A stretch of DNA of 34,239 nucleotides from a virus (Duplodnaviria; Heunggongvirae; Uroviricota; Caudoviricetes). Shown one piece after another: positions 1 through 34,239 of the stretch. The notes under the pieces are model-generated. The model did no database searches. It had not been told where the DNA came from and saw only the letters and a list, made by a program, of their open reading frames with translations. The stretch is taken from the IMG/VR virus record IMGVR_UViG_2917881069_000005. The stretch is one strand, 5' to 3'. Numbering within the stretch: the stretch's first letter is position 1; the number at the start of each line of letters is the position of its first letter. The position numbers were made by a program, and so were the translations under genes.

Positions 1-474
1 ATGTACAGCCCGGTACAAATAGCCAATAAATTCATAACGTTGGGAAACCAACATCATAATCCTCTGACCCACATGCAACTGCAGAAGCTTACTTATATTG
101 CCCATGGTTACTATTTAGCATTAACAGGTAAGCCTTTGCTCAACGAATGTGTCTCTGCGTGGAAGTACGGTCCGGTTATTCCCGGAATGTACGATGCTTT
201 CAAAGATTATGGGAATAAGCCTGTTACGAATGTAGCAGTAGCTCCTTTTGGTGGCATTGTTACTATGGATCCGCAAGCAGAGAGCATTATAGGGGCTGTT
301 TATAAATTTTACGGCTCGAAAAATGGAATTGAGTTATCAACTCTAACTCATATGCCAGGTACGCCTTGGTCACAAACTTATAATGGTATTGGCTCGTCAA
401 TCATCCCAGATGATGCGATCAAGACTTATTATCATGATTTATTGAATAACCGACAGCAATGTCAGGGCCTCTGA
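1..474 (+). CDS. Panacea-domain (DUF4065, SocA/GepA-like) protein; putative antitoxin or abortive-infection component
   Basis: 157-aa ORF starting at window base 1; signatures recalled for Panacea/DUF4065 (LTHMQLQKLTYIAHGYYLA, AWKYGPVIP, LSTLTHMPGTPW); may be 5'-truncated by the window edge. Confidence 0.6.
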   Translation: MYSPVQIANKFITLGNQHHNPLTHMQLQKLTYIAHGYYLALTGKPLLNECVSAWKYGPVIPGMYDAFKDYGNKPVTNVAVAPFGGIVTMDPQAESIIGAVYKFYGSKNGIELSTLTHMPGTPWSQTYNGIGSSIIPDDAIKTYYHDLLNNRQQCQGL

Positions 475-496
475 AAAAGTAATATTCAGGGATGAC

Positions 497-1045
497 ATGT
501 CTCGCAATTCAGATATCTATAAACTTATCGGAGCGGCTGCAGGTGTTGAAAATGGTCGCTCTGAAGCATCCTTAAACTATACTGACAGTCAAGAACAGGT
601 TTTTAAATCTGCATTTGAGCCGTCTAATCATGAGAGCGATGATGATTCTTCTTCAGAAAATAAAGCTATTCTGGAGGAAGAAGAGTTTGGTTCTAATACA
701 GGTGCATTGCATGAGTTTATGCAGCAGCACAGAATGGACAGTCTTCAAGCTCAGCTTGATATGCTCAAATCACAAGTACGCGATAAGATAGCTGACGCAA
801 CTGGTAAAGAAATAGACAATGAACTTCGGACAAAAATGGCATCATTCACGGTTTGTTTTATGTCGTGGTGGTGCTTATTTGTAGCCGTAATGTTTGTATC
901 GTTTCTTATTGCTCATGAAGGAAAGCCTCCAGTTGAAGCAATCGTTGCATTACTAGGTACAAGTACAATTAGCATTGTTGGTTTGGTTGGTTTCGTTGTT
1001 AGTGGATTGTTCAAATCAAGAAAAGATGGCGATAAAGAAAAATAA
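497..1045 (+). CDS. small membrane protein: acidic Asp/Ser/Glu-rich and coiled-coil N-terminal part, two C-terminal hydrophobic helices; putative toxin/effector partner
   Basis: 182-aa ORF 22 bp downstream of the Panacea ORF on the same strand; hydrophobic segments FTVCFMSWWCLFVAVMFVSFLIA and AIVALLGTSTISIVGLVGFVVSGLF; no family recognised. Confidence 0.5.
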   Translation: MSRNSDIYKLIGAAAGVENGRSEASLNYTDSQEQVFKSAFEPSNHESDDDSSSENKAILEEEEFGSNTGALHEFMQQHRMDSLQAQLDMLKSQVRDKIADATGKEIDNELRTKMASFTVCFMSWWCLFVAVMFVSFLIAHEGKPPVEAIVALLGTSTISIVGLVGFVVSGLFKSRKDGDKEK

Positions 1046-1063
1046 CCCGTATATACACGGGTT
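1044..1063. terminator. hairpin between convergent genes (possible bidirectional terminator)
   Basis: AACCCGT-atatac-ACGGGTT perfect 7-bp stem between the + strand ORF ending 1045 and the - strand ORF ending 1079; A-rich upstream, T-containing downstream. Confidence 0.4.
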
Positions 1064-1078
1064 ATTCATGGTTTTAGT

Positions 1079-1378
1079 TTAGTTATATTTTTGTTTATCC
1101 GTTCTGACCTTTTCCCACTCAGCTCGTCCTTCTTCTCGTCTTTTGTCTATGTATTCCGCAAGATCCTGAATATTGATGCAACGTTTTGCTTTTTGTGATG
1201 TGCCGATGCGATATGTTGGAACGGGCAACTTACAAGCGTTTGCTTTTGCTTCTGCCGTGGCTGGGCTCATGCCAAAGTACTTTTGGCTAACTGCTGAGAG
1301 TTCAATGTTAGGGGTATTGAATTCAGCCATCAGTAAAAACAAGGTGTTCATAATTTTCTCCATCAAAACCGGCTGCAC
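1079..1378 (-). CDS. excisionase-like DNA-binding protein (PrtN family-like)
   Basis: 99-aa ORF; LLMAEF...LPVPTYRIG.SQKAKRCINIQDLAEYIDKRR resembles PrtN/phage excisionase family; last gene of the leftward operon. Confidence 0.6.
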   Translation of the reverse strand: MQPVLMEKIMNTLFLLMAEFNTPNIELSAVSQKYFGMSPATAEAKANACKLPVPTYRIGTSQKAKRCINIQDLAEYIDKRREEGRAEWEKVRTDKQKYN

Positions 1379-1387
1379 CCGGGAAAA

Positions 1388-1960
1388 TCATAATTCTGTG
1401 CTGGTGGCAGGAATTAATTTCTGCCAGATAGCGGAAACATATTTTGCCTGATGACGAGCATCAGCTAGGGCGTTGTGCCGTTCGCCATCGAAAGGCATGT
1501 CCATTTTGGGGTCGAATCCGATGGAACGCCCAAGCGTAACGATCGTGCGTACATCGTGATCATTCCAGTACGCCCATGGGCAGATTTGTCCTGCTCGCTC
1601 ATAAGCTCCGCGTAAAATTACGTTGTCGAAGTTGGCTCCGTTACCCCAGACTTTTAAATATTTCGTATTGTCCGCGTGCCGATTAATGAAATGGCTCAGT
1701 TCAGAGAGTGCATCGCTGATCGATAAAGTATCATCAATACAGATTGCAGCTCGTGCTTCAGGGCTTTGTTTCAACCACCACAGGATGGTATCGCCGTCAG
1801 GTGTGGCCCCTTGCTCCATAGCACTTTCCAGGCTAACAACCGTATAGAATTCTTGTCCGATATCTCCTGTTTCTGGGGTGAAGAACACTGCGCCAATGGA
1901 AACGATCGGTGCATCCTTATTTTTCCCCATCGTCTCAAGGTCGATCATTAAGTTGTTCAT
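1388..1960 (-). CDS. DnaQ-like DEDDh 3'-5' exonuclease
   Basis: Exo motifs MIDLETMG and HNALADA; start set at internal MNNLM (codon 19 of ORF 1388..2014), giving an ATGA overlap with the upstream gene stop at 1960. Confidence 0.7.
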   Translation of the reverse strand: MNNLMIDLETMGKNKDAPIVSIGAVFFTPETGDIGQEFYTVVSLESAMEQGATPDGDTILWWLKQSPEARAAICIDDTLSISDALSELSHFINRHADNTKYLKVWGNGANFDNVILRGAYERAGQICPWAYWNDHDVRTIVTLGRSIGFDPKMDMPFDGERHNALADARHQAKYVSAIWQKLIPATSTEL

Positions 1961-2433
1961 CACTCCACCTCCTGCTTCGGTTCTTGTATCGGCATCCATC
2001 TGATTACATCGCAATTACTTAGGTTGATGTCATCTCCAAGCCATCCTTGACCTTCAGACCAGCATTGCACGTAATACCCGCCTTCTGTGTCCACTACGCA
2101 CCACTGCGCGTCGTTCGGCATTCGCTCACTACAGCTTATCCAACCATCTGGAGCTACCGGTGCTGGAGGATAGCGATACAACGGAATAACTCGGCGCGGG
2201 TCCGCGTATTTATCTGGCGGACACGGCAATATGTAGCCGCAACCAATCCGCTCGACGTCTCGTAACTCTTCGTCATCAGTCCATGCTATCGGCTCTGCTT
2301 CCAGTGATGCCAGTGCGATACGAAACACATTAGCAAGCAGACTGTTTGACGATTGGTTATCGTGCGCCGGGTCGCTCAGGAAACCAGTGATGAATGATTT
2401 AATCTCCGCGCTTTCTCTGGTAATAGTGGTCAT
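1960..2433 (-). CDS. DUF551-type phage protein
   Basis: 157-aa ORF; C-terminal W-rich region (WISCSERMP...IRWMP) typical of DUF551 in lambdoid early regions. Confidence 0.5.
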   Translation of the reverse strand: MTTITRESAEIKSFITGFLSDPAHDNQSSNSLLANVFRIALASLEAEPIAWTDDEELRDVERIGCGYILPCPPDKYADPRRVIPLYRYPPAPVAPDGWISCSERMPNDAQWCVVDTEGGYYVQCWSEGQGWLGDDINLSNCDVIRWMPIQEPKQEVE

Positions 2434-2434
2434 A

Positions 2435-2623
2435 TCACTCTCCTTTAGTGCGCCCGTGGTTTTTCCAGCGGTTTTGCGCCGCGCTGGGTTTGTTAAGAGA
2501 ACACATCACGATATCAGCCGTGTTTGTGAACAATCCCATTCTGCGGTTACTGAGTTTTAACCATTGCTGGACGCCGCGCGCGTTTCTACAGGTCAAAAGA
2601 ATTTTTGCTTTACGGTTTTTCAT
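2435..2623 (-). CDS. small basic hypothetical protein (62 aa)
   Basis: ORF track; starts MKNRKAK, identical to first 7 codons of the upstream small ORF; start overlaps upstream stop (ATGA). Confidence 0.35.
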   Translation of the reverse strand: MKNRKAKILLTCRNARGVQQWLKLSNRRMGLFTNTADIVMCSLNKPSAAQNRWKNHGRTKGE

Positions 2624-2796
2624 CTTACTGCGTACCCTTTCTTCCGCCTGTTCTGTGACGCGCTAGGCTTACGCTTTGCGGCAAAAGCCACCTGACCAAA
2701 TGGATGGAATACCGCTATCTTATGGTTGCTGATAACCAGCTCCACCACACGCACAGGTCGCTGTAAAAAAAGTCGTTTTGCTTTACGGTTTTTCAT
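2620..2796 (-). CDS. small basic hypothetical protein (about 58 aa)
   Basis: Hand-translated (below the ORF-track size cutoff): MKNRKAKRLFLQRPVRVVELVISNHKIAVFHPFGQVAFAAKRKPSASQNRRKKGYAVR; AGGAGA about 9 nt upstream of ATG. Confidence 0.3.
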   Translation of the reverse strand: MKNRKAKRLFLQRPVRVVELVISNHKIAVFHPFGQVAFAAKRKPSASQNRRKKGYAVR

Positions 2797-2969
2797 CGTT
2801 TTGCTCTCCTGCGTTTCTTTGCTGCACGTCGTGCCGCCGCAATACCTGTATGGCGGCGCTTTGGTGCCGGGATGCCGCCATCAGTAGTAAAAAAAATGTG
2901 GTTTTATGAGTGACATATCCGCCCAAAGGCGGATCGGATGCGGTAACAGGCCAACAAATGCCACCTGCA

Positions 2970-3299
2970 TTACGTATTCTCCTTGTGCAGTTGCTTATTA
3001 ACGTAATCCACAATTTCAGATGACAGTTCAAACGGCGATTTCATCGCGTCAATATCCAGGTTTCTGTCAATATGTCGGATTAAATCATTCAGGGTTTCAG
3101 CACGGATTCCAGATTCAGAAATGCTGTTTTTGCGGCGCTCCTGAAGTTCAATCAGGGACTGCCGTAAGAGCGTCCACCACTCGCTGTCTACAACCGGCGA
3201 ACGCATACCCAGCATTTTGTCAGCAGCGGCAATCAGCTCGGTCAGGCTCTTATCGCTTATAGTGGTTTGTTGGTTCGCTTTTGTTTCCAGTACGCTCAT
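2970..3299 (-). CDS. hypothetical early protein (position and size resemble CPS-53 YfdT)
   Basis: 109-aa ORF, 4-bp overlap with upstream gene; no domain recognised. Confidence 0.45.
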   Translation of the reverse strand: MSVLETKANQQTTISDKSLTELIAAADKMLGMRSPVVDSEWWTLLRQSLIELQERRKNSISESGIRAETLNDLIRHIDRNLDIDAMKSPFELSSEIVDYVNKQLHKENT

Positions 3300-3658
3300 T
3301 TCTTATTCTCCGGTGCTTTCGGCATTACTGCCCAGTGAGTGATATTGACGTTTTCAAGGTCCCCGACCTGAAATGTCCACTGCCATTCTCCGGTTTCTTT
3401 TTGCCCCCAGGTGTACCAGAGAGAACGCCAGCCAATTAGCCAGCCTTCTCCGTTAGCATCGAATAACAAAACACTTTCATTTGCTGGTGGCAGTGCAGTT
3501 GACACTGGTATTACTTTGTTTTCCAGTGCCGCACATTTAGCTTCAAGCGCATCGAATTTACGCACCAGGTATTCAGCATCTGTTTCATTCACTTTCAGGT
3601 CTCGCGGTACACATCTCCCACGAAGAAACCCTTCCATTTCGAAAACATTCATGCGCAT
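3296..3658 (-). CDS. hypothetical early protein (position and size resemble CPS-53 YfdS, 120 aa)
   Basis: 120-aa ORF in operon; no domain recognised. Confidence 0.45.
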   Translation of the reverse strand: MRMNVFEMEGFLRGRCVPRDLKVNETDAEYLVRKFDALEAKCAALENKVIPVSTALPPANESVLLFDANGEGWLIGWRSLWYTWGQKETGEWQWTFQVGDLENVNITHWAVMPKAPENKK

Positions 3659-4185
3659 TTGCGTAACTCCGATAACTCGTTAAAACGTTCCATAAACATC
3701 CAGTAGGCATGGCCCGGTGCCAGTGGAATCACTTTGAACATCTCTGTTGTCGGGATACCTTCCAGTACAGGCCAGAAAGAGCCATCATCAAGTCCGAGAT
3801 CGCGGCGTTCGGTTGCCAGCATAATGAGATCGGCATATTTCACTGGCGTGCTCATAACCGGAGGTAACCCGTATTTCTCACGGATTACGGCGTCTATTTT
3901 TTCTTCCATCCGTTTATAGTCAGGAAGAAGGCGTTTCAGTGGTGCGGGAATGTCCTGGCAATACGCTTCTGTTGCATCATGCATTAACGCTTCAAAAGCA
4001 AATTCCTGCGGCACCAGCTGGCTGCAAAGAACCGCATGTTGGGCGACGCTGTAGAAGTGTGAAAGATGACCGGCAAAGCGACAGATATTTGAAAGGGAAA
4101 CCGCGATATCGTTAATATCGATGTCGTCTTTATTTATCTTGTCATAATAAAAATGCTTCCCGGAAAAAGTTTTAATAAATGACAT
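3649..4185 (-). CDS. yfdR: HD-domain phosphohydrolase, YfdR-like
   Basis: H..H...D-type HD signature (HLSHFYSVAQHAVLCSQLV, EALMHDATEAY); start chosen at MSFIK (178 aa) with GGAGAA RBS; ORF track 3649..4212. Confidence 0.65.
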   Translation of the reverse strand: MSFIKTFSGKHFYYDKINKDDIDINDIAVSLSNICRFAGHLSHFYSVAQHAVLCSQLVPQEFAFEALMHDATEAYCQDIPAPLKRLLPDYKRMEEKIDAVIREKYGLPPVMSTPVKYADLIMLATERRDLGLDDGSFWPVLEGIPTTEMFKVIPLAPGHAYWMFMERFNELSELRKCA

Positions 4186-4312
4186 TTTGTTCTCCACGTA
4201 TATGCGCTGCACCGCGCTGAATTCTGGTAAAAGGAAGCCCTCACCATCCGGCGATTATTGAGTCAATTACGTTTCCATAAATGCCCCCGCAGGGGCATTT
4301 GCAGTAATGAAA

Positions 4313-5137
4313 TCAGGCGGTGAAAGTACCAATAAAGGTTTCTACTTTGCTGTCTTTGAATTTCTCAACAAGCAGATCACGAAATTCGTTAGCCATTTCT
4401 TCCTGCACTGCTTCCAGCTGAATAATGCGCAGAACCAGTACAGGACGATCGCCAGTGATAATGCTGAGGCGTAATTTAAACGGACGTTCTTTCAGGCCTT
4501 CAAACGGAACGCATTTAAATTCAAATGCCACTGGCATAATGTCTTTGGTTTTCGCTTCGACAGACTCCATCAGGGAGCGTTTGCCGCTGAAGTCATTATC
4601 TTCAAAATCAGCGGTCTTGTTTGCTTCAATCGTGATTTTACGGACTGCCGCAGCCGCTTTTGTTGCCTGAATAGCGTCACCATTAGCATCAAAGCCCACA
4701 AGGTAGTCGGCCCAGTCTTCAATCCATTCTGCCAGTGACTTCTGGGAGTTACGCTCGCCGTTAACAGACAACAGGGCAGAGAACGGTGCTGTCTTTTTCA
4801 GTTTGAGAGTGGCGGTGTTATCTGCGTGACCTGGTTCATCAATAGTACCCAGGTTAAGCACACTGACTGCTCGCATATTATCGGCATCGATAAAGCAGCG
4901 GGTGCCTTCATCTGCAAGATCTTTAGAATAACGGGTAAAGTCATCGATGCTGGCAGTGGAAAGCGCACCACGGAAACGGAAGCGATTTAAATTAAATTTT
5001 TCCAGATCATGAATGCGGAAATTCTCAGGCAATGCCACAGCATCGGCACCAATCTTACTGATAATTTCATTAACACCCTGAGCAGAAATAAGGGCATGGA
5101 TTTGATTAATTGCGGTTGCGTCTAAGTTCTGAGACAT
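4313..5137 (-). CDS. yfdQ: DUF2303 protein, YfdQ-like
   Basis: 274-aa ORF; size, position and sequence character match recollection of E. coli CPS-53 YfdQ. Confidence 0.6.
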
Positions 5138-5202
5138 AATAAGTCCTCACTATATAAAGATATTCAGTGATGAGATAAATAATCGGTTAATTAAGAACGA
5201 TA

Positions 5203-5565
5203 TTAATGACCTGCTGCGCGGAGTTTTCCGTCAGGTTCACCGGCAAGAGTCAGTAATTGTCCCTGGTCTTCCTGCAGAATAGTCAGGCGACCACCGCGAT
5301 TGACATACATCGGCGTTTCGGTGGTGTCTTCTTCGGAAATTTTCCCGCGGTTAGTCGGGCGAACATATGAGAGTTTGTGTTTGATTTTCACACGGTTCTC
5401 ATCAAACGGTTCGATGTCCAGATTGACCGAGACTTTACCTTTGTTTTTCGTGTTCATCACACCGGAAGCGACTTCACTGAGAACTGCGCCGAGTTTGGTT
5501 TCAAATACGCCGCCGTCCAGTTCTACGATAAATTCCTGCACGTTGGTACTGCGTTCGCTAGCCAT
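5203..5565 (-). CDS. hypothetical protein, YfdP-like (120 aa)
   Basis: Start set at internal MASERS with GAGGAG 8 nt upstream (ORF track 5203..5796 is an N-terminally over-extended frame). Confidence 0.5.
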   Translation of the reverse strand: MASERSTNVQEFIVELDGGVFETKLGAVLSEVASGVMNTKNKGKVSVNLDIEPFDENRVKIKHKLSYVRPTNRGKISEEDTTETPMYVNRGGRLTILQEDQGQLLTLAGEPDGKLRAAGH

Positions 5566-5613
5566 TTTGCTGCTCCTCATCATATCGACCCTGCAAGGTC
5601 GGTTGGTTTCTCC

Positions 5614-5746
5614 ACAAAACAGAGAAGAACACCTGCGGTGACTGCCGCCCGGATGGATTGGGTTATGAGCCCGTCGTCCGGTGATGCTCTTCTCTGTTTT
5701 GTAAAAAGGACGGTACCAGCCGGAAGCAAGGGTACAAGCTGGTACC
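5614..5746. promoter_or_regulatory. structured non-coding region: 15-bp perfect inverted repeat with 59-nt spacer plus GGTACC/GGTACAAG operator-like repeats (candidate OL/pL region)
   Basis: ACAAAACAGAGAAGA (about 5614-5628) and TCTTCTCTGTTTTGT (about 5688-5702); GGTACCAGC/GCTGGTACC pair flanking GGTACAAG (about 5712-5746), same half-site as the cI-cro operator. Confidence 0.4.
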
Positions 5747-6198
5747 GCCAACGCAGTGGCAGTTGTGGCGGGGTTGTCACTCAGGCGTATGGTCAACCTG
5801 ACAATCCGGTGTCCTCAACGGGGAAAGAGTAACCCCGCCATACTTACCGCCGCGCCATTTCGCGGATTACCACAACGCTGAGAGCACTTAGCCAGTTACG
5901 GCACCACACTTTGTCGCGGCTCCATAAATGCTCTTATCGTTGCACCCTGGTCTCTTCCCAGGCGTCAAACCGAATCGCCACGCTGGTTAGGCGTCTTATC
6001 AGCATCATCATTGACTTGCACATTCCGGCTACCTGGTTTGTTTGCCCGAGCAAGGAGTGGATTGTCCCCTTTAACGTCCCCAGACCGCTAACGACGCATG
6101 TGCCATACGCCGTGTTACAACCAAATTTTGTTTGAATCTTGCCTGTTGCATGTTTCTTTTGGATACATTATGTATCTCAAAGGTACATTGTCAAGTAT

Positions 6199-6221
6199 AA
6201 AAAAACCTGCCGAAGCAGGTT
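6199..6221 (-). terminator. rho-independent terminator downstream of cI-like repressor gene
   Basis: On minus strand CCTGC-ttcg-GCAGG stem followed by T7 run, immediately after the repressor stop at 6234. Confidence 0.5.
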
Positions 6222-6233
6222 CATAAATATTGA

Positions 6234-6908
6234 TTAGGCCTTTATTTTGTATCTTCTTGGTTTTCCCGAGAAAATCACTGTACCAATTATAGAGCAATTA
6301 CCGTTGATCTTAATGTAAGGTTCAGGCCAGTTTGGGTTTAATGCTTTGAGGTAACGCTGTGTTCCATCTTCTATCAACCGCTTGAAGGTGGTTTCGCCTG
6401 TATCGTGCATCAATGCAATAACGTCGTCACCGTGGCAGGCAGGGACTTCAGGATCAACAAAAATCATGTCTCCCGGGCGGTACTCATCAATCATTGAATC
6501 ACCAATCACCCGCAAGATATAAGTCATTTCGCCACAGGGTACAGGGCAGGGATAAGTTTCTGCTGTGCTCAAATCAACCTCAGAATAGCCAACTTCTTTC
6601 CATGCTCCGGCCTGTACCCATGATATGACAGGGACTAACGTTATTTGTTTGTTAGTGATTGAAACATCAGGTTTTTTTGTGATGTTCGTTGTCTGGTGTT
6701 CTTGATCAAGCCATCCGACAGGCAGGTCGAAACATTTTTCGATGTGCCGTGCCATGCTGTCACCGATATTTTTAGTTGCACCATCTCCCATAAACCTGCT
6801 GGTCTGGGTTGGCTCGCGATCAATCATGGTGGCAAAGGAAGAATTCCCGCCAACACCATCTCTCAGTTTTCTGGCGTTAGACCGCCGGATGTCATGGACT
6901 GTTTTCAT
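6234..6908 (-). CDS. CI-like prophage repressor with LexA-like S24 peptidase domain
   Basis: 224-aa ORF; C-terminal S24 signature (GDSM...GD.IFVDPE, Ser/Lys-dyad-type region); divergent from cro-like gene. Confidence 0.8.
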   Translation of the reverse strand: MKTVHDIRRSNARKLRDGVGGNSSFATMIDREPTQTSRFMGDGATKNIGDSMARHIEKCFDLPVGWLDQEHQTTNITKKPDVSITNKQITLVPVISWVQAGAWKEVGYSEVDLSTAETYPCPVPCGEMTYILRVIGDSMIDEYRPGDMIFVDPEVPACHGDDVIALMHDTGETTFKRLIEDGTQRYLKALNPNWPEPYIKINGNCSIIGTVIFSGKPRRYKIKA

Positions 6909-6998
6909 AATGAAATTAAAACCCTTGTACCGTTAAGGTACAAGTATCTTGAAGGTTCATTTTAATCATGTAATATGTACATCGGAGGTACATATTGT
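6909..6998. promoter_or_regulatory. divergent cI/cro promoter-operator region with two palindromic operators
   Basis: Perfect 21-bp palindrome CTTGTACC-GTTAA-GGTACAAG (about 6923-6943) and ATGTACA-N6-GTACAT (about 6973-6993), the latter overlapping the cro RBS GGAGG. Confidence 0.5.
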
Positions 6999-7199
6999 AT
7001 GAAAGCGTATTGGGACTCTTTAACCAAAGAACAGCAGGGCGAGTTGGCCGGAAAAGTTGGCTCAACACCAGGCTACTTACGGCTGGTTTTCAATGGTTAT
7101 AAAAAAGCCAGTTTTGTGCTGGCTAAAAAACTTGAGCAATGCACGTCAGGTGCAATTACGAAATCTGACTTAAGACCGGATATCTATCCGAAAGATTAA
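6999..7199 (+). CDS. Cro-like HTH regulator (YdaS-like)
   Basis: Start at internal MKAYWD preceded by GGAGG; 66 aa; small HTH protein divergent from repressor. Confidence 0.6.
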   Translation: MKAYWDSLTKEQQGELAGKVGSTPGYLRLVFNGYKKASFVLAKKLEQCTSGAITKSDLRPDIYPKD

Positions 7200-7230
7200 C
7201 AGAACACCTTCAATTTTTAACCACAGAACG

Positions 7231-7794
7231 ATGAGGCTAACCGTGGGTAAGCATCACTGGAAAGTAGAAAAACAGCCTGAGTGGTACGTGAAAGCTGTCA
7301 GAAAAACTATCGCGGCGTTGCCGGGGGGGTACGCTGAAGCTGCTGAGTGGCTGGATGTAACAGAGAACGCTTTATTCAACCGCCTTCGTGCAGATGGCGA
7401 TCAGATTTTCCCGCTGGGATGGGCAATGATTTTACAGCGCGCGGCTGGCACTCACTACATTGCGGATGCTGTCGCACAGTCTGCTGGTGGGGTGTTTGTA
7501 TCGCTTCCTGAAATTGAGGAAGTAGAGAACGCCGATATAAACCAGCGCCTGCTGGAAGTCATCGAACAGATCGGGAGTTACTCAAAGCAGATTCGTTCGG
7601 CAATCGAAGATGGGGTAGTGGAGCCACACGAGCAGACAGCAATTAATGATGAGTTGTATCTGTCAATTTCGAAGCTCCAGGAGCATGCAGCACTGGTCTA
7701 CAAAATCTTTTGCGCTCCAGAAAAGAGTGACGCCCGCGAGTGTGCAGCTCCGGGCGTCGTGGCGTTTTGTGTCTGTGGAGAAACTAACGCATGA
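7231..7794 (+). CDS. YdaT-like protein (proposed CII-type regulator)
   Basis: 187-aa ORF directly after cro; position and sequence character as in Rac-type ydaS-ydaT pairs. Confidence 0.4.
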   Translation: MRLTVGKHHWKVEKQPEWYVKAVRKTIAALPGGYAEAAEWLDVTENALFNRLRADGDQIFPLGWAMILQRAAGTHYIADAVAQSAGGVFVSLPEIEEVENADINQRLLEVIEQIGSYSKQIRSAIEDGVVEPHEQTAINDELYLSISKLQEHAALVYKIFCAPEKSDARECAAPGVVAFCVCGETNA

Positions 7795-8627
7795 ACAGTT
7801 TAACGGCAAATAATCGTTTGTCGCAACAGCTGGTGGTCAGTGTCGCTGAACACCTGTTGTTACGGCATGAATGCAGATTACCAAATCACCTGGCTGTAAG
7901 TAACCACAGAGAACTTTACCTGACTGTGGGGGGCGAGTTGTGCAGGAACTTAACCGCTGGTTTCGTGACGGAAGAGGGCTTTATGTCCATGTTATTCGTT
8001 GGGAGCCAGAAACACAGCGCGTTATCTATCTTCGCAAAGACTACCCGCATGAGTGCTTTAGTCCTTTGTGGAAATTCAGGCGTGATTTTGTTGAGTGTGA
8101 AGGACCACCAGCACATTGATTCTGCCATTCCGGGACGTTACACTGTTCAGGCACCTTATAAAGCGGGTGCCGGGATTGGCGTCCTGGAATTGCATACGGC
8201 GACAATTGGCGCGTTAGCGTCTTTTTTGTTGCTACAACTCAGCTATACCCAAATTATGGTGGGCTGGGTGGGGGCACCGAAAGGTGCGCCGGTTTCCGTA
8301 TGCGCCGGTTACGCCAACCCTGCTCAGTTCACCACCAGCGAAATTGGCGTTTCCGGTGGTGGAAGTTATCCATTGCATACGGAGGCTGCCATCATGGCTA
8401 CTGTCCCAGCCCTCTCTCGTCTGAATGATGACGACTTACATAAACTCAGTTATGTAACAACTGCACTACGTGCTCTGCGCAAGGTAACTCTTTCGGATCC
8501 GCAGGCGCATCAGGTTCTGGTAGAAACCCTTCTTAACTTGCAGGCTGAACGTATTCGTCTGGCGGATAAGGCTAATTTTCATATTCACCGTCTCCTTAAT
8601 ATCAGCGGAGGGCATCGTCATGCTTAA
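7791..8627 (+). CDS. hypothetical protein
   Basis: 278-aa ORF; ATGA overlap with upstream stop suggests translational coupling; no domain recognised. Confidence 0.4.
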   Translation: MNSLTANNRLSQQLVVSVAEHLLLRHECRLPNHLAVSNHRELYLTVGGELCRNLTAGFVTEEGFMSMLFVGSQKHSALSIFAKTTRMSALVLCGNSGVILLSVKDHQHIDSAIPGRYTVQAPYKAGAGIGVLELHTATIGALASFLLLQLSYTQIMVGWVGAPKGAPVSVCAGYANPAQFTTSEIGVSGGGSYPLHTEAAIMATVPALSRLNDDDLHKLSYVTTALRALRKVTLSDPQAHQVLVETLLNLQAERIRLADKANFHIHRLLNISGGHRHA

Positions 8628-8856
8628 TCCGTTGATTCTCAATATTTGCCGTTTGCTTCAGCGTAAAAAAACATCAATTCCTACAGTTGGGCAGTGGTAC
8701 ACCACGCCTGCAGGGCATGTTCTACGTGTTAGCCTGGTTGACCGTGAATGTCAGAAGGTGATTTGTGAACCGCTGGGCCGTAATTACCGCGTCAGTATGC
8801 CGCTTATAGCCTTTCGCTCCGGAAAAAACATGAAGCATCTCGGAGGTGCAGCATGA
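8620..8856 (+). CDS. hypothetical protein (78 aa)
   Basis: ORF track; 8-bp overlap with upstream gene and ATGA overlap with downstream replication gene. Confidence 0.35.
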   Translation: MLNPLILNICRLLQRKKTSIPTVGQWYTTPAGHVLRVSLVDRECQKVICEPLGRNYRVSMPLIAFRSGKNMKHLGGAA

Positions 8857-9671
8857 GTATGGAGCTGATGGTTAAAGCGATGAAAATTCGAGTGGGTAAT
8901 CCATTGCGAAAACTGGTTCTGATCAAGCTGGCTGATAATGCCAGCGATCAGGGTGAGTGCTGGCCCAGCTACCAGCATATTGCTGACCAGTGCGAGATTA
9001 GCAAACGTTCTGTGATGAATCATATTGCGGCCCTTTGTGAGTCCGGGCTGGTAAAAAAAGTCACCCGGAAAGGTGAAAAAGGTAACTCAAGTAATATCTA
9101 TCTCCTTCATCTGGATGGTGCAGGAGATTCACTAGGGGGTAGTGCAAATAATTCACTATCTGGTGCAGCAAATTCACCAGGTAGTGCAGGAGTTGCACCA
9201 GGGGGTAGTGCAGGAGATTCACCCAGAACCAGTCACTCTTTTGAACCAGTCAAAGAATCAGTCAATGAACCAATAGCTTTTGGTGCATCTGCTGATGAGT
9301 CTGTGCGAGTTCGTTCAAACCGACCGGAATACTCTCCGGAGTTTGAGCAGGCATGGCTGGCATATCCCAAACGTGCTGGTGGCAATTCAAAATCTGCAGC
9401 CTTCAAAGCCTGGAAAGCCCGTTTGAATGAGGGGGTAAACCCCGAAACCATGCTGGAAGGTGTGAAACGCTACGCGGGCTGGGTATCTGCGATGGGTAAC
9501 AGTGGCACACAATTTGTGAAACAGGCTGTCACGTTCTTTGGTCCGGATCGTCATTTCGAAGAATCCTGGGAAGTTCCTGCGGTATCTTCAGCCAGACGCG
9601 AGGACCCGTACTTCAAAGCCAGTTACGACAACGTGGACTACAGCCAGATCCCGGCAGGATTCAGGGGGTGA
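8853..9671 (+). CDS. replication initiator, O-like (N-terminal HTH, internal Gly/Ser/Ala linker encoded by iterons)
   Basis: N-terminal LVLIKLADNASDQGECWPSYQHIADQCEISKRSVMNHIAALCESGLV resembles phage replication-protein HTH; repeat array within gene. Confidence 0.6.
   Translation: MSMELMVKAMKIRVGNPLRKLVLIKLADNASDQGECWPSYQHIADQCEISKRSVMNHIAALCESGLVKKVTRKGEKGNSSNIYLLHLDGAGDSLGGSANNSLSGAANSPGSAGVAPGGSAGDSPRTSHSFEPVKESVNEPIAFGASADESVRVRSNRPEYSPEFEQAWLAYPKRAGGNSKSAAFKAWKARLNEGVNPETMLEGVKRYAGWVSAMGNSGTQFVKQAVTFFGPDRHFEESWEVPAVSSARREDPYFKASYDNVDYSQIPAGFRG
9110..9225 (+). repeat. five about 21-24-bp iterons (candidate ori) inside the O-like gene
   Basis: Units GGTGCAGGAGATTCAC / GGGGGTAGTGCAAATAATTCAC / GGTGCAGCAAATTCACC / GGTAGTGCAGGAGTTGCACC / GGGGGTAGTGCAGGAGATTCACC, followed by an A/T-richer stretch with GAACCAGTCA repeats. 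Confidence 0.6.
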
Positions 9672-9673
9672 TC

Positions 9674-10162
9674 ATGAGTCTTTTGAATGAAGTTCAGAAA
9701 TTCATTGAAGCCCATCCGGGGTGTACTTCCGGAGACATTGCGGATGCTTTTACAGGTTACTCACGGCAGCGCGTTCTGCAGTCAGCAAGCAAGTTACGTC
9801 AGAGTGGGCGTGTGGCTCACCGTTGTGAAGGGGATACACGCAGACATTTCCCGCGCCTGACTGAGAGAGCGCAGGAGCCGGAACCACAACCAGTTCGTGA
9901 AACCAGACCTGTGCGCAATTTCTATGTCGGCACTAACGATCCACGGGTGATTTTGTGCCTGACCCGCCAGGCTGAAGAACTGGAGTCAAGGGGCTTATAC
10001 CGTCGTGCTGCAACCGTGTGGATGGCGGCATTCCGTGAAAGCCACTCCCAGCCAGAACGAAACAATTTTCTGGCGCGTCGTGAGCGGTGCTTACGGAAAA
10101 GCAGCAAGCGCGCTGCATCGGGTGAAGAGTGGTATCTGTCAGGGAATTACGTGGGGGCTTAA
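9674..10162 (+). CDS. PerC-like putative transcriptional regulator
   Basis: C-terminal LESRGLYRRAATVWMAA resembles PerC-family motif; ATG 9674 preceded by AGGGGG. Confidence 0.4.
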   Translation: MSLLNEVQKFIEAHPGCTSGDIADAFTGYSRQRVLQSASKLRQSGRVAHRCEGDTRRHFPRLTERAQEPEPQPVRETRPVRNFYVGTNDPRVILCLTRQAEELESRGLYRRAATVWMAAFRESHSQPERNNFLARRERCLRKSSKRAASGEEWYLSGNYVGA

Positions 10163-10815
10163 TGAGTAATAAATATTGCCAGGCGCTGGTGGAACTGCGG
10201 AACAAACCAGTCCATGAACTGAAGGAAGTGGGCGATCAGTGGCGCACGCCGGACAACATTTTCTGGGGAATTAACACCCTGTTTGGCCCGTTTGTTCTGG
10301 ATCTGTTCACTGACGGTGATAACGCCAAATGTGCTGCGTATTACACGGCGGAAGACAACGCGCTGGCGCATGACTGGTCAGAACGTCTTGCGGAGCTTAA
10401 AGGTGCTGCCTTTGGTAATCCCCCATACAGCCGCGCCAGTCAGCATGAGGGGCAATACATCACCGGCATGCGTTACATCATGAAACATGCCAGTGCCATG
10501 CGTGATAAGGGCGGGCGCTATGTTTTCCTGATCAAAGCTGCCACCAGCGAAGTGTGGTGGCCGGAAGATGCGGACCATATTGCTTTTATTCGCGGGCGTA
10601 TTGGTTTTGAACTGCCTGCCTGGTTTATCCCGAAGGACGAGAAGCAGGTGCCGACAGGAGCGTTCTTCGCTGGTGCTATTGCTGTTTTCGACAAGACCTG
10701 GAAGGGACCGGCAATCAGCTACATCGGGCGCGATGAACTTGAGGCATGTGGTGAGGCGTTTCTGGCGCAGGTTCGCCAGCAGGCGGAAAAACTGGTCAGG
10801 GAGATGGCGGCATGA
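10162..10815 (+). CDS. phage-type DNA N6-adenine methyltransferase (Dam-like)
   Basis: NPPY motif (GNPPYSR); start at MSNKYCQ with TAATG overlap; ORF track 10129..10815. Confidence 0.75.
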   Translation: MSNKYCQALVELRNKPVHELKEVGDQWRTPDNIFWGINTLFGPFVLDLFTDGDNAKCAAYYTAEDNALAHDWSERLAELKGAAFGNPPYSRASQHEGQYITGMRYIMKHASAMRDKGGRYVFLIKAATSEVWWPEDADHIAFIRGRIGFELPAWFIPKDEKQVPTGAFFAGAIAVFDKTWKGPAISYIGRDELEACGEAFLAQVRQQAEKLVREMAA

Positions 10816-11138
10816 CGACGTTAACTCAATGCCAGCAGCAGGTGCTGGATATGCTGATTTCTTATCAGAAAGAACGTGGCTTCCCGCCAACCAATCAGGA
10901 GGTGGCAACCATGCTGGGATACCGTTCGGTGAATGCAGCGGTGGAGCATCTTCGCGCACTGGAGAAAAAAGGCGTCATCACGATAAAGCGTGGTGTGGCC
11001 CGGGGGATAACGCTTCATACCGCGGTGAAGGACGACGACAGCGAGGTGGTCGGGATTATCCGCTCACTGCTTGCCGGTGAGGAAAACGCCAGGCTGCGTG
11101 CAGCCCGCTGGTTACATGAGAGGGGCCTGAAAGTATGA
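10812..11138 (+). CDS. LexA N-terminal DNA-binding-domain-like protein lacking the S24 peptidase domain
   Basis: LTQCQQQVLDMLISYQKERGFPPTNQEVATMLGYRSVNAAVEHLRALEKKGVI closely resembles LexA winged-HTH; only 108 aa. Confidence 0.6.
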   Translation: MTTLTQCQQQVLDMLISYQKERGFPPTNQEVATMLGYRSVNAAVEHLRALEKKGVITIKRGVARGITLHTAVKDDDSEVVGIIRSLLAGEENARLRAARWLHERGLKV

Positions 11139-11524
11139 AGCTGATTCTGCCTTTTCCGCCCAGCGTGAACACGTACTGGCGACACCCCAACAAAGGGGCG
11201 TTTGCTGGTAAGAGCCTGATAAGCGCGGCGGGGCGAAAATTCCAGAGCGCGGCGTGCGCTGCAATAGTTGAGCAGTTACGTCGTCTGCCGAAACCAACGT
11301 CGGCACCTGCTTCAGTGGAGATCGTGTTGTTTCCTCCGGATAACCGGATCCGCGATCTGGACAACTATAACAAGGCGCTGTTTGACGCCCTGACCCACGC
11401 GGGTGTGTGGGAAGACGACAGCCAGGTGAAAAGAATGCTGGTGGAGTGGGGACCAGTTATCCCGGAAGGGAAGGTCGAGATCACTATCAGTAAGTACGAG
11501 AAAACGGCGGGTGCAGCCGCCTGA
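11135..11524 (+). CDS. rusA: Holliday junction resolvase RusA
   Basis: 129 aa; RusA signature including DLDNYNKALFDALT. Confidence 0.8.
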   Translation: MKLILPFPPSVNTYWRHPNKGAFAGKSLISAAGRKFQSAACAAIVEQLRRLPKPTSAPASVEIVLFPPDNRIRDLDNYNKALFDALTHAGVWEDDSQVKRMLVEWGPVIPEGKVEITISKYEKTAGAAA

Positions 11525-11543
11525 TTAAGAGGAGAAACGAAGT

Positions 11544-12353
11544 ATGAATAATCTGATGGTCATTGATGGTATTGAAGTTCGTCGTGATGCTTATGGGCGT
11601 TACAGCCTGAACGATCTGCATCGCGCAGCAGTAGCATCTGGTGCAAATGCCAGAACCAAGGAGCCAGGAAAGTTTCTTTCCAGCCAACAAACTGTTGAGC
11701 TTGTTCATGAATTGACCAACACCCAGAATTTGGGTGTTGACCCGGTGAGTGTGATTCATGGGGGAAATGAACGGGGAACGTATGTCTGCAAGGAACTGGT
11801 GTATGCCTATGCAATGTGGATCAGTCCATCATTCCATCTGAAGGTGATCCGTACTTTCGACATGGTAACCAGCGCACCGGATAAATTATCCGGACAGGCT
11901 GCTGACAAGATGCAGGCTGGTGTGATTCTGCTGGACTTTATGCGCCGGGAATTAAACCTGTCTAACTCTTCAGTGCTTGGTGCCTGTCAGAAACTCCAGG
12001 AGGCTGTTGGCTTACCGAATCTGGCACCGCGCTATGCCATTGATGCTCCTGCTGACGCGCCTGATGGCTCAAGCCGCCCCACGCTGTCACTGAGTGCACT
12101 GCTGAAGCAGTATGGTATCCGCCTGACAGCTAATCAGGCATATCACCAGATGGCGAAGCTGGGGATCGTTGAACAACGTGAACGATACAGCCGTACCGCG
12201 ATTAACAACATCAAAAAATTCTGGTCGCTGACGGCGAAAGGCTGCATGTTCGGTAAGAACATCACCAGCCCCGCAAATCCGCGCGAGACGCAGCCGCATT
12301 TCTTCGAATCCCGATTCCCTGAGCTGTTAAAGCTGCTCGATACCGTTCATTGA
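11544..12353 (+). CDS. KilA-N domain protein (antirepressor-like)
   Basis: N-terminal YSLNDLHRAA-type KilA-N signature; 269 aa. Confidence 0.55.
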   Translation: MNNLMVIDGIEVRRDAYGRYSLNDLHRAAVASGANARTKEPGKFLSSQQTVELVHELTNTQNLGVDPVSVIHGGNERGTYVCKELVYAYAMWISPSFHLKVIRTFDMVTSAPDKLSGQAADKMQAGVILLDFMRRELNLSNSSVLGACQKLQEAVGLPNLAPRYAIDAPADAPDGSSRPTLSLSALLKQYGIRLTANQAYHQMAKLGIVEQRERYSRTAINNIKKFWSLTAKGCMFGKNITSPANPRETQPHFFESRFPELLKLLDTVH

Positions 12354-12354
12354 G

Positions 12355-13350
12355 GTGACCGTGAGAGCACTACTGACCCCTGAAATTGCCCCGCGTATGG
12401 GGATCGTATTGTTCAGACCAGGTTCAGAGCTGATGCCCCTGTTTATGCAGGGGCGTGTCCTGCTGGAGCCTGAGCCGGAACGTTATTCATCTTTCGCCAG
12501 TGGTGCCGTTCCGGCGGCATCACAACCGCTGGCGGATGATCCTGCCGTTCAGGCCGTGTTCCGCAATGAGGCAGTGATCCGTCGTGCTGGTGGCGTGGAA
12601 TGTCTTGAAAGCTGGTTACTTCGTGAAAAAGGCTGCCAGTGGCCTCATTCCGACTGGCACAGCGAGAACATGACCACAATGCGACACGCTCCGGGCGCAA
12701 TCCGTCTGTGCTGGCACTGCGATAACCAGCTGCGCGATCAGTTCACGGAACGGCTGGAATCAATGGCAACGGATAACTGTGCCCGCTGGGTGTTGTCTGT
12801 TGTGCGTCGGGATCTCGGTTTTGATGATAGTCACGTTGTGACAATGCCGGAACTGTGCTGGTGGCTGATTCGTAATGATCTGGCGGATGCCTTACCGGAA
12901 AGTGCAGCCCGTAAGGCACTGAGATTACCGAAGCCTGTTGTGCCGTCTGTTACCCGGGAAAGTGACCTTGTGCCTTCGGTTCCTGCCACCAGCATCATCC
13001 AGGATAAAGTGAAAAAGGTGCTGGCGCTGAAAGTGGATCCGGAGTCGCCGGAGTCTTTTATGTTACGCCCAAAACGTCGCCGCTGGGTTAATGAAAAGTA
13101 CACACGCTGGGTTAAGACACAGCCGTGTGCATGTTGTGGTAAGCCTGCTGATGATCCCCACCACCTGATAGGTCACGGTCAGGGTGGAATGGGTACAAAA
13201 GCGCATGACCTCTTTGTGTTGCCTTTGTGCAGAAAGCATCACGACGAGCTGCATGCGGATACCGTGGCATTTGAAGAGAAGTATGGCTCCCAGCTGGAGC
13301 TGATATTTCGTTTTATCGATCGTGCGCTGGCAATTGGCGTGCTGGCCTGA
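12355..13350 (+). CDS. DUF968-type protein with C-terminal Cys/His (HNH-like) motif
   Basis: CACCGKPADDPHHLIGHGQGGMGTKAHDLFVLPLCRKHHDELH; GTG start. Confidence 0.55.
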   Translation: MTVRALLTPEIAPRMGIVLFRPGSELMPLFMQGRVLLEPEPERYSSFASGAVPAASQPLADDPAVQAVFRNEAVIRRAGGVECLESWLLREKGCQWPHSDWHSENMTTMRHAPGAIRLCWHCDNQLRDQFTERLESMATDNCARWVLSVVRRDLGFDDSHVVTMPELCWWLIRNDLADALPESAARKALRLPKPVVPSVTRESDLVPSVPATSIIQDKVKKVLALKVDPESPESFMLRPKRRRWVNEKYTRWVKTQPCACCGKPADDPHHLIGHGQGGMGTKAHDLFVLPLCRKHHDELHADTVAFEEKYGSQLELIFRFIDRALAIGVLA

Positions 13351-13371
13351 TTTTGTGGAGAAAGTTGATGC

Positions 13372-13734
13372 GTGATATTCAAATGGTTCTTGGAACGTTG
13401 GGGGGCATGGGTGGCAAATAATCACGAGGATGTCACCTGGTCGTCTATTGCTGCAGGATTTAAAGGACTAATCCCTTCAAAAGTAAAATCCCGCCCGCAA
13501 TGTTGTGACGATGACGCGATGATCATTTGTGGGTGCATGGCTCGCCTGAAAAAGAACAACAGCGATTTGCACGATTTATTAGTGGATTATTATGTAGGTG
13601 GTATGACGTTTATGGCGCTTGCCCGTAAACATGGGCGTTCTGATTGCTGGGTTGGGCGTTTATTGCAAAAGGCTGAAGGTGTAGTTGATGGCATGTTAAT
13701 GATGTTAGAAATTGAGCTAGAGATGGATCGTTAG
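13372..13734 (+). CDS. late antiterminator Q (short QuuD-type); N-terminus frame-disrupted
   Basis: [27 protein letters not shown] is Q-family-like; long frame can only start at GTG 13372, while a well-placed ATG (13368, GGAG 8 nt upstream) is in another frame and stops after 17 codons. Confidence 0.6.
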
Positions 13735-13776
13735 AAGACCTCTTATTGAGGGGGTAATTGAATCAGTTTAATGTGT

Positions 13777-13807
13777 GGGGAGTCGATTTATTCTCCCCAT
13801 TTTATTT
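13777..13807 (+). terminator. hairpin plus T-rich tract just downstream of Q
   Basis: GGGGAG-N10-CTCCCC followed by ATTTTATTT. Confidence 0.4.
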
Positions 13808-13818
13808 AATTAATTTAC

Positions 13819-14265
13819 TTAAGGTTTTAATTCATCAAGACGTTGTTGGATAGTGTTTTTGCTTGCGTTGTCTGTTATAGCCATTTGTTGTACTTGCCCC
13901 ATTGCCATTTGAGTTTCCATCCACATATCGGCCCACACTTTTGTATCGTTATTAACTTGAGCGATAGTAAATCTGACTTTTGATACCGGGGTTGTTGAAT
14001 AGGCATTGCCGATTAACATTTGTCCAAAAACAGCAGAGCCGCCTTCCAGTTCTTTACCACATATAACACTGCTGTTATCCGCGTTGTAAATTATCAACCC
14101 TCTACTATTGCAGTAATTCACAAGGGCATCTTTGACTTTATCTTTTGTCATATTTTGATAAACCCCCTCAGGTTTTCCTGATTGAGTTTTCTTTATCAAT
14201 GGTACGGAAGAAGTACAACCTGAAATGATAGTTGCGCTAAGTAATAGTACAGTCATTTTATTCAT
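13819..14265 (-). CDS. lipoprotein (moron, opposite strand)
   Basis: 148 aa; signal peptide with lipobox LLSATIISGC; encoded against the direction of flanking late genes. Confidence 0.6.
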   Translation of the reverse strand: MNKMTVLLLSATIISGCTSSVPLIKKTQSGKPEGVYQNMTKDKVKDALVNYCNSRGLIIYNADNSSVICGKELEGGSAVFGQMLIGNAYSTTPVSKVRFTIAQVNNDTKVWADMWMETQMAMGQVQQMAITDNASKNTIQQRLDELKP

Positions 14266-14330
14266 GTTTCTTATCCATTGTTAAGGGCATACCCACACAA
14301 TTATTTTTATTGGAGATGAATAATCAACCG

Positions 14331-14413
14331 TTTACAATCGTAAAAAATCAAATATGCTGTTAAGAGTGGTTACTTCGCCACACAACTTAAACCCGCCGCT
14401 GAGCGGTTTTTTT
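14331..14413 (+). promoter_or_regulatory. candidate late promoter (PR'-like) with short leader and T7-tailed hairpin (tR'-like)
   Basis: TTTACA-N16-TATGCT followed about 40 nt later by CCGC-loop-GCGG and TTTTTTT; weak stem, so tentative. Confidence 0.25.
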
Positions 14414-14511
14414 GTACCTGTAAACTTGGTGCAGTACAGTAAACACGCTGGTGGTCGTGAATACTGACTTTTTATCTTGCTGGCTTTTTAGACAAGAGTT
14501 ATTGGTATGTC

Positions 14512-14739
14512 ATGTTAACCAGAAGGGGAAAAGACATGCTAAAACAGCAAGATATGACAGAAACCGCCGCCGCAGTCCTTCATTTCTTACCTGCTGACAA
14601 GTGGGTAACGCCACGCATGATGACGAGAACTACCGGAGTAAGCGAAGCCCGGTGCCAGTTAATACTGACCCAGTTAGTTCTGGCGGGTCTGGCGAAGGAT
14701 AACGGCGGGTACGGGAATAAATTCAGACGCTGCCAGTAA
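14512..14739 (+). CDS. small hypothetical protein, possibly winged-helix
   Basis: 75-aa ORF; no family recognised. Confidence 0.3.
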   Translation: MLTRRGKDMLKQQDMTETAAAVLHFLPADKWVTPRMMTRTTGVSEARCQLILTQLVLAGLAKDNGGYGNKFRRCQ

Positions 14740-14889
14740 TGGCGGTTTCCTGCTGTGAAAATGGGCGGCTGGTGGGTGTTGGTAGCACCTGCCAGCCATT
14801 CGCTCATGCTTACTGGTCACAAGCGAACCACGGCCCACTGCTTTAGCGCAAAAGCAGAGTGAGCCTACCAGAGTTACGCTTACTGATCC

Positions 14890-15942
14890 ATGAAAAACAC
14901 TGTAAAAATAAACAGCGTTGATTTAATCAACGCTGATTGCCTGCATTTTATTCAGTCCCTGCCTGATGATTCCATTGACCTGATTGTTACCGATCCGCCG
15001 TACTTCAAGGTGAAACCCAACGGCTGGGACAATCAGTGGAAAGGGGACGAAGATTACCTTAAGTGGCTGGATCACTGTCTGGCCCAGTTCTGGCGGGTGT
15101 TAAAACCTGCTGGAAGCCTTTACCTGTTCTGTGGGCATCGCCTGGCATCTGATATTGAGATCATGATGCGTGAACGTTTCAACGTGCTTAACCATATCAT
15201 CTGGGCGAAGCCGTCCGGACGTTGGAATGGGTGTAATAAAGAAAGTCTGCGCGCATATTTTCCTGCCACAGAGCGCGTTCTGTTTGCTGAACATTACCAG
15301 GGGCCATATCGCGGCAAAAGTGACGGCTATGCGGCAAAAGAAAGGGAACTCAAACAGCACATAATGGCACCGCTGATATCGTATTTCAGGGATGCTCGTG
15401 CCGAACTGGGTATAACGGCAAAACAAATTGCCGAAGCCACAGGTAAGAAAAATATGGTTTCCCACTGGTTTGGTGCCAGTCAGTGGCAGTTGCCGAATGA
15501 GGCTGACTATCGGAAGTTACAGGCACTGTTTTCCCGTATAGCGGCAGAGAAGTTTCAGGAACAACAACTGGAACAACCACACCACCAGCTGGTGGCATCT
15601 TATGATTCACTGAATCGCAAATATTCTGAATTGCTGGATGAGTTTAAATCTCTCCGGCGCTATTTCTCCGTATCAGTCTCCGTGCCTTATACCGATGTCT
15701 GGATGCATAAACCCGTTCAGTTCTACCCGGGTAAACATCCGTGTGAGAAACCGGCGGATATGCTCAGGCAAATAATCAATGCCAGTAGTCGACCTGGTGA
15801 GCTGGTTGCTGATTTTTTTATGGGATCCGGTTCCACAATAAAAGCAGCAATGGCGCTGGGGCGTCGGGCCTTAGGTGTTGAGCTTGAGTCAGAGCGGTTT
15901 AACCAGACAGTGAAAGAGATAAACGAGCTGGTGGGGAAATAA
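14890..15942 (+). CDS. DNA methyltransferase, N6_N4 (beta-class amino-MTase) family
   Basis: DPPY motif (LIVTDPPYF) near N-terminus and AdoMet motif FFMGSGST near C-terminus; 350 aa. Confidence 0.8.
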
Positions 15943-15945
15943 TCT

Positions 15946-15973
15946 GGTGGCCACGTCAGGTGGCCTTTTTATT
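15946..15973 (+). terminator. rho-independent terminator between methyltransferase and holin
   Basis: GGCCAC-gtcag-GTGGCC followed by TTTTTATTT. Confidence 0.5.
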
Positions 15974-16009
15974 TCCATTACACAGCACCCGCATCTGCGA
16001 GGTGGGGTT

Positions 16010-16225
16010 ATGAAATCCATGGATAAGTTAACAACGGGTGTCGCCTATGGCACCTCAGCAGGTAGTGCCGGGTACTGGTTTTTACAGTTGCTCGATAAAG
16101 TCACGCCCTCACAGTGGGCGGCAATAGGTGTGCTGGGTAGTCTGGTATTTGGCTTGCTGACGTATCTGACAAACCTTTATTTCAAGATTAAAGAAGACAA
16201 GCGTAAGGCTGCACGGGGAGAGTAA
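16010..16225 (+). CDS. pinholin (phage 21 S21-like) with dual start
   Basis: MKSMDK dual-start motif; closely matches recalled S21 ([17 protein letters not shown]...[13 protein letters not shown]...[20 protein letters not shown]); ORF track 15947..16225. Confidence 0.75.
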
Positions 16226-16229
16226 TTCA

Positions 16230-16544
16230 ATGACTCAAAACTATGAACTGATTGTGAAAGGGATCCGCAATTTTGAGAATAAAGTTACGGTAACTGTAGC
16301 GTTACGGGACAAAAAACGCTTTGACGGTGAAATTTTTGACCTGGACATCTCGCTGGACCGTGTTGAAGGTGCCGCGCTGGAGTTTTATGAGGCAGCAGCC
16401 AGAAGGAGCATCAGACAGGTCTTCCTGGATGTTGCTGCCGGGTTATGTGAAGGGGACGAGCTGTTGCCAGAAACGCGCCCCTGTTCAGAGGCGCGGTATA
16501 CCATAAAAATTAACAGTTCTGATAACTCGATTAAGGGTTGTTAG
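16230..16544 (+). CDS. hypothetical protein inserted between holin and endolysin
   Basis: 104-aa ORF with GGAG upstream; no family recognised. Confidence 0.4.
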   Translation: MTQNYELIVKGIRNFENKVTVTVALRDKKRFDGEIFDLDISLDRVEGAALEFYEAAARRSIRQVFLDVAAGLCEGDELLPETRPCSEARYTIKINSSDNSIKGC

Positions 16545-16599
16545 CTTTTTGCAGTTGGCTTTCCAGTATCTTTCATTGGTAGCATCCTGATAAATATCC

Positions 16600-17598
16600 A
16601 TGAGCGCAAAAATCAAATACGGCCTGTCAGCTGCTGTTCTGGCGCTGATTGCTGCAGGCGCGTCTGCTCCTCAAATACTTGACCAGTTTCTGGATGAAAA
16701 AGAGGGTAACCACACTACGGCATACCGCGATGGTTCCGGTATATGGACCATCTGTCGTGGTGCCACAATGGTGGATGGTAAGCCCGTCATACCGGGAATG
16801 AAGCTGTCGAAGGAAAAATGCGACCAGGTTAACGCTATTGAACGTGATAAGGCGCTGGCATGGGTGGAGCGCAATATTAAAGTACCACTGACCGAACCAC
16901 AGAAAGCGGGTATAGCGTCATTTTGTCCCTATAACATTGGCCCCGGTAAGTGTTTCCCGTCGACGTTTTATAAGCGGCTGAATGCCGGTGATCGTAAGAG
17001 TGCATGCGAGGCGATTCGCTGGTGGATAAAAGATGGTGGGCGCGATTGCCGCATACGTTCAAATAACTGCTATGGACAGGTTATTCGTCGTGACCAGGAA
17101 AGCGCATTAGCCTGTTGGGGGGATAGATCAGTGAGCAGAGTCGCCGCGATTATTTATGCTCTGGTTATCTGCATCATCGTCTGCCTGTCGTGGGCGGTCA
17201 ATCATTACCGTGATAACGCCATCGCCTACAAAGAACAGCGTGATAAAAAAGTCAGTGAGCTGAAGCAGGCGACCGCCACCATTACTGACATGCAGCAACG
17301 CCAGCGTGCTGCTGATGTACTCGATGCTAAATACACGAAGGAGTTGGCTGATGCGAAAGCTGAAAATGATGCTCTTCGGCGCAAGCTTGATAATGGTGGT
17401 CGGGTGCTCGTCAAAGGAAAATGCTCTGTGCCATCCTCAGCCGAAACCTCCAGCGCCTCCGGCATGGGCAATGATGCCACCGTCGAACTCTCTCCAGTTG
17501 CTGGACGAAACGTTCTCGGTATCCGGGACGGAATCATCAGAGACCAGACAGCACTGAGAACGCTTCAGGAATATATCAGGACGCAATGCCTTCGATGA
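16600..17598 (+). CDS. SAR endolysin (T4-lysozyme-type, P21 R-like) whose frame runs without a stop into Rz
   Basis: N-terminal signal-anchor ([18 protein letters not shown]) and lysozyme core ([22 protein letters not shown]); no stop before Rz; G6 run at about 17117-17122. Confidence 0.7.
17131..17598 (+). CDS. Rz: i-spanin Rz
   Basis: [34 protein letters not shown]... nearly identical to recalled lambda Rz; GTG start preceded by GGGGGGA. Confidence 0.75.
17351..17557 (+). CDS. Rz1: o-spanin Rz1 (embedded in Rz, +1 frame)
   Basis: [19 protein letters not shown] lipobox, Pro-rich [12 protein letters not shown]; inside ORF 17306..17557. Confidence 0.7.
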
Positions 17599-17770
17599 TA
17601 GCGATTAATTTTACTCATCATCCTTCACATCTGGCTCTGTAGACAGGGTGGTGATCACTTCTGGAGTGAATCCAGATTAAACATCTCATTGCTGATGCTT
17701 GAAGTTGAGCATCTGGCGCGCGGTAAGGGGCTGCGTTGAAATAAGAGCCAGTCATTACAAATACCAGGAT

Positions 17771-17800
17771 TTAGCCTCGTATTCGCGGGGCTTTTTATTG
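17771..17800 (+). terminator. terminator-like hairpin after the lysis cassette
   Basis: AGCCTCG...CGGGGCT imperfect stem followed by TTTTTATT. Confidence 0.3.
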
Positions 17801-18414
17801 CCATTACAAAAGCCACTCCCTACAGAGTGGCTTTGATAATGGCTTATACCCTACACGGGATAACTTAACTGATATCCCTTTTAACGGATAAAGGTATTCA
17901 AGCCTGACACATCATGCGCTGTATCGTCGCCGTATTCCCGTATTAACAGAGACCGTAGCCCGACGGGGAACTCCTTCTGCGAGAGTGTGCGGGAATAATC
18001 AAAAACGATGCACACCGGGTTTTTACCGCGTTTATGGTTCGCGGGTTTGTCCCTCATGCTCGCCAGTCCTGTGCGGGGGTGGAAGAAACAGGATACTCAC
18101 ACAGATTCTTGTGGGCACGATGCTATTCCTTTCTGGATTATCCCGATGCCATTCATGCAAGGCGCTGTATCAGACGTTCGTCATGGCTGTCAGGCTGACG
18201 GGTCCTCCCGGTGGGGTGGCCTGCCACGGGGCGGGAGCGTCGCGGAAAAAGGCTAGTTTTTGCATTTTTATCGGCCACCATCATCTTTGCATCTTATTGA
18301 TTATTAATGGTTATTTGTTTTTTGTATGTCGAATTGAGTGTTTTTTGTTCGACATCGAACGCGTTTTCTTAAAGTTGTTCGCACGATGCATGTTTAAAGC
18401 TCTCCGGAGGAAAT

Positions 18415-18906
18415 ATGGATCATGAGTTGAAAAACCTGGTGCTGAATATTAATCAACTGGCGGCTTTATCTGGTCTGCACCGCCAGACTGTCGTGGCAAG
18501 ACTGAAAAACATTCGTCCCGCTGGTGGACATGACAAACTCAAGCTATACCGGTTGACCGATATTCTGACTGAATTTATGGGGTTACCACCGCCGGTTGCT
18601 GAGGGCGAAATGGATCCACATGAACGCAAAGCCTGGTATCAGTCTGAACGTGAGCGTCTTAAGTTCGAACAGGAAACGGCACAACTCATTCCGGCCAGTG
18701 ATGTCAGACGGGAGTTTGCCATCTGGGCAAAAGCGGTCGTGCAGGTGCTGGAGACATTACCGGATATTCTGGAACGTGACTGCGGCCTGCAGCCTGCCGC
18801 TGTGAGCCGTGTTCAGTCCATTATTGATGATCTGCGCGATCAGATAGCCCTGCGGGTGACCGAAGCAGGTGCGGATGATGAGGAGGAATTACAGCAGGAG
18901 GAGTAA
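18415..18906 (+). CDS. terminase small subunit (Nu1-like, N-terminal HTH)
   Basis: 163 aa; HTH-like LNINQLAALSGLHRQTVVARLKN; immediately upstream of and overlapping (TAATG) the large terminase. Confidence 0.6.
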   Translation: MDHELKNLVLNINQLAALSGLHRQTVVARLKNIRPAGGHDKLKLYRLTDILTEFMGLPPPVAEGEMDPHERKAWYQSERERLKFEQETAQLIPASDVRREFAIWAKAVVQVLETLPDILERDCGLQPAAVSRVQSIIDDLRDQIALRVTEAGADDEEELQQEE

Positions 18907-21009
18907 TGCTGAATCAGGAAACCGCAAAGGCAGCACGAACCGATTCAGGTTATATCCTTCGCGCACCGAGACGAATGCTGGTTGCTGATGCCGTTGCTCA
19001 GTATATGCGGGTGCCCATGGGGGCCGGGAACTCAGTCCCGTGGGATCCGCTGGTGGCACCGTATGTTATTGAGCCGATGAACTGCCTGGCCTCGCGTGAA
19101 TACGACGCAGTGATATTTGTTGGCCCGGCACGAACTGGCAAGACTATCGGCCTGATTGACGGCTGGGTGATTTACAACGTGATTTGCGATCCTGCGGATA
19201 TGTTGATCATTCAGATGACGGAGGAAAAAGCCCGCGAACACTCCAAAAAAACGACTTGCCAGAACGTTTCGCGTCAGCCCGGAAGTGGTCAGTCGCCTGA
19301 GTCCGAACAAAAATGACAACAACGTTTATGACAGAACATTCCTTGCTGGCAACTACCTGAAAATCGGCTGGCCGTCAGTCAATATCATGTCCTCATCAGA
19401 TTATAAATGCGTGGCGCTGACGGATTATGACCGTTTTCCGGAAGATATTGATGGCGAGGGGGATGCCTTCTCTCTTGCCTCAAAACGTACCACCACATTT
19501 ATGTCCAGTGGTATGACGCTGGTGGAGAGTTCCCCCGGCAGGGATGTGAAGGATGTGAAATGGCGACGGACTTCACCGCATGAGGCTCCACCAACCACGG
19601 GGATACTGTCGCTCTATAACCGTGGCGATCGCCGTCGCTGGTACTGGCCCTGTCCACACTGTGGTGAGTATTTTCAGCCCTGCGGCGATGTGGTTGCTGG
19701 TTTCCGTGATATTGCCGATCCCGTGCTGGCAAGTGAGGCGGCTTATATTCAGTGTCCTTCCTGTTCAGGACGGATTATGCCTGAACAAAAACGTGAGCTG
19801 AACGGACGTGGGGTCTGGTTGCGGGATGGTGAATCCATCAATGCGGATGGCAGTCGTTATGGTGATCCCCGACGCTCACGTATTGCGTCATTCTGGATGG
19901 AGGGTCCGGCAGCTGCTTACCAGACACTCTCGCAACTCGTTTACAAACTGCTTACTGCAGAACAGGAATACGAGACAACCGGAAGTGAAGAAACACTCAA
20001 GACGGTTATCAATACCGACTGGGGATTACCTTATCTTCCCCGTGCCAGCATGGAGCAACGAAAAAGTGAACTGCTTGAACAGCGGGCAGAGCCAGTTCCT
20101 TCCCGCAGTGTGCCGGATGGCGTTAATTTCCTGGTGGCGACAGTTGATGTGCAGGCGGGACGTCATCGCCGTTTTGTGGTTCAGGTAACGGGCTATGGCA
20201 GCCGTGGCGAACGCTGGATTATTGATCGTTACAACATCACGCAGTCATTGCGCGGTGACAGCGACGGGGAGAGCCAGCGAATTGATCCGGCCAGCTATCC
20301 GGAAGACTGGGATGTCCTGCTGACGGATGTTTTTCATAAAAGCTGGCCGCTGGCCTCCGATCCTTCTCAACAAATGCGACTGATGGCAATGGCGGTGGAC
20401 TCCGGCGGTGAAGACGGGGTCACTGATAATGCCTATAAATTCTGGCGTCGTTGCCGTCGTGATGGCCTTGGTAAACGTATTTACCTGTTTAAGGGCGACA
20501 GCATCCGGCGCGCAAAACTGATCACCCGTACATTCCCTGATAACACCGGACGAACGGGCCGACGGGCGCAGGCCGCAGGTGATGTGCCGCTCTGGCTTCT
20601 TCAGACGGATGCCCTGAAAGACCGGGTGAATAACGCGTTATGGCGTGACTCTCCAGGTCCCGGCTATGTGCATTTCCCTGACTGGCTGGGGAGCTGGTTT
20701 TACGACGAACTGACGTATGAAGAGCGGAGTAGTGACGGGAAATGGAGTAAGCCGGGTCGCGGTGCCAACGAAGCTTTTGACCTGATGGTGTATGCCGAGG
20801 CTCTGGTCATTCTGCATGGATACGAAAAGATCCGCTGGCCGGATGCACCGGAGTGGGCGAGCCGGGAAACCTGGCTGGAGTGTGTCCCGGACAGTACCGA
20901 ACCGTCACCCTCACCGGAACCGGTATCCACGCCTGTTAAAAAACAAAAACGGAAGAAAACAGTAACTGACGATGTTAACCCCTGGCTGACTTCCGGAGGA
21001 TGGTTATGA
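18906..21009 (+). pseudogene. A: terminase large subunit (lambda gpA family) split into two frames at an A7 run
   Basis: ORFs 18906..19316 (Walker-A-like VGPARTGKT) and 19285..21009 (WYWPCPHCGEYF, gpA-like); deleting one A in AAAAAAA at about 19245-19251 joins them into one frame reading ...HSKKRLARTFRVSPEVVSRL... Confidence 0.6.
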
Positions 21010-21218
21010 ACCAGAATGATATCGAAGCCATGATTCAGCGTTATACGGAAGCTGAAATGGCGGTGCTGGACGGAAAATCCGTCACCTTTAATGGTCAGCA
21101 GATGACCATGGAAAACTTATCTGAGATCCGGCAGGGACGGCAGGAGTGGGAGCGCCGCCTTGCGGCTCTGATTACACGACGACGGGGGCATCCCGGGTAC
21201 CGGCTGGCGAGGTTCTGA
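21006..21218 (+). CDS. W: head-tail joining protein W-like
   Basis: About 70 aa; ...GRQEWERRLAALITRRRG resembles gpW; GGAGGA upstream; ORF track 21000..21218. Confidence 0.6.
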   Translation: MNQNDIEAMIQRYTEAEMAVLDGKSVTFNGQQMTMENLSEIRQGRQEWERRLAALITRRRGHPGYRLARF

Positions 21219-22726
21219 TGGCAATTCTTGATGATGTGATTGGCGTTTTTTCACCAGGATGGAAAGCGGCAAGGCTGCGTTCCCGTGCGGTGATCCAGGC
21301 TTATGAGGCCGTAAAAACGACGCGGACACATAAAGCCCGGCGGGAAAACCGAACTGCCGACCAGTTAAGCCAGTACGGGGCCGTGTCGTTACGTGAGCAG
21401 GCCCGTTACCTTGATAACAACCACGATCTGGTCATTGGTGTATTTGACAAGCTGGAAGAACGGGTGGTGGGGAAAAACGGGATTATTGTCGAGCCACATC
21501 CGGTATTACGCAATGGGGCCATTGCCCGTGATCTGGCAGCGGAGATACGCACCCGATGGAGTGAATGGTCTGTCAGTCCGGAAGTCACCGGGCAGTTTAC
21601 CCGTCCGATGCTGGAACGTCTGATGCTGCGTACCTGGCTGCGCGATGGTGAGGTGTTTGCCCAGATGGTTTCCGGGCGCATAAACAGCCTGACGCCTTCT
21701 GCCGGTGTTCATTTCTGGCTGGAGGCGCTCGAGCCGGACTTTATTCCCATGACCAGTGATGAGAGCAACAGGCTGAATCAGGGCGTGTTTGTTGATGACT
21801 GGGGGCGTCCCGAAAAATATCTGGTGTATAAAAGCCGTCCCGTATCCGGGCGGCAGATGGAAACCAAAGAAGTGGATGCAGAGCGAATGCTGCATCTTAA
21901 ATTTGTTCGCCGTCTGCACCAGATGCGCGGGACGTCTTTGTTGTCCGGTGTGCTGATCCGCCTCAGTGCCCTGAAAGAGTATGAAGATTCTGAGCTGACT
22001 GCAGCAAGGATCGCCGCTGCTCTGGGGATGTACATCCGCAAAGGCGACGGACAGAGCTATGAAACGGATGGTAATGACAGCAAGGAGAATGAACGCGAGC
22101 TTACCATTCAGCCAGGCATTATTTACGACGATCTGAAACCCGGCGAAGAAATCGGAATGGTGAAGTCGGATCGCCCCAATCCTAATCTTGAAACTTTTCG
22201 TAATGGTCAGTTGCGTGCCGTGGCGGCGGGTAGTCGTCTGAGTTTTTCCAGTACAGCGCGCAACTATAACGGCACTTACAGCGCCCAGCGTCAGGAGCTG
22301 GTTGAATCCACTGATGGCTACCTGATCCTGCAGGACTGGTTTATTGGTGCCGTCACCCGCCCGATGTATCGTGCCTGGCTGAAACAGGCTGTGGCATCCG
22401 GTGTTATCAGGCTACCCCGCGATCTTGATCGTTCTTCACTGTATACCGCGGTGTATTCCGGACCGGTGATGCCGTGGATTGACCCTGTTAAGGAGGCTGA
22501 GGCCTGGAAAATTCAGATTCGTGGTGGAGCGGCGACAGAATCAGACTGGGTACGTGCAGGTGGTCGTAATCCGGATGATGTTAAACGTCGGCGCAAGGCA
22601 GAAATTGATGAAAACCGCAAGCTGGATCTGGTATTTGATACCGATCCTGCCAGTGATAAAGGAGGCAGCAGTGCCGCAACGAAACGACAGGAGCCGCAGC
22701 ACACCGACGACCAGTCCGAAGAATAA
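21218..22726 (+). CDS. B: portal protein (lambda gpB family)
   Basis: 502 aa from MAILDD (TGATG overlap with W stop); portal-size, position and sequence character; ORF track 21146..22726. Confidence 0.75.
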   Translation: MAILDDVIGVFSPGWKAARLRSRAVIQAYEAVKTTRTHKARRENRTADQLSQYGAVSLREQARYLDNNHDLVIGVFDKLEERVVGKNGIIVEPHPVLRNGAIARDLAAEIRTRWSEWSVSPEVTGQFTRPMLERLMLRTWLRDGEVFAQMVSGRINSLTPSAGVHFWLEALEPDFIPMTSDESNRLNQGVFVDDWGRPEKYLVYKSRPVSGRQMETKEVDAERMLHLKFVRRLHQMRGTSLLSGVLIRLSALKEYEDSELTAARIAAALGMYIRKGDGQSYETDGNDSKENERELTIQPGIIYDDLKPGEEIGMVKSDRPNPNLETFRNGQLRAVAAGSRLSFSSTARNYNGTYSAQRQELVESTDGYLILQDWFIGAVTRPMYRAWLKQAVASGVIRLPRDLDRSSLYTAVYSGPVMPWIDPVKEAEAWKIQIRGGAATESDWVRAGGRNPDDVKRRRKAEIDENRKLDLVFDTDPASDKGGSSAATKRQEPQHTDDQSEE

Positions 22727-22739
22727 TTCCTGGTTCAGG

Positions 22740-23714
22740 ATGCAGGCTGGTCACCAGAGTGACGCGGATATTTATATTTATGACGAGATTGGTTTCTGGG
22801 GTGTTACAGCGAAGCAGTTTATCAGTGATCTGAATGCACTGGGCGATATCACCCACATTAATCTCCATATCAATTCACCGGGTGGCGATGTCTTTGAAGG
22901 CATCGCCATTTTTAATGCGCTGAAAACACATGGTGCGTCCATTACCGTTTATGTCGACGGTGTGGCGGCGTCAATGGCGTCGGTCATTGCGATGGTGGGA
23001 AACCCGGTCATTATGCCGGAAAACACCTTCATGATGATTCATAAACCATTTGGCTTTACGGGCGGTGATGCGGAGGACATGCGCACCTATGCTGACCTGC
23101 TCGATAAGGTTGAGGCGGTTCTGTTACCCGCTTATGCACAGAAAACCGGGAAAACCACCGATGAAATTGCTGCCATGCTGGCGGATGAGACCTGGATGTC
23201 CGGTGCCGAATGTCTGGCACATGGATTTGCTGATCAGGTGACGCCAGCCGTTAAGGCAATGGCATGTATTCAGTCAAAACGTACAGAGGAATTTAAAAAG
23301 ATGCCGGAATCCATTCGAAACATGATTACTCCGCCACGCAACAGTGCTCCACGCGTACAGGATGATGAACCAGCAGCCTCCCGGACGCCAGTGCAGGCAG
23401 CAGCACCCGTGGTGGATGAAAACAGTATCCGTGCGCAGGTACTGGCAGAGCAAAAAGCGCGTGTAAACGGTATTAATGATCTGTTTGCCATGTTTGGCGG
23501 GCGTTATCAGACGCTGCAGGCTCAGTGTCTTGCCGATCCTGAATGTTCGCTGGAGCAGGCCCGCGAAAAGCTGTTGAACGAGATGGGGCGCGAGTCCACG
23601 CCATCCAATAAAAATACCCCGGCTCATATTTATGCCGGTAACGGTAATTTTGTGGGGGACGGGATCCGCCAGGCGCTGATGGCGCGTGCCGGATTTGAAA
23701 AAACCGAAACGTGA
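22740..23714 (+). CDS. ClpP-like prohead protease with C-terminal scaffold-like extension
   Basis: ClpP-type signatures (HINSPGGDV, AASMASVIAM, MIHKP); start at internal MQAGHQ of ORF 22479..23714. Confidence 0.7.
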   Translation: MQAGHQSDADIYIYDEIGFWGVTAKQFISDLNALGDITHINLHINSPGGDVFEGIAIFNALKTHGASITVYVDGVAASMASVIAMVGNPVIMPENTFMMIHKPFGFTGGDAEDMRTYADLLDKVEAVLLPAYAQKTGKTTDEIAAMLADETWMSGAECLAHGFADQVTPAVKAMACIQSKRTEEFKKMPESIRNMITPPRNSAPRVQDDEPAASRTPVQAAAPVVDENSIRAQVLAEQKARVNGINDLFAMFGGRYQTLQAQCLADPECSLEQAREKLLNEMGRESTPSNKNTPAHIYAGNGNFVGDGIRQALMARAGFEKTET

Positions 23715-23730
23715 TAATGTCTACAACGGG

Positions 23731-24699
23731 ATGACCCTGCGTGAATATGCCCGTATGTCACTGACTGAACGGGGTATTGGGGTTTCCAGTTATAACCCGA
23801 TGCAGATGGTCGGTGCGGCGTTCACACACAGTACGTCTGACTTCGGTAATATTCTGCTGGATGTTGCGAACAAAGCCATTCTGCAGGGCTGGGAAGATGC
23901 TCCTGAAACCTATGAACAGTGGACGCGGAAAGGTCAGTTGTCTGATTTTAAAATTGCCCATCGTGTGGGTATGGGGGGCTTCAGTGCTCTGCGTCAGGTG
24001 CGTGAAGGGGCGGAATATAAATACGTCACCACCGGAGATAAACAGGCCACTATTGCACTGGCGACCTATGGCGAGCTGTTCAGTATCACCCGTCAGGCCA
24101 TTATCAATGATGATCTGAATATGCTGACCGATGTCCCGATGAAACTGGGCCGTGCGGCGAAATCCACTATTGCCGATCTGGTTTATGCCATTCTGACGTC
24201 TAACCCGAAAATCTCCACAGATAATGTAAGTCTGTTCGATAAAGCGAAACATGCAAACGTACTGGAGAGCGCTGCAATGGACGTGGCATCGCTGGATAAA
24301 GCCCGCCAGTTGATGCGCGTTCAGAAAGAGGGGGAGCGTCATCTGAATATTCGTCCTGCGTTCGTACTGGTACCGACGGCGATGGAGTCTGTTGCTAACC
24401 AGGTCATTCGCTCCTCAAGTGTCAAGGGGGCTGACATTAACGCCGGTATTATTAACCCGGTGAAAGATTTTGCGACCGTTATTGCAGAGCCTCGTCTTGA
24501 TGATAACAGCCAGACCACCTTCTACCTGGCTGCGTCAAAAGGCTCCGATACAATTGAAGTGGCTTATCTCAACGGTGTGGATACGCCATATATTGATCAG
24601 ATGGAGGGCTTCAGTGTGGATGGCGTGACAACGAAAGTGCGTATTGACGCCGGTGTCGCGCCAGTTGATCACCGCGGTCTGGTGAAATGTACGGCGTAA
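23731..24699 (+). CDS. major capsid protein (HK97-fold; not lambda gpE-like)
   Basis: Follows protease; about 320 aa; start ambiguous (GTG 23686 or ATG 23731). Confidence 0.65.
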   Translation: MTLREYARMSLTERGIGVSSYNPMQMVGAAFTHSTSDFGNILLDVANKAILQGWEDAPETYEQWTRKGQLSDFKIAHRVGMGGFSALRQVREGAEYKYVTTGDKQATIALATYGELFSITRQAIINDDLNMLTDVPMKLGRAAKSTIADLVYAILTSNPKISTDNVSLFDKAKHANVLESAAMDVASLDKARQLMRVQKEGERHLNIRPAFVLVPTAMESVANQVIRSSSVKGADINAGIINPVKDFATVIAEPRLDDNSQTTFYLAASKGSDTIEVAYLNGVDTPYIDQMEGFSVDGVTTKVRIDAGVAPVDHRGLVKCTA

Positions 24700-24721
24700 A
24701 CGTCGCAGACAACAACTCTGA

Positions 24722-24742
24722 TGGCCCGTAAGGGCTTTTTTT
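24722..24742 (+). terminator. hairpin plus T7 after major capsid gene
   Basis: GCCC-gtaa-GGGC followed by TTTTTTT; a second hairpin CAGCCCC-tgaac-GGGGCTG lies at about 24753-24771. Confidence 0.4.
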
Positions 24743-24785
24743 GTACCTGAAATCAGCCCCTGAACGGGGCTGTGCGGAGACAGTT

Positions 24786-25108
24786 ATGGCAAAGAATTTT
24801 GTAGAAGAAGGAAAAACGGTGGCGATTGTTGCCAGTGCAGCCATCAGCAGCGGAGATCTGGTGCAGGTGGGTGATGTTTTGCGGTGGCGCTGACCGATAT
24901 TCCACAGGGTGAAACAGGCGACGGCATGACCGAAGGTGTGTTTATGCTGCCTAAGCTGAAAACGGATGACATGAAAACGGGTAAGAAGGTTTATCTGAAG
25001 TCCGGAAAAGTTCAGCTGACTAACAGCGGCTCTGATCCGCTGGTCGGGGTTGTCTGGGCAGATGCCGGAACCAGTGCAGAAGAAGTGCCGGTAAAACTCA
25101 ATGTCTGA
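24786..25108 (+). pseudogene. small head protein (DUF2190-like), frame-disrupted
   Basis: ATG 24786 with GGAGA RBS opens a 35-codon frame (MAKNFVEEGKTVAIVASAAISSGDLVQVGDVLRWR*) abutting out-of-frame ORF 24884..25108; one added G near 24882 would give a continuous about 107-aa product. Confidence 0.45.
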
Positions 25109-25376
25109 TCCCTTTTCCCGGCTGGCAGCGCGTATGGATGCGATCACGGTCAGAAAGATGGGAAAGACAGCCTCGATTAATGATGTCGATATGACTGTGA
25201 TCCCGGGAGAAACACTGGCAGAGCTGAATGCTCTGTCCGGACCTGCGGTCTCTCTGGTGGTGTTTTCTTCGGGATACCGCCCACGGCGCGGGGATTGCGT
25301 TGTTTATGACGGACAACAATGGACGGTCACACGGCATGAACGCTTTAACGGTAAGCCAATGATCTTTATTGAGTAA
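25101..25376 (+). CDS. head-tail joining protein, FII-like
   Basis: 91 aa; position and RRGD-containing pattern resemble lambda FII; ATG overlaps upstream stop. Confidence 0.45.
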   Translation: MSDPFSRLAARMDAITVRKMGKTASINDVDMTVIPGETLAELNALSGPAVSLVVFSSGYRPRRGDCVVYDGQQWTVTRHERFNGKPMIFIE

Positions 25377-25387
25377 AGAGGTATGGG

Positions 25388-25978
25388 ATGAAGGGGCTTG
25401 AGAATGCCATCCGCAATCTGAACAGCCTTGATACCCGTATGGTGCCACAGGCCAGCGCATGGGCGATAAACCGTGTGGCACAGAAAGCGGTCTCGGTTGC
25501 CACCCGGCAGGTTGCCGGGAATACCGTTGCGGGAGATAACCAGGTGAAAGGGATCCCCCTGAAACTGGTACGTCAGCGTGTCCGGGTGTTTAAAGCCAGT
25601 CCGTCAGGAAAAATGACGGCCAGGATCCGCGTTAACCGGGGCAATCTGCCCGCCATCAAACTGAACACAACACGGCGGCGTGCTGGTGAAGGACTGAGAG
25701 TGGGAAAATACTTTTTCCGGGGGGCATTTGTTCAGCAACTGGCGAATGGCCGCTGGCATGTTCTGAGGCGTCTTCCTGAAGCGCGTTTTGCAACAGGGCA
25801 TGACCATCAGGGCAGGCCAAGAAAAAATCGTCTTCCTGTGGAGGTAGTGAAAATCCCGCTGTCCGGACCGCTGACACAGGCATTTGAAGATGCCCGCGAC
25901 CGCATCATTGCTGCGGAAATGCCGAAACAGCTGGGGTATGCACTGAAACAACAACTGAGGTTATGGCTGACCCGATGA
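25388..25978 (+). CDS. Z: tail completion protein Z
   Basis: 196 aa; gpZ-family sequence character and position before U. Confidence 0.7.
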   Translation: MKGLENAIRNLNSLDTRMVPQASAWAINRVAQKAVSVATRQVAGNTVAGDNQVKGIPLKLVRQRVRVFKASPSGKMTARIRVNRGNLPAIKLNTTRRRAGEGLRVGKYFFRGAFVQQLANGRWHVLRRLPEARFATGHDHQGRPRKNRLPVEVVKIPLSGPLTQAFEDARDRIIAAEMPKQLGYALKQQLRLWLTR

Positions 25979-26376
25979 ACCGACATACACAAATCCGCCA
26001 GGCCGTACTGGCACGCCTTCGGGAACAGTGTGGAGACAGCGCCACGTTTTTTGACGGGCTTCCGGCATTTATTGATGCGCAGGAACTGCCTGCCGTGGCG
26101 GTGTGGCTGAGTGATGCTCAGTACACCGGAAAAATGACGGATGAAGATGACTGGCAGGCTGTTCTGCATATTGCCGTCTTCATCCGGGCACAGGCACCGG
26201 ATTCAGAGCTGGATATGTGGATGGAGAGCACCATTTTCCCTGCCCTGAATGATATACCGGCACTTTCCGGACTCATCGACACCCTGATCCCACTCGGTTT
26301 TAACTATCAACGTGATAATGAGATGGCCACCTGGGCGATGGCGGAAATCACGTACCAGATCACGTACACGAATTAA
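25975..26376 (+). CDS. U: tail terminator protein U
   Basis: Matches recalled lambda gpU (ATFFDG...PAVAV...YTG...WQA.LHI.VF..AQ.PDSELD.WMES.I.P...DIPALS.LI); ATGA overlap with Z. Confidence 0.8.
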   Translation: MNRHTQIRQAVLARLREQCGDSATFFDGLPAFIDAQELPAVAVWLSDAQYTGKMTDEDDWQAVLHIAVFIRAQAPDSELDMWMESTIFPALNDIPALSGLIDTLIPLGFNYQRDNEMATWAMAEITYQITYTN

Positions 26377-26386
26377 GGAGGTGGTA

Positions 26387-27130
26387 ATGACCACACCAAA
26401 TCCACTGGCAAAGACGAAAGGTGCGGGGACGACGTTCTGGATGTATACCGGCAACGGCGACGCATTTGCGAACCCTTTGTCGGACACTGACTGGCTGCGT
26501 CTTGCGATGGTGAAGGATCTGCAACCTGGCGAAATGACCGCTGATGCAGAAGATGATACTTATCTCGATGATGAAGATGCAGACTGGAAAACGACAACCC
26601 AGGGGCAGAAATCCGTTGGTGATACTTCGGCGACGCTGGCTTGGCGTCCAGGTGACAGCGGGCAGAAAAAACTGGTTCAGTTGTTCGACTCCGGTGAAGT
26701 CTGCGCGTTTCGTATCAAATATCCCAACGGTACTGTTGATGTTTTCCGTGGCTGGCTGAGTTCACTGGGTAAAACCATTGCCTCAAAAGACGTGATGACC
26801 CGCACTGTGAAAATCAGCGGTGTGGGGCGTCCGTATCTGGCAGAGGAAGGCACTGAAACAGTGAGCGTTACCGGGCTGACGGTGGCACCGGCATCTGCCA
26901 GTGTAAAAGTGGGAGCAACCACCACGCTGACCTTTACAGTAAAACCTGACGGAGCCAGTGACAAAGCGATCAGTGTGCATTCGTCAGATCCACAGACTGC
27001 CACGGTGACCCTGAACGGGCTTGTAGCCACGGTGAAAGGCGTGAAGCAGGGCAGTGTCAGCATTGTGGGCATGACCGCTGACGGGAATTTTGTGGCTGTG
27101 GCTGCGGTGACTGTCAGCGCCGCAGGTTAA
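26387..27130 (+). CDS. V: major tail protein V with C-terminal Ig-like domain
   Basis: Start MTTPNPLAKTKGAGTTFW with GGAGG RBS; gpV-like; ORF track 26312..27130. Confidence 0.8.
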   Translation: MTTPNPLAKTKGAGTTFWMYTGNGDAFANPLSDTDWLRLAMVKDLQPGEMTADAEDDTYLDDEDADWKTTTQGQKSVGDTSATLAWRPGDSGQKKLVQLFDSGEVCAFRIKYPNGTVDVFRGWLSSLGKTIASKDVMTRTVKISGVGRPYLAEEGTETVSVTGLTVAPASASVKVGATTTLTFTVKPDGASDKAISVHSSDPQTATVTLNGLVATVKGVKQGSVSIVGMTADGNFVAVAAVTVSAAG

Positions 27131-27190
27131 CAGGACGATACTCATCATTTGCCCCGGTTATCCGGGGCTTTTTTGCAGGTGGAGAACATG

Positions 27191-27577
27191 ATGTTTCTGA
27201 AACAGGGCACGTTTAATTATGAAAAACAGTCCGTGGTGCTCAGTGAGCTGTCCGGGCTGCAGAGAATTGAATATCTGGCGTTTGTTCAGCAGCGAACGGC
27301 AAAGTTTGATGCCGGTGAGGGAGAACTGCCGGAGGCTGAACGACAGATTGCTTTTCTGCGGATGGGGATGGATATCAATGCCTGGCTGGTTTCCCGCTCA
27401 CTGTGGAATGCGGATCAGTCTAAGGATGTAGAGACGCTTTGCGCATCCGTTATTACAACATGGTCGTATGATGCCCTGGGTGCGGGGGCGGAGATGGTTC
27501 TGTCGCTGAGCGGTATGGGGGCCATTGATAATGCCGGGGATGATGAGCATGAGGCGCTGACGCCGGAAAAGTCCTGA
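27191..27577 (+). CDS. G: tail assembly chaperone G
   Basis: MFLK...LSELSGLQRIEYLA resembles lambda gpG; GGTGGAG RBS. Confidence 0.8.
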   Translation: MFLKQGTFNYEKQSVVLSELSGLQRIEYLAFVQQRTAKFDAGEGELPEAERQIAFLRMGMDINAWLVSRSLWNADQSKDVETLCASVITTWSYDALGAGAEMVLSLSGMGAIDNAGDDEHEALTPEKS

Positions 27578-27915
27578 CGCGGGAAATGCAGTTTGTCATG
27601 CGGCTTGCCCGGGAGTTCCGGCGGGCAGACTGGCGGCGGATGCTGTCGGAAATGTCGGCCACTGAGCTTGGTGAGTGGGGCGATTATTTCCGGATGCAGA
27701 GCTTCAGTGATGTGTGGATGGATGCGCAGTTTGCCTCGCTGAAGGCATTGATCGTGAGAATGGTGTCCGGCAGCAGTGATGCTGCGGTGGCTGATTTCAG
27801 CCTTTTACCGGAAGAGAACGGGATACCGGAGCGAACGGACGAAGAACTGATGCATCTTGGGGAAGGTATTTCCGGAGGTGTGCGTTATGGACCAGATAGC
27901 CAACCTGGTCATTGA
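27191..27915 (+). CDS. T: G-T fusion product via -1 programmed frameshift near the end of G
   Basis: T frame (ORF 27586..27915) is -1 relative to G and open from about 27553; overlap contains CCGGAAAAGTCC just before the G stop. Confidence 0.6.
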
Positions 27916-30900
27916 TTTGGGGATTGATGCGGCAGAGTTTAAAAATGAAATCCCCCGTATCAAAAACCTTCTGAATGGTGCAGCCAGCGATGCAGAACGG
28001 TCTTCTGCCCGTATGCAGCGTTTTATGGAGCGTCAGACTCAGGCCGCCCGGCAGACAACGCAGGCGGCGTCTTCGGCTGCAACAGCCGCATCCGTCCATG
28101 CGCAGACGGTGGAGAAGAACGCACAGGCTCATGAACGCATGGCCCGCGAGGTGGAGAAAACCCGCCAGCGCATGGAGGCGCTGAGCCAGAAAATGCGCGA
28201 GGAACAGGCGCAGGCCATGGCTCTGGCGGAGGCTCAGGATAAAGCGGCTGCTGCGTTTTATCGTCAGATTGACAGTGTGAAACAGGCCAGTGCGGGTCTG
28301 CAGGAATTACAGCGTATTCAGCAGCAGATCCGACAGGCCAGAAACAGTGGCGGGATTGGTCAGCAGGATTATCTGGCGCTGATTTCTGAGGTTACGGCGA
28401 AAACCCGTGTTCTTACACAGGCTGAGGAAGAGGCTACCCGACAGAAAGTGGCGTTTATCCGTCAGCTTAAAGAGCAGGCAACCCGCCAGAATCTTTCTTC
28501 TTCTGAGTTGCTTCGTGCTAAGGCTGCCCAGCTGGGGGTAAGCAGTGCTGCAGAAGTGTATATCCGCAAAATGGAGCAGGCAGGAAAAGCCACGCATTCG
28601 CTGGGGCTGAAAAGTGCAGCGGCCCGTCAGGAGATAGGCGTTCTGATAGGTGAACTGGCCCGCGGAAATTTAGGTGCGCTGAGGGGATCCGGAATAACGC
28701 TGGCTAACCGTGCCGGGTGGATAGACACATTGATGTCACCGAAAGGCATGATGCTTGGCGGGGTTATTGGCGGTATTGCCGCGGCTGTCTATGGTCTGGG
28801 TAAAGCCTGGTATGACGGTCAGAAGGAGGGGGAAGAATTTAACCGCCAGCTGTCGCTGACGGGGCATTATGCCGGAGTCACTGCCGGGCAGCTGTGGACG
28901 CTCAGTCGTGCTATTTCCGGGAATGGTATCACGCAACATGCTGCAGCCGGTGCGCTGGCTCAGGTGGTGGGGAGTGGTGCATTTCGTGGAAACGATATCG
29001 GTATGGTGGCGAGAGCTGCCGCACAGATGGAGCGATCGGTTGGCCAGTCGGTCAGCGATACCATAAATCAGTTTAAGCGGCTGAAGGATGATCCTGTAAA
29101 TGCCGCGAAGTCTCTGGACAATGAGCTGCATTTTCTTACTGCCACTCAGCTTGAGCAGATACGCGTCCTTGGAGAGCAGGGGCGGTCCAGTGATGCGGCA
29201 CGGATAGCCATGTCTGCACTGGCAGAGGAAACCGGTCGGCGTACTGCGGATATTGATAATAACCTCAATGCGCTGGGCAGTACGCTGCAAACTTTGTCTG
29301 ACTGGTGGAAGCAGTTCTGGGATGCGGCCATGAATATTGGTCGTGAAGATTCGCTGGATGCGCAGATTGCCGCTTTACAGGAGAAAGTGTCGCGGGCGAA
29401 AAGACTCCCCTGGACGGCATCATCTTCTCAGGTTGAATACGATCAGCAGCGTCTTAACGATCTTCAGGAGAAAAAACGCCAGAAGGATTTGCAGGATGCA
29501 AAAGAGCAGGCAGAGCGGAATTATCAGGAGCAACAGAAACGCCGTAATGCTGAAAATGCTGCACTGAACCGGATGAATGAAACGGAAGCTGCACGACATC
29601 AGCGTGAAATTGCGCGTATTAATGCCATGCAGTACGCCGATCAGGCTGTCAGGGATGCGGCGATACAACGTGAAAATGAACGTTACGAGAAAGCCCTGGC
29701 ATCCGGTAAGAAAAAAACACGCGAAACCCGTAATGATGAGGCCACCCGGTTATTGCTGCAGTACAGTCAGCAACAGGCACAGGTGGAAGGACAGATTGCT
29801 GCTGCAAGACAGTCAGCAGGCATTGCCACTGAAAAGATGACAGAAGCGCATAAACAGCTTCTGGCTCTGCAGCAGCGCATCAGCGATCTGGACGGGAAAA
29901 AACTGACGGCAGATGAAAAGAGTGTGCTGGCCCGTAAAGATGAACTGATTCAGGCACTGACGCTGCTGGATGTAAAACAGCAGGAGCTTCAGAAACAGAC
30001 GGCACTCAACGATCTGAAGAAAAAAACAATTCAGCTGACCAGTCAACTGGCTGAAGAAGAGCGCGCTCAGCGTCAGCAACATGACCTGGATATCGCCACG
30101 GTTGGTATGGGTGATCAGCAGCGGCAGCGATATCAGGTACAACTGAGTCTTCGCCAGAAATACCAGCAACAGCTGGAGCAGTTGAGGCGGGATAGTGAGC
30201 AGAAAGGGACATATAACACGGATGACTACAGAAAGGCCGAGCAGGCGCTGACGGAGAGCCTGAACCGACAACTGAATGAGAATCGCCGTTACTGGCAACA
30301 GCTTGAAATTGCTCAGGGTAATTGGAAAAACGGAGTCCTGCGTGCACTCCAGAATGTCACTGAGAATGCGGATAACACAGCCGGGACAGTGGAACAGTTG
30401 TTCACGTCTGCGTTCAGTAGCATGAGTGACTGGCTGGCGACATTCTGTACTACAGGCAAACTCAATTTCAAATCTTTTACTTCTTCTGTGCTGTCAGATA
30501 TGTCCAGAATCATGGCTCAGATAGCTTTAATGAAAGCGGTAAAAGGCATTGCTTCCGCGCTGCCTTTTGATTTTGTAGCCAATGCTGATGGCGGTGTTTA
30601 TCAGTCGGCTGATTTGAGTCGCTACAGTGGCACGGTGGTTAACCGTCCGACGTTTTTTGCTTTTGCAAAAGGCGCGGGTGTGATGGGGGAAGCTGGACCT
30701 GAAGCCATTCTGCCACTGCGTCGTGGTGCTGACGGTAAGCTGGGGGTTGTGGCGGATATTGGTGGTTCAGGTATGGCGATGTTTGCCCCGCAGTACAACA
30801 TCGAGATCAATAACGATGGCACGAACGGGCAGATAGGCCCGGCTGCCCTGAAGGTGGTTTATGACCTTGGGAAAAAAGCGGCAGCGGACTTTATGCAACA

Positions 30901-30943
30901 GCAGGCCCGTGATGGTGGTCGGTTAAGTGGAGCATATCGGTAA
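27887..30943 (+). CDS. H: tail tape measure protein H
   Basis: About 1018 aa, coiled-coil rich; C-terminus VINNDGTNGQIGPAALK matches recalled lambda gpH; GGAGGTG RBS. Confidence 0.85.
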   Translation: MDQIANLVIDLGIDAAEFKNEIPRIKNLLNGAASDAERSSARMQRFMERQTQAARQTTQAASSAATAASVHAQTVEKNAQAHERMAREVEKTRQRMEALSQKMREEQAQAMALAEAQDKAAAAFYRQIDSVKQASAGLQELQRIQQQIRQARNSGGIGQQDYLALISEVTAKTRVLTQAEEEATRQKVAFIRQLKEQATRQNLSSSELLRAKAAQLGVSSAAEVYIRKMEQAGKATHSLGLKSAAARQEIGVLIGELARGNLGALRGSGITLANRAGWIDTLMSPKGMMLGGVIGGIAAAVYGLGKAWYDGQKEGEEFNRQLSLTGHYAGVTAGQLWTLSRAISGNGITQHAAAGALAQVVGSGAFRGNDIGMVARAAAQMERSVGQSVSDTINQFKRLKDDPVNAAKSLDNELHFLTATQLEQIRVLGEQGRSSDAARIAMSALAEETGRRTADIDNNLNALGSTLQTLSDWWKQFWDAAMNIGREDSLDAQIAALQEKVSRAKRLPWTASSSQVEYDQQRLNDLQEKKRQKDLQDAKEQAERNYQEQQKRRNAENAALNRMNETEAARHQREIARINAMQYADQAVRDAAIQRENERYEKALASGKKKTRETRNDEATRLLLQYSQQQAQVEGQIAAARQSAGIATEKMTEAHKQLLALQQRISDLDGKKLTADEKSVLARKDELIQALTLLDVKQQELQKQTALNDLKKKTIQLTSQLAEEERAQRQQHDLDIATVGMGDQQRQRYQVQLSLRQKYQQQLEQLRRDSEQKGTYNTDDYRKAEQALTESLNRQLNENRRYWQQLEIAQGNWKNGVLRALQNVTENADNTAGTVEQLFTSAFSSMSDWLATFCTTGKLNFKSFTSSVLSDMSRIMAQIALMKAVKGIASALPFDFVANADGGVYQSADLSRYSGTVVNRPTFFAFAKGAGVMGEAGPEAILPLRRGADGKLGVVADIGGSGMAMFAPQYNIEINNDGTNGQIGPAALKVVYDLGKKAAADFMQQQARDGGRLSGAYR

Positions 30944-31272
30944 TGGAGACGTTTCACTGGAAAGTGCGCCCGGATATGAATGTGGTATCAGAGCCGAAAG
31001 TGGTGACAGTGAAGCTGGGCGATGGTTATGAACAGCGTCGTGCAGCGGGACTGAATAACCAGTTGTCGACTTACAGCGTGACGATACGTGTTCGTAAATG
31101 TGAACACCCATCTTTAAAAGCCTTTCTGGAACGGCACGGTGGCGTCCGCGCATTTCAGTGGACGCCACCTTATGACTGGAAGCCGATCAGGGTGGTTTGT
31201 CGTAAATGGTCGGCAAGCGTGGGGGCATTGTGGGTAACCATAACGGCAGATTTTGAACAGGTCGTGGCATAG
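30943..31272 (+). CDS. M: minor tail protein M
   Basis: 109 aa, gpM-like; TAATG overlap with H. Confidence 0.85.
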   Translation: METFHWKVRPDMNVVSEPKVVTVKLGDGYEQRRAAGLNNQLSTYSVTIRVRKCEHPSLKAFLERHGGVRAFQWTPPYDWKPIRVVCRKWSASVGALWVTITADFEQVVA

Positions 31273-31281
31273 GAGGCTCTG

Positions 31282-31980
31282 ATGCAGGATATTCCACAGG
31301 AAACACATCATGAGACGACACGCCTCACTCAGTCAGCCCAGGTGGTGCTCTGGGAAATCGATCTGACAGAGGTCGGTGGTGAACGTTATTTTTTCTGTAA
31401 TGAGCAGAACGAAAAAGGTGAGCCGGTTACCTGGCAGGGGCGGCAGTATCAGGCATACCCCATTCAGGGGACGGGATTTGAACTGAACGGCAAGGGCAGT
31501 GCTGCCCGTCCGACACTGACGGTTTCTAACCTGCACGGAATGGTCACCGGGATGGCGGAAGACCTGCAGAGTCTGGTCGGCGGAACGGTGGTCAGGCGTA
31601 AGGTTTACGCCCGTTTTCTGGATGCGGTGAACTTCGTCAACGGAAACAGTGACGCCGATCCGGAGCAGGAGGTGATCAGCCGCTGGCGCATCGAGCAGTG
31701 CAGCGAACTGAGCGCGGTCAGTGCCTCTTTTGTACTGTCCACGCCGACGGAAACGGACGGTGCTGTTTTTCCGGGGCGCATCATGCTGGCTAATACCTGC
31801 ACCTGGACCTATCGCGGTGATGAGTGCGGTTATCACGGTCCGGCTGTCGCTGATGAATATGACCAGCCGACGTCCGATATCACGAAGGATAAATGCAGCA
31901 AATGCCTGAGTGGTTGTAAGTTTCGCAATAACGTCGGCAACTTTGGCGGCTTCCTTTCCATTAACAAACTTTCGCAGTAA
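31282..31980 (+). CDS. L: minor tail protein L
   Basis: 232 aa, near-identical to recalled lambda gpL including C-terminal Cys cluster. Confidence 0.85.
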   Translation: MQDIPQETHHETTRLTQSAQVVLWEIDLTEVGGERYFFCNEQNEKGEPVTWQGRQYQAYPIQGTGFELNGKGSAARPTLTVSNLHGMVTGMAEDLQSLVGGTVVRRKVYARFLDAVNFVNGNSDADPEQEVISRWRIEQCSELSAVSASFVLSTPTETDGAVFPGRIMLANTCTWTYRGDECGYHGPAVADEYDQPTSDITKDKCSKCLSGCKFRNNVGNFGGFLSINKLSQ

Positions 31981-31984
31981 TCCC

Positions 31985-32728
31985 ATGACACAGACAGAAT
32001 CAGCGATTCTGGCGCACGCCCGGCGATGTGCGCCAGCGGAGTCGTGCGGCTTCGTGGTGAGAACGCCGGAGGGGGAAAGATATTTTCCCTGCGTGAATAT
32101 CTCCGGTGAGCCGGAGGCGTATTTCCGGATGTCGCCGGAGGACTGGCTGCGGGCAGAGATGCAGGGTGAGATTGTGGCGCTGGTCCACAGCCACCCCGGT
32201 GGTCTGCCCTGGCTGAGTGAGGCTGACAGGCGGCTGCAGGTGCAGAGCGATTTGCCTTGGTGGCTGGTCTGCCGGGGTGAGATTCATAAATTCCGCTGTG
32301 TGCCGCATCTTACCGGGCGGCGCTTTGAGCACGGGGTGACGGACTGTTACACGCTGTTCCGGGATGCTTATCATCTGGCGGGGATTGAGATGCCGGATTT
32401 TCATCGCGGGGATGACTGGTGGCGTCACGGTCAGAATCTCTATCTGGATAATCTGGAGGCCACAGGGCTGTATCAGGTGCCGTTGTCAGCGGCGCAGCCT
32501 GGCGATGTGCTGCTGTGCTGTTTTGGTTCATCGGTGCCGAATCATGCCGCCATTTACTGTGGTGACGGCGAGCTGCTGCACCATATTCCTGAACAACTGA
32601 GCAAACGAGAGAGGTATACCGACAAATGGCAGCGACGCACACACTCCCTCTGGCGTCACCGGGCATGGCACGCATCTGCCTTTACGGGGATTTGCAACGA
32701 TTTGGCCGCCGCATCGACCTTCGTGTGA
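31985..32728 (+). CDS. K: tail assembly protein K (JAB/MPN plus NlpC/P60-like)
   Basis: Start MTQTESAILAHARR; HSHP JAB motif; near-identical to recalled lambda gpK. Confidence 0.85.
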   Translation: MTQTESAILAHARRCAPAESCGFVVRTPEGERYFPCVNISGEPEAYFRMSPEDWLRAEMQGEIVALVHSHPGGLPWLSEADRRLQVQSDLPWWLVCRGEIHKFRCVPHLTGRRFEHGVTDCYTLFRDAYHLAGIEMPDFHRGDDWWRHGQNLYLDNLEATGLYQVPLSAAQPGDVLLCCFGSSVPNHAAIYCGDGELLHHIPEQLSKRERYTDKWQRRTHSLWRHRAWHASAFTGICNDLAAASTFV

Positions 32729-33273
32729 AAACGGGGGCCGAAGCCATCCGGGCGCTGGCCACACAGCTCCCGGCGTTTCGTCAGAAACTGAATGACGGCT
32801 GGTATCAGGTGCGCATTGCCGGGCGTGATGCAGGTGAAACCGAATTATCTGCCCGTCTTAATGAGCCGCTGGCAAATGGTGCCGTGATCCATATCGTGCC
32901 GCGTCTGGCGGGAGCTAAAAGTGGCGGTGTATTTCAGGTGGTGCTGGGGGCGGCGTTGATTGCGGTGGCATGGTGGAACCCTGTGGGCTGGCTGGGTGCC
33001 GCGGCTGTATCGGGCATGTATGCGGCAGGGGCCAGTATGATCCTGGGCGGTGTGGCGCAGATGCTGGCACCGAAAGCCAGGACGTCCACGGCAGCCAGTA
33101 CAGATAACGGCAAACAGAACACCTATTTTTCCTCACTGGATAACATGGTTGCTCAGGGCAATGTTTTGCCTGTTCTGTACGGTGAAATGCGTGTGGGGTC
33201 GCGGGTGGTTTCTCAGGAGATCAGCACGGCAGACGAAGGGGACGGTGGTCAGGTTGTGGTGATTGGTCGCTGA
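32626..33273 (+). CDS. I: tail assembly protein I
   Basis: MAATHTLPLASPGMARICLYGDLQRFG... as in lambda gpI; overlaps K 3' end in another frame. Confidence 0.8.
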   Translation: MAATHTLPLASPGMARICLYGDLQRFGRRIDLRVKTGAEAIRALATQLPAFRQKLNDGWYQVRIAGRDAGETELSARLNEPLANGAVIHIVPRLAGAKSGGVFQVVLGAALIAVAWWNPVGWLGAAAVSGMYAAGASMILGGVAQMLAPKARTSTAASTDNGKQNTYFSSLDNMVAQGNVLPVLYGEMRVGSRVVSQEISTADEGDGGQVVVIGR

Positions 33274-33333
33274 TGCAAAATGTTTTATGTGAAACCGCCT
33301 TCGGGCGGTTTTGTCGTTTATGGAGCATGACGA

Positions 33334-34239
33334 ATGGGTAAAGGCAGCAGTAAGGGGCATACCCCGCGCGAAGCGAAGGATAACCTGAAATCCACGCAGT
33401 TACTGAGTGTGATCGATGCCATCAGCGAAGGGCCGATTGAAGGTCCGGTGGATGGATTAAAAAGCGTGCTGCTGAACAGTACACCGGTGCTGGACAGTGA
33501 GGGGAATACCAACATCTCCGGTGTCACGGTGGTGTTCCGGGCAGGTGAGCAGGAGCAGACACCGCCGGAGGGTTTTGAATCCTCCGGTTCCGAGACGGTG
33601 CTGGGTACGGAAGTGAAATACGACACGCCGATCACCCGGACCATCACGTCTGCAAACATCGACCGTCTGCGCTTTACCTTCGGTGTGCAGGCACTGGTGG
33701 AAACCACCTCAAAGGGTGACCGGAATCCGTCGGAAGTCCGCCTGCTGGTTCAGATACAACGTAACGGTGGCTGGGTGACAGAAAAAGACATCACCATTAA
33801 GGGCAAAACCACGTCGCAGTATCTGGCCTCGGTGGTGGTGGATAACCTGCCGCCGCGACCGTTCAATATCCGGATGCGCAGGATGACACCGGACAGCACA
33901 ACAGACCAGCTGCAGAACAAAACGCTCTGGTCGTCATACACCGAAATCATCGATGTGAAACAGTGCTACCCGAACACGGCACTGGTCGGCGTGCAGGTGG
34001 ATTCGGAGCAGTTCGGCAGCCAGCAGGTGAGCCGTAATTATCATCTTCGCGGGCGCATTCTGCAGGTGCCGTCGAACTATAACCCGCAGACGCGGCAATA
34101 CAGCGGTATCTGGGACGGGACGTTTAAACCGGCATACAGCAACAACATGGCCTGGTGTCTGTGGGATATGCTGACCCATCCGCGCTACGGCATGGGGAAG
34201 CGTCTCGGTGCGGCGGATGTGGACAATGGGCGCTGTATG
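33334..34239 (+). CDS. J: tail tip / host specificity protein J (5' part; continues beyond window)
   Basis: Hand-translated open frame to window end: MGKGSSKGHTPREAKDNLKSTQLLSVIDAISEGPIEGPVDGLK... near-identical to recalled lambda gpJ N-terminus; absent from ORF track because no stop in window. Confidence 0.85.
   Translation, partial: MGKGSSKGHTPREAKDNLKSTQLLSVIDAISEGPIEGPVDGLKSVLLNSTPVLDSEGNTNISGVTVVFRAGEQEQTPPEGFESSGSETVLGTEVKYDTPITRTITSANIDRLRFTFGVQALVETTSKGDRNPSEVRLLVQIQRNGGWVTEKDITIKGKTTSQYLASVVVDNLPPRPFNIRMRRMTPDSTTDQLQNKTLWSSYTEIIDVKQCYPNTALVGVQVDSEQFGSQQVSRNYHLRGRILQVPSNYNPQTRQYSGIWDGTFKPAYSNNMAWCLWDMLTHPRYGMGKRLGAADVDNGRCM

Follow-up and report, generated by a model that had tools for sequence, protein, structure and literature searches.

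Toxin-antitoxin (TA) modules with Panacea antitoxins were characterized by Kurata et al. (2022, PNAS, PMC8832971), who verified nine PanAT pairs experimentally. One of these, labelled 'Membrane', comes from E. coli STEC O31 and consists of PanA(Esc. col.) (WP_000287252.1) and PanT(Esc. col.) (WP_000019185.1; Table 1 in PMC8832971). The accompanying dataset gives this pair as toxin cluster T3, order A|T, gap 22 and lab report 'TA', and holds ~106 PanA-T3 pairs from several phyla. On its own, PanT(Esc. col.) stopped the incorporation of methionine, uridine and thymidine together. It caused strong depolarisation (DiSC3(5)) and permeability to SYTOX Green, which the authors read as large pores. 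Growth arrest was rescued by the cognate PanA, whose neutralisation was independent of ClpXP and Lon and for which the GPV motif was critical. Five PanAT pairs, a set that did not include the E. coli pair, co-purified in pull-downs. This co-purification led the authors to class PanAT as type II (PMC8832971).

The pair from Bartonella choladocola (PanT(Bar. api.), or PanT-D11:PanA; Kurata et al. 2022; Ernits et al. 2023, PMC10440598) also relies on a stand-alone Panacea antitoxin. Its toxin resembles PanT(Esc. col.) in its charged N-terminus, C-terminal transmembrane (TM) helices, pores and depolarisation. The predicted contacts of Bartonella PanA, which mutagenesis supports, are with the disordered N-terminus of PanT and with a short pre-TM helix (PMC10440598). 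The Bartonella toxin belongs to cluster T12, whereas PanT(Esc. col.) belongs to T3, and the homology of the two clusters was left undecided by the authors (PMC8832971).

Other systems share one or another of these properties. RosmerTA (RmrT/RmrA, e.g. in Gordonia phage Kita) is a phage-borne two-gene module like PanAT, and RmrT, with its C-terminal membrane region, depolarises and permeabilises the membrane as PanT does. However, the RosmerTA antitoxin is of the ImmA-protease/HTH type and unrelated to PanA, and its toxin is also unrelated to PanT in sequence. RosmerTA is a demonstrated anti-phage defence, whereas for PanAT a defence role is only hypothesised. The type VI system SocAB of Caulobacter crescentus has a Panacea/DUF4065 domain in SocA, as in PanA. 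SocA acts as an adaptor of ClpXP for SocB, an inhibitor of replication. PanAT differs from SocAB in its membrane toxin, its protease-independent neutralisation and its score below the SocA equivalog cut-off. Finally, the type I toxins HokB and TisB produce the same depolarising phenotype as PanT, and HokB served as the comparator for depolarisation in PMC8832971. HokB and TisB are single-helix TM peptides 30-50 aa long under antisense RNA control, whereas PanT, at 182 aa, has a large domain in the cytoplasm and is counteracted by a protein.

The window pair and the validated E. coli pair

The DNA analysed here, referred to as the window, is a 34,239-nucleotide phage record from IMG/VR (IMGVR_UViG_2917881069_000005). 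Its position 1 is the A of the panA start codon ATG. The features at this end are as follows.

1..474, + strand: panA, a 157-aa antitoxin with a stand-alone Panacea (DUF4065) domain
475..496, + strand: intergenic spacer of 22 bp between panA and panT
497..1045, + strand: panT, a 182-aa membrane toxin, cluster T3 / phrog_13343
617..691, + strand: acidic Ser/Asp/Glu-rich segment of PanT, residues 41-65
839..910, + strand: predicted transmembrane helix 1 of PanT, residues ~115-138 (hydropathy, alignment, AlphaFold2 helix)
941..1012, + strand: predicted transmembrane helix 2 of PanT, residues ~149-172, ALLGTSTISIVGLVGFVVSGLFK
1041..1067, both strands: bidirectional terminator-like hairpin, overlapping the panT stop codon
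1079..1351 (RefSeq; also given as 1079..1351/1378), - strand: excisionase-like PrtN-family gene, a convergent neighbour outside the cassette

The first-pass annotation had described two same-strand open reading frames separated by 22 bp, convergent with an excisionase-like gene and closed off by a hairpin, and all of these elements were present as described. The convergent gene matched PF11112 (PrtN; E 3.9e-23) and the phrog_1300 excisionase. Folding energies of the hairpin were -12.7 kcal/mol (z -3.0) for the + strand and -14.4 kcal/mol (z -4.3) for the - strand, with a better U-tract on the excisionase side and a weak one on the + (panT) side.

Comparison with the E. coli STEC O31 system revealed close agreement in sequence and arrangement. 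PanA was identical to WP_000287252.1 at 153 of 157 residues (97%), and PanT to WP_000019185.1 at 172 of 182 (95%). Both loci have the antitoxin-first order, the 22-bp spacer and the downstream PrtN-family gene. The spacer, which carries a Shine-Dalgarno-like AGGGA motif (488-492) 5 nt before the panT ATG, was base-for-base the same in the validated allele (25 nt including the stop codon). WP_000019185.1 was located through a sample of alleles from complete E. coli genomes. In strain STEC1588, WP_000287252.1, WP_000019185.1 and the same PrtN-family gene followed one another at the same locus, and WP_000287252.1 was present there in nine complete genomes examined. From the protein identities, the shared locus and the same spacer, the window pair is, at the sequence level, an allele of the already validated PanAT(Esc. 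col.) system, at the same locus, and the system is therefore already known. Phage record PV340566 (PhiR47_1) likewise annotates the pair as PanA antitoxin and PanT toxin. What had been proposed from the window as a moron encoding a Panacea antitoxin and a membrane toxin is experimentally proven for an allele 97% (PanA) and 95% (PanT) identical (PMC8832971).

The differences between the two alleles were confined to particular regions. All four PanA substitutions fell within residues 126-142. Of the 10 in PanT, TM1 contained three (C120W, W124C and V131G) and the N-terminal region the others. Between the window and the validated allele, dN/dS was 0.09 for panA and 0.14 for panT. These ratios mark both as real genes under purifying selection and not chance open reading frames, as judged by substitution pattern. 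We infer from the high identity that the window allele acts as the tested one does.

The Panacea/DUF4065 signatures that the first-pass annotation had recognized in PanA were borne out by profile search. Pfam SocA_Panacea (PF13274) matched above its gathering threshold (E 6.2e-18, 66.2 bits, cut-off 25.7), over profile positions 1-112 of 113. Alignment of homologues with 44-97% identity showed the GPV signature, G57-P58-V59, to be invariant, and the C-terminal part carried an invariant C-x-G-L. Searches of PDB sequences with PanA and with the PanT profile returned nothing below E 0.29.

The best NCBIfam match of PanA was SocA_antitoxin (NF047745, E 1.5e-28). This match and the Panacea domain common to both proteins would suit a SocA-like (type VI) proteolytic adaptor that hands PanT to ClpXP, as opposed to a stoichiometric inhibitor. 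However, the score of 99.7 bits is far under the equivalog cut-off of 190, and the partner is a membrane protein and not SocB. Moreover, PanAs neutralise their toxins in a strain without ClpXP and Lon (PMC8832971). We consequently rejected the adaptor reading, which we regard as very improbable.

Analysis of PanT supported most of the architecture first proposed for it. Charge and hydropathy confirmed an acidic Ser/Asp/Glu segment and two C-terminal hydrophobic helices in the 182-aa protein. Residues 41-65 had a net charge of -9 (10 Asp/Glu, 5 Ser) and lay in a variable N-terminal region predicted to be disordered. Kyte-Doolittle peaks at residues ~115-138 and ~149-172 flanked a loop of 10 residues, and a basic tail, KSRKDGDKEK, closed the protein. 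These features fit a putative helical hairpin of N-in/C-in topology with a 114-residue cytoplasmic head. AlphaFold2 modelling of the single chain from a 28-homologue alignment was of low confidence (mean pLDDT 61, pTM 0.28). This low-confidence model placed disorder at 16-53, a helix at 53-66, a long helix at 68-139 running into TM1, and another helix at 146-178. For the coiled-coil claimed by the first-pass annotation, the support extends to one long predicted helix (68-139 in the same low-confidence model).

Conservation was distributed unevenly along the toxin. In the homologue alignment the N-terminal half was variable, while a motif preceding TM1, G103..IDN.LR..MA..T..FM..WC.FV, was invariant. 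TM2 (ALLGTSTISIVGLVGFVVSGLFK), rich in small residues, was nearly invariant among homologues just 33-40% identical overall. The first-pass annotation had considered the membrane partner unplaceable in any family. It in fact belongs to toxin cluster T3 (Kurata et al. 2022) and matches phrog_13343 over its full length (E 6.9e-112), though it has no Pfam family. Pfam and NCBIfam searches with the window PanT and 28 homologues gave no significant match, the sub-threshold ones being DUF2975 and DUF2207_C only.

Conservation and prophage context

The start of Escherichia phage phiSTEC1575-Stx2k matched the 1.1-kb panAT unit at 99.8% identity, and phages PhiR47_1 and 1720a-02 matched it at 96%. The unit was found in 79 of 5,426 complete E. 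coli genomes as a single chromosomal copy. Carriers of panAT include Stx2k-converting and ECOR-derived lambdoid phages.

Conservation of the two genes as neighbours, a check that the first-pass annotation had set beforehand as able to overturn its proposal, held at every level sampled. All 79 complete E. coli genomes with panT contained the whole unit. Among IMG/VR viral loci with a PanT relative, panA was directly upstream on the same strand in 51 of 52; the contig of the one left out starts at the first base of panT, giving 51/51 assessable loci. Divergent homologues from Enterobacter, Providencia and Pantoea (42-64% identity) had a Panacea gene of ~155 aa directly upstream in 4/4 cases, and the two proteins diverged in step (PanA 76, 58, 44 and 48% identity; PanT 64, 49, 42 and 46%). 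Searching 1.84 billion representative proteins with a PanT profile yielded 314 clusters at E <= 1e-3, including 15 at E <= 1e-30. The distant clusters comprised shorter proteins that matched the pre-TM helix and TM hairpin only.

The position of the pair within the prophage was established from the lysogen STEC1575, where it directly follows a truncated 105-bp 5' dusA fragment (attL). This placement confirmed the earlier proposal of a prophage left end. The integrase lies at the opposite end of the phage record. Together, the dusA fragment at attL and the far position of the integrase give the layout int - attP - panA panT - xis. panAT is thus the outermost cassette, between attP and xis, of dusA-integrating inducible lambdoid phages. 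Although the 2022 paper flags its E. coli locus as 'NotPhage', the window locus clearly belongs to lambdoid phages, inducible or isolated, as their attL-proximal cassette. The flag results from PHASTER having been run on only four genes either side of PanA (PMC8832971). The phage carriage and genomic context of panAT are new relative to that paper.

Near-identical sister phages carried a different cassette in the same slot. PhiR55_1 and PhiR40_1 matched window positions 1076 to 25000 at 98% identity. Beyond the att core, their sequence followed that of the panAT phages for just 64 bp, diverged, and became homologous again at 1076. In the same slot they encoded a 179-aa phrog_8416 protein and a YafO_toxin (PF13957) protein, in a cassette with a terminator of its own. 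As another two-gene cassette occupies the interval between shared flanks, the attP-xis slot can be recognized as a TA-cassette exchange point. The hairpin at 1041-1067 is the right edge of the exchangeable cassette, and the gene at 1079..1351 is the first of the backbone common to these phages.

This context also bears on whether PanT could be an auxiliary holin-like or lysis-timing protein in the lytic cycle of the phage, with PanA as its antiholin. A small protein with two TM helices, a charged C-terminal tail and large pores is formally holin-like. However, the phage has its own canonical S-YdfR-R-Rz lysis cassette ~15 kb away, at ~15.9-17.6 kb (holin 15947..16225, a YdfR-family gene, lysozyme and Rz). 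The neighbouring early-left genes lie on the other strand from panAT, which has a constitutive-type promoter and a terminator of its own, and the near-identical sister phages are viable as isolates without it. PanT matched no holin family in Pfam or PHROG. With the real holin located elsewhere, holin family matches absent and the pair dispensable in sister phages, we rejected the holin/antiholin reading as extremely improbable.

Homologues of PanAT also occurred outside lambdoid phages. In P2-like prophages they lay between gpA and the portal gene, in the tin/old hotspot. One P2-like homologue adjoined a type I-C retron RT-Toprim (E 1.7e-212), and another PanAT homologue adjoined a type I restriction-modification system. 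Such neighbours are consistent with a link to defence through guilt by association, which is not proof.

Mechanism and benefit to the lysogen

Taken as a whole, the cassette is very probably a phage-borne PanAT(Esc. col.) toxin-antitoxin module, which is the best explanation of the data. Just ahead of window position 1, a consensus sigma-70 promoter would drive co-transcription of panA and panT, antitoxin first. The window itself lacks this promoter because its first base is that of the panA ATG, a starting point found in many IMG/VR contigs too. In five relatives, a perfect TTGACA-16-TATAAT promoter was present 158-185 bp upstream of the panA ATG, with invariant hexamers. In Rfam, the ~150-nt leader between promoter and panA in the relatives matched nothing (best E 0.48), and its predicted fold was unremarkable (z -0.08); on these values a riboswitch or structured leader ahead of panA was dropped as a candidate.

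At the membrane, PanT would be anchored in the inner membrane by its C-terminal helical hairpin, leaving the acidic N-terminal 114 residues and the basic tail in the cytoplasm. Unrestrained PanT would form large pores, and the resulting depolarisation and permeabilisation would shut down replication, transcription and translation together. The stand-alone Panacea domain of PanA would neutralise it. Since the E. coli pair is absent from the published pull-downs, direct binding is inferred here by analogy with the Bartonella pair, and PanA may engage both the cytoplasmic N-terminal region and the pre-TM helix of PanT. The variable N-terminus of PanT and its invariant pre-TM motif and nearly invariant TM2 fit a Bartonella-type division of labour.

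What the module does for its host admits more than one answer. That panAT serves a lysogen in abortive infection or in defence against superinfection is a possibility to which we give a little less than even chances. A PADLOC-DB v2 search placed PanT in 0 families and gave PanA only a spurious match (E 0.021), and none of the papers searched reported a phage-challenge or defence experiment on PanAT, DUF4065 or Panacea.

Alternatively, panAT could stabilise the prophage by addiction, killing cells that lose it as labile PanA decays and PanT persists. Such addiction is classic for type II TA modules that reside on mobile elements (reviewed in PMC8832971). The cassette adjoins the attachment site and has a constitutive promoter, and the alternation of its slot with a YafO-type TA pair fits a generic 'selfish stabiliser' slot. 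The invariant C-x-G-L tail of PanA could, speculatively, be a protease tag. However, the lability of PanA is only presumed, and its neutralisation is independent of Lon and ClpXP. Known phage-defence hotspots harbour homologues, with a retron and a restriction system among their neighbours. Because excision of a lambdoid prophage is normally lethal to the cell in any case, post-segregational killing brings little extra. On balance, we consider addiction unlikely, at roughly one chance in a few.

The defence reading can be elaborated into a tentative model, somewhat less probable than defence in general, of prophage-encoded abortive infection. The Panacea domain would sense a cue from a superinfecting phage and free PanT. 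The attP-xis slot would be a TA-type defence hotspot, TM2 may act as the pore or oligomerising element, and the N-terminus may set specificity for PanA.

Experiments published in 2022 settled what both genes do at the molecular level, and the biological interest lies in the benefit to the lysogen and the trigger. Carriage by phages, a strong promoter of its own, a TA-swapping slot, and homologues with retron and restriction neighbours motivate phage-challenge work. If true, Panacea-sensed abortive infection would be a moderate and expected advance. For the 'Panacea is a sensor' hypothesis (Ernits et al. 2023), evidence of phage-signal sensing by a stand-alone Panacea domain would be a test, and an incremental step within a known kind of system.

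Promoter and leader of panAT

The window begins exactly at the panA ATG, as in many IMG/VR contigs, and consequently lacks the panAT promoter. In relatives whose loci extend farther upstream (L001, L002, and L003), we located a sigma-70 promoter (TTGACA, 16 nt, TATAAT) matching the consensus at 12/12 positions, within a leader that runs towards the att core.

L003 4816-4843; L001/L002 123-150: panAT sigma-70 promoter, 158-185 bp before the panA ATG
L003 4770-4990: att-proximal panAT leader, outside the window

The promoter hexamers were invariant across the five alleles compared; some 120 bp separate the promoter from the att core. As the truncated dusA 5' fragment and panAT lie on the same strand in the lysogen, read-through from the dusA promoter into panAT is also possible. 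Between the att core and the panA ATG, the motif AAACA(C)NGTGAT occurs in four or five copies (L003 4770-4990), some of which form inverted repeats; they may represent an operator or arm-type binding sites for the integrase. The leader also holds a 24-codon upstream ORF with the same opening as panA, ATGTACAG, although its codon 4 is not conserved.

Conserved elements of PanA and PanT

Homologue comparison highlighted one short element in each protein.

Window 941-1012 (PanT residues 149-172): second transmembrane helix (TM2), ALLGTSTISIVGLVGFVVSGLFK
Window 460-471 (PanA residues 154-157): C-x-G-L at the extreme C-terminus

Small residues abound in PanT TM2 (ALLGTSTISIVGLVGFVVSGLFK), and the helix is almost invariant in homologues sharing just 33-40% overall identity, in contrast to the N-terminal half of PanT, which is highly variable. 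Judged from these sequences, this pattern points to a helix conserved for pore formation or oligomerisation, or to a membrane target that is itself conserved. Homologues as distant as 44% identity all retain the C-x-G-L of PanA, which may serve to tag the protein for degradation or to contact PanT.

Immunity, late-region, and lysis features of the window

Two RNA elements and one ORF were annotated in the interior of the prophage.

Window 8151-8227, + strand: isrK Hfq-binding RNA (Rfam gathering-level match, 61 bits)
Window 8252-8339, + strand: C4 antisense RNA (Rfam gathering-level match, 81 bits)
Window 13819-14265, - strand: 148-aa ORF, phrog_3152, no Pfam match

Together, the RNAs (8151-8339) are a P1/P7-type c4/ant-like immunity element within a lambdoid prophage. 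A long ORF (7791..8627) overlaps both matches, and its hit to Pfam Phage_ASH spans the same nucleotides. Antiterminator Q (13372-13734) precedes the phrog_3152 ORF and a DNA methylase (14890-15942) follows it; the ORF itself is on the opposite strand. In Stx phages, this is where stx is found. The window contained no tRNA genes, and no stx gene was found among its ORFs scanned with family models.

Relative to PhiR47_1, a phage relative with panAT, the window carries an extra G at 17117, which shifts the last part of lysozyme R into the frame of Rz. The result is a single 332-aa ORF (16600-17598) bearing both Phage_lysozyme and Rz domains. By comparison of total length, mEp460 equals PhiR47_1 over the lysis stretch (1449 bp). 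The insertion reflects a sequencing error or, alternatively, a frameshift by which lysis may be impaired; a further 1-bp insertion is present at 17605.

Genomic settings of panAT and its homologues

Two PanAT homologues in other Enterobacterales neighbour defence genes.

L014 3964-5724; L012 3866-6495: PanAT homologue neighbourhoods

One homologue occupies a P2-like gpA-portal hotspot beside a type I-C retron RT-Toprim (PADLOC E 1.7e-212); another adjoins a type I restriction-modification system directly 3' of a phage antiterminator gene.

The sister phages PhiR55_1 and PhiR40_1 share 98% identity with window 1076-25000. Where the window has 1-1075, between the att core and the excisionase-like gene (the attP-xis slot), they carry another two-gene cassette, labelled YafM/YafO by its depositors.

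L019 (PhiR55_1) 206-1196; L020 (PhiR40_1) 222-1212: phrog_8416 protein and YafO_toxin (PF13957) protein

The attP-xis slot of these dusA-integrating lambdoid phages is thus an exchange point for toxin-antitoxin cassettes.

Follow-up and report, generated by a model that had tools for sequence, protein, structure and literature searches.

Sequence comparison assigns an exact 22-nt repeat in a lambdoid prophage to the first seven codons of two tandem phrog_1380 paralogues

Results

Two tandem genes share an identical start

Two small neighbouring genes of an HK97/mEp460-like lambdoid prophage, here called ORF A and ORF B, begin with the same 22 nucleotides. Judged by sequence comparison, A and B are tandem whole-gene paralogues of one small, very basic phage protein family, phrog_1380, and the 22-mer corresponds to the most conserved block of this family, namely codons 1-7 plus the base at position -1. 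Because the 22-mer represents conserved codons 1-7 of related neighbours, the repeat is an ordinary product of gene duplication and no special regulatory element is involved. Taken as a whole, the data are quite probably best explained by tandem phrog_1380 paralogues in an early accessory operon, with the 22-mer consisting of their conserved first codons, with translation of the two genes in series and with an accessory role of their products. Of the interpretation offered in the initial annotation, the two ORFs, the ATGA junction between them and the abutment of the second ORF on a DUF551 gene are retained. Its two suggested causes of the repeat, duplication of a start module and a shared regulatory RNA element, are not.

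The window, by which we mean the whole stretch of 34,239 bases that was analysed, contains exactly two copies of the 22-mer (TTTTGCTTTACGGTTTTTCATC), located on the plus strand at 2603-2624 and 2776-2797. The initial annotation had found both copies, and had placed the first of them at 2602-2623, one base too far to the left. No third copy was present in the window when up to three mismatches were allowed, and 100 dinucleotide-preserving shuffles yielded 0 matches. Read on the minus strand, the 22-mer is G ATG AAA AAC CGT AAA GCA AAA, and the list of open reading frames confirms that each copy encodes MKNRKAK as codons 1-7 of a small minus-strand ORF (Table 1). In both copies the leading G, at -1, is part of an Arg codon of the ORF upstream, which ends with ...(A/C)GA-TGA over the ATG. 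An assembly duplication, which had been named as a possible source of the repeat, can be dismissed because the same tandem pair recurs in 47 independently assembled loci.

Table 1. Features of the A/B region (plus-strand coordinates of the window)
Feature	Coordinates	Strand	Description
DUF551 gene	1960..2433	-	157 aa, abuts B; Pfam PF04448, E 7.3e-08
ORF B	2435..2623	-	62 aa, net charge ~+12, MKNRKAKILLTCRNARGVQQWLKLSNRRMGLFTNTADIVMCSLNKPSAAQNRWKNHGRTKGE; from the ORF list
Shine-Dalgarno AAGGAG of the DUF551 gene	2440..2445	-	6 nt before the ATG; read from the sequence
Predicted mRNA helix	2588..2651	-	A 3' end (2638-2651) pairs with B codons 8-12 (2588-2601)
22-mer at start of B	2603..2624	-	leading G is the second base of AGA, the final codon of A
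ATGA stop/start overlap of A and B	2620..2623	-	A stop TGA 2622-2620, B start ATG 2623-2621
ORF A	2620..2796	-	58 aa, net charge ~+15, MKNRKAKRLFLQRPVRVVELVISNHKIAVFHPFGQVAFAAKRKPSASQNRRKKGYAVR; from the ORF list
22-mer at start of A	2776..2797	-	leading G is the third base of the Arg codon just upstream
ORF C remnant (phrog_13831)	2793..2874	-	...IPAPKRRHTGIAAARRAAKKRRRAKR*; stop overlaps the A start as ATGA
Shine-Dalgarno AGGAG of A	2806..2810	-	9 nt before the A start; read from the sequence

The relationship between the two genes extends far beyond their starts. The description of A and B as two small basic minus-strand ORFs was borne out by their lengths and net charges. The further claim that their bodies diverge after codon 7 was contradicted by BLASTP, which aligned residues 1-54 of the two proteins with 43% identity (E 4e-12), and by further similarity at the DNA level. 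In an alignment of A and B DNA from the window and three other phages, four shared blocks were observed, comprising the start, W/L-x-x-SN, KPSA(A/S)QNR(W/R)K and the 3' end. Both proteins carry the motifs M[KN]NRKA[KR], [RK][ILV]SN[RH][RK] and [ST]A[AS]QNR[WR]K. The phrog_1380 profile matched A with E 1.8e-22 (residues 1-58 on positions 1-60 of 62) and B with E 7.2e-26 (residues 1-62 on positions 1-62 of 62). ORF A is the upstream paralogue with the A-type motif ISNHK ... QNRRKKGYAVR, and ORF B is the downstream paralogue with the B-type motif LSNRR ... SAAQNRWKNH. The BLAST and profile searches, which had been proposed as a check on both peptides, therefore identified them as mutual paralogues within one family. 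Proteins identical to A (WP_167852329.1) and to B (WP_135520796.1) are listed at NCBI for Escherichia sp. E2661, both as 'hypothetical protein'.

Conservation of the start block

The two 22-mers are identical in only three of 47 tandem pairs, namely in this window and at two other loci. In the other 44 pairs they differ at 2-3 positions, all of which are synonymous third-codon positions (AAA/AAG, GCA/GCT, AAC/AAT). Distant members of phrog_1380 start with ATG AAT AAT CGC AAA GCA or ATG CGT AAC CGC AAA GTG, so that the motif is kept and the codons are changed. Because 44 of the 47 pairs differ at synonymous sites, it is the N-terminus MKNRKAK that is conserved and not an RNA or DNA element. Such codon patterns are expected from selection on the peptide and would not be expected from selection on a nucleotide element; selection therefore acts on MKNRKAK, and probably also on an A-rich, unstructured initiation region.

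The initial annotation had suggested that a 22-bp start module was duplicated, or that a cis-regulatory RNA or DNA element is shared by two otherwise unrelated ORFs. Such an origin would fit the exactness of the match in the window, which is far beyond chance, the near invariance of the block ATGAAAAACCGT across phrog_1380 and the presence of a degenerate version of this block (77%) at 2796-2817, immediately before A. However, A and B are homologous over their whole length and belong to one family, and where the copies differ they do so only in synonymous third positions. Rfam returned nothing at E ≤ 1 for positions 1-8000 of the window, and the RNA fold predicted around the A start is no more stable than those of shuffled sequences and in fact less stable (z +1.6). 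With distant members altering the codons while keeping the peptide, we regard a duplicated module or a shared element as very improbable and favour paralogy of the complete genes.

A second alternative starts from ordinary paralogy and adds a short recent tract of gene conversion or recombination to explain why the 22-mers are identical in this window. The rarity of identical pairs would be in line with such a tract, as would the ability of the paralogues to recombine. The phiV10 protein p50 (locus L006, 1322..1504) is a recombinant with B-like first two thirds and an A-like end (QNRRKKGYAVR), and fusions of phrog_1380 halves with Ea22-like or DUF4014 neighbours were found in three proteins (P0010, P0032, P0037). 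This recombinant and the fusion proteins indicate that recombination inside phrog_1380 genes is frequent. On the other hand, the run of identity stops after 22 nt, and identical pairs are only two synonymous sites apart from typical ones. With only two separating sites, independent mutation or an ancestral state therefore explains the identity equally well. A conversion tract is thus considered unlikely. On top of the whole-gene paralogy, the 22-mers here may be identical because the ancestral state was kept, by chance or through a short tract of conversion.

Coding status and constraint

The constraint on both genes was assessed by pN/pS ratios from Nei-Gojobori counts, for which the distinct sequences (13 for A and 22 for B) were compared in all pairwise combinations. 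In the annotated frame, pN/pS was 0.29 for A and 0.36 for B, and four of the five other frames scored ~1 or above. Low values were also obtained in one antisense frame (0.34 for A and 0.40 for B), because its wobble positions coincide with those of the sense frame, so pN/pS alone cannot fix the strand. Where pN/pS failed, sense and antisense were separated by counting open frames: none of the 13 distinct A sequences and only four of the 29 distinct B sequences have this wobble-sharing frame open along the whole gene. Divergent members of the family, which show 29-52% identity to B (mostly <45%), keep M[KN]NRKA[KR], [RK][ILV]SN[RH][RK] and SAAQNRWKNH and write these three motifs in different synonymous codons. 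Complete phrog_1380 members have 58-64 aa and more, with lengths that fit whole-codon indels, and the middle third of the proteins is hypervariable. By these measures A and B are genuine protein-coding genes, and the constraint on them is moderate. The frequent absence of A and the existence of broken copies show that they can be dispensed with.

We also considered that the real gene might be a plus-strand ORF of 72 aa antisense to B (2448..2666). Although its frame is open over all of B in the window and shares the low pN/pS of the sense frame, it is open in very few related sequences, its GTG start is not conserved and lacks a conserved Shine-Dalgarno (SD) sequence and its neighbours are all located on the minus strand with coupled junctions. 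A scan for promoters and terminators in 1900-3700 revealed nothing relevant on either strand, and thus no promoter-like site for such a gene. It is almost certainly not the gene at this position. Since the frame is open in only four of 29 B sequences, this ORF is probably a by-product of biased codon content.

If, on the contrary, the A and B ORFs were non-functional, they could be decaying duplicates or spacers that relay ribosomes and so maintain translation of the long early transcript, and their conservation would be owed solely to the translation signals at either end. The moderate constraint, the hypervariable middle third, the optional nature of A, the existence of frameshifted and truncated copies, the lack of a known function and the location of the SD of the next gene within the 3' ends are all compatible with this idea. 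It does not account for [RK][ILV]SN[RH][RK] and SAAQNRWKNH, which are too distant from the gene ends to serve as initiation signals and which are kept amid unrelated flanks and in different codons. In addition, a consistent compact fold was predicted by AlphaFold once diverse sequences were given. We therefore regard decay or a spacer role as unlikely.

Junctions and translation signals

The ATGA overlap that had been described between the two ORFs can be read directly from the sequence, and this 4-nt A/B overlap is kept in 45 tandem pairs. The abutment of the second ORF on the DUF551 gene was likewise confirmed, as a single base separates the B stop codon (TGA, 2437-2435) from the ATG of the DUF551 gene (2433-2431). 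ORF A carries its own AGGAG, and in most loci the first phrog_1380 gene is preceded by a conserved block, CGCAGGAGAGCAAA(A/G)CGATG. The only SD-like sequence of B is a weak AAGGG, located 11 nt upstream of the ATG and thus at poor spacing. The AAGGAG that serves the DUF551 gene lies inside the last codons of B (ACT AAA GGA GAG TGA, TKGE*). Across phages, at least nine different genes were found behind the 3' end of B, in nearly all cases at a distance of 1 nt, and this variety of genes is typical lambdoid mosaicism.

At the A/B junction, a helix is predicted that encloses the AAGGG and the AUG of B. The predicted fold of this junction has a free energy of -26.8 kcal/mol and is marginal compared with shuffled sequences (z -2.09, with 7 of 200 shuffles equally good). 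The overlap is consistent with translational coupling. A and B would be translated in series, A from its own AGGAG and B probably mainly by reinitiation of ribosomes at the ATGA once they have finished A. The local mRNA helix may reinforce the dependence of B translation on ribosomes that finish A.

Genomic setting

The Escherichia phages PhiR55_1, PhiR40_1 and PhiR47_1 are 98% identical to the window over about 80% of its first 25 kb. A and B are part of a leftward early (pL-type) accessory operon, which runs from the cI-side YfdP/YfdQ/YfdR homologues to the excisionase, and their neighbours are all encoded on the minus strand. In PhiR55_1 and PhiR47_1, the slot between the exonuclease gene and an EaE/DUF551-like gene holds a single ea22 gene. 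As compared with loci L088 and L089, the corresponding slot of the window (2014..3296) contains the DUF551 gene, B, A, the remnant of ORF C and a gene for a 109-aa protein in place of ea22. From this comparison, the content of the slot is a mosaic module. A second, different DUF551-domain gene is located in the same operon at 3296..3658 on the minus strand (E 2.5e-04), about 860 nt from the first.

The third component that usually belongs to such clusters, ORF C, is incomplete in the window. In its full form, MRVACIG...KRRHTGIAAARRAAKRRRRAKR, this small and basic protein usually precedes the phrog_1380 cluster, and about 75 of 88 related loci carry the complete gene, joined by ATGA to the next. 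The window retains the last ~26 codons and lacks the start codon and the N-terminal half. Homology to other phages ends near 2874, which indicates a mosaic joint at this point. At the boundary of C and A, an imperfect tandem 23-nt repeat was observed on the minus strand (plus-strand coordinates 2773-2794 vs 2796-2817; GAAACGCAGGAGAGCAAAACGAT / GAAAAACCGTAAAGCAAAACGAC, 77%). Each read in its own frame, KKRRRAKR at the end of ORF C resembles MKNRKAKR at the start of A; this likeness may be due to chance, given the basic composition, or may be a trace of the origin of the junction.

Two GC-rich hairpins are present in a non-coding stretch of 170 nt upstream of A, one at 2835-2845/2848-2858 (CGCCGCAATAC/GTATGGCGGCG) and one at 2917-2935 (ATCCGCC-CAAA-GGCGGAT). 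Neither is directly followed by a run of T and neither was called by the terminator scan. At the left end of the window, a toxin-antitoxin-like cassette of two genes is encoded on the plus strand (1..474 and 497..1045). In the near-identical phage PhiR47_1 the pair is annotated as an antitoxin, PanA, and a (membrane) toxin, PanT. At this place PhiR55_1 carries YafM/YafO, and the cassette has therefore been swapped between phages that are 98% identical.

Distribution of the family

The family phrog_1380 is a PHROG family of unknown function with a profile of 62 positions, and its members are named 'hypothetical protein' in every source. It occurs mainly in Escherichia and Salmonella phages. Members include VT2-Sakai orf8, phiV10 p50 and p51, TL-2011c gp07, gene 0023 of CurroJimenez_Bas106 and WP_000797279.1, and further relatives were found in other Stx phages, P1-like phage-plasmids, Sashavirus, HK225, D6 and P22-like phages. 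In the Stx, P1-like, phiV10, HK225 and P22-like phages, the genes occupy an accessory region of the early-left exo-xis type. Two divergent members follow ERF/SSB genes in the early region of P22-like phages, where starts and stops overlap as well.

Matching DNA was detected in 599 of 5426 complete E. coli genomes, and 1000 or more contigs carry the commonest variants. When 1.84 billion representative proteins were searched exhaustively with an HMM, only 45 clusters were recovered, which is why we consider the family small. When one genome per bacterial species was searched, the only match was a 228-bp contig, JQCU01000388.1 (L087), labelled Acinetobacter idrijaensis. This contig carries the Escherichia-phage A/B gene pair and probably represents contamination of that assembly. 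Among 88 loci, A followed by B with the 4-nt overlap was found in 40, B alone in 36 and a recombinant paralogue followed by B in three; frameshifted copies of A were present at two loci. The A/B family has thus already been catalogued and annotated in public records, and the duplication in phiV10 has already been noted, as the mutual similarity of p50 and p51 is recorded in GenBank notes.

Predicted structure and function

With an alignment of 34 sequences, AlphaFold confidently predicted for B a helix-strand-strand-strand-helix topology with a three-stranded sheet (pLDDT 83.3, pTM 0.55). In this model the N-terminal helix is basic, and a basic C-terminal helix carries SAAQNRWKNH. The run supersedes a first model from a shallow alignment of 20 sequences, which had given a single long helix at low confidence (pLDDT 67.6). 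A search of the PDB and BFVD with the predicted fold gave no significant structural neighbour. AP2/ERF domains, the arm-binding domain of lambda Int and the Int-N domain of Tn916 combine a three-stranded sheet and a helix with a basic N-terminal tail and bind DNA. The model resembles AP2/Int-N domains in its similar size, its basic N-terminal segment and its beta-beta-beta-alpha core. An AP2 or Int arm-binding fold was not supported, since no significant structural similarity to a solved member was detected.

At the sequence level, scans of A and B against Pfam and NCBIfam returned nothing. With all 34 family members, Pfam at E ≤ 10 produced scattered single matches only, none of them to NUMOD4, HNH or AP2, and a resemblance to these domains was therefore dropped. 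PADLOC at E ≤ 1 assigned no family to A, B, ORF C or the 109-aa neighbour. Searching PDB sequences with the family profile produced no significant match, the sole result being an NHL-repeat-like motif in TRIM71 (E 0.5). A resemblance to CsrA (LILTRRVGE vs ILLVRRNAPG) was also discarded, as hhalign gave a probability of 0.06%. In a literature search that included the exo-xis papers, we found no study of phrog_1380.

The products of A and B would be dispensable accessory factors that act early after infection or induction. From their charge and the predicted fold, we offer as a tentative guess that they may bind nucleic acid, or an acidic partner of host or phage origin, at this early stage. It is a more doubtful suggestion that phrog_1380 and the equally basic ORF C form a putative nucleic-acid-binding early cassette with an orphan fold, in which an A/B heteromer might bind RNA or DNA of phage or host and tune the decision between lysis and lysogeny or contribute to host takeover.

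Discussion

The exact repeat in this prophage is an ordinary consequence of tandem duplication in a mosaic accessory region of a lambdoid phage, and we regard this lead as closed. The interest that remains is modest and lies in the family itself, which is widespread in prophages of pathogenic E. coli, including Stx phages, and in P1-like plasmids. For small-protein functional screens, phrog_1380 would be a reasonable candidate of low priority.

The window shares with other phrog_1380 loci the full-length profile matches, the three motifs, the genomic niche and the tandem A-B layout. In contrast to typical loci, the two starts are identical over exactly 22 nt and an intact upstream ORF C is lacking. 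ATGA junctions are a classical arrangement for termination-reinitiation in polycistronic bacterial and phage operons. With their 4-nt overlap, the weak SD of the second gene and the location of the next SD inside the preceding coding sequence, A and B resemble classical coupled genes, whereas the coupling of A and B is deduced from sequence and a marginal predicted RNA structure.

[quoted passage not shown] Stx phages are reported to have extra genes as well as full or partial duplications in this region (PMC8614690), and small proteins encoded there bias lysis versus lysogeny in these phages (PMC8614690, PMC10789677). In VT2-Sakai, the lambda-like genes orf60a, orf63, orf61 and ea22 correspond to orf12 to orf9, and the phrog_1380 member is the separate orf8, for which no lambda counterpart is noted. 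Judged from the Pfam and NCBIfam scans and this gene order, the A and B proteins show no sequence relationship to the lambda exo-xis proteins. They are nevertheless similar to the lambda genes in being small and dispensable and in their location in the distal part of the early-left operon, between the recombination genes and int/xis.

Follow-up and report, generated by a model that had tools for sequence, protein, structure and literature searches.

What lies in the gap that separates repressor gene and early-left genes in a lambdoid prophage, and does this gap act as DNA or as RNA? In the window, i.e. the whole stretch of 34,239 nt that was analyzed, a cI-like S24 repressor gene lies at 6234-6908 on the minus strand; genes resembling cro and cII follow on its right. 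To its left, a yfdP-like gene is followed by a gene with a DUF2303 domain (Pfam; 4313-5137). An earlier note on this DNA had read positions 5566-5900 as an OL/pL control region, possibly with a small structured RNA of antisense or nut-like type. The control region does not lie there, as the true promoter and operators were found ~450 bp to the right (Table 1), and with zero to two mismatches the operator pattern occurs only at OL (6151-6187) and OR (6926-6992). Transcription from pL runs leftward on the minus strand into the leader, and 5566-5900 is situated 450-600 nt inside this untranslated leader, forming the promoter-distal third of its ~595 nt. That the stretch belongs to the early-left (pL) transcription unit was thus rightly seen. 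Overall, we put at roughly 60% the probability of the full reading, in which it acts as RNA on the minus strand, in the form of two self-contained modules for termination and processing of the transcript. The layout of the unit, the dicF homology, the fold with its covariation and strand, the distribution and the match of the tip to tRNAfMet are shown; termination, RNase III cleavage and any role of the tip are inferred.

The minus strand of the stretch folds with a z-score of -6.1. Of the small RNA suspected earlier, the structure and the pL unit stand, while the antisense variant falls, since the folded strand is the pL sense strand, and the nut-like variant finds little support. The absence of a convincing ORF was confirmed: three overlapping ORFs in 5566-5900 gave no Pfam match, and the third arm of the downstream module, hairpin A, differs in length among relatives by non-multiples of three, i.e. 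by frame-breaking indels, which excludes a coding function. A coding reading of the stretch was rejected on these two grounds.

Table 1. Features of the pL leader and its surroundings, in window positions.
Feature	Position	Strand	Remarks
pL promoter, with OL	6151-6194	-	-35 TTGACA 6194-6189, -10 CATAAT 6172-6167; 11/12 consensus positions (promoter scan)
Two OL operator dyads	6151-6167 and 6171-6187		Matched by the operator pattern
Module C, promoter-proximal conserved part of the leader	5870-6126	-	Also in P1 (trnI-ban interval), phiV10 and others
Domain B, long irregular hairpin	5750-5876	-	Arms 5856-5831 and 5775-5750
P0, "GGTACC" hairpin plus U5	5703-5749	-	Arms 5749-5738 and 5720-5709; U5 5707-5703
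Hairpin A, three-way-junction RNA of ~100 nt	5607-5709	-	Covariance model, covariation, G·U bias
P1, closing stem of hairpin A	5702-5683 with 5633-5614	-	Contains the 15-bp inverted repeat; extended by U5-GGAGA pairing
P2 arm	5655-5681	-	P2a: CCGGA (5681-5677) pairing with UCCGG
Conserved P2 tip, GACGGGCUCAUAACCCAAUCC	5675-5655	-	Kept across subfamilies
P3, variable third arm, GCGG-CAGUCA-CCGC	5635-5648	-	14 to ~45 nt, or absent, in relatives
Conserved 3' flank, GGAGAAAC	5606-5613	-	GGUGAAU in other subfamilies
Small hairpin before the first pL gene, CGACCUUGCAGGGUCG	5601-5586	-
Shine-Dalgarno sequence of the first pL gene, GAGGAG	5578-5573	-	Strong
First pL gene, yfdP-like, 120 aa	5203-5565	-	ATG at 5565-5563

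Both sets of repeats that had drawn attention to the stretch are present. The perfect 15-bp inverted repeat (ACAAAACAGAGAAGA at 5614-5628, TCTTCTCTGTTTTGT at 5688-5702, 59 nt apart) was extended by a repeat search to arms of 25 nt (5614-5638 and 5678-5702) with 84% complementarity. No other perfect inverted repeat in the window combines arms of 15 nt or more with a loop not exceeding 100 nt, and none such appeared in 50 shuffles. The GGTACC repeats (GGTACCAGC at 5712-5720 and GCTGGTACC at 5738-5746), which flank GGTACAAG at 5730-5737, make up a perfect 10-bp inverted repeat (5711-5720 and 5738-5747). This alone is weak evidence, since it is one of six such repeats in the window, where 0.8 are expected; conservation among the related sequences shows that it is real. 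In relatives, the GGTACC arms are swapped for other sequences, e.g. GGCGGCAUC/GAUGCCGC and GUCGGCGUC/GACGCCGAC. That these arms differ and yet stay complementary is what one would expect of an RNA stem rather than of a protein-binding site.

The stem belongs to P0, which together with domain B makes up the first of the two modules and recalls the dicF locus of prophage Qin. Domain B is framed by GUUGUGG (5876-5870) and CCACAAC (5768-5762) and corresponds by homology to the 5' portion of the 190-nt DicF precursor: positions 5880-5760 are ~90% identical to the region directly upstream of dicF in K-12 Qin, and to its equivalent in phage PPompW, where the same domain is followed by a bona fide DicF that scores 76.7 bits, as does DicF of K-12. 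P0 (GGCGGUACCAGC...GCUGGUACCGUCC-U5) aligns with the Qin DicF terminator (GGCGGUAUCAG...CUGCCGCCC-U5), so that both loci have a GGCGGUAxCAG... terminator with U5, and it shows the GC-rich hairpin and U-tract of such a terminator (GGCGGUACCAGC/GCUGGUACCGUC, then U5). A hairpin followed by T4-7 is kept in ~64 of 69 distinct contexts upstream of hairpin A, with compensatory changes in the stem. The setting is likewise shared, i.e. DicF is made from a pL-like, repressor-controlled operon (dicBF of Qin), and P0 lies in a pL-type operon (pL at 6167-6194) downstream of the conserved precursor domain. P0 is, in position and sequence, the homolog of the DicF sRNA terminator in Qin and a predicted intrinsic terminator of DicF type; termination at it is what the dicF analogy suggests. 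The loop of P0, pyrimidine-rich and 17 nt long, is unusually large. A simple terminator scan of the window did not call P0.

The DicF sRNA itself is where the two loci part. The seed (UUUCUGGUGACG) is absent, as the alignment with Qin has a 19-nt gap exactly over it; the seed position carries CACAACUGCCACUGCG instead, which is predicted to be paired, and the loop and 3' arm of the hairpin are also unlike those of DicF. The Rfam DicF model (RF00039, gathering threshold 48 bits) had no match in the window, and none in 5450-6300 even at E<=10. Furthermore, the domain that follows the terminator is hairpin A here and an STnc100-like domain in Qin. The motif CACAAC had suggested an AgvB-like anti-GcvB sRNA, which was rejected: AgvB is found at the pR' moron site and is unrelated, and CACAAC is the 3' strand of a closing stem. 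The same explanation by a closing stem replaced a reading of "CACCACAAC" as a tRNA 3'-end remnant.

The second module, hairpin A, contains the 15-bp repeat. A covariance analysis across related prophages, which the earlier note had suggested, revealed heavy covariation, with 92-96% of the alignment cells paired against ~40% in slid controls. In a set of 43 sequences, 95.6% of the cells were paired (95.5% in P1) compared to 41-50% in slid alignments, ten pairs changed on both sides, and none of 500 shuffles reached the covariation score. When 57 distinct sequences from at least six subfamilies were considered, 91.8% were paired compared to ~40%, and most P1 pairs occurred as three to six pair types. 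P3 shows compensatory changes at two of its four pairs, and at the foot of P1 the GGAGA of the 3' flank is paired to the U-tract. Both P1 and the GGG/CCC hairpin at the tip were found independently by RNAalifold. The folded strand could also be told: G·U wobbles in P1 outnumber A·C mismatches by 84 to 23, pointing to the minus strand, and the covariance model (R1) scores 119.2 bits on the minus and 42.9 bits on the plus strand.

The distribution of hairpin A was counted in phage and E. coli collections. It was found in lambdoid phages, P1-like phages and PY54, and in 2497 of 5426 complete E. coli genomes (46%). Phages cdtI, Ayreon, 2H10 and SfV have a leader identical to that of the window. 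A 16-base gapped pattern scanned over genome contigs returned 119 chance matches and one true match. What precedes the hairpin is almost without exception a terminator-like hairpin or a tRNA (tRNA genes adjoin it in the P1-like phages), and it is always located in a 5' UTR, 20-300 nt ahead of the start codon. A link to one gene family was rejected when clustering of the contexts gave diverse downstream genes, namely those for yfdP-like proteins, RdgC, TerB, an HD-phosphohydrolase, excisionase and three holin families; a DUF2303 search yielded identical relatives only. Rfam had no match for 5566-5900, either at gathering thresholds or at E<=10, and our literature searches found no description, so that hairpin A is apparently a widespread, undescribed RNA hairpin. 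It is absent from the K-12 prophages CPS-53 (which has yfdP) and Qin, and the published K-12 RNase III maps can therefore not be used for it.

How the two modules might work together is suggested by DicF, for which processing by RNase E as well as RNase III and binding to Hfq have been described. The 190-nt species is generated by RNase III. Of the 3' ends, the 53-nt one results from Rho-independent termination, and the 72-nt one from read-through RNA that RNase III has cleaved. We found that the 72-nt end falls within a 21-bp stem beginning 8 nt past the DicF terminator. This is the same geometry as that of P1, since hairpin A starts 7 nt past the terminator stem; in both loci a long duplex thus begins 7-8 nt after the terminator. 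Module 1 (5876-5703) is a seedless paralog of the 190-nt DicF form, consisting of a structured domain and the putative P0 terminator, and module 2 (hairpin A, 5709-5607) a three-way junction closed by a 25-30-bp duplex, which would be present only in RNA that has passed P0. In such read-through RNA, the long P1 duplex would most likely be cut by RNase III, as in the stem downstream of the DicF terminator. Such cleavage would part the sRNA portion from the mRNA, set the 5' end of the message of the first early-left gene and hence affect its stability or translation, and also release the apical domain with its tRNA-like tip.

On the dicF analogy, an RNase III processing module for read-through transcripts is the most likely role of hairpin A. 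RNase III processing hairpins are known from e.g. the lambda N-leader site, lambda sib and the T7 intercistronic sites. Hairpin A shares with these a near-perfect duplex, 20 bp or longer, that sits where an upstream RNA unit gives way to the next cistron, as well as a predicted restriction to read-through transcripts. With 20 modeled pairs, plus ~5 between the U-tract and GGAGA, P1 attains the length of an RNase III hairpin (at least 20 bp, about two helical turns). The differences are that hairpin A adds a branched apical domain with a conserved sequence, for which known RNase III sites have no need, that its cleavage is a prediction, and that some of its stems are too short. The outer stem is only 6-7 bp in a few members upstream of holin genes (L011 and L441), i.e. 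too short for RNase III. It is therefore probably the tRNA-like arm, and not the long duplex, that carries the conserved core function.

The P2 tip is the only part of hairpin A that is kept across all subfamilies, members with short outer stems included. Its center, GGG-CUCAUAA-CCC (GGGCUCAUAACCC, 5672-5660), is identical to residues 29-41 of E. coli tRNAfMet (sequence from PMC8887418), i.e. to the anticodon stem-loop, and with flanks 17 of 21 positions match. The tip thereby has the three G-C pairs and the CUCAUAA loop of an initiator-type anticodon stem-loop. The collection of relatives was motif-based, which makes the invariance of the tip partly circular, the independent check being that of subfamily 1, where 194 of 195 instances, gathered solely through their flanks, have an intact CAU. 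Unlike a real anticodon stem, that of the tip is broken beneath its three G-C pairs (C opposite AA), and loop positions 32 and 38 vary among relatives. A tRNA gene was rejected, as ARAGORN found none in the window; there was no Rfam tRNA match, and the sequence does not form a cloverleaf. Kissing in cis between the CAU loop and the start-codon or Shine-Dalgarno region was also rejected, as none of the 110 main-class contexts has a complementary 7-mer within 450 nt. The tip presumably binds a trans-acting host factor.

A precedent is the operator of E. coli thrS, which mimics the anticodon arm of tRNAThr and binds ThrRS. Hairpin A resembles such mimics in being a leader hairpin that copies the anticodon stem-loop of one specific tRNA, here tRNAfMet. 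It differs in being phage-borne and independent of the downstream gene, in covering three stem pairs and the loop, and in having candidate partners in the place of ThrRS. It is possible, if on balance improbable, that the excised apical domain is a trans-acting mimic of the initiator-tRNA anticodon arm which titrates or senses a host factor, e.g. a VapC-type tRNAfMet nuclease, the 30S P site with IF3, or MetRS, with the long stem serving biogenesis and stability only. The identity of the tip to the tRNAfMet arm and its retention in short-stem members are consistent with this, as are the diversity of downstream genes and the lack of a complementary cis target. Furthermore, enteric VapC toxins cut tRNAfMet in the anticodon stem-loop, and all tested VapCs cut ASL-like structures. 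Against it, the argument is purely inferential, an RNA embedded in a leader is vastly outnumbered by cellular tRNAfMet, and the interrupted stem and the variable positions 32 and 38 depart from the tRNA. We tentatively entertain, without thinking it probable, that hairpin A is a previously unrecognized, very widespread class of phage RNA whose conserved function is such mimicry, binding or decoying a host factor after its excision from the leaders of early or late operons. If so, it could be a decoy for a VapC-type nuclease (anti-toxin or anti-abortive-infection) or a sensor, or it could tune initiation through the 30S P site and IF3, in either case as an RNA-based counter-defence or translation-control device common to lambdoid, P1-like and N15-like phages. 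Being an exact copy of the initiator-tRNA anticodon arm, the tip offers a testable handle on an interaction between phage and host, be it in RNA processing, translation initiation or toxin decoying.

That hairpin A controls translation or stability of the first gene in cis without RNase III, as a 5' stabilizing hairpin or as a fourU-type switch whose U-tract covers up the GGAG-like flank, seems unlikely. Its constant 5' UTR position fits, as do the pairing of U5 with GGAGA at the base of P1 and the Shine-Dalgarno-like character of the conserved 3' flank (GGAGAA or GGUGAA), but no start codon lies within usable reach downstream of the GGAG flank, and the real Shine-Dalgarno sequence (5573-5578) lies 30 nt further on and is unpaired with hairpin A. 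The conservation of the flank may instead reflect shared ancestry with the 5' strand of an STnc100-like domain (UGGUGAAU).

Distinctly unlikely, in our view, is a processive antitermination site comparable to lambda nut or HK022 put, formed by hairpin A, perhaps together with a U-rich boxA-like sequence. It would modify RNA polymerase, in the nut-like case with an N-like factor or Nus factors, and make it disregard the terminators further down long operons. No N-like gene was recognizable between pL and the first gene, and the yfdP-like product showed no arginine-rich motif in a non-exhaustive search, so that another device might be expected; like put and nut, hairpin A is a structured RNA in an early-operon leader of a lambdoid phage without an obvious N gene. 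It also heads long operons, including late operons before holins, and close relatives have CGCUCUUUUUACAA just ahead of P1, which we take to resemble boxA. In the window, however, this reads GUCCUUUUUACAA, and those bases are paired within P0 and P1. Moreover, hairpin A lies downstream of, and not before, the first terminator, the very one most in need of being overridden. HK022 put RNA forms a V-shape of two stems at the 5' end of the transcript, whereas hairpin A is a three-way junction with a 25-bp stem, and comparison with the pL/putL and pR regions of HK022 gave nothing beyond chance matches of 11 nt. Model R1 finds a single copy in the window and no partner on the pR side. A put-like RNA was rejected on these grounds of sequence, copy number and architecture. 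A lambda-type nut site has a boxA and, after it, a boxB hairpin of 15 nt whose pentaloop is GNRA-like, and goes with an N gene. Bases resembling boxA were seen in some relatives only, and the boxB is not matched either, the loop of hairpin A being tRNA-like and of 7 nt. Neither an N-like gene, in the non-exhaustive search, nor a put-like RNA turned up as a device by which RNA polymerase would pass P0, which counts against the termination and processing reading as well.

An element acting at the DNA level (a cruciform, a recombination hot-spot or a MITE-like repeat) or a decaying, functionless tRNA pseudogene could be imagined from the long palindrome, the shuffling of modules between phages, the tRNA-like loop and the adjacent tRNA genes of P1-like phages. 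This is very improbable, as arms that differ wholly between subfamilies remain complementary, G·U is four times commoner than A·C, only one strand folds well (119 vs 43 bits), purifying selection holds the tip while the stems are drifting, and ARAGORN recognizes no tRNA. Hardly credible, finally, is an OL-type operator, with control of pL by a CI-like repressor that binds to the GGTACC repeats and the GGTACAAG half-site: although GGTACA is indeed the half-site of the cI/cro operator (TGTACCGTTAAGGTACA, 6926-6942), as had been pointed out, and although the stretch lies between the repressor and the early-left genes, unpaired half-sites are at background level, the region is 450 bp downstream of the promoter with none nearby, it lacks the tandem, promoter-overlapping 17-bp dyads (TGTAYC-N5-GGTACA) that occur complete only at OL and OR, its best match has three mismatches (5712-5728; 43 such matches in the window where 34 are expected by chance), its arms covary as a stem in relatives, and its hairpin is homologous to an RNA terminator.

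Turning from these alternatives to the processing and termination reading, its modules have company in other leaders. STnc100 and PasD are prophage sRNAs (RF02076; Zhu, Shabalina & Storz 2026 preprint) and belong to the same toolbox of stem-closed structured RNA domains found in the operon leaders of prophages. In SfV, ST64B and P1, hairpin A has STnc100-like domains as its immediate neighbors, and in Qin such a domain takes its position. The STnc100 model (gathering threshold 47 bits) has no match in the window, and the flanking domains in the P1 and SfV relatives score 33-39 bits, i.e. below threshold; in no case examined does the model cover hairpin A itself. Our analysis reveals that what looks like a long empty gap separating repressor from early genes is, in many prophages, a chain of exchangeable RNA modules, including DicF-like and STnc100-like domains, hairpin A and module C. 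This carries the dicBF paradigm beyond a single cryptic prophage to temperate phages that are active. Carriers of hairpin A include P1, SfV, ST64B, Stx2-converting phages and PY54, in which it is unnamed in current annotation and in Rfam 15, and its covariance model is ready for annotating such loci.

The window holds a lambdoid immunity region, and operator dyads of the type TGTAYC-N5-GGTACA, at 0-2 mismatches, occur only at 6926-6992 (OR) and 6151-6187 (OL). Because of the position of the leftward promoter (pL) and the start of the first leftward ORF, the stretch from 5566 to approximately 6160 can be read as a minus-strand, untranslated leader of ~595 nt on the pL transcript; in the leftward direction, a DUF2303 gene comes after the yfdP-like ORF. 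For near-identical phages (cdtI, Ayreon, 2H10 and Stx2c phages), the public annotations conflict on small ORFs here or leave the region blank, and the ORFs of the region gave no Pfam matches, in agreement with the earlier note, which had seen no convincing ORF. The same note had described the stretch as structured, and the minus strand of 5560-5900 indeed folds with a z-score of -6.1, in addition to containing a conserved RNA structure with covariation. Judged by its sequence, 5566-5900 falls firmly within a predicted transcribed leader. Further to the left, a GC-rich palindrome, AAATGCCCCCGCAGGGGCATTT at 4272-4307, separates the DUF2303 gene from the early-left gene that comes next; this palindrome is a terminator according to the annotation of phage Ayreon, and constitutes a second barrier for early-left transcription.

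Both repeat pairs originally described, as well as the half-site flanked by the GGTACC arms, were recovered at their places. A repeat search of the window lengthened the 15-bp pair to 25-nt arms and identified the GGTACC pair as a perfect 10-bp inverted repeat. When loops of up to 100 nt were allowed, a single perfect inverted repeat with arms of 15 nt or more turned up in the window, and 50 shuffles gave none. Perfect inverted repeats of 10 bp amounted to six, the GGTACC pair included, compared to 0.8 expected. The other five (loop of at most 30 nt; 0.8 expected from shuffling) are centered at 1053, 14923, 17821, 26161 and 31153. The proposal that the GGTACC repeats are operators of an OL/pL control region is excluded in practice, as the 17-bp pattern matches there only at three mismatches, i.e. 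at background level (43 found, 34 expected), the promoter is 450 bp away and the true OL is found at 6151-6187.

Features of the immunity region and the pL leader
Feature	Position	Strand	Remarks
LexA/S24-type repressor gene	6234-6908	-	
Cro-like gene	6975-7199	+	
CII-like gene	7231-7791	+	
Near-consensus leftward promoter	-35 TTGACA 6194-6189; -10 CATAAT 6172-6167	-	overlaps OL; promoter scan
First leftward ORF, yfdP-like, 120 aa	start 5565	-	preceded by GAGGAG Shine-Dalgarno
15-bp inverted repeat	ACAAAACAGAGAAGA 5614-5628; TCTTCTCTGTTTTGT 5688-5702		59 nt enclosed
GGTACC repeat	GGTACCAGC 5712-5720; GCTGGTACC 5738-5746		flank GGTACAAG at 5730-5737
P1, closing stem	5702-5683 with 5633-5614	-	lengthened by U5-GGAGA pairing
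P2 arm	GACGGGCUCAUAACCCAAUCC at 5675-5655	-	
P3, variable third arm	5648-5635	-	
Shared segment	5567-5750		common to SfV, SfII, ST64B; blastn
Shared segment	5754-5876		common to PPompW-type phages; blastn
Shared segment, module C	5870-6126		common to phiV10, P1, P7, others; blastn

On the minus strand, the GGTACC repeat belongs to P0, a hairpin followed by five U residues (U5), with which module 1 (5876-5703) ends. Positions 5880-5760 (minus strand) are ~90% identical to the K-12 sequence directly upstream of dicF in prophage Qin, and the hairpin GGCGGUACCAGC...GCUGGUACCGUCC-UUUUU of the window aligns with the DicF terminator GGCGGUAUCAG...CUGCCGCCC-UUUUU of Qin. A GC-rich hairpin directly before T4-7 is kept in ~64 of 69 distinct relatives, with compensated changes in the terminator-hairpin stems (GGCGGCAUC/GAUGCCGC, GUCGGCGUC/GACGCCGAC and GGGGCGGUAACA/UGUUACCGCCC), and phage PPompW carries the same upstream domain followed by a bona fide DicF (76.7 bits, Rfam). 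DicF itself is made from a pL-like operon under repressor control; RNase III generates the 5' end of the 190-nt form and RNase E that of the 53-nt form, while the 3' end is formed by Rho-independent termination. Unlike DicF, module 1 is devoid of the 19 nt that hold the DicF seed in the Qin alignment, and gives no match to the Rfam DicF model. Since it fails the covariance model and the seed, two defining DicF features, we regard it as a DicF-paralogous variant rather than a member. The alignments clearly indicate a DicF-precursor-like module ending in a terminator homologue, i.e. a paralogue of the long DicF form, and by analogy this relative of DicF would also work alike. SfV and ST64B differ in that the domain before the same terminator is STnc100-like, with sub-threshold scores. 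In K-12 Qin (L331 1943-2095), an STnc100-like domain (sub-threshold at 34 bits) forms the spacer between dicF and dicB; it is closed by a 21-bp stem, whose 5' strand contains the reported 3' end of the 72-nt DicF and whose 3' strand stops just before the dicB Shine-Dalgarno.

Hairpin A (module 2; 5607-5709, minus strand), a three-way-junction RNA, begins 7 nt beyond the terminator stem, and the 15-bp inverted repeat is part of its closing stem. With its 21-nt core as query, at least 120 IMG/VR contigs were retrieved, among them 65 distinct versions. The proposed structure was 95.6% paired in 43 of these sequences, compared to 41-50% with partners slid; ten pairs had changed on both sides, and the covariation score was reached by none of 500 shuffles. 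RNAalifold independently recovered P1 and the GGG/CCC hairpin. R1, the covariance model built for hairpin A, scored 119 bits on the minus strand against 43 bits on the plus strand and found no second copy in the window; the repeat at 17794-17849, one of the five further 10-bp repeats, matches it weakly, owing to its long stem only. A relaxed motif added at least 120 further contigs and at least five more subfamilies, with P1 stems unrelated in sequence and equal in length, the relatives thus being gathered largely by motif. Over 57 distinct sequences, 91.8% of the cells were paired (~40% in shifted controls), and most P1 positions displayed three to six different Watson-Crick or wobble pair types. 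G·U pairs in P1 numbered 84 and A·C mismatches 23, and the folded molecule is therefore the minus strand, i.e. RNA with the same polarity as the pL transcript. A DNA-level element or pseudogene conflicts both with this strand asymmetry of folding and with the purifying selection on the tip. The covariation argues strongly that the transcript strand of module 2 has a conserved RNA structure, bearing out the small structured RNA suggested in the earlier note.

The tip of P2 (5672-5660) reads GGG-CUCAUAA-CCC, the exact sequence of residues 29-41 in E. coli tRNAfMet (PMC8887418); this part of the tRNA comprises the CAU anticodon loop and the three G-C pairs which mark initiator tRNAs. Flanks included, 17 of 21 positions agree; hairpin A is not a tRNA. 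The consensus over the subfamilies is ACGGG-N-UCAUA-N-CCCAAUC, varying only at loop positions 32 and 38. As the tip motif had been used to find relatives, its invariance was rechecked in 195 instances gathered solely by flanking stems. Of these, 194 had an intact CAU and 181 an intact 13-mer, while the P2a pairs beside the tip drift with compensation. None of 110 main-class contexts had a sequence complementary to the tip loop at a distance of up to 450 nt, so a trans-acting partner appears more likely than cis kissing.

In the phage and E. coli collections, hairpin A is found in lambdoid phages of Escherichia, Shigella, Salmonella and Klebsiella, in P1/P7-like phage-plasmids, and in Yersinia phage PY54 (L452 2501-2598), with a methylase gene on one side and a holin gene on the other. 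The segment of P0 and hairpin A occurs in 2497 of 5426 complete E. coli genomes, in up to five copies each, and is given no annotation or 'hypothetical protein' by PGAP. In the phage-plasmids, hairpin A comes right after the tRNA array and is antisense to upl and plp, two predicted ORFs that may be spurious in phage P1. Phage P1 has two diverged copies, with R1 scores of 35 and 30 bits; they are located at L003 4104-4198 (= P1 69997-70091) and L003 4364-4475 (= P1 69720-69831), on the sense strand of the ban operon, whose leader also has an annotated 'dicF-like region', tRNAs and an STnc100-like domain. Hairpin A had no Rfam 15 match in the window, P1, SfV or ST64B, and no description was found in the part of the literature covered.

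The gene 3' of hairpin A varies (yfdP-like, TerB (tciA), RdgC, YfbR-like HD hydrolase, excisionase and three families of holins), and on the 5' side there is almost invariably a tRNA or a terminator-like hairpin. What hairpin A is tied to is therefore a position, behind a terminator where an operon segment starts, rather than one gene. The family members in PY54, L011 and L441 belong to late operons, where a holin gene comes immediately after them; the holins are of three Pfam families. In L011 and L441 the outer stem is only 6-7 bp, with the tRNAfMet-like arm unchanged. A nut- or put-type antiterminator, to which the boxA-like CGCUCUUUUUACAA of some relatives could point, is unlikely, as hairpin A comes after the terminator, is present as one copy only in the window, and has a different architecture with no likeness to HK022 put. 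A translational switch is possible, although the GGAG flank has no adjoining start codon.

By analogy with DicF, most pL transcripts would probably stop at U5 (5703-5707), yielding a leader RNA of ~185 nt or longer, and hairpin A would be present only in read-through transcripts. In dicF read-through RNA, RNase III cuts 19 nt past the terminator to give the 72-nt DicF, the cut point falling within a stem of 21 bp whose start is 8 nt beyond the DicF terminator. In hairpin A, 7 nt separate P0 from P1, which is a longer and more regular stem. Because of this cut and the like position of the two stems, we propose RNase III cleavage in P1, a step we hold at even odds, which would free the sRNA part as well as the apical domain and give the early-left mRNA its 5' end.

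Hairpin A is similar to RNase III processing hairpins in position and duplex, but has an extra conserved tRNAfMet-like arm, with no counterpart among phage leader elements described in the sources searched. Given the 6-7-bp outer stems of some holin-proximal members, the invariant function probably resides in this arm. The initiator anticodon arm is read by the 30S P site with IF3, and by MetRS. VapC toxins of Shigella and Salmonella cut tRNAfMet in the anticodon stem-loop. All three are speculative and rather improbable candidates for the partner of the tip, and it is similarly doubtful that, by its tRNA mimicry, hairpin A represents a new class of phage RNA.

Sensitive blastn revealed that different phages have different leader segments in common with the window, making the leader a mosaic of RNA modules. 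The segments shared with P1 sit in the ban operon, in the transcriptional sense of the minus strand of the window. Upstream of yfdP in the K-12 prophage CPS-53 (L130 5248-5604), only the last ~25 nt of the leader (Shine-Dalgarno and ATG) remain, and unrelated repeat-rich sequence (GATTTTGACGGGTCA repeats) takes the place of hairpin A and the DicF-like module. Module C (minus strand), the promoter-proximal part of the leader, is a conserved block of ~190-250 nt (e.g. AACCAGGUAGCCGGAAUGUGCAAG and GGCGAUUCGGU), ~80% identical in P1/P7/D6/SJ46, where it is found right after tRNA-Ile and before ban, at two places per P1 record. At the same level of identity, it also appears in phiV10/TL-2011b, SPN1S, and Klebsiella and Enterobacter phages. 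Module C had no Rfam match, and is probably another unnamed structured RNA.

Lastly, downstream of the cII-like gene and within a long ORF (7791-8627), Rfam identified isrK at 8151-8227 (plus strand, 61 bits) adjoining a C4 antisense RNA at 8252-8339 (plus strand, 81 bits). Taken together, 8151-8339 resembles an antirepressor control module of the P1/P7 immI type (c4-icd-ant), here in a lambdoid phage.

What the first reader, a model, noticed from the sequence alone, without database searches (positions are those of the whole stretch)
9110..9300. Iteron array (candidate replication origin) embedded in the O-like initiator gene
Five 21-24-bp direct repeats with consensus near GG(T)AGTGCAGGAGATTCAC lie inside the replication gene, where they encode its Gly/Ser/Ala linker. 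They are followed by an A/T-richer segment with GAACCAGTCA repeats. This mirrors ori-lambda, where iterons lie within gene O.
Basis: partly seen in the sequence, partly recalled or inferred. Interest (0 to 1): 0.5.

Follow-up and report, generated by a model that had tools for sequence, protein, structure and literature searches.

The report
Iteron origin inside phage initiator gene
The repeats are real and are most likely the replication origin of this lambda-like E. coli prophage, written into the flexible-linker codons of its own initiator gene; this is a familiar design, but it comes with an unusually conserved neighbouring DNA block that nobody seems to have described.

Summary
Five 15-bp near-palindromes (GTGCA-N5-TKCAC) start at 9118, 9142, 9163, 9184 and 9208. 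Three GAACCAGTCA 10-mers follow at 9226, 9243 and 9255. All lie in gene 8853-9671, between a winged-helix N-domain and a helical C-domain.

Comparison with about 80 relatives, chosen by protein motif only, shows selection on the DNA rather than the peptide:
- Units sit in two or more reading frames in 52 of 79 loci.
- Spacing is 21-24 bp in 269 of 278 cases.
- Half-sites change together with the predicted recognition helix.
- Natural chimeras swap N-domain and repeats as one unit, and some carry the lambda O C-domain.

The block CCAGAACCAGTCACTCTTTTGAACCAGTCA uses one codon per residue (99% against 53% in the N-domain). Its two 10-mers are read in different frames. It occurs only in genes of this family.

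Best reading (about 0.75): a lambda-ori-like iteron origin. The block is probably the melting or loading core, which is much less certain. Nothing has been tested experimentally. It is a new member of a known kind, of moderate interest. The module is in 17% of complete E. coli genomes, annotated only as "helix-turn-helix protein".

The parts
8853..9671 (+). Replication initiator gene (272 aa), organised as N-terminal winged helix, disordered linker and helical C-domain. It sits in the early-right operon after cI (6234-6908, minus strand), a cro-like gene, a cII-like gene and an Ash-domain gene.
   Evidence: ORF list. Pfam HTH_36 at aa 17-67, 44.1 bits against a cut-off of 25. PHROG 270 'replication initiation protein', E 1e-87. 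98-99% DNA identity to the replication genes of phages cdtI, SfV (orf39), mEp460 and Stx2a_WGPS2.
8853..9119 (+). Coding region of the N-terminal winged-helix domain (aa 1-89). The predicted recognition helix is aa 51-64 (KRSVMNHIAALCES) and the beta-hairpin wing is aa 67-85.
   Evidence: AF2 model with alignment: pLDDT 72-93 over aa 1-89, H17-29, H40-47, H51-64, E67-73, E79-85. Foldseek finds only generic winged-helix matches, including the DnaD N-domain 2v79 (E 0.02-0.1).
9118..9132 (.). Iteron 1, GTGCAGGAGATTCAC
   Evidence: 21.0 bits
9142..9156 (.). Iteron 2, GTGCAAATAATTCAC (the weakest unit)
   Evidence: 15.5 bits
9163..9177 (.). Iteron 3, GTGCAGCAAATTCAC
   Evidence: 19.1 bits
9184..9198 (.). 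Iteron 4, GTGCAGGAGTTGCAC (perfect 5-bp dyad, GTGCA/TGCAC)
   Evidence: 21.0 bits
9208..9222 (.). Iteron 5, GTGCAGGAGATTCAC. It abuts the conserved block; this fixed junction is seen in almost all relatives.
   Evidence: gap to the block is 1-2 nt; the last spacing is 24 bp in 64 of 79 loci
9223..9252 (+). Invariant origin-core block CCAGAACCAGTCACTCTTTTGAACCAGTCA. It holds two direct GAACCAGTCA 10-mers (9226, 9243), read as (R)TSH and EPV, that is, in different reading frames.
   Evidence: Identical at synonymous sites across E. coli, Stenotrophomonas, Vibrio and Pseudomonas phages. The major codon is used 99% of the time, against 53% in the N-domain. In Shewanella the block is kept although the frame is shifted. 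All evaluable exact matches in IMG/VR lie in genes of this family.
9255..9276 (+). Further 10-mer copies at 12-nt period: GAATCAGTCA (9255-9264) and the degenerate GAACCAATAG (9267-9276). Copy number varies among close relatives (EPVNEP, EPVKEPVNEP, EPVKEPVKEPVNEP).
9076..9115 (.). Low-stability A/T-rich segment on the left flank of the array. It is the least stable 40-nt window within 500 nt either side in this phage. Its role is unknown and its membership of the origin is uncertain.
   Evidence: Nearest-neighbour stability profile. A second soft spot at about -150 nt from the block recurs in 17 of 69 relatives.
9336..9668 (+). Coding region of the helical C-terminal domain. It is one of at least 9 unrelated C-domains found behind the same N-domain and origin cassette, and is presumed to be the helicase-recruiting part.
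   Evidence: AF2 helices at aa 162-225, pLDDT 57-76. PHROG 1701 'DnaD-like helicase loader' and PHROG 26426. C-domain clustering.

Best explanation
Positions 9118-9276 are the cis-acting replication origin of this lambdoid (Eru6-type) prophage. It is embedded in the linker-coding part of its own initiator gene and built like ori-lambda.

Proposed mechanism:
1. The early-right transcript makes the initiator.
2. The N-terminal winged helix of the initiator, as a dimer, binds each of the five near-palindromic 15-bp iterons (GTGMA-N5-TKCAC). The iterons are spaced 21-24 bp apart, so the dimers sit on one face of the helix and form an O-some-like complex.
3. The strain of this complex opens the adjacent low-stability block, which carries 3-4 direct GAACCAGTCA 10-mers. 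The block is probably also recognised sequence-specifically, as double- or single-stranded DNA, by the invariant part of the N-domain.
4. The C-terminal domain brings in the host DnaB helicase system, because this module encodes no helicase or loader of its own.

Shown here:
- the anatomy of the region;
- selection at the DNA level on both elements;
- co-variation of the half-sites with the recognition helix;
- modular co-inheritance of N-domain and repeats.

Inferred:
- binding of the initiator to the repeats;
- melting of the block;
- helicase recruitment.
For: 1. The repeats are non-random and unique in the window.
2. In 79 relatives chosen only by an N-domain protein motif, arrays of 3-7 units occupy the same place. 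Units lie in two or more reading frames in 52 loci and sometimes in inverted orientation, so the DNA is conserved and the peptide is not.
3. Spacing is 21-24 bp in 269 of 278 cases and the last unit abuts the block. The annotated lambda iterons are 18-bp dyads spaced 20, 24 and 23 bp, at aa 117-145 of O.
4. Half-sites track the predicted recognition helix (helix 51-64):
   - S[KR]RSV[MI]xH goes with GTGMA..TKCAC.
   - x = R, in two lineages (Erwinia/Izhakiella and Vibrio/Aliivibrio), goes with GTGAC..GTCAC.
   - [ST]xVRxH goes with ATGCC..GGCAT.
   - SRSTVKSH goes with GGGGCAG-GAG-CTGCCCC.
   - SKSTAMRAV goes with GTGTC..GACAC.
5. Natural swaps exist. The same C-domain occurs with three different N-domains, each carrying its own repeat type (P0067, P0069, P0072). 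Against ST64B the window is 98.6% identical through the block and about 80% identical after it. Relatives L088, L089 and L160 join this N-domain and origin to the lambda O C-domain (40% identity over 104 aa, E 2e-23).
6. Block: one codon per residue (0.99 against 0.53); the 10-mer is read in two frames; it is retained in frame-shifted Shewanella genes; on average it is the least stable 40-nt window (z 1.8); it is found only in this gene family.
7. Copy number ranges from 1 to 9 units among near-identical genes, as expected for slippage in a DNA array.
Against: - There is no experimental evidence for this family. The Eru-typing paper states that nothing is known about replication of Eru phages (PMC8951638).
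- The block is only moderately A/T-rich (59% A+T). In this particular phage the least stable segment lies left of the array, not in the block.
- Polymorphisms among near-identical arrays avoid the half-sites only as a non-significant trend (7 of 23 against 46% expected, p = 0.09).
- Variants with only 1-2 units are common in genomes (P0030 is on 64 contigs), so five units are not strictly required, unless those prophages are defective.
- The N-domain shows no detectable sequence homology to lambda O's N-domain.
Confidence: 0.75

Rival explanations
1. The palindromic repeats are bound by the initiator, but the binding serves regulation (autorepression, a transcriptional roadblock, handcuffing or incompatibility) rather than origin firing. 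The true start site lies elsewhere.
For: Iterons in plasmids also serve copy-number control. No unwinding data exist. The least stable DNA in this phage lies left of the array.
Against: No further iteron-like site exists anywhere in the 34-kb window. The array keeps a fixed junction with the conserved block in nearly all relatives. The layout is the same as ori-lambda, and some relatives have a lambda O C-domain.
Confidence: 0.08
2. The conserved GAACCAGTCA 10-mers are the real binding sites of the highly conserved N-domain. The variable palindromes are a slippage-prone spacer, or are bound by another factor.
For: The first 45 residues of the N-domain and the block are both nearly invariant across Gammaproteobacteria and always occur together. 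The 10-mers are direct repeats at a 12-17-nt period, and their copy number varies.
Against: The palindromes are conserved as DNA in several frames and co-vary with the recognition helix, which a passive spacer would not do. The two readings are not exclusive: the N-domain may contact both elements.
Confidence: 0.1
3. The array is only a low-complexity flexible protein linker that grows and shrinks by replication slippage and has no cis-acting role.
For: It encodes a Gly/Ser/Ala/Pro-rich, predicted disordered segment, and its length varies from 1 to 9 units.
Against: The peptide is not conserved but the DNA is. The same 15-mer is read as GSAGDSP, VVQQIHQ or SESPAL in different frames or orientations. 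Dyad symmetry, 21-24-bp phasing and invariant half-sites have no explanation at the protein level.
Confidence: 0.04
4. The invariant block is kept as a recombination joint, a 'module linker' that lets N-domain/origin cassettes be exchanged between C-domains. It is not a replication element.
For: Mosaic breakpoints fall exactly at the block (chimeras). At least 9 unrelated C-domain families follow it.
Against: Recombination alone cannot hold 30 nt at about 99% identity while neighbouring synonymous sites are randomised across orders of bacteria. Selection for evolvability is weak. The internal 10-mer repeats and their copy-number variation point to a binding or unwinding element. The joint role is more likely a by-product.
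Confidence: 0.05
5. The nucleotide conservation reflects an RNA-level signal in the mRNA (a structure, a frameshift site or an sRNA target).
For: Conservation at synonymous sites alone cannot tell DNA-level from RNA-level constraint.
Against: There is no Rfam match apart from a chance miRNA hit below threshold. The element is a direct repeat, not a stem. Frame-shifted and truncated genes retain it.
Confidence: 0.02

Closest known systems
ori-lambda within gene O of phage lambda (also the 6-iteron origins of Stx phages 933W and P27)
   Same: The origin lies in the middle of the initiator gene and encodes the linker between the DNA-binding N-domain and the helicase-recruiting C-domain. The array consists of dyad-symmetric repeats: lambda has 4 x 18 bp spaced 20-24 bp, and this phage has 5 x 15 bp spaced 21-24 bp. 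The repeat number changes protein length (PMC7466680). A less stable segment follows the array. Some relatives even carry the lambda O C-domain.
   Different: The N-domain is not detectably homologous to lambda O's (no PF04492 hit; hhalign probability 6%). The half-sites are different. Instead of a 40-bp A/T-rich tract, the right flank is a 45%-GC block of direct 10-mers that is invariant across Gammaproteobacteria. There is no P-like loader gene in this module. No experiments have been done.
Origins inside gene 18 of phages P22 and L
   Same: Distinct iteron sets lie inside the coding region of distantly related ori-binding proteins in lambdoid phages (PMC8022706).
   Different: Phage L has six 11-bp repeats (TGTCCAACGGA), and both phages partner with a DnaB-type helicase, gp12. 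The repeat sequence and the protein family differ from those here.
Iteron plasmids (RK2 TrfA, pPS10 RepA) with DUE 13-mers bound as single-stranded DNA by Rep
   Same: A winged-helix initiator, tandem iterons, and an adjacent unwinding element made of short direct repeats that the initiator can bind sequence-specifically as ssDNA (PMC4081077 and PMC10602881, abstracts). This is the model proposed here for the GAACCAGTCA 10-mers.
   Different: Plasmid origins are intergenic and the Rep proteins belong to a different family. ssDNA binding is untested here.
Eru6 replication unit of Stx phages (reference phage Stx2a_WGPS2, AP012537)
   Same: It is the same module: an Ash/Rha-type gene followed by an HTH_36 protein downstream of cI. 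The window gene is 98.7% identical to that of the reference phage.
   Different: The typing paper classifies proteins only. It mentions no iterons or origin and states that nothing is known about how Eru phages replicate.
DopC (HTH_36 N-domain plus DnaT-like C-domain), a domesticated O-like gene
   Same: Similar domain logic: an O-like HTH_36 N-domain fused to a primosome-type C-domain (PMC5509034). Homologues of the window protein are often annotated 'primosomal protein I'.
   Different: The authors found no iteron-like sequences in dopC. The window gene retains a full iteron array and is phage-borne.

Membership tests
Lambda-type origin embedded in the initiator (O-type) gene | The initiator gene lies in the early-right operon downstream of the cI/cro/cII-like genes | tested here: met
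   cI-like S24 repressor at 6234-6908 (minus strand), cro-like gene at 6975-7199, cII-like gene at 7231-7794, initiator at 8853-9671.
Lambda-type origin embedded in the initiator (O-type) gene | Three or more tandem dyad-symmetric repeats in the middle of the gene, between the N- and C-domains, spaced about two helical turns apart | tested here: met
   Five units at 9118-9222 spaced 24, 21, 21 and 24 bp. Relatives are spaced 21-24 bp in 269 of 278 cases. Lambda is spaced 20, 24 and 23 bp.
Lambda-type origin embedded in the initiator (O-type) gene | Repeat sequence is specific to, and inherited with, the N-terminal DNA-binding domain | tested here: met
   Table of half-site against recognition helix. 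Chimeras P0067, P0069 and P0072. ST64B mosaic.
Lambda-type origin embedded in the initiator (O-type) gene | An A/T-rich unwinding element lies next to the repeats | tested here: inconclusive
   The block has GC 0.41 against 0.53 background, and it is the least stable 40-mer in 51% of loci. In this window the minimum lies left of the array, and the block is not strongly A/T-rich.
Lambda-type origin embedded in the initiator (O-type) gene | The initiator binds the repeats, and the fragment supports initiator-dependent replication | not testable with these tools
   Needs EMSA or footprinting and a plasmid replication assay. No publication was found for this family.
Phage_rep_O (lambda O) protein family | Sequence homology of the N-terminal origin-binding domain to lambda O | tested here: not met
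   No PF04492 hit at E below 0.01. hhalign of a 39-sequence N-domain profile against lambda O aa 1-173 gives probability 5.7%. BLASTP of the window protein against lambda O gives nothing significant.
Phage_rep_O (lambda O) protein family | C-terminal P-binding domain of lambda O | tested here: not met
   The window's own C-domain does not match lambda O. Only relatives L088, L089 and L160 have it (E 2e-23).
HTH_36 (PF13730) winged-helix proteins | Pfam match above the gathering score, and a winged-helix fold | tested here: met
   44.1 bits against a cut-off of 25, at aa 17-67. The AF2 model shows H-H-H plus a beta-hairpin wing at pLDDT 72-93. Foldseek hits are winged-helix proteins.
DnaD-like replisome organisers | DnaD N-domain or C-domain match above threshold | tested here: inconclusive
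   DnaD_N scores 24.3 bits, below the cut-off of 27. The 2v79 fold match has E 0.047. PHROG 1701 'DnaD-like helicase loader' matches aa 147-249. No PDB sequence hit.
Eru6 replication unit of Stx phages | An Ash/Rha-domain gene and an HTH_36 gene as the first replication-region genes downstream of cI; identity to the reference phage | tested here: met
   Ash-domain ORF at 7791-8627 and HTH_36 ORF at 8853-9671. 98.7% identity to AP012537 Stx2a_WGPS2. Eru6 definition in PMC8951638.

The most novel reading that the evidence does not exclude
The invariant roughly 30-50-bp block (CCAGAACCAGTCACTCTTTTGAACCAGTCA plus further GAACCAGTCA copies) is a previously undescribed, sequence-specific origin core. 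It is shared by thousands of gammaproteobacterial phages whatever their iteron type, C-domain or helicase partner. It may act as an initiator-recognised unwinding or loading element, the phage counterpart of DnaA-trios or plasmid DUE 13-mers. Because it is identical between phages, it would also serve as the crossover point that lets N-domain/origin cassettes move between replication modules.
Probability: 0.35. Interest if true: 0.6.

Novelty: new member of a known kind. Interest (0 to 1): 0.42.

Why it matters
The module (N-domain plus origin) is present in 932 of 5426 complete E. coli genomes. It also occurs in many Stx2c/Stx2a (Eru6), Cdt-I, SfV and ST64B-type phages, where it is annotated only as 'helix-turn-helix domain-containing protein'. 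The literature on Eru phages says their replication is unknown, yet phage replication drives Shiga-toxin gene dosage.

Locating the origin gives a defined target for replication and induction studies and a marker for annotation.

The family also offers a natural series in which recognition helix and iteron half-site change together: at least five helix/half-site pairs on one scaffold. That could serve as a specificity code for winged-helix initiators.

The frame-independent, codon-frozen block is a clean example of a cis element constraining a coding sequence. It is also a candidate for a new type of origin core.

Tried and rejected
- **Rfam scan of 8600-9900:** only a sub-threshold miRNA chance hit, so an RNA element was rejected.
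- **Homology of the N-domain to lambda O:** hhalign and BLASTP found none.
- **PDB sequence search:** only a spurious low-complexity hit.
- **Single-sequence AF2:** unusable, pLDDT 41. The run with an alignment gave a confident N-domain only. Foldseek against the PDB gave generic winged-helix matches and nothing for the C-domain.
- **Polymorphism test:** the test of whether half-sites are spared among near-identical arrays showed a trend only (p = 0.09).
- **GC skew across the window:** the minimum at 5-7 kb coincides with the switch in gene orientation and says nothing about the origin.
- **Promoter and terminator scan of 6100-10300:** counts at or below shuffle expectation, nothing at the origin.
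- **Literature:** searches for the motif strings, HTH_36/PF13730 and SfV/ST64B origins found no description of this origin. The Weigel & Seitz 2006 review and the SfV genome paper are not held, so an earlier in-silico mention cannot be excluded.
- **Other genes as the binding partner:** the neighbouring Ash-domain or PerC-like proteins were considered and rejected, because the neighbours differ among relatives while the N-domain co-varies with the repeats.
Full report
**Observation**

The window is a lambdoid E. coli prophage or phage. Gene 8853-9671 (+, 272 aa) lies in the early-right operon, after:
- an S24-type cI repressor (6234-6908, minus strand);
- a cro-like gene;
- a cII-like gene;
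- an Ash-domain gene.

The gene has a Pfam HTH_36 domain at aa 17-67 (44.1 bits, cut-off 25) and matches PHROG 270 'replication initiation protein' (E 1e-87). It is 98-99% identical in DNA to the replication genes of phages cdtI, SfV (orf39), mEp460, many Stx2c phages and Stx2a_WGPS2. Stx2a_WGPS2 is the reference phage for the 'Eru6' replication type (PMC8951638).

Inside the gene are five tandem units: GTGCAGGAGATTCAC (9118), GTGCAAATAATTCAC (9142), GTGCAGCAAATTCAC (9163), GTGCAGGAGTTGCAC (9184) and GTGCAGGAGATTCAC (9208). Spacing is 24, 21, 21 and 24 bp.

GAACCAGTCA follows at 9226 and 9243, GAATCAGTCA at 9255, and a degenerate copy at 9267. GC falls from about 0.56 over the last units to about 0.40-0.42 at 9220-9299.

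**The repeats are selected as DNA, not as peptide**

Distant blastn hits led to Stenotrophomonas, Vibrio and Pseudomonas phages and other Stx phages. Their initiators share:
- a near-invariant N-domain (MSMxLMVKAMKIKVGNPLRKLVLIKLADNAxDxGECWPSYQHIADQCE...);
- a variable tandem repeat array;
- an identical DNA block;
- unrelated C-domains.

To avoid selecting on DNA, I scanned one genome per species (GTDB) using only two N-domain peptide patterns. This gave 80 loci from about 70 gammaproteobacterial species. In 79 loci (these plus the phage loci) with at least 3 units:
- the array sits in the same place;
- unit number is 3-7, with a mode of 5;
- start-to-start spacing is 21-24 bp in 269 of 278 cases;
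- the last unit ends 1-2 nt before the block;
- units lie in two or more reading frames in 52 loci.

For example, Pseudomonas phage PseuP_222 has the same recognition helix as the window (SRRSVMNHI against SKRSVMNHI) and the same unit. One copy is read as VVQQIHQ in another frame, and one copy lies in inverted orientation and is read as SESPAL.

Each unit is a near-palindrome. The consensus from 206 units is GTG-M-A-NN-W-NN-T-K-CAC, with invariant ends. A flexible-linker peptide under protein-level selection alone would show none of these properties.

**Co-variation with the recognition helix**

AlphaFold2 with a 28-sequence alignment gives a confident winged helix for aa 1-89: H17-29, H40-47, H51-64 and a wing at 67-85, with pLDDT 72-93. 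It gives an unstructured region at aa 91-157, exactly the part encoded by the array and the block. Foldseek finds only generic winged-helix proteins, including the DnaD N-domain.

Sorting loci by the sequence of helix 3 gives consistent pairs:

| Helix 3 | Half-sites | Where seen |
|---|---|---|
| S[KR]RSV[MI]xH[IV] | GTGMA..TKCAC | window and most loci |
| SKRSVMRHI (x = R) | GTGAC..GTCAC | Erwinia/Izhakiella |
| D[KR]RTAMRHI (x = R) | GTGAC..GTCAC | Vibrio/Aliivibrio |
| [ST]xVRxHI | ATGCC..GGCAT | Stenotrophomonas, Klebsiella RothD, Aggregatibacter S1249, Shewanella L148 |
| SRSTVKSHI | GGGGCAG-GAG-CTGCCCC | F451, phi24B, Min27 |
| SKSTAMRAV | GTGTC-AGAGA-GACAC | mEp554 |

This pattern is expected if helix 3 reads the half-sites. 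It is correlative evidence, not a binding assay.

**Modular inheritance and the link to lambda**

After the block, at least 9 unrelated C-domain families occur.
- One (L165) is Pfam Phg_2220_C.
- Another (L088, L089, L160) is homologous to the lambda O C-domain: 40% identity over 104 aa, E 2e-23.

So this N-domain and array occupy the position of lambda O's N-domain and ori-lambda in true O-type chimeras. In the lambda record the four iterons are annotated as 18-bp dyads at aa 117-145, spaced 20, 24 and 23 bp, a closely parallel geometry.

Protein database hits show the window-type C-domain joined to three different N-domains, each with its own repeat type and with the junction in the block (P0067, P0069, P0072). 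Against Salmonella phage ST64B the window is 98.6% identical for nt 1-417 (N-domain, array and block) and about 80% identical thereafter. Array length among near-identical genes ranges from 1 to 9 units; phage cdtI has a 66-bp, three-unit insertion.

The N-domain itself is not detectably homologous to lambda O's. The relationship is therefore one of architecture and mechanism.

**The conserved block**

The 28-nt string AGAACCAGTCACTCTTTTGAACCAGTCA is recognisable in all 74 genome loci where the gene reaches that far.

In 49 non-redundant loci, conserved residues of the N-domain use their commonest codon 53% of the time, with 2-6 codons per column. The block residues P-R-T-S-H-S-F-E-P-V-N-E use one codon 99% of the time, including the six-fold degenerate R and S.

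The two GAACCAGTCA copies are read in different frames, as (R)TSH and as EPV. Where the block does vary, the changes are often non-synonymous (T/I, H/N, F/L/S/P). Shewanella and Parashewanella genes have a 2-nt deletion between the copies and read the first copy as PEPV, yet keep the DNA.

More distant relatives keep a recognisable variant:
- P. aeruginosa phage phi2 has 4 x GAACCGTMA at a period of about 12 nt.
- mEp554 has AATCAGTCA and AACCAGTAA.
- Psychrobacter phage Y8A has EPINEPINEPI.

All 80 IMG/VR loci returned for the exact block lie in genes of this family wherever upstream sequence is available. The same holds for the listed rows of 139 phage records and 15 'plasmid' records; the latter are mostly about 40-kb non-mobilisable records, probably circular phage genomes.

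The block is on average the least stable 40-nt window within 500 nt either side (mean z 1.8; GC 0.41 against 0.53). It is the minimum in 51% of loci. In this window, however, the minimum is at 9076, left of the array.

I could find no paper containing the motif strings.

**Mechanism proposed**

What is shown:
- the anatomy;
- nucleotide-level constraint on both elements;
- co-variation of helix and half-site;
- co-inheritance of domain and array;
- the absence of other sites in the window.

What is inferred:
- Initiator dimers bind the five iterons on one face of the helix, forming an O-some-like complex.
- This destabilises the adjacent block. The block's 10-mer direct repeats are probably recognised by the invariant part of the N-domain, possibly as single strands as in plasmid DUEs (PMC4081077, abstract) or in lambda O's ssDNA binding (PMC7466680).
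- The C-domain (PHROG 'DnaD-like helicase loader') recruits the host helicase system, since the downstream genes are PerC-like, Dam, LexA-like and RusA, with no helicase or loader.

I put about 0.75 on the array being the origin's initiator-binding element, and about 0.35-0.45 on the block being a sequence-specific melting or loading core.

**Rivals**

- **Pure protein linker:** contradicted by frame independence.
- **Regulatory binding only:** not excluded, but there are no other sites in the window and the layout copies ori-lambda.
- **10-mers as the true iterons:** possible as an addition, but it does not explain the co-varying palindromes.
- **Recombination joint:** real as a by-product, but insufficient to freeze 30 nt across orders of bacteria.
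- **RNA element:** no support.

**Novelty and importance**

Origins made of iterons inside initiator genes are textbook for lambda, P22 and phage L (PMC8022706), so this is a new member of a known kind.

I found no description of the origin for this family. The Eru paper mentions neither iterons nor an origin and says nothing is known about how Eru phages replicate.

The N-domain and origin occur in 932 of 5426 complete E. coli genomes, annotated only as HTH-domain proteins, and in 5411 protein clusters at E of 1e-5 or better. The codon-frozen, two-frame block and the natural helix/half-site series are the parts a specialist would find worth following up.

Noticed in passing
L001 4260-4330 (phage cdtI); L036, L040, L069; proteins P0001-P0040: Iteron copy number varies from 1 to 9 among otherwise near-identical initiators (protein lengths 242-302 aa). 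cdtI has a 66-bp, three-unit insertion. A two-unit form (P0030, 250 aa) is on 64 contigs and may mark defective prophages or a minimal origin.
   Followed up: partly
window 8853-9671 against L294 1201-2019 (ST64B): Sharp mosaic breakpoint: 98.6% identity through N-domain, iterons and block (nt 1-417), about 80% after it. The crossover lies at the 3' end of the 10-mer repeats.
   Followed up: yes
Proteins P0067, P0069, P0072: Natural chimeras: F451-type, RothD-type and a third N-domain, each with its own iteron type, joined at the block to the window-type C-domain.
   Followed up: partly
L105 (Pseudomonas bharatica), L141 (Erwinia tracheiphila): Initiator genes truncated by a frame change within a shortened iteron array. 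They read ...HPEPVTLLNQ* across the block and are probably decaying prophages. The block DNA is still intact.
   Followed up: no
L144, L156, L159 (Aliivibrio): Variant block with three 10-mers packed at 11-13 nt (AGAACCAGTCATAGAACCAGTCAATTAGAACCAGTAA, read as RTSHRTSQLEPV). This shows that the 10-mer, not the spacer, is the conserved unit.
   Followed up: no
window 9668-10162, 10129-10815, 10812-11138, 11135-11524: Downstream genes are a PerC/MarR-like regulator, a Dam-type N6-adenine methyltransferase, a LexA-DNA-binding-domain protein and RusA. All have overlapping start and stop codons (probably translationally coupled). There is no helicase, loader or primase in the module. No GATC site lies within the iteron array or block.
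   Followed up: partly
Proteins P0047-P0050, P0078: Database proteins in which about 70-80% of the initiator (98-99% identical) is fused to a RusA domain (PF05866). This implies deletions that remove the genes between the initiator and rusA in some prophages.
   Followed up: no
window 7791-8627 against L001 2635-3783: The Ash-domain ORF upstream of the initiator is 278 aa here but 382 aa in phage cdtI. The N-terminal (Rha-like?) part differs or is missing in the window.
   Followed up: no
Plasmid records CP077666.1, NZ_CP148393.1, NZ_CP098024.1, NZ_CP118695.1, CP080634.1: Several non-mobilisable 'plasmids' of 38-45 kb carry the block inside an HTH-protein gene. They are probably circular phage genomes or phage-plasmids using this origin.
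   Followed up: no
window 5000-7000: The cumulative GC-skew minimum coincides with the divergent cI/cro transcription switch, not with the candidate origin 2-3 kb to the right.
   Followed up: yes
L171 1429-2370 (phage 689R6, SfIV-like): A different HTH_36 initiator (39% identity in the N-domain) has its own linker repeats (DPSKSDASKS...) and no GAACCAGTCA block, but shares the last 76 nt of the gene with the window at 97-99% identity. This is another module junction near the 3' end.
   Followed up: no

Follow-up and report, generated by a model that had tools for sequence, protein, structure and literature searches.

A stand-alone LexA-type DNA-binding protein from the early-right operon of lambdoid phages, putatively a non-cleavable binder of SOS-box-like sites

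The early-right operon of a group of lambdoid temperate phages contains a gene, here named lexN, whose product is a LexA-type DNA-binding domain that stands alone, followed by a conserved two-helix tail instead of an S24 domain. The gene was studied in a stretch of DNA of 34,239 nucleotides from a virus of the Caudoviricetes (IMG/VR record IMGVR_UViG_2917881069_000005), which is referred to as the window and comprises most of a lambdoid temperate phage. We think that LexN may be a non-cleavable binder of SOS-box-like DNA that is produced during lytic growth, dimerizes through its tail, and keeps or restores repression at LexA-controlled promoters. This is the reading that we prefer, and we hold it tentatively, with slightly less than even confidence. 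The features on which the following account is based are collected in Table 1.

Table 1. Position of lexN, of its parts, and of the surrounding features in the window
Feature	Position	Strand	Basis
lexN, encoding LexN, a 108-aa stand-alone LexA-type DNA-binding protein (PHROG 362)	10812..11138	+	ORF, Pfam, PHROG, pN/pS
Winged helix-turn-helix (wHTH), residues 1-70, homologous to LexA 1-70	10812..11021	+	1lea alignment, AlphaFold2 (AF2), Foldseek
Predicted recognition helix, residues 40-52, VNAAVEHLRALEK (LexA: PNAAEEHLKALAR)	10929..10967	+	AF2 helix 40-52
Two-helix tail, residues 74-103, family-specific, candidate dimerization module	11031..11120	+	AF2, conservation
A88-G89, aligned opposite the LexA cleavage site A84-G85, unconserved	11073..11078	+	hhalign, low confidence
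dam, Dam-family N6-adenine methyltransferase gene (variable upstream neighbor)	10162..10815	+	Pfam Dam, E 1.4e-45
rusA, Holliday-junction resolvase gene (conserved downstream neighbor)	11135..11524	+	Pfam RusA, E 6.1e-15
S24-type CI repressor gene, immunity region upstream of lexN	6234..6908	-	
Q antiterminator gene, downstream of lexN	13372..13734		
Candidate LexN target, SOS-box-like site CACTGTAAAAATAAACAGCG	14898..14917	.	PWM score 18.7

The open reading frame of lexN runs from ATG to TGA over 108 codons, with coordinates exactly those of a preliminary description of this DNA, and a GGGAG lies about 9 nt 5' of its start. Residues 1-65 of the product match the complete 65-position Pfam model PF01726 (LexA_DNA_bind) with 69.1 bits and an E-value of 2.8e-19, so that the gathering cut-off of 23.7 bits is exceeded over the whole model. 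The best match among solved structures is the DNA-binding domain of E. coli LexA (1lea), to residues 2-70 of which LexN aligns ungapped (E 6.5e-16), and over residues 1-70 the two proteins are identical at 35 of 70 positions (50%), again without gaps. The whole of LexN (1-108) corresponds to the whole profile of PHROG 362, annotated as 'transcriptional repressor' (1-106 of 106, E 3.8e-58). The score against the NCBIfam LexA equivalog TIGR00498 is 69.8 bits, which is below its cut-off of 110.95, and the match is limited to positions 1-91 of the 203 in the model. A Pfam profile search of LexN found no Peptidase_S24 match, and the protein, which ends at residue 108, lacks the S24 domain bearing the Ser119/Lys156 dyad; this domain also forms the LexA dimer. 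As rusA starts 4 nt ahead of the lexN stop, there is no space for a second domain. The preliminary description had recognized by eye a LexA N-terminal wHTH that stops before any S24 domain and is translationally coupled between dam and rusA. The LexA_DNA_bind search, the ungapped 1lea alignment, the partial TIGR00498 match, and the ATGA overlaps found at both ends of the gene fully support this structural reading, as does the structural match to LexA presented next, and it is correct in every particular. New with respect to it are the conserved two-helix tail, rusA as the conserved partner, and the wide public annotation that already exists.

In the AlphaFold2 model of LexN (mean pLDDT 78), the DNA-binding part is composed of helices 6-22, 28-35 and 40-52 and strands 56-59 and 65-68, which are the three helices and the two-stranded wing of LexA. 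The top Foldseek match of the model is DNA-bound LexA (3jso), with an rmsd of 1.4 Å over 67 columns and 51% identity, and this superposition is confined to the N-terminal domain. LexN and the LexA DNA-binding domain (1lea, 3jso) hence have the same winged-helix fold, with 50-52% identity over residues 1-70. Behind a low-confidence linker (71-74), two further helices are predicted (74-87 and 93-103; block pLDDT about 86-87), and these are absent from LexA. By its conservation, the C-terminal stretch of 38 residues appears as a module in its own right and not as an arbitrary addition: an exhaustive profile search retrieved relatives at 38-46% identity that share the pattern E-(A/V)-V-x-I-I-R-x-L-L-A-x-E-x-x-A-R-x-R-A-x-x-W-L-x-x-x-G. 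The tail matched no Pfam family, and when it was searched alone PHROG 362 was the only significant PHROG match (E 2.7e-12).

It is this tail through which LexN, without the S24 domain and hence without dimerization or autocleavage of the LexA type, would dimerize according to the model. A layout of an N-terminal winged helix and a short C-terminal helical module is also found in BlaI/MecI-type repressors such as Rv1846c (2g9w), and in the BlaI/MecI family the helical module forms the dimer. The Foldseek match of LexN to 2g9w is weak (105 columns, 27% identity, E 0.012, rmsd 7.8 Å) and is not accompanied by a Pfam match; we regard the resemblance as an analogy of architecture only, which is no evidence of homology. 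Of the 150 best representatives in the same exhaustive profile search, 94 were shorter than 150 aa, and some of these may be fragments from short contigs. Proteins of 140-230 aa with a tandem pair of LexA_DNA_bind domains and no S24 domain were also observed (P0128, P0129, P0135, P0138, P0140, and others), and such tandem proteins would be a covalent route to a bivalent LexA-type binder. The many short and tandem-domain matches indicate that stand-alone LexA DNA-binding domains form a broad class, in which bivalency seems to be reached by more than one route.

If our preferred reading is right, LexN would be expressed with the early-right operon once the phage has been induced or has infected a cell, and its recognition helix, with most of the CTGT-reading residues of LexA kept, would bind CTGT-containing SOS-box-like palindromes. 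LexN would do so as a dimer formed via the two-helix tail, possibly with the help of LexA-like contacts between the DNA-binding domains, since the DNA-binding domains of LexA touch each other on the operator (PMC3159453). RecA* would be unable to inactivate LexN, and LexN would not be cleared like the N-terminal fragment of LexA, and in this way repression could be maintained or re-imposed at LexA-controlled promoters during the destruction of host LexA. SOS genes of the host, LexA boxes of this phage group, or both may serve as targets. The idea of the preliminary description that LexN occupies SOS boxes uncleavably is in our view plausible.

The expected resistance of LexN to both RecA* inactivation and clearance follows from its lack of an S24 domain, of a conserved Ala-Gly pair, and of a ...VAA C-terminus. 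Insensitivity to RecA* would be expected by analogy with the non-cleavable LexA(Ind-) mutants. The clearance of the RecA*-generated LexA fragment (residues 1-84) reportedly occurs via the ...VAA end that is exposed by cleavage, as is said of the work of Neher et al. 2003. This fragment resembles LexN in being a LexA DNA-binding domain without the C-terminal domain. N-terminal fragments of LexA keep some SOS-box binding and repression, and because they still bind and repress, cells must degrade them; the clearance is carried out by ClpXP (PMC10584840). LexN differs from the fragment in that it ends with ...GLKV and possesses a tail that is predicted to be folded, and it should for these reasons persist.

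E. coli LexA reads the SOS box with helix 3, via S39, N41, A42, E44 and E45 (PMC3091678). At these base-contact positions the residues of LexN are S, N, A, V and E, so that four of the five are identical and only E44 is replaced, by a valine; S39, N41, A42, E45, K53, G54, R64 and G65 are identical in LexA and LexN. All 21 close enterobacterial relatives of LexN share S39 and N41, and likewise R38, K53, G54, R64, G65 and I66; E45 is found in 20 of them, and position 42 is occupied by A, S or T. Across the family, however, residue 44 is never acidic (V, A, F, T, L or Y), and 5 of 15 diverse members deviate at residue 45, where they have D, G, L, I or T, and the family-wide loss of E44 together with the variable residue 45 indicates that the DNA specificity may have moved. 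The LexN family shows 50% identity to E. coli LexA versus 55-57% to Halomonas LexA; as it is no nearer to the former than to the latter, it represents an old lineage. A search of species-representative genomes with the recognition-helix pattern returned only chromosomal lexA genes, from Halomonas and other bacteria.

The main rival explanation builds on these deviations. It regards LexN as a phage-specific transcription factor, either activator or repressor, whose specificity has drifted from the SOS box and which serves one or a few phage promoters. The age of the lineage, the family-wide absence of an acidic residue 44 and the variability of residue 45 in the distant members are in line with such a drift, and there is a precedent in gp6 of the Bacillus tectivirus GIL01, the only characterized truncated phage homologue of LexA. 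That protein is 44% identical to the host LexA domain, binds its own palindrome GaCACAnnTGTGaC via K38 and activates the late promoter P3 (PMC6182141). Like LexN, gp6 is the product of a temperate phage and has a LexA DNA-binding domain that stands alone, but it is described as the winged helix alone (PMC6182141), whereas LexN has the conserved tail in addition, keeps LexA-like reading residues, and belongs to a lambdoid phage with Q-dependent late genes. A late activator of the gp6 kind would be superfluous here, where the late genes have the Q antiterminator. Further arguments against a drifted specificity are that 20-21 of the 21 enterobacterial sequences retain residues 39, 41 and 45, with A, S or T at 42, and that no conserved non-SOS palindrome was found near lexN; a search of positions 8600-15000 for short inverted repeats that could serve as a phage-specific operator yielded none near the gene. 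We consider the phage-specific regulator a serious but doubtful alternative.

The distribution of SOS-box-like sites is relevant to our preferred reading, in which LexN binds such sites, and strong SOS boxes, as possible targets, are frequent in lexN-bearing phages. The window was scanned with a position weight matrix (PWM) from 20 E. coli boxes that themselves score 13.2-27.2, and a single strong site was found, the score of which was reached by 0 of 200 shuffles. This site lies inside a coding region, in codons 4-9 of an N6_N4 DNA methylase gene; that it is the only one and intragenic speaks against our preferred reading. Both mEp460 and a Klebsiella phage retain its CTG-N10-CAG core, although an amino acid has changed. 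The box co-occurs with lexN in phage records, a co-occurrence that is confounded by the relatedness of the phages. The methylase gene is the first one after a putative pR' (14331-14358) and tR' (14395-14414). A near-perfect palindrome of 14+14 nt (14910-14938) directly follows the box, a 10+10 palindrome (14838-14857) precedes it, and a comparison of the E. coli with the Klebsiella phages shows higher conservation in the 110 nt 5' of the methylase ATG than in the coding sequence. Judging from these elements, the stretch 14780-14940 looks like a regulatory hub. Counts of the plain motif are not significant alone, neither for exact CTGT-N8-ACAG (2 versus 0.56 expected, with 2 reached in 8 of 100 shuffles) nor with one mismatch (16 versus 11.5 expected). 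Two CTG-N10-CAG sequences at 11958-11973 (CTGTCTAACTCTTCAG) and 11984-11999 (CTGTCAGAAACTCCAG), 26 bp apart, are located inside the KilA-N gene; with SOS-matrix scores of 8.8 or less they are weak and may have arisen by chance.

Sister phages contain additional boxes, which were counted in lexN-bearing phages. In 5 of 80 sister loci (L060, L076, L078, L079 and L087), a box with a score of 22-24 follows rusA in a 160-bp gap upstream of a KilA-N gene; its sequence is TACTGTATTTATGAACAGT[GA] or also TACTGTATTTATGAACAGTG, and in L076 it is found at 4765-4784. This suggests that in these five phages an antirepressor-like gene, a variant KilA-N, stands under putative LexA control beside lexN-rusA. 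The window does not have this box, which counts against our preferred reading; its gap between rusA and the KilA-N gene is only 19 bp. Near-consensus LexA boxes also occur in the immunity region, about 3-3.6 kb upstream of lexN, in 14 of 80 IMG/VR loci. The boxes of mEp460 (L001, 6261-6280) and L008 (836-855), for example TACTGTTTTTACATACAGTA, score 25.8-27.2 and are situated inside the 5' part of S24-type CI genes, and are hence intragenic and not part of an intergenic operator; the CI gene of the window has no LexA box. The prophage L006, the LexN of which has 41% identity, contains two strong LexA boxes, at 5560-5579 and 10164-10183. One of these boxes separates the rightward genes leading into lexN from an RNase-toxin/immunity pair (RNAse_A_bac, CdiI_2) that points leftward, and the other follows the lysozyme gene.

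The setting of lexN speaks for the time of its expression. The first 25 kb of the window are 98% identical over 84% to the Escherichia phages PhiR55_1 and PhiR40_1, and the window has long stretches in common with mEp460, Ayreon, SfV-type and Stx2c phages. Overlapping stops and starts connect a replication gene (8853..9671), a PerC-like gene, dam, lexN and rusA, with the dam stop and lexN start sharing the ATGA at 10812-10815 and the lexN stop and rusA start sharing that at 11135-11138. The start of dam is given in Table 1 as the ATG at 10162, following the mEp460 annotation, while the open reading frame listing has a GTG at 10129. A consensus scan of the + strand from 8600 to the lexN start found no sigma-70-like match; the first one lies downstream of rusA. 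The immunity region upstream contains, besides the CI gene, a CII-like gene. Thus lexN belongs to the early-right operon, with the replication genes on one side and Q on the other, and it is conserved as such in SfV/mEp460-like lambdoid phages. The absence of a visible promoter of its own, the overlapping stops and starts, and the gene layout together argue that lexN is probably transcribed after induction or infection and not in the quiescent lysogen; LexA, by comparison, is autoregulated. Rfam matches to the Hfq-binding RNA isrK (8151-8227, + strand, 61.2 bits) and the C4 antisense RNA (8252-8339, + strand, 80.7 bits) both fall inside a 278-codon 'Ash family' ORF (7791..8627), and this stretch may be an RNA-based module of immunity or antirepressor control, instead of or besides a protein gene. 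A search with PADLOC for defense systems gave no meaningful match.

The neighbors of lexN differ strongly in their constancy. Among 88 loci, rusA directly follows lexN in 85, usually with a 4-nt overlap, whereas the gene upstream is Dam in 51, PerC in 28 and another one in 9; these counts, as well as the pN/pS values given below, are based on IMG/VR copies that are 96-98% identical and do not describe the diversity of the family. A functional coupling of lexN with dam was considered and rejected, as Dam is upstream in only 51 of 88 loci as against 85 of 88 loci with rusA following. In prophages with a LexN of 41-50% identity, lexN is still near and upstream of rusA, which is followed in some of them by an antirepressor-like gene and then by DUF968 and Q; on the upstream side, Dam, a replication protein, a C5 methylase or an unassigned gene is found. 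From this constancy one could conclude that LexN is an accessory of a recombination module with RusA, either acting on junction resolution itself, through targeting or modulation, or reducing the expression of the LexA-controlled host genes ruvAB, which compete for junctions. The adjacency in 85 of 88 loci, and the persistence of the lexN-rusA pair at 41-50% identity while the upstream gene changes among Dam, PerC, replication protein and C5 methylase, would agree with this, but gene order in mosaic lambdoid phages can last without functional coupling, L002 and L006 have an extra ORF between lexN and rusA, and the LexN sequence contains no hint of branched-DNA binding. Also, rusA presumably is widespread without lexN, as in DLP12. 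We therefore regard a role as RusA accessory as improbable.

The preliminary description had also offered a decoy role. In such a role, LexN would not bind operators but titrate host LexA or RecA* in a dominant-negative manner. The Ala-Gly pair at 88-89 could be taken as a hint in this direction, since the first tail helix aligns weakly with the linker and cleavage-site region of LexA (hhalign reaches LexA residue 87, with low confidence). Of the 21 close relatives, however, 15 have G at position 89, the others having N (5) or K (1) there, and a single relative has V at position 88, so that the pair is replaced by AN, AK or VG in 7 of 21; in distant relatives it is absent. With the pair unconserved and the segment predicted to be helical, a retained LexA cleavage site at A88-G89 was rejected. 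LexA dimerizes and meets RecA* via its C-terminal domain (PMC3159453), which is missing in LexN, and the strongest constraint in LexN rests on the DNA-binding domain. The decoy claim is thus unsupported, and we consider such a role highly improbable.

The selection acting on lexN was determined from 82 copies with 53 distinct nucleotide alleles, all of them intact. With pS 0.094 and pN 0.005, pN/pS is 0.057 for the entire gene, 0.012 for residues 1-70 and 0.157 for the tail, and lexN is accordingly a real gene under strong purifying selection. The view that LexN, being the truncated homologue of a two-domain protein, is a decaying, functionless remnant of a full-length repressor gene can be dismissed, as it is refuted by this selection over 53 intact alleles; the frequency of the gene also speaks against it, and so does the fact that relatives with as little as 38% identity still have the full-length architecture with its tail.

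This frequency is considerable: of 5426 complete E. coli genomes, 2233 (~41%) carry lexN, which there has the RefSeq label 'LexA family transcriptional regulator'. DNA copies were found in 50 phage records, among them SfIV, mEp460 and Stx2 phages, 48 at 95-99% identity and the other two at 90-95%. The existing labels include 'LexA DNA binding domain protein' in mEp460, 'LexA-like protein', and 'repressor, lexA family' in Stx2a phages. The gene is thus an already catalogued and very common lambdoid phage gene, and truncated phage LexA homologues are a published concept, while searches of the literature in full text brought up no functional study on the enterobacterial LexN family. A remnant of the phage type of the window is the prophage CPS-53 of E. 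coli K-12 (L169, yfdO-yfdN-yfdM). It keeps a replication fragment, the PerC-like yfdN and a truncated dam (yfdM), which are followed by tail-fibre pseudogenes; it is deleted from the middle of dam onward, so that K-12 is without lexN, rusA and everything downstream. This may be why lexN has no K-12 name.

In its most far-reaching form, our preferred reading would make LexN a factor for SOS shut-off, a mimic of LexA that is proof against RecA* and with which induced lambdoid phages, the Stx2-converting ones included, re-repress LexA-controlled promoters after LexA cleavage. We consider this specific role unlikely, but if it were true, the host SOS response could be silenced together with the LexA-controlled antirepressors, bacteriocins and morons of co-resident prophages, and the induced phage would gain priority in polylysogens. 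If LexN has a site of its own instead, it would be one more small phage regulator. As lexN occurs in such a large part of the E. coli genomes and in Stx2-converting phages, it is placed at the junction of DNA damage, prophage induction and toxin release. If LexN binds SOS boxes uncleavably, induced prophages would rewrite the SOS program of their host and possibly influence the induction of neighboring prophages, which would then have a bearing on the Shiga-toxin output after antibiotics and on the competition among prophages.

Follow-up and report, generated by a model that had tools for sequence, protein, structure and literature searches.

The frameshift in the Q antiterminator gene of an Escherichia prophage is very probably a sequencing error

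The Q gene and its neighbourhood

The DNA analysed here (the window) is a stretch of 34,239 nucleotides that corresponds to positions 49384-83622 of contig PDIG01000039.1 (assembly GCA_004745185.1), ends at the contig end and is identical to the contig over the 16,353-base overlap that was compared. Both the tape-measure protein and the LexA-like protein are on record from this NCBI contig only. The genes around Q are arranged in the order RusA, KilA-N, DUF968, Q, methylase, holin, lysozyme, Rz and terminase, and Q lies between the early genes (replication/nin-type) and the lysis and morphogenesis operon, as is the case for the Q21/Q933W-family genes of lambdoid phages. The coordinates of Q, of its immediate neighbours and of all uncompensated single-base insertions and deletions discussed below are listed in Table 1.

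Table 1. Features of the Q locus and single-base indels of the prophage (positions in the window)
Feature	Position	Strand	Basis
DUF968/HNH-like gene of 329 aa, intact and conserved on the left side of Q	12361..13350	+	Pfam
Native Q start and short out-of-frame reading	13368..13421	+	Translation; CDS of relatives begin at the equivalent ATG
Rest of the Q frame (Q21/QuuD family, PF06530), GTG-initiated ORF of 120 aa	13372..13734	+	Mechanical ORF listing
Lesion in Q, GG in place of the single G of relatives (run length 1 to 2)	13392..13393	+	Alignment with relatives
Terminator-like hairpin with T-rich tail, between Q and the convergent 148-aa gene	13777..13796	+	Consensus scan only
148-aa gene, convergent with Q	13819..14265	-	ORF
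1-nt insertion (G5 to G6) in the lysozyme gene, close to its 3' end	17117	+	BLAST; NCBI calls no lysozyme
1-nt insertion (T to TT) in a small 50-aa gene overlapping the end of Rz	17605	+	BLAST
1-nt insertion (A6 to A7) dividing the gene for the terminase large subunit (18906..19316 and 19285..21009)	19245	+	BLAST
1-nt insertion (AA to AAA) splitting the ClpP-protease/major-capsid fusion gene	23707	+	BLAST; no NCBI gene call
1-nt deletion (T5 to T4) splitting the DUF2190 (Phage_cement_2) gene	24876..24877	+	NCBI fragments of 50 and 74 aa
1-nt deletion at or just past the stop codon of tail gene L	31978..31979	+	Protein unaffected
1-nt deletion (AAA to AA) in tail-tip gene J; the contig ends 14 nt further on	34224..34225	+	BLAST

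The Shine-Dalgarno sequence of Q, read from the sequence, is GGAG at 13357..13360 on the plus strand and is the same in the aligned relatives. An earlier note on this DNA had placed it 8 nt upstream of the ATG at 13368: the motif is present, but the spacer is 7 nt. The reading frames, on the other hand, are as that note had described them: translation from ATG 13368 gives 17 sense codons followed by TAA at 13419-13421, the long Q frame of the ORF listing is +1 relative to this frame, and the earliest start open to the long frame is GTG 13372, with TGA at 13366-13368 closing the upstream side. The distance between GTG 13372 and the GGAG is 11 nt. According to the annotated CDS of the relatives, the first eight codons from ATG 13368 are the true N-terminus of Q. 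The GTG-initiated product of 120 amino acids has no record in any assembly (lookup in an index of 153 billion genes) and the NCBI annotation of PDIG01000039.1 calls no Q protein at 13372..13734.

Downstream of Q, the protein encoded by the convergent 148-aa gene has a lipoprotein-like signal (MNKMTVLLLSATIISGC...) and no Pfam match, and its gene is kept beside this type of Q in many prophages. Consensus scans alone give two promoter-like sites (14311-14338 and 14331-14358, the latter TTTACA-16-TATGCT) and, downstream of these, a hairpin resembling a terminator (14395-14407, T7 tail); the predicted sites at 14311-14420 may be the late promoter and the first terminator on which Q would act. An ORF of 37 amino acids in the same region (14354..14467) is an annotated gene in phages PhiR40_1 and PhiR55_1, and is probably not a gene.

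The antiterminator slot (13351-13818) is mosaic across relatives (L011-L020, L051-L057 and L066-L075). Following the same DUF968 gene, it holds either the 121-aa PF06530 Q with the convergent 148-aa gene, or a DUF1133+PF06530 protein of 192 amino acids with an AAA-ATPase gene behind it, or an antiterminator of 250 amino acids that belongs to PF03589. The left end of the prophage (window 1-1045) encodes a SocA_Panacea-domain protein (157 aa) and a partner of 182 aa: PhiR55_1 has a YafM/YafO toxin-antitoxin pair where the window has these two genes, and the region may be a swapped toxin-antitoxin or defence cassette.

One extra G in an otherwise intact gene

The 1-nt insertion that the earlier note had implied near 13390 was located by base-by-base alignment to three relatives (E. 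coli 510016, phage PhiR40_1 and strain CFSAN064035). It consists of one extra G at 13392/13393, where the window reads CTTGGAACG and the relatives read CTTGAACG; window position 13392 is position 62,775 of PDIG01000039.1. The alignment of the Q region has this one gap column only and is otherwise 99-100% identical, which is not a chance pattern. In the relatives, the annotated CDS opens at the equivalent ATG and encodes a 121-aa 'antiterminator Q family protein' (WP_001204819.1).

When positions 13340-13740 (401 bases) were compared by megablast with 5,426 complete E. coli genomes and with phage records, 3,475 of the genomes and 71 phage records proved to contain homologues of the Q region. 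All 40 E. coli matches listed span 400 bases of DNA for the 401-base query, and so do the two full-length phage matches, PhiR40_1 and PhiR55_1. The insertion allele is absent from the top matches listed among these 3,475 genomes and 71 phage records, and a scan for its exact pattern returned nothing from either IMG/VR or the GTDB representative genomes.

With the extra G removed, the protein has the QuuD-type identity that had been proposed: it is related to phage 21 Q and 85% identical to QuuD (P0051), and it matches the full profile of Pfam PF06530 (Phage_antitermQ; positions 1-118 of 118, 173.5 bits at a cut-off of 26, E = 1.8e-51). The Q ORF as deposited matches positions 7-118 only (159.6 bits, E = 3.7e-47). 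An NCBIfam search gave no match for Q. The N-terminus that the earlier note had given for QuuD-type proteins is also borne out, as about 115 of 120 homologue cluster representatives begin with (M/A)RDIQxVL directly before ERWGAW. None of the 120 begins at the equivalent of the GTG, which would have refuted the reading of the note, and none begins with MIFKWFL.

The closest known system is QuuD (YbcQ) of the cryptic prophage DLP12 of E. coli K-12: the 85% identity extends over 99% of the length, the N-terminus and the PF06530 domain are the same, and the size is similar (127 aa versus 121 aa here). The differences are in the C-terminal tail, which is shorter and different here, and in the genomic context, which is a remnant in DLP12 and a complete lambda-like prophage of the PhiR40_1/PhiR55_1/mEp460 type here; in addition, the gene deposited here has the 1-nt insertion at codon 9. 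Among solved structures, the repaired Q is closest to phage 21 Q (phmmer against the PDB, 6p18_P and 6jnx_P, E = 7.5e-9; structures 6P18, 6P19, 6P1A-C, 6JNX and 6JNY). Residues 8-89 align to Q21 residues 20-102, with LERWGAW aligning to LELWGAW at Q21 residues 20-26, and phmmer detected no likeness beyond residues 8-89. Both genes have the same position upstream of the late genes, but Q21 has 162 amino acids, with 12 extra N-terminal residues and a longer C-terminus.

PF06530 was assigned to the Q21/Q933W family by Yin, Kaelber and Ebright (10.1101/651190). In phage 21, Q is loaded onto RNA polymerase that has paused close to the late promoter, where its torus/nozzle narrows the RNA-exit channel and keeps terminator hairpins from forming (10.1101/651190). 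Judged by homology, the Q of the window is an ordinary and very common antiterminator of the QuuD/Q21 family in an ordinary lambda-like prophage.

A near-identical prophage with an intact Q gene is present in GCA_014468455.1 (L062). It is 99.65% identical to window positions 6229-25663, and none of its 63 mismatches falls between 12 and 14 kb. Gaps relative to the window are exactly six, at 13392, 17117, 17605, 19245, 23707 and 24877, and the genes for Q (121 aa), lysozyme (177 aa), terminase (700 aa), the protease-capsid protein (675 aa) and the DUF2190 protein (107 aa) are all intact. Across 9,240 codons, the repaired window differs from PhiR55_1 by 382 synonymous and 136 nonsynonymous changes and has no genuine nonsense codon: the sole 'stop' coincides with a mosaic junction at which the two sequences have different cro alleles. 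Within Q there is a single synonymous difference and no other. Thus, by these codon comparisons, the repaired genes look to be under purifying selection and intact save for the single-base indels. Neutral decay that had lasted long enough for seven frameshifts would not be expected to leave such a picture.

Single-base indels in the prophage and in host genes

The lesion in Q is not the only one of its kind. The whole window was compared by BLAST with the prophage of E. coli PEC301 and with phage PhiR55_1, and isolated 1-nt indels relative to both were taken. When each of seven sequences was counted in turn, the window had 10 private indels, eight of them uncompensated. Five clean relatives had none each, despite up to 122 private substitutions, and the UTME-12 prophage, flagged as frameshifted by PGAP, had 20. 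Besides Q, six uncompensated indels hit genes, namely those for lysozyme, a small ORF, terminase, the protease-capsid protein, the DUF2190 protein and J; in tail gene L, the ORF (31282..31980) still encodes 232 amino acids despite the deletion. The insertion in the lysozyme gene creates an artificial lysozyme (R)-Rz fusion ORF of 332 amino acids (16600..17598). NCBI calls no protein for Q, lysozyme, the terminase large subunit or the protease-capsid gene. The terminase site resembles that of Q: over a stretch of 701 bases, an identity of at least 99% is reached by 547 E. coli records, all eight top matches listed span 700 bases, and the insertion is absent from the top matches listed among the 2,082 matching genomes.

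Several other differences were considered as errors and rejected. The indels at 29288 and 29295 compensate each other within a divergent patch: the tape-measure frame is restored after two codons (29288-29314), and the protein of 1018 amino acids is called intact by NCBI. From its surroundings, amid private substitutions, the pair is real local divergence. Two extra bases relative to E. coli relatives, at 6134 and 6222, lie in non-coding DNA downstream of a cI-like repressor gene; the sibling clade II strain, E2748, has both, and they are therefore genuine lineage variants. Counts of private substitutions (188, then 163, relative to six relatives) were uninformative by themselves, as so small a set cannot establish which substitutions are private; the count for each relative in turn and the near-identical prophage L062 served in their place.

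In the prophage of E. coli UTME-12 (NZ_CP157095.1, L006), many genes are flagged as frameshifted by PGAP. It has nineteen private insertions of 1-3 nt between positions 22605 and 27320 of the trimmed locus that lie about 523 bp apart (for example 22605, 23128, 23653, 24175, 25225, 25748, 26270, 26794 and 27318); these strikingly periodic insertions are an artefact of assembly or polishing, in a genome that RefSeq lists as 'complete'.

The contig of the window belongs to PDIG00000000, the genome of the Escherichia cryptic clade II strain E2661, which was sequenced by Ion Torrent only (PMC6639607). Reads were single-end, of 35-400 nt and at 40x, and were assembled with MIRA and SPAdes (SRX3260346; PMC6639607). 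Only two contigs have a record of a rare DUF551 protein, encoded near the left end (window 1963-2433, minus strand): the NCBI contig with its host flank (L058) and the Logan contig SRR6148326_608 (L059). From the 0-mismatch identity of the two contigs and the rarity of the protein they share, and not from metadata, we infer that run SRR6148326 is strain E2661.

The flanking host DNA is broken in the same way as the prophage. NCBI calls no gene in L058 where other genomes all have plsB and ubiA: plsB, which encodes 807 amino acids elsewhere, is present in the E2661 contig as three ORFs of 261, 152 and 424 amino acids, and ubiA as two, the split genes spanning L058 16434-19946. Relative to the sibling strain, the breaks are isolated 1-nt indels at L058 17216, 17620 and 19821, two in plsB and one in ubiA, and these host genes lie within 8 kb of the prophage. 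The density of frameshifts is about three in 8 kb of host DNA and eight in 34 kb of prophage. In E. coli, plsB is essential. With two real frameshifts in plsB, a strain could not be grown in LB, and the plsB lesions are therefore errors. The insertion in Q forms one population with the plsB and ubiA indels.

The Logan contig SRR6148326_608, from an independent assembly, has no mismatch to the NCBI contig in 7,552 bases. The two are set apart by a single 1-nt indel in dgkA, a gene that is intact in the NCBI version, and the Logan contig terminates exactly at the site of a plsB indel. In the sibling Ion Torrent genome E2748, plsB is broken too, by a change from A5 to A6 (L036:5478), and the Ion Torrent genomes of the E2661/E2748 project probably hold many false pseudogenes. 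Of the 12 indels of the E2661 NCBI contig (eight in the prophage, three in plsB and ubiA, and the dgkA site at which NCBI and Logan disagree), 11 are changes in the length of a base run; this bias is supportive only, since real slippage mutations show the same bias.

Origin of the extra base

Flow-based sequencing miscounts the lengths of base runs. We consider it highly probable that the additional G at 13392/13393 arose as an error in the consensus of the Ion Torrent draft and is not a mutation of the phage, because of the Ion Torrent source, the broken essential host genes, the uniqueness of the allele, the intact near-identical prophage and the pattern of selection. The flow sequencing would have read G as GG, and the reads or the real DNA would carry a single G. 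The suggestion of the earlier note that Q may be non-functional or made from the GTG is unsupported, given the 40x Ion Torrent draft, the broken plsB and ubiA genes, the seven other indels and the intact prophage in GCA_014468455.1.

The indels of the window resemble the homopolymer artefacts of Ion Torrent and 454 data that PGAP flags as 'frameshifted': here, too, they are isolated changes of one nucleotide in run length, about every 3-4 kb, hit essential as well as non-essential genes, are absent from near-identical genomes and vary between assemblies of the same reads. The Q site differs from the classic error in a long homopolymer in that its run changes only from one to two, which is no difference in kind. 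Nevertheless, some points weigh against an error: a change from G to GG is the shortest possible change in run length and less typical than those in long homopolymers; the NCBI consensus is right at dgkA and hence not always the wrong one; and prophages do gain real frameshifts.

If the extra G is an error, the real prophage most probably has an intact Q gene of 366 nt that starts at ATG 13368 and encodes a 121-aa antiterminator of the Q21/QuuD family. By homology with phage 21 Q, this protein would load onto RNA polymerase paused near the late promoter, and, by analogy with the same protein, its nozzle on the RNA-exit channel would block terminator hairpins and the genes for lysis and morphogenesis would be switched on. 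The biological weight of the finding is slight, as both the Q gene and the prophage are ordinary. There is, however, reason for caution with the contig: with a single-base indel every 3-4 kb or so, all frame breaks, pseudogenes, fusions and splits in the window are suspect until checked against reads, and the 332-aa lysozyme-Rz fusion ORF and the split terminase are artefacts like the frameshift in Q.

Should the extra G instead be real, Q would be a pseudogene, there would be no late antitermination, and the E2661 prophage would be defective, producing neither lysis nor particles; it would be just one more defective prophage. The insertion does stand in the deposited consensus, NCBI calls no Q protein, and other odd or truncated versions of Q are on record (for example P0012, P0083, P0096 and P0100). 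Frameshifted Q genes and cryptic lambdoid prophages are, moreover, common in Escherichia, which also counts for a real mutation. Yet lesions of the same type and density are found in essential host genes, where they are impossible as real mutations in a cultured strain, and seven frameshifted phage genes with no nonsense codon, IS element or deletion would be an unlikely form of decay. Substitutions are mostly synonymous, the 99.65%-identical prophage is intact, and the allele is found in no other sequence searched. A genuine pseudogene is therefore unlikely.

Less likely by far is a real extra G with Q still being made, either from GTG 13372 or by a +1 slip, for which the G6 run at 13400-13405 was proposed as the site; the outcome would be a low dose of an altered antiterminator. 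The spacing of 11 nt between GTG 13372 and the GGAG is within the workable range, the frame is open from 13369, the GTG product retains most of the PF06530 profile (positions 7-118), and a slip on GGGGGG, worked out from the sequence, restores all but three residues. However, the GTG would share its ribosome with a competitor, ATG 13368, which is better spaced and is also the stronger start codon. The segment that would be replaced, RDIQxVL, is the one conserved in about 115 of 120 homologue clusters, and it corresponds by alignment to residues 12-19 of Q21, within the part that is ordered in the crystal (residues 7-156). The site is not conserved, the allele being unique, and lacks a stimulatory element typical of programmed +1 frameshifting. 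All evidence for an artefact at this base applies here equally.

It is scarcely credible that a real G with a little variant Q, made by the slip at 13400-13405 or from GTG 13372, is a recoding throttle on the lysis switch of a domesticated prophage. A programmed +1 frameshift of the prfB kind, or a native GTG start, was rejected: the CUU-GGA site, as read from the sequence, has neither an in-frame stop nor a Shine-Dalgarno-like element, the homologues initiate at the ATG, and the shifted arrangement occurs in this one sequence alone.

Follow-up and report, generated by a model that had tools for sequence, protein, structure and literature searches.

The frame disruptions in the late genes of the prophage described here are, judging from sequence comparison, very probably errors that flow-based (Ion Torrent) sequencing left in the consensus, and no mutations in the DNA of the strain. 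The window, by which we mean the whole analysed stretch of 34,239 nt, holds a lambdoid prophage that adjoins zur and a remnant of dusA. Its head module resembles that of mEp460 and its tail module that of lambda, and the prophage spans from its first gene, encoding a Panacea-domain protein, to a contig break within the tail-tip gene J. Disruptions were called by comparison with seven to ten close relatives having intact genes. In this way seven private 1-nt indels were found in the window, six within 13368-25108 and one in J, 14 nt before the window end, and all of them are one-base changes in run length (G1→2, G5→6, T1→2, A6→7, A2→3, T5→4 and A3→2). This pattern exceeds chance: against the seven private indels in the window there are no uncompensated coding indels among the relatives themselves in these genes, and three of the seven sit in runs of at least five bases, and such runs account for just 2.5% of the window.

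The seven indels and the prophage that carries them

All affected genes lie on the forward strand. The gene for antiterminator Q (13368-13734, 121 aa when intact, with its ATG at 13368) has an extra G at 13392-13393 in codon 9, leading to a stop after 17 codons; the site reads CTTGGAAC in the window and CTTGAAC in the relatives, and a 120-aa ORF in the new frame starts with a GTG at 13372. The lysozyme gene R (177 aa when intact) is changed from G5 to G6 at 17117-17122, codon 173, and is thereby fused to the Rz frame, yielding a 332-aa ORF at 16600-17598. The change leaves the Rz ORF (17131-17598, 155 aa) as it was, and the GenBank record (L050) also calls a 155-aa protein. Overlapping the end of Rz is orf50 (17586-17739, 50 aa), with an extra T at 17605-17606, codon 7. 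The gene for the terminase large subunit (TerL; 18906-21009, 700 aa when intact) is changed from A6 to A7 at 19245-19251, codon 114, and is split into 136 and 574 aa. In the head region a gene encoding a fusion of a ClpP-like prohead protease and the major capsid protein (22671-24699, 675 aa when intact) reads AAA instead of AA at 23707-23709, codon 346, and the DUF2190 / Phage_cement_2 small head gene (24786-25108, 107 aa when intact) has T4 instead of T5 at 24877-24880, codon 31, leaving a 74-aa ORF at 24884-25108. Finally, the 5' part of J (33334-34239), which runs off the contig end, has AA instead of AAA at 34225-34226, codon 298.

A preliminary description of this DNA, made from the letters alone, had listed four of these disruptions. 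All four exist in the genes it named, with the G6 run in R-Rz and the A7 run in TerL exactly as described, but the interval holds six, those in orf50 and in the protease-capsid gene having been missed. The extra base reported for Q is there as a G and not as a T, and the small head gene has indeed lost one base, which is a T and not the G that was proposed. The tail genes, described as intact, are so from Z through I but not in J. A further run-length difference, AA against AAA in the 4-5 nt spacer between L and K (31979-31980, forward strand), is a natural allele in E. coli Z247, R11, HCM-25C-3 and PG20180057; since it is common to Z247, R11 and others we regard it as an ordinary polymorphism and no lesion. 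When the Q allele with the extra G and the G6 allele were sought by exact-pattern scans of viral_contigs and genome_contigs neither was seen, so that the window is absent from both collections, and an exact-protein look-up of the R-Rz fusion, the 120-aa Q ORF and a 337-aa capsid fragment in the protein collection returned none.

Collinear gene order and high nucleotide identity place the prophage in the PhiR55_1 / mEp460-head / lambda-tail lambdoid type. Over window 8689-34239 it is 98-99.7% identical to PhiR55_1, PCP06235, Z247 and L053, with the same annotated gene series. From Q to the head genes the nucleotide identity is about 99% to the Escherichia phages PhiR55_1 (PV340571) and PhiR40_1 (PV340560), the records of which give propagation hosts (E. 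coli C, ECOR13), and to the prophages at dusA/zur in E. coli PCP06235, HCM-25C-3 and E138, which share the chromosomal location of the window prophage. The group and the window have a common order of Q, methylase, holin, YdfR, R, Rz, orf50, DUF1441, TerL, portal, protease-capsid, DUF2190 and Z-U-V-G-T-H-M-L-K-I-J. In the group the late genes are all intact, whereas the window is set apart by its seven 1-nt indels; all indel sites are intact in the close relatives, including the viable phages PhiR55_1 (about 99% identical) and PhiR40_1. The closest relative, L053, is 99.67% identical, and in window 18221-25945 it differs by four substitutions as against three indels. The left-end cargo is different, consisting of the Panacea-domain gene and a 182-aa gene in the window and of YafM/YafO in PhiR55_1. 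Enterobacteria phage mEp460 (NC_019716) has terminase, portal, protease/scaffold-capsid and head-decoration genes with 98% nucleotide identity to the window, but the match is confined to the head module, leaving the early and lysis regions unmatched. The prophage itself would most likely be an intact PhiR55_1 / mEp460-like member of the lambdoid phages.

Sequencing platform and lesions in neighbouring chromosomal genes

The whole window (1-34239, forward strand) corresponds to PDIG01000039.1:49384-83622 from Escherichia sp. E2661, that is to the final 34,239 nt of the GenBank contig, so that the contig end is the window end and the contig break falls inside J. Between window 4890-25942 and PDIG01000039.1:54273-75325, 21,053 of 21,053 bases are identical (100.000%), and the product of window 16230-16541 carries the database name "YdfR family protein [Escherichia sp. 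E2661]". The preliminary description had proposed to check the sequencing platform, and this could be done from the literature: PDIG00000000 is strain E2661, sequenced by Ion Torrent with single-end reads of 35-400 nt at approximately 40x; the assembly was made with MIRA and SPAdes, and no other platform is described (PMC6639607). By way of PDIG01000039.1 and that report, the window sequence comes from a flow-based platform uncorrected by another technology. A long-read (nanopore or PacBio) assembly had been suspected from the occurrence of T4 and A5/A7 alleles in error-laden long-read assemblies, but was ruled out by the published platform (PMC6639607). Among 16 assemblies of the project the number of CDS per Mb drops with rising coverage (Spearman rho -0.50, p=0.05).

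In Ion Torrent sequencing, according to the literature, the run length of identical bases is read from a single pH signal. Bragg et al. 2013 found short runs over-called and long runs under-called, with high-frequency indels about once per kb; such an indel appears in the majority of reads covering its site (PMC3623719) and therefore persists into the consensus. Assemblies from this platform carry frameshifts and surplus pseudogenes (PMC12046094). The window indels resemble such flow-call errors (PMC3623719, PMC12046094) in being single-base run-length miscalls that include over-called short runs, with a density of 0.2-0.5 per kb here, where the known errors reach up to about one per kb of reference sequence. 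Unlike the typical under-calling of long runs (Bragg et al., PMC3623719), the G5→G6 and A6→A7 changes, compared at consensus level, are over-calls. Run-length miscalls of one base each would account for all seven window sites.

The same kind of lesion is found in chromosomal genes next to the prophage. In the 8 kb chromosomal flank of PDIG01000039.1 the plsB frame changes twice, by A→AA at position 17215 and CC→C at position 17618 of L056, the reverse complement of which corresponds to window 1-12433, and the ubiA frame changes once (L056 19821), as seen against five other, mutually agreeing Escherichia genomes. The GenBank record has no protein for plsB and none for ubiA. With three lesions in 8.0 kb of flank and seven in 34.2 kb of window the difference in density is not significant (P=0.29), and on this one flank of one contig indispensable housekeeping genes are thus broken at a density similar to that of the prophage genes. 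The sibling Ion Torrent assembly E2748 carries another plsB indel (T5→T6), and because it differs from those of E2661 the plsB lesions are not inherited. In E. coli K-12 plsB is essential. Strain E2661 grew overnight in LB (PMC6639607).

A second assembly was available for part of the contig. The Logan assembly of run SRR6148326 shows no substitutions relative to GenBank over 7,552 nt, a stretch in which there is also a strain-specific gene that no contig but these two was found to carry, and the run apparently consists of the E2661 reads, an assignment made because the sequences are identical and not from SRA metadata. Between the Logan contig and GenBank there is a single difference, a G/GG indel that breaks dgkA, and each end of the Logan contig falls precisely on a run-length site, one being an A7 run (window 2765-2771) and the other the A/AA site in plsB. 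A Logan contig of this run over the prophage indel sites was sought with the 136-aa and 574-aa TerL fragments and with YdfR and none was found; the comparison covers the left end and the flank. The preliminary description had named systematic homopolymer indel errors as one of two explanations, and an Ion Torrent assembly at 40x with lesions of the same kind in adjacent housekeeping genes supports it.

Reversion of the indels

Each of the six indels within 13368-25108 was undone and the resulting product compared with database proteins, end to end. It is clear from the comparison that every one of the six reverted proteins is 100% identical to a database protein, with zero extra amino-acid changes over approximately 1,730 codons. 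Moreover these are common proteins: reverted Q, orf50, protease-capsid and DUF2190 are each found on at least 1000 contigs, reverted TerL on 998 contigs and the reverted lysozyme R on 127 contigs. When the window was compared with its relatives no IS element, larger deletion or nonsense substitution was seen, and the further signs of decay that would mark a cryptic prophage (IS elements, deletions, nonsense codons or relaxed protein constraint) are absent from it. Private substitutions had been considered as a measure of neutral decay and proved uninformative, being mostly third-codon-position polymorphism absent from the small panel (e.g. with multiples-of-3 spacing across the portal gene), and the exact-protein test was used instead. 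The other explanation in the preliminary description, a defective prophage, finds no support in these results, as nothing beyond the seven 1-nt indels points to decay and the six reverted proteins are common alleles.

Almost certainly the broken late genes are sequencing errors in a low-coverage draft and no evidence of prophage decay, and the finding is an ordinary one. It carries a caution, namely that flow-based (Ion Torrent, 454) or unpolished long-read drafts create apparent pseudogenes which can pass for decay of a prophage, for pseudogenisation or for phase variation. In the present case a cheap and decisive test consisted of asking whether reversion of an indel restores the common allele, and whether essential genes on the same contig are likewise "broken".

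Alternative readings of the indels

Several observations speak against a pure artefact, the over-calling of the two long runs (G5→G6 and A6→A7) among them. A part amounting to 34% of the window contains six of the seven private indels (binomial P=0.008) while the early region (1-13367) has none, and over window and flank the distribution is mildly heterogeneous (chi-square P=0.043); local coverage, or interference by reads that stem from co-resident lambdoid prophages, can only be guessed at as a cause of the clustering. Furthermore, the A7 allele of TerL is also present in other assemblies, where the haplotypes differ, and T4 turns up in some contigs that are clean in other respects, and TerL A7 or DUF2190 T4 could be a real recurrent slippage allele. 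We therefore weighed a mixed case, in which most of the indels are Ion Torrent errors and one or two are real slippage mutations that make the prophage genuinely defective, the best candidates being TerL A6→A7 and DUF2190 T5→T4. The A7 allele is present in five other assemblies with TerL haplotypes 3-22 substitutions apart, A5 is present in four others, and a 14-kb Logan contig (L008) shows the 136 + 574 split of TerL, while its remaining head and tail genes are all intact. Similarly, the 74-aa DUF2190 product is found in NCBI draft genomes and in Logan contig L026, whose other late genes are all intact, and real defects are known in this prophage family, an example being the internal stop that interrupts the protease-capsid gene of E. 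coli Z247. However, most carriers of T4 are frameshifted throughout every gene, pointing to long-read error, and L053, the nearest TerL haplotype (one substitution), carries A6, so that the A7 of the window arose privately, in an assembly for which errors of this type have been demonstrated. Flow chemistry also fails most at runs of 5-6 bases (PMC3623719, PMC12046094), and altogether we hold the mixed case to be unlikely. If all six or seven indels were real they could have accrued after loss of function, perhaps because the lineage was deficient in mismatch repair or because selection acted against the genes for lysis and packaging. The clustering in the Q-lysis-head region would fit this, as would the run-length changes throughout, which are expected of replication slippage, and loss of the affected functions (Q, lysis, packaging and capsid) would protect the host. 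Such a genuinely defective prophage would, however, also require that the two frameshifts in plsB and the one in ubiA, which lie on this contig too, be real in a strain that grew in LB, and the G/GG site at which the second assembly, apparently of the same reads, differs from GenBank speaks against it as well. Slow decay should bring many more substitutions than indels, whereas the six broken genes show no amino-acid change relative to common alleles and the window has no IS element, deletion or nonsense codon, and Ion Torrent is known for exactly this artefact (PMC3623719, PMC12046094). We consider this reading very improbable, and because of the platform and the plsB and ubiA frameshifts it is doubtful that the strain's DNA really contains inactivating lesions. 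If they were, the window would add one further defective lambdoid prophage of an already familiar kind.

The Sp prophages of E. coli O157:H7 Sakai are like the window in being lambdoid and inducible-looking with frameshifted late genes. Reportedly (Asadulghani et al. 2009), IS insertions, deletions and substitutions are found in them as well, and finished genome sequences have confirmed their lesions. The window differs from them in having 1-nt indels only, of a kind also present in housekeeping genes of the same draft. Long homopolymers serve transcriptional slippage in some systems. Two of the window sites are long homopolymers (A7 and G6), and the sites might accordingly be ribosomal frameshift or transcriptional slippage sites for gene expression, but three sites are no homopolymer in the relatives (G1, T1 and A2) and the shifted arrangement is not conserved among them. 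Each gene is a single uninterrupted ORF, with its run shorter or longer than in the window, in every close relative, viable phages included, and on account of these intact ORFs programmed recoding was rejected as extremely improbable.

Apart from the consensus errors that we favour for the window as a whole, it is conceivable, though quite improbable, that the A6 tract at codon 114 of TerL is a genuine hypermutable site in this widespread head module, where slippage to A7 or A5 recurrently turns off packaging in otherwise intact prophages, and that the A7 of E2661 is real. Slippage in this tract would then be a simple and reversible path to prophage domestication.

Single-nucleotide lesions in the late region

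The window is a lambdoid prophage. Over 13368-25108 it shares about 99% identity with Escherichia phages PhiR55_1 and PhiR40_1, and it is just as similar to prophages that many E. coli genomes carry beside zur and a dusA remnant. In the records of these relatives the interval reads Q, DNA methylase, holin, YdfR, lysozyme R, Rz, a 50-aa ORF, DUF1441, TerL, a 70-aa ORF, portal, a ClpP-protease/major-capsid fusion and a DUF2190 head protein, with a lambda-like tail series Z-U-V-G-T-H-M-L-K-I-J located 3' of the DUF2190 gene. The head module is of the phage mEp460 type.

The window was aligned with PhiR55_1 and the PCP06235 prophage, and then with a panel of ten relatives. Six uncompensated 1-nt indels, common to none of the relatives, were found in 13368-25108, and their coordinates and consequences were checked by translation. 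On the plus strand, Q has an extra G at 13392 (codon 9); a G5 run in R has become G6 at 17117-17122 (codon 173 of 177), which joins R to the Rz frame in a 332-aa ORF; the 50-aa ORF after Rz has an extra T at 17605; the TerL gene has A7 for A6 at 19245-19251 (codon 114 of 700); the protease-capsid gene has AAA for AA at 23707 (codon 346 of 675); and the DUF2190 gene has T4 for T5 at 24877 (codon 31 of 107). A further lesion, AAA to AA at 34225 in J (also plus strand), lies 14 nt before the window end. The four disruptions named in the preliminary description (Q, R-Rz, TerL and the small head gene) thus all exist, but two more in the same interval had been missed, the extra base in Q is a G instead of a T, and the base lacking from the small head gene is a T instead of a G.

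No private indel was seen in 1-13367 among the relatives compared, which cover all but about 2772-3307. An AA/AAA difference at 31979, between L and K, is common to Z247, R11 and other strains and is therefore a normal polymorphism. Against its closest relative, at 99.67% identity, the window shows 4 substitutions and 3 indels in 18221-25945.

In the region 13357-13375 a GTG at 13372 lies four bases past the normal Q ATG, in the frame made by the extra G, and opens a 120-aa ORF in which only the first 6-7 residues depart from normal Q. Were the extra G real, this start might still allow Q to be produced.

Source assembly and its chromosomal flank

Positions 4890-25942 are identical to contig PDIG01000039.1 (83,622 nt) at all 21,053 positions, and 1-12433 is the reverse complement of a second stretch of the same contig; hence the window corresponds to PDIG01000039.1:49384-83622 and runs to the end of the contig, which falls inside J. 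The methylase protein of the window was found on this contig by exact-protein match, and the database name of its YdfR protein assigns it to Escherichia sp. E2661. The NCBI annotation of the contig lists Q, R, TerL and the protease-capsid gene without protein, and a DUF2190 protein of 74 aa. [quoted passage not shown] The preliminary description had called for a check of the sequencing platform, and the source turns out to be Ion Torrent only: single-end reads of 35-400 nt at 40x, the lowest coverage class among 16 strains, assembled with MIRA and SPAdes without a second technology (PMC6639607). In the project's 16 Ion Torrent assemblies the number of CDS per Mb is lower at higher coverage (rho -0.50, p=0.05), with 910-931 at 100x versus about 970-1030 at 40-45x (from Table 1, PMC6639607), a weak indication that frameshifts commonly split genes in assemblies of lower coverage. 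The contig stops directly after the J lesion (34225-34239). J recurs from one lambdoid prophage to another, so the assembly appears to have broken at a repeat, leaving a contig end of poor quality.

The same kind of lesion is present outside the prophage. When E. coli proteins were compared by tblastn with 8 kb of E2661 chromosomal flank to the left of window position 1, plsB changed frame twice and ubiA once (16494-19947 of the fetched contig stretch L056). By DNA alignment these lesions are A to AA, CC to C and one extra base, at sites where five other Escherichia genomes agree with one another, and the GenBank E2661 record has plsB and ubiA without protein. plsB is essential in E. coli K-12. 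Strain E2661 was grown overnight in LB (PMC6639607). In the sibling Ion Torrent assembly E2748 plsB is broken at a different place (T5 to T6), so the flank lesions are not inherited. With 3 lesions in 8.0 kb, against 7 in the 34.2 kb of the window, the flank is no less densely hit (P=0.29).

A second consensus, apparently from the same reads, was located through a strain-specific 157-aa DUF551 protein (1960-2433), present on only two contigs of the whole protein collection: the GenBank contig and one from the Logan assembly of run SRR6148326. Over the 7,552 nt that they have in common there are zero substitutions and a single G/GG indel difference, dgkA being broken in Logan and not in GenBank. 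The Logan contig starts exactly at the A7 run at 2765-2771 and ends exactly at the plsB A/AA site, as is expected of a k-mer assembler where reads disagree on run length. Judged by this sequence identity rather than by metadata, SRR6148326 is probably the E2661 run.

Sequencing error versus decay

All seven lesions change the length of a run by one, and three of them sit in runs of at least 5 bases, a class that accounts for 2.5% of the window. Ion Torrent over-calls short runs and under-calls long ones, and about once per kb it produces a 'high-frequency indel', an error repeated in most reads at that position (Bragg et al. 2013); because of this recurrence such errors would survive 40x coverage. 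Frameshifts and excess pseudogenes have been described for Ion Torrent assemblies (PMC12046094). Some observations fit poorly. Six of the seven private indels lie within 34% of the window (P=0.008), with mild heterogeneity of counts over the flank, early, late and tail regions (P=0.043), for which uneven coverage or reads of co-resident lambdoid prophages with the same late region are our guesses; and G5 to G6 and A6 to A7 are over-called long runs, not the typical direction.

Were all lesions real, E2661 would carry a multiply frameshifted prophage. Genuine defects do occur in this prophage family, as the protease-capsid gene of the finished E. coli Z247 genome (NZ_CP021207.1; 9563-11590 of fetched stretch L028) carries an internal stop and a pseudogene annotation. 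In slow decay with six independent frameshifts, however, substitutions should far outnumber indels. When the six indels of 13368-25108 were undone in silico, the products (Q 121 aa, R 177, the ORF after Rz 50, TerL 700, protease-capsid 675 and DUF2190 107) were each identical over the full length to a protein in the public collection, carried on 127 contigs for R and on about 1000 or more for each of the other five. Thus about 1,730 codons of supposedly dead genes show no amino-acid change against common alleles, and comparison with relatives revealed no IS element, larger deletion or nonsense codon in the window. We regard a prophage with all lesions real as highly improbable. Programmed recoding is excluded, since every relative has intact ORFs.

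A mixed case, in which one or two lesions are real slippage alleles, draws on their recurrence elsewhere, which likewise fits error alone less neatly. At the TerL codon-114 A6 tract five other assemblies have A7 and four have A5, on several TerL haplotypes 0-22 substitutions apart, and in one 14-kb Logan contig this break is the only broken gene. The T4 allele of DUF2190, with its 74-aa product, recurs on dozens of contigs; 9 of the 10 listed come from assemblies with nearly every phage gene fragmented, so that T4 in those nine looks like long-read error, while another Logan contig (L026) carries T4 and is otherwise intact. Both tracts are accordingly hot spots, technical or biological, and for the TerL tract the choice lies between a sequencing hot spot and a site of natural slippage. 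We give the mixed case a small chance. The best explanation is that the frame disruptions are not a real biological feature; very probably they are consensus errors from Ion Torrent sequencing in an E2661 prophage that is itself probably intact.

Variable regions of the prophage

The left end (1-1045) holds a Panacea (SocA) domain gene (1-474) followed by a 182-aa gene of unknown function (497-1045). In PhiR55_1 and E. coli E138 the same position is occupied by a YafO-family toxin gene with an upstream partner (YafM in the phage record), and in PCP06235 and HCM-25C-3 by another Panacea-domain gene with a 128-aa partner. This end has the look of a slot for exchangeable cargo, namely toxin-antitoxin or defence genes. 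On the minus strand at 2161-3307 lie small ORFs of 157, 62, 58, 82 and 109 aa with no counterpart in any relative fetched.

The portal gene carries, at 22231-22648, seven substitutions absent from a seven-genome panel. Their spacing in multiples of three places them all at the same codon position, and the portal protein exactly matches a very common protein, so they do not alter it. Such a pattern fits recombination, with a functional relative outside the sample, and not decay.

Follow-up and report, generated by a model that had tools for sequence, protein, structure and literature searches.

Organization of the region

The window, the entire stretch of 34,239 nucleotides of viral DNA that was analyzed, contains approximately 2.2 kb of extra DNA between the gene encoding the late antiterminator Q and the lysis genes, a position at which little or no DNA separates Q from the late genes in DLP12 and H-19B. 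An earlier note on this DNA described three open reading frames, three hairpins and a PR'-like promoter, each of which was found where the note had placed it. The note treated them as a single zone of morons, whereas the analysis revealed two units of different kind. Unit 1 (13735–14329) is an AT-rich cassette with an opposite-strand lipoprotein gene located between Q and the late promoter PR'. Unit 2 (14536–15942, plus strand) is comprised of a winged-helix gene and a methyltransferase gene located downstream of PR' and its terminator tR'. The statement that this position is a known hotspot for cargo is borne out by the presence of nmpC in DLP12, and of stx together with tRNA genes in Stx phages, at the corresponding position. 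On the right, the cargo region is bounded by the first gene of the lysis cassette (16011–16225, plus strand), which encodes a phage-21-type class II holin S with the dual start MKSM (PF04971, 120 bits); relatives have a holin annotated at the matching position.

Terminator-like sites were enriched over shuffled sequences (14 found versus 4.0 ± 1.9), whereas promoter-like sites were not (7 found versus 6.2). A search for tRNA genes between 13000 and 17000 returned none; a sister prophage has Ile/Arg/Arg tRNAs at the corresponding position. The sole Rfam match, to STnc130 on the minus strand, scored 26 bits (E 0.6) where the gathering score is 55, and was taken as a chance match.

The antiterminator and the hairpin downstream of it

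The Q gene (13372–13734, plus strand) encodes a protein of 120 residues when read from the GTG at 13372; relatives use an ATG at 13368, and an additional G is present at 13392 of the window. The protein belongs to the Q21/Q933W family, with a PF06530 match of 159.6 bits covering profile positions 7–118 of 118 and a match to the solved Q21 structure 6P18 at an E-value of 2e-9. The nucleotide sequence is 82% identical to quuD of DLP12 and 77% identical to Q of H-19B. Alignment of the Q proteins revealed a common core that ends in ...LEMD and, beyond it, tails specific to the cargo. The Q of H-19B, which belongs to the same family as does that of 933W, has 24 more C-terminal residues overlapping PR', with nothing inserted.

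A hairpin of the form GGGGAG-N10-CTCCCC followed by a T-rich tail lies downstream of Q (13777–13807, hairpin 13777–13796; dG -14.5, z -3.2). The tail is T-rich on the plus strand only, that of the minus strand being ACACAUUAAA, so that the structure would stop transcription leaving Q and not transcription of the lipoprotein gene. The hairpins said to bracket the cargo are present, but this one is not the terminator of the lipoprotein gene; its likely role is to stop read-through out of Q into the convergent gene. In L018, another E. coli prophage, Q is separated from a convergent lipocalin gene by an analogous plus-strand T7 terminator, whereas the T-tail of the Q-adjacent hairpin of DLP12 is on the minus strand.

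A lipoprotein gene on the opposite strand

The gene at 13819–14265 on the minus strand encodes a lipoprotein precursor of 148 residues, as the earlier note proposed. The N-terminal sequence (MNKMTVLLLSATIISGC) has a basic n-region, a hydrophobic h-region and the lipobox ISGC (MNK-MTVLLLSATI-ISGC), of which Cys17 is invariant across 21 homologues; the mature protein has 131 residues. The product is expected to be lipidated, and Thr rather than Asp at position +2 suggests sorting to the outer membrane. The protein is assigned to phrog_3152, annotated as "unknown function", and searches of Pfam, NCBIfam, PADLOC and PDB sequences gave neither a match nor any indication of membership in the Bor, Cor or Llp families. 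A literature search with protein accessions and the PHROG identifier also returned nothing. The AF2 model (pLDDT 85) has a helix-grip fold resembling BamC, Flpp3 and KA1 domains, and the domain belongs to a large uncharacterized family of 823 clusters that includes fusions to PDZ or BamD-like TPR domains. Homologues across genera are 49–72% identical with 25 invariant columns, a pattern indicating clear purifying selection.

A candidate sigma-70 promoter (TTGATT-16-AATAAT, 14300–14327, minus strand) is positioned back to back with PR', its match to 9 of 12 consensus positions being no better than chance. A promoter travelling with the gene was considered and dropped, as the regions upstream of the homologues do not align. 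The gene here is without a terminator tail on its own strand, in contrast to homologues elsewhere that have a same-strand terminator.

The GC content is 35–38% across 13650–14550 compared with 48–57% in the flanks. The cassette spans the interval from the conserved end of Q to the -35 element of PR', and is present in 185 of 5426 complete E. coli genomes (3.4%), always between Q and PR', with the open reading frame intact and 98–100% conserved. Homologues occupy about five other positions in enterobacterial prophages, including the gap between the tape-measure gene and gpM, the gap between gpK and gpJ, a P1-like element and an early region, results showing that the lipoprotein gene is mobile and indicating a true moron, for which expression in the repressed prophage is predicted. 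It is the only element of the region with the properties of a moron.

The interval between Q and PR' is empty in H-19B and holds nmpC in DLP12. The order in DLP12 is quuD, nmpC on the opposite strand, PR'/tR', and then essD, rrrD and rzpD; both Q and the PR'-tR' block are homologous to those of the window, and the inserted gene likewise encodes an outer-membrane protein on the opposite strand between the same junctions, one where the Q core ends and the other 1 nt ahead of the -35 element of PR'. The cargo differs, a porin in DLP12 and a 148-residue lipoprotein here, and DLP12 is without the winged-helix and methyltransferase pair downstream of tR'. The nmpC arrangement, together with the lc porin gene of phage PA-2, is among the closest known systems. 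In L018, a gene encoding a lipocalin lipoprotein directly follows the same Q core.

Possible roles of the lipoprotein

Lambda Bor confers serum resistance, Cor of phi80 and N15 and Llp of T5 block receptors, and gene 15 of HK97 is a superinfection-exclusion moron within the tail-gene cluster. The lipoprotein gene is comparable to these in being a prophage-borne, separately oriented small gene for an envelope protein that is present or absent between related genomes, and differs in that the product is larger, has a helix-grip fold and is without sequence similarity to them. Our leading guess, which is tentative, is that the lipoprotein works as Cor, Llp or HK97 gp15 do and excludes superinfecting phage at the surface of the cell. 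A role in the fitness or virulence of the host, such as Bor-like serum resistance, adhesion or modulation of envelope stress through a periplasmic partner, is likewise a possibility to be held with reserve. The fold shared with BamC and Flpp3 lipoprotein domains is in accord with a host role, as are the PDZ and BamD-like TPR fusions that suggest periplasmic protein-protein interaction, and exclusion is not known as a function of either the porin or the lipocalin-family lipoprotein that follow this Q core. On the other hand, no similarity to Bor or known virulence lipoproteins was detected in Pfam, NCBIfam or PDB sequences, and at four of the loci examined outside E. coli (L007, L008, L012 and L013) the gene lies inside tail-gene clusters, a setting known for exclusion morons, HK97 gene 15 among them.

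The late promoter and first terminator

The PR'-like promoter and T7-tailed hairpin that had been suggested at about 14331–14413 are supported by homology. The promoter (TTTACA-16-TATGCT, 14331–14358, plus strand) was identified in this way rather than by the consensus scan, in which it was also found, since promoter-like sites are no more common than in shuffled sequences. Positions 14330–14418 are 80% identical to the PR'-terminator block of H-19B, annotated as PR' in Ss-VASD, and positions 14330–14412 share 85.5% identity with the DLP12 block that precedes essD. The homology indicates that PR' and tR' are those cognate to Q, approximately 600 bp downstream of it, and transcription presumably starts near 14365. 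The initial transcribed sequence shows no clear -10-like element, and neither a Q-binding element nor a sigma-dependent pause element, both undefined for this Q subfamily, was recognized.

The first late terminator, tR' (AACCCGCCGCTGAGCGG-T7, 14390–14413, plus strand), is comprised of a hairpin at 14395–14407 followed by seven T residues, and the annotations of SfV and Ayreon list it as a terminator. Homology to phages that carry another Q begins again at this point. In this lineage it is a weak hairpin of 4–5 bp (z-score -1.8) with a stem one G shorter than in other lineages. Mapping of the short PR' transcript in the Sakai Stx phages placed its end 258 nt downstream of PR'. In H-19B, used here as a stand-in for the Sakai phages, a terminator-like hairpin is present near +258, and the hairpin at about +50 that is homologous to tR' of the window lies far upstream of it. 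By analogy with the +258 end point, the +50 hairpin may be leaky and the methyltransferase consequently not fully silent. Downstream of its first hairpin H-19B has no similarity to the window, which contains no +258 terminator; a homologue of the StxS small RNA was ruled out on the same grounds.

The winged-helix gene

The first gene of the late transcript (14536–14739, plus strand) was described in the earlier note as an ORF of 75 residues. The ORF is present at 14512–14739; however, the start conserved among homologues is not the ATG at 14512 but that at 14536, preceded by a good Shine-Dalgarno sequence (AAGGGG), which gives a stand-alone winged-helix protein of 67 residues (phrog_331). Some homologues carry PF17782 or are named as TrmB family, and the RCQLILT helix is invariant among homologues that are approximately 50% identical. 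The AF2 model (pLDDT 86.6) has the arrangement H7-17 H26-33 H37-49 E53-55 E63-65, that is, H-H-H-beta-beta, and Foldseek matched it to Z-alpha (TM 0.82) and also to TrmBL2, NsrR and IclR, identifying the predicted product as a winged-helix DNA-binding domain protein. The spacer of 156 nt that separates this gene from the methyltransferase gene folds with -61.6 kcal/mol (z -2.6) and contains a strong 14-bp hairpin without a T-tail (14767–14797, plus strand).

The methyltransferase

The methyltransferase gene (14890–15942, plus strand) encodes a protein of 350 residues belonging to the beta class of N6-adenine DNA methyltransferases; the PF01555 match (143 bits), split around residues ~125–280, bears out the assignment of the earlier note to the N6_N4 methyltransferases. 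The sequence contains DPPY at residues 35–38 (TDPPYF) and FFMGSGS near the C-terminus. It is 99.7% identical to the methyltransferase of phage cdtI, and 280 of 349 positions (80%, 90% positives) are identical to M.EcoGII, the reference sequence of which was machine-read from the supplementary PDF (Suppl. Table S1 of PMC11551740). M.EcoGI and M.EcoGII are non-specific adenine DNA methyltransferases of E. coli O104:H4 prophages that were reported not to be expressed in their lysogen and to be deleterious when expressed constitutively (Murray et al. 2018, PMC5778455). The enzyme encoded in the window shares with M.EcoGII the prophage location, the N-terminal DPPY, a central target-recognition domain, the C-terminal FxGxG and the length. 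Since 20% of the residues differ, the central domain included, we infer rather than demonstrate that it is non-specific for adenine. M.EcoGII is also sold as a reagent. M.EcoGIX was initially considered as the relevant enzyme and was dropped in favor of M.EcoGI and M.EcoGII, the literature showing a plasmid-borne and unrelated context. A restriction-modification system was also rejected; no restriction gene is adjacent and the methyltransferase is an orphan.

The winged-helix and methyltransferase pair is found downstream of Q also in SfV, mEp460, cdtI, Ayreon, NU14 and phiP27. The pairs of SfV (orf47-orf48), phiP27 (L23-L24), cdtI and mEp460 have the two genes in identical order, immediately behind the shared tR' hairpin and ahead of lysis or stx genes. 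Of these four phages, SfV and mEp460 have a different Q of 250 residues, the other two have other inserts, and all are without the lipoprotein cassette. The location of cargo downstream of tR' is also that of stx in the Stx phages. The pair is co-oriented with the late operon and the consensus scan revealed no recognizable promoter of its own; lying downstream of PR'-tR' on the late strand it is cargo of the late operon and not a moron, the two genes most likely being Q-dependent late genes. The position behind PR'-tR' is described here for the methyltransferase of the window and not in the published work on M.EcoGII. The earlier note took silence of these genes in lysogens as evidence against its reading; for the methyltransferase silence is the expected result, since M.EcoGII is reported to be silent in lysogens, and would refute nothing.

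Integrity of the sequenced copy

Compared with relatives the window has three single-base insertions, at 13392, 17117 and 17605, one of which alters the N-terminus of Q and another of which fuses the endolysin to Rz. On account of the insertions in Q and at the endolysin/Rz junction, this copy may be damaged or mis-sequenced; all three are in homopolymer runs, typical of sequencing error. The insertions, together with a copy in E. coli SCU-306 that is frameshifted throughout, could also be read as signs of a decaying prophage in which the cargo is inert and neither the lipoprotein ORF nor the small ORF functions. This reading is highly improbable in view of the intact lipoprotein ORF conserved in 185 genomes and under purifying selection across genera, the invariant helix of the small ORF, and the homopolymer context of the insertions. 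Moreover, the near-identical phages PhiR40.1 and PhiR55.1 form plaques and are hence viable, which indicates that the arrangement works.

Proposed late control

A second and stronger intrinsic terminator (15949–15973, plus strand; hairpin 15949–15965 and a T-run, dG -15.6, z -3.5), also annotated in SfV and Ayreon, lies between the methyltransferase and holin genes. Overall, the region is probably best explained as the late-control module of a lambdoid E. coli prophage that resembles mEp460 and cdtI, the module carrying two independent kinds of accessory DNA. In the lysogen, the lipoprotein would be transcribed from its own promoter independently of Q and would act on the envelope, while the plus-strand hairpin after Q would keep early transcription from running antisense across the gene. 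PR' transcripts would stop at tR', and those leaking past it would stop at the stronger terminator, keeping the holin off. After induction, Q-modified polymerase would read through both terminators and the methyltransferase would be made along with the lysis and morphogenesis proteins, methylating progeny DNA at most adenines. The progeny DNA would thereby be shielded from adenine-sensitive restriction in the next host with the lysogen not poisoned.

The shortened and weakly folding stem of tR' invites a different reading, in which the two downstream genes are lysogenic-conversion genes reached in the prophage by constitutive PR' transcription through a leaky tR', and the terminator following the methyltransferase gene is the functional tR'; the genome of the host would then be partly methylated, serving restriction protection or epigenetic effects. 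The only strong plus-strand terminator before the holin gene is indeed that at 15949, and the Sakai transcript ending at +258, considered with the H-19B hairpins at ~+50 and near +258, suggests that polymerase passes the first. We nonetheless consider this reading unlikely, since M.EcoGI and M.EcoGII were reported as unexpressed in the lysogen with constitutive expression deleterious, and the pair is co-oriented with the late operon without a recognizable promoter of its own. Control of the pair by Q from PR', as outlined above, is the reading preferred here.

Implications

In its layout the region is a variant of arrangements previously known in other coliphages, and none of the results overturns current understanding. 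With Q controlling the pair, the layout offers a means for a prophage to carry safely a methyltransferase that is harmful when constitutive, by placing it behind a Q-controlled terminator and before a second terminator. It predicts that the DNA of these phages is heavily methylated at adenine when they exit the cell, a matter of consequence for host range and for defenses that are restriction-based or m6A-dependent.

The results also locate a slot at the end of Q (...LEMD / -35 of PR') where E. coli prophages have repeatedly put an opposite-strand gene for an envelope protein directly after this Q, with the porin and the present lipoprotein between both junctions and the lipocalin lipoprotein directly after Q. 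A more speculative proposal, to which we assign little probability, is that the gap between the Q core and PR' is a dedicated slot for convergent envelope genes, the transcription of which in the lysogen locks the late genes, and that the lipoprotein, of a Pfam-less family of 823 clusters, blocks superinfection. The absence of a terminator tail on the strand of the lipoprotein gene means that its mRNA would run antisense into the 3' end of Q, in the manner of the lambda paQ antisense RNA. If true, the antisense transcript would damp accidental production of Q, and with Q that of the methyltransferase and holin, and the lipoprotein would be the first characterized member of its envelope domain family. 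The lipoprotein, the domain of which is absent from Pfam, would be a cheap candidate for a screen of superinfection-exclusion or envelope phenotypes.

[quoted passage not shown]

All elements described in an earlier note that was made from the sequence alone were found in the ORF list and the sequence. Q (13372-13734, + strand; PF06530, 159.6 bits) is followed by a gene for a 148-aa lipoprotein on the minus strand (13819-14265) with a canonical lipoprotein signal (MNKMTVLLLSATIISG-C), a small ORF of 75 aa (14512-14739, + strand) and a gene for a 350-aa methyltransferase containing PF01555 (14890-15942, + strand). The next gene encodes a phage-21-type holin, the true start of which is a dual-start ATG (MKSM...) at 16011 on the + strand. 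A consensus scan placed + strand hairpins after Q (13777-13796), in tR' (14395-14407) and after the methylase gene (15949-15965), as well as a promoter-like TTTACA-16-TATGCT at 14331-14358 (+ strand). Terminator-like sites were above expectation (14 versus 4.0 ± 1.9). The scan found no enrichment of promoter-like sites (7 versus 6.2 expected); thus, promoter calls require separate support.

The Q protein resembles the solved Q21 protein (6P18, E 2e-9) and is a member of the Q21/Q933W family in the definition of Yin et al. The DNA identity of Q is 77% to Q of the Stx1 phage H-19B and 82% to quuD of the K-12 prophage DLP12. The homology to H-19B ends at the Q stop codon and returns at 14330, a single base upstream of the -35 hexamer; 80% identity then extends through a hairpin plus T7. 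The matching 28 bp of Shigella phage Ss-VASD are annotated as the late promoter PR', and a DLP12 block 85.5% identical to 14330-14412 is located ∼120 bp upstream of the holin gene essD. These homologies bear out the PR'-like promoter and T7-tailed hairpin that the earlier note had named as possible, and identify 14331-14413 as the site of the predicted late promoter of this Q subfamily and of its first late terminator. Neither a Q-binding element nor a sigma-dependent pause element was recognisable.

A recurrent slot between the Q core and PR'

Alignment of six Q proteins revealed a near-invariant core ending in ...LEMD and a short tail that differs by genome: R in the window, IVVNNSN in QuuD of DLP12, ADCSK in E. 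coli strain 190693 and 24 residues overlapping PR' in H-19B. Between this core and PR', H-19B has nothing, DLP12 has the opposite-strand porin gene nmpC (L017 2030-4326) and the window has the lipoprotein gene, likewise in opposite orientation. In strain 190693 (L018 4003-4527) an opposite-strand gene for a lipocalin-family lipoprotein (lipobox LIAC) directly follows the same Q core; a homologous PR' block was not detected downstream of it. A + strand T7 terminator is located between Q and this convergent gene, as in the window, and we infer that the hairpin after Q insulates the convergent lipoprotein gene from transcription leaving Q. The lipoprotein cassette is carried by 185 of 5426 complete E. 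coli genomes (3.4%), in the same context in all 185, and is AT-rich with a GC content of 35-38% between flanks of 48-57%. The interval from ...LEMD to the -35 hexamer is thus a slot used repeatedly by convergent envelope-protein genes. Its recognition is modestly new; the order quuD-nmpC-PR'-essD in DLP12 is a close precedent.

In SfV, mEp460 and Ayreon, all with an unrelated 250-aa Q, homology to the window is lost at 13362 and regained at 14390, the tR' hairpin (AACCCGCC..GCGG(G)T7), which is common to all compared Q types. The hairpin is present twice in mEp460 and Ayreon (L002 and L003, 2424-2448 and 3101-3124), on either side of an inserted 138-aa ORF, and seems to be a recombination joint for cargo insertion.

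The lipoprotein family

Relatives of the lipoprotein obtained in a word-indexed search formed 31 clusters, all from Enterobacterales and all lacking both Pfam domains and informative names. The alignment contains 25 invariant columns, the lipobox cysteine among them. In the loci outside E. coli, every copy of the gene is prophage-borne, but the positions vary. In Citrobacter and a metagenome contig it is flanked by the tape-measure gene and gpM, in Salmonella and Jejubacter by gpK and gpJ, whereas in Enterobacter it is part of a P1-like darA/ddrB region and in Phytobacter it is in an early region beside a recA-like gene. These results indicate that it is a moron. A same-strand CCCGCC..GGCGGG-T7 terminator follows the gene in four of the non-E. 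coli loci; the sole hairpin near the gene in the window has its T-tail on the + strand.

An exhaustive profile search extended the domain far beyond the first search, to 823 cluster representatives at E ≤ 0.001. Some of the domain relatives (P0123-P0270) carry C-terminal PDZ, SHOCT or BamD/YfiO-like TPR domains, consistent with a protein-interaction module that faces the periplasm. The domain seems to represent an undescribed family of envelope domains with no entry in Pfam, and this uncharacterised family is itself modestly new. The leading guess for the role of the lipoprotein, a tentative one, is that it excludes superinfecting phage at the envelope, based on analogy with Cor, Llp and the moron HK97 gene 15 and on the four homologues inside tail-gene clusters.

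Single-base insertions and the lysis cassette

Comparison with PhiR40_1, NU14 and mEp460 revealed three insertions of one base each in the window, within 6 kb and all in homopolymer runs. An extra G at 13392 shifts the first 8 Q codons, breaking the frame of the ATG used by relatives (matching 13368); the ORF stays open from a GTG at 13372, in the other frame and in phase with the rest of Q, with a different 7-residue N-terminus. An extra G at 17117 (ttgggggg) fuses the endolysin to Rz, which are encoded by separate genes (R and Rz) in relatives, yielding a single 332-aa ORF (16600-17598) with phage lysozyme and Rz spanin domains (PF00959 and PF03245). The third, a T at 17605, is in a T-run immediately downstream of the lysis genes. 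This number of homopolymer indels over 6 kb suggests sequencing errors in the source assembly, but the changes could also be real decay. The architecture itself is functional, since PhiR40.1 and PhiR55.1, 98.9% identical across the region, are plaque-forming temperate phages. Between holin and endolysin the lysis cassette contains a DUF1327 (YdfR-family) gene (16230-16544) that Ayreon and NU14 lack at this position.

The winged-helix protein and the methyltransferase

Homologues of the small ORF share one start, MLKQQDMT, corresponding to the ATG at 14536 with the ribosome-binding site AAGGGG, which makes a 67-aa product likelier than the 75 aa of the ORF list. Some homologues contain PF17782 or are named TrmB-family regulators. 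The structural model (pLDDT 86.6) shows a textbook winged-helix fold, with a TM of 0.82 to Z-alpha and good matches to the DNA-binding domains of TrmBL2, NsrR and IclR. The spacer of ∼150 nt between this gene and the methylase gene folds at -61.6 kcal/mol (z -2.6) and includes a perfect-looking 14-bp hairpin without a T-tail (14767-14797; GGCUGGUGGGUG...CACCUGCCAGCC), possibly an RNA processing or stability element.

The methyltransferase is 80% identical over its full length to M.EcoGII, as compared with a reference sequence (Supplementary Table S1 of PMC11551740) that was machine-read from a PDF and may hold a few errors, and has the same length and the same DPPY ... FxGxG order. Murray et al. 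(PMC5778455) showed that M.EcoGII methylates adenine whatever the context, is silent in its own lysogen and impairs growth of constitutive clones, and guessed that it is switched on at induction. Among the terminator-like sites, the scan gave the best score to one on the minus strand at 14913-14935, where a T-rich run follows a 10-bp palindrome (CAGCGTTGATTAAATCAACGCTG). This site is within the methylase gene, close to its 5' end; it may have arisen by coincidence in coding sequence or may stop antisense transcription.

The winged-helix and methylase pair also follows the tR' hairpin in SfV (orf47/48), mEp460, Ayreon and NU14, and in phiP27 it is downstream of Q (L23/L24) and upstream of stx2e. 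The methylase of phage cdtI is 99.7% identical to that of the window. A sister prophage of E. coli strain E2 (L011 4132-5889) has the same Q-lipoprotein-PR'-small ORF order with the methylase replaced by an HTH protein, tRNA-Ile/Arg/Arg, a TerB-family protein (terB) and DUF3927, indicating a second exchange point directly after the winged-helix gene. Upstream of LexA-like, RusA, KilA-N and DUF968 genes, an ORF at 10129-10815 is, by synteny with the NU14 annotation, a putative second, Dam-type 'phage N-6-adenine-methyltransferase'; if so, the phage would carry both an early and a late adenine methylase.

Late termination and predicted expression of the methyltransferase

By its position behind PR'-tR', the methyltransferase would be a Q-dependent late product. 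In the main alternative, considered unlikely, some transcription in lysogens leaks past tR' into the winged-helix and methylase genes. The tR' of this lineage is weak, with a stem of 4-5 bp (z -1.8) that is one G shorter than in other lineages. In the Sakai Stx phages, Term-seq located the PR' transcript end 258 nt downstream of PR'. H-19B, a stand-in for these phages, has a tR'-homologous hairpin at ∼+50 and a second hairpin near +258; thus, some polymerase probably passes the +50 hairpin, which also favors read-through. The hairpin after the methylase gene is strong (dG -15.6, z -3.5), and this second terminator would shield the holin with or without leakage at tR'.

Close precedents exist for the enzyme (M.EcoGII), the gene pair (SfV and phiP27) and Q-PR'-tR' (H-19B/933W); the explicit placement of an M.EcoGII-type enzyme behind a late terminator is modestly new. 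Q-dependent late expression from this position would provide the regulatory logic missing from the M.EcoGII paper.
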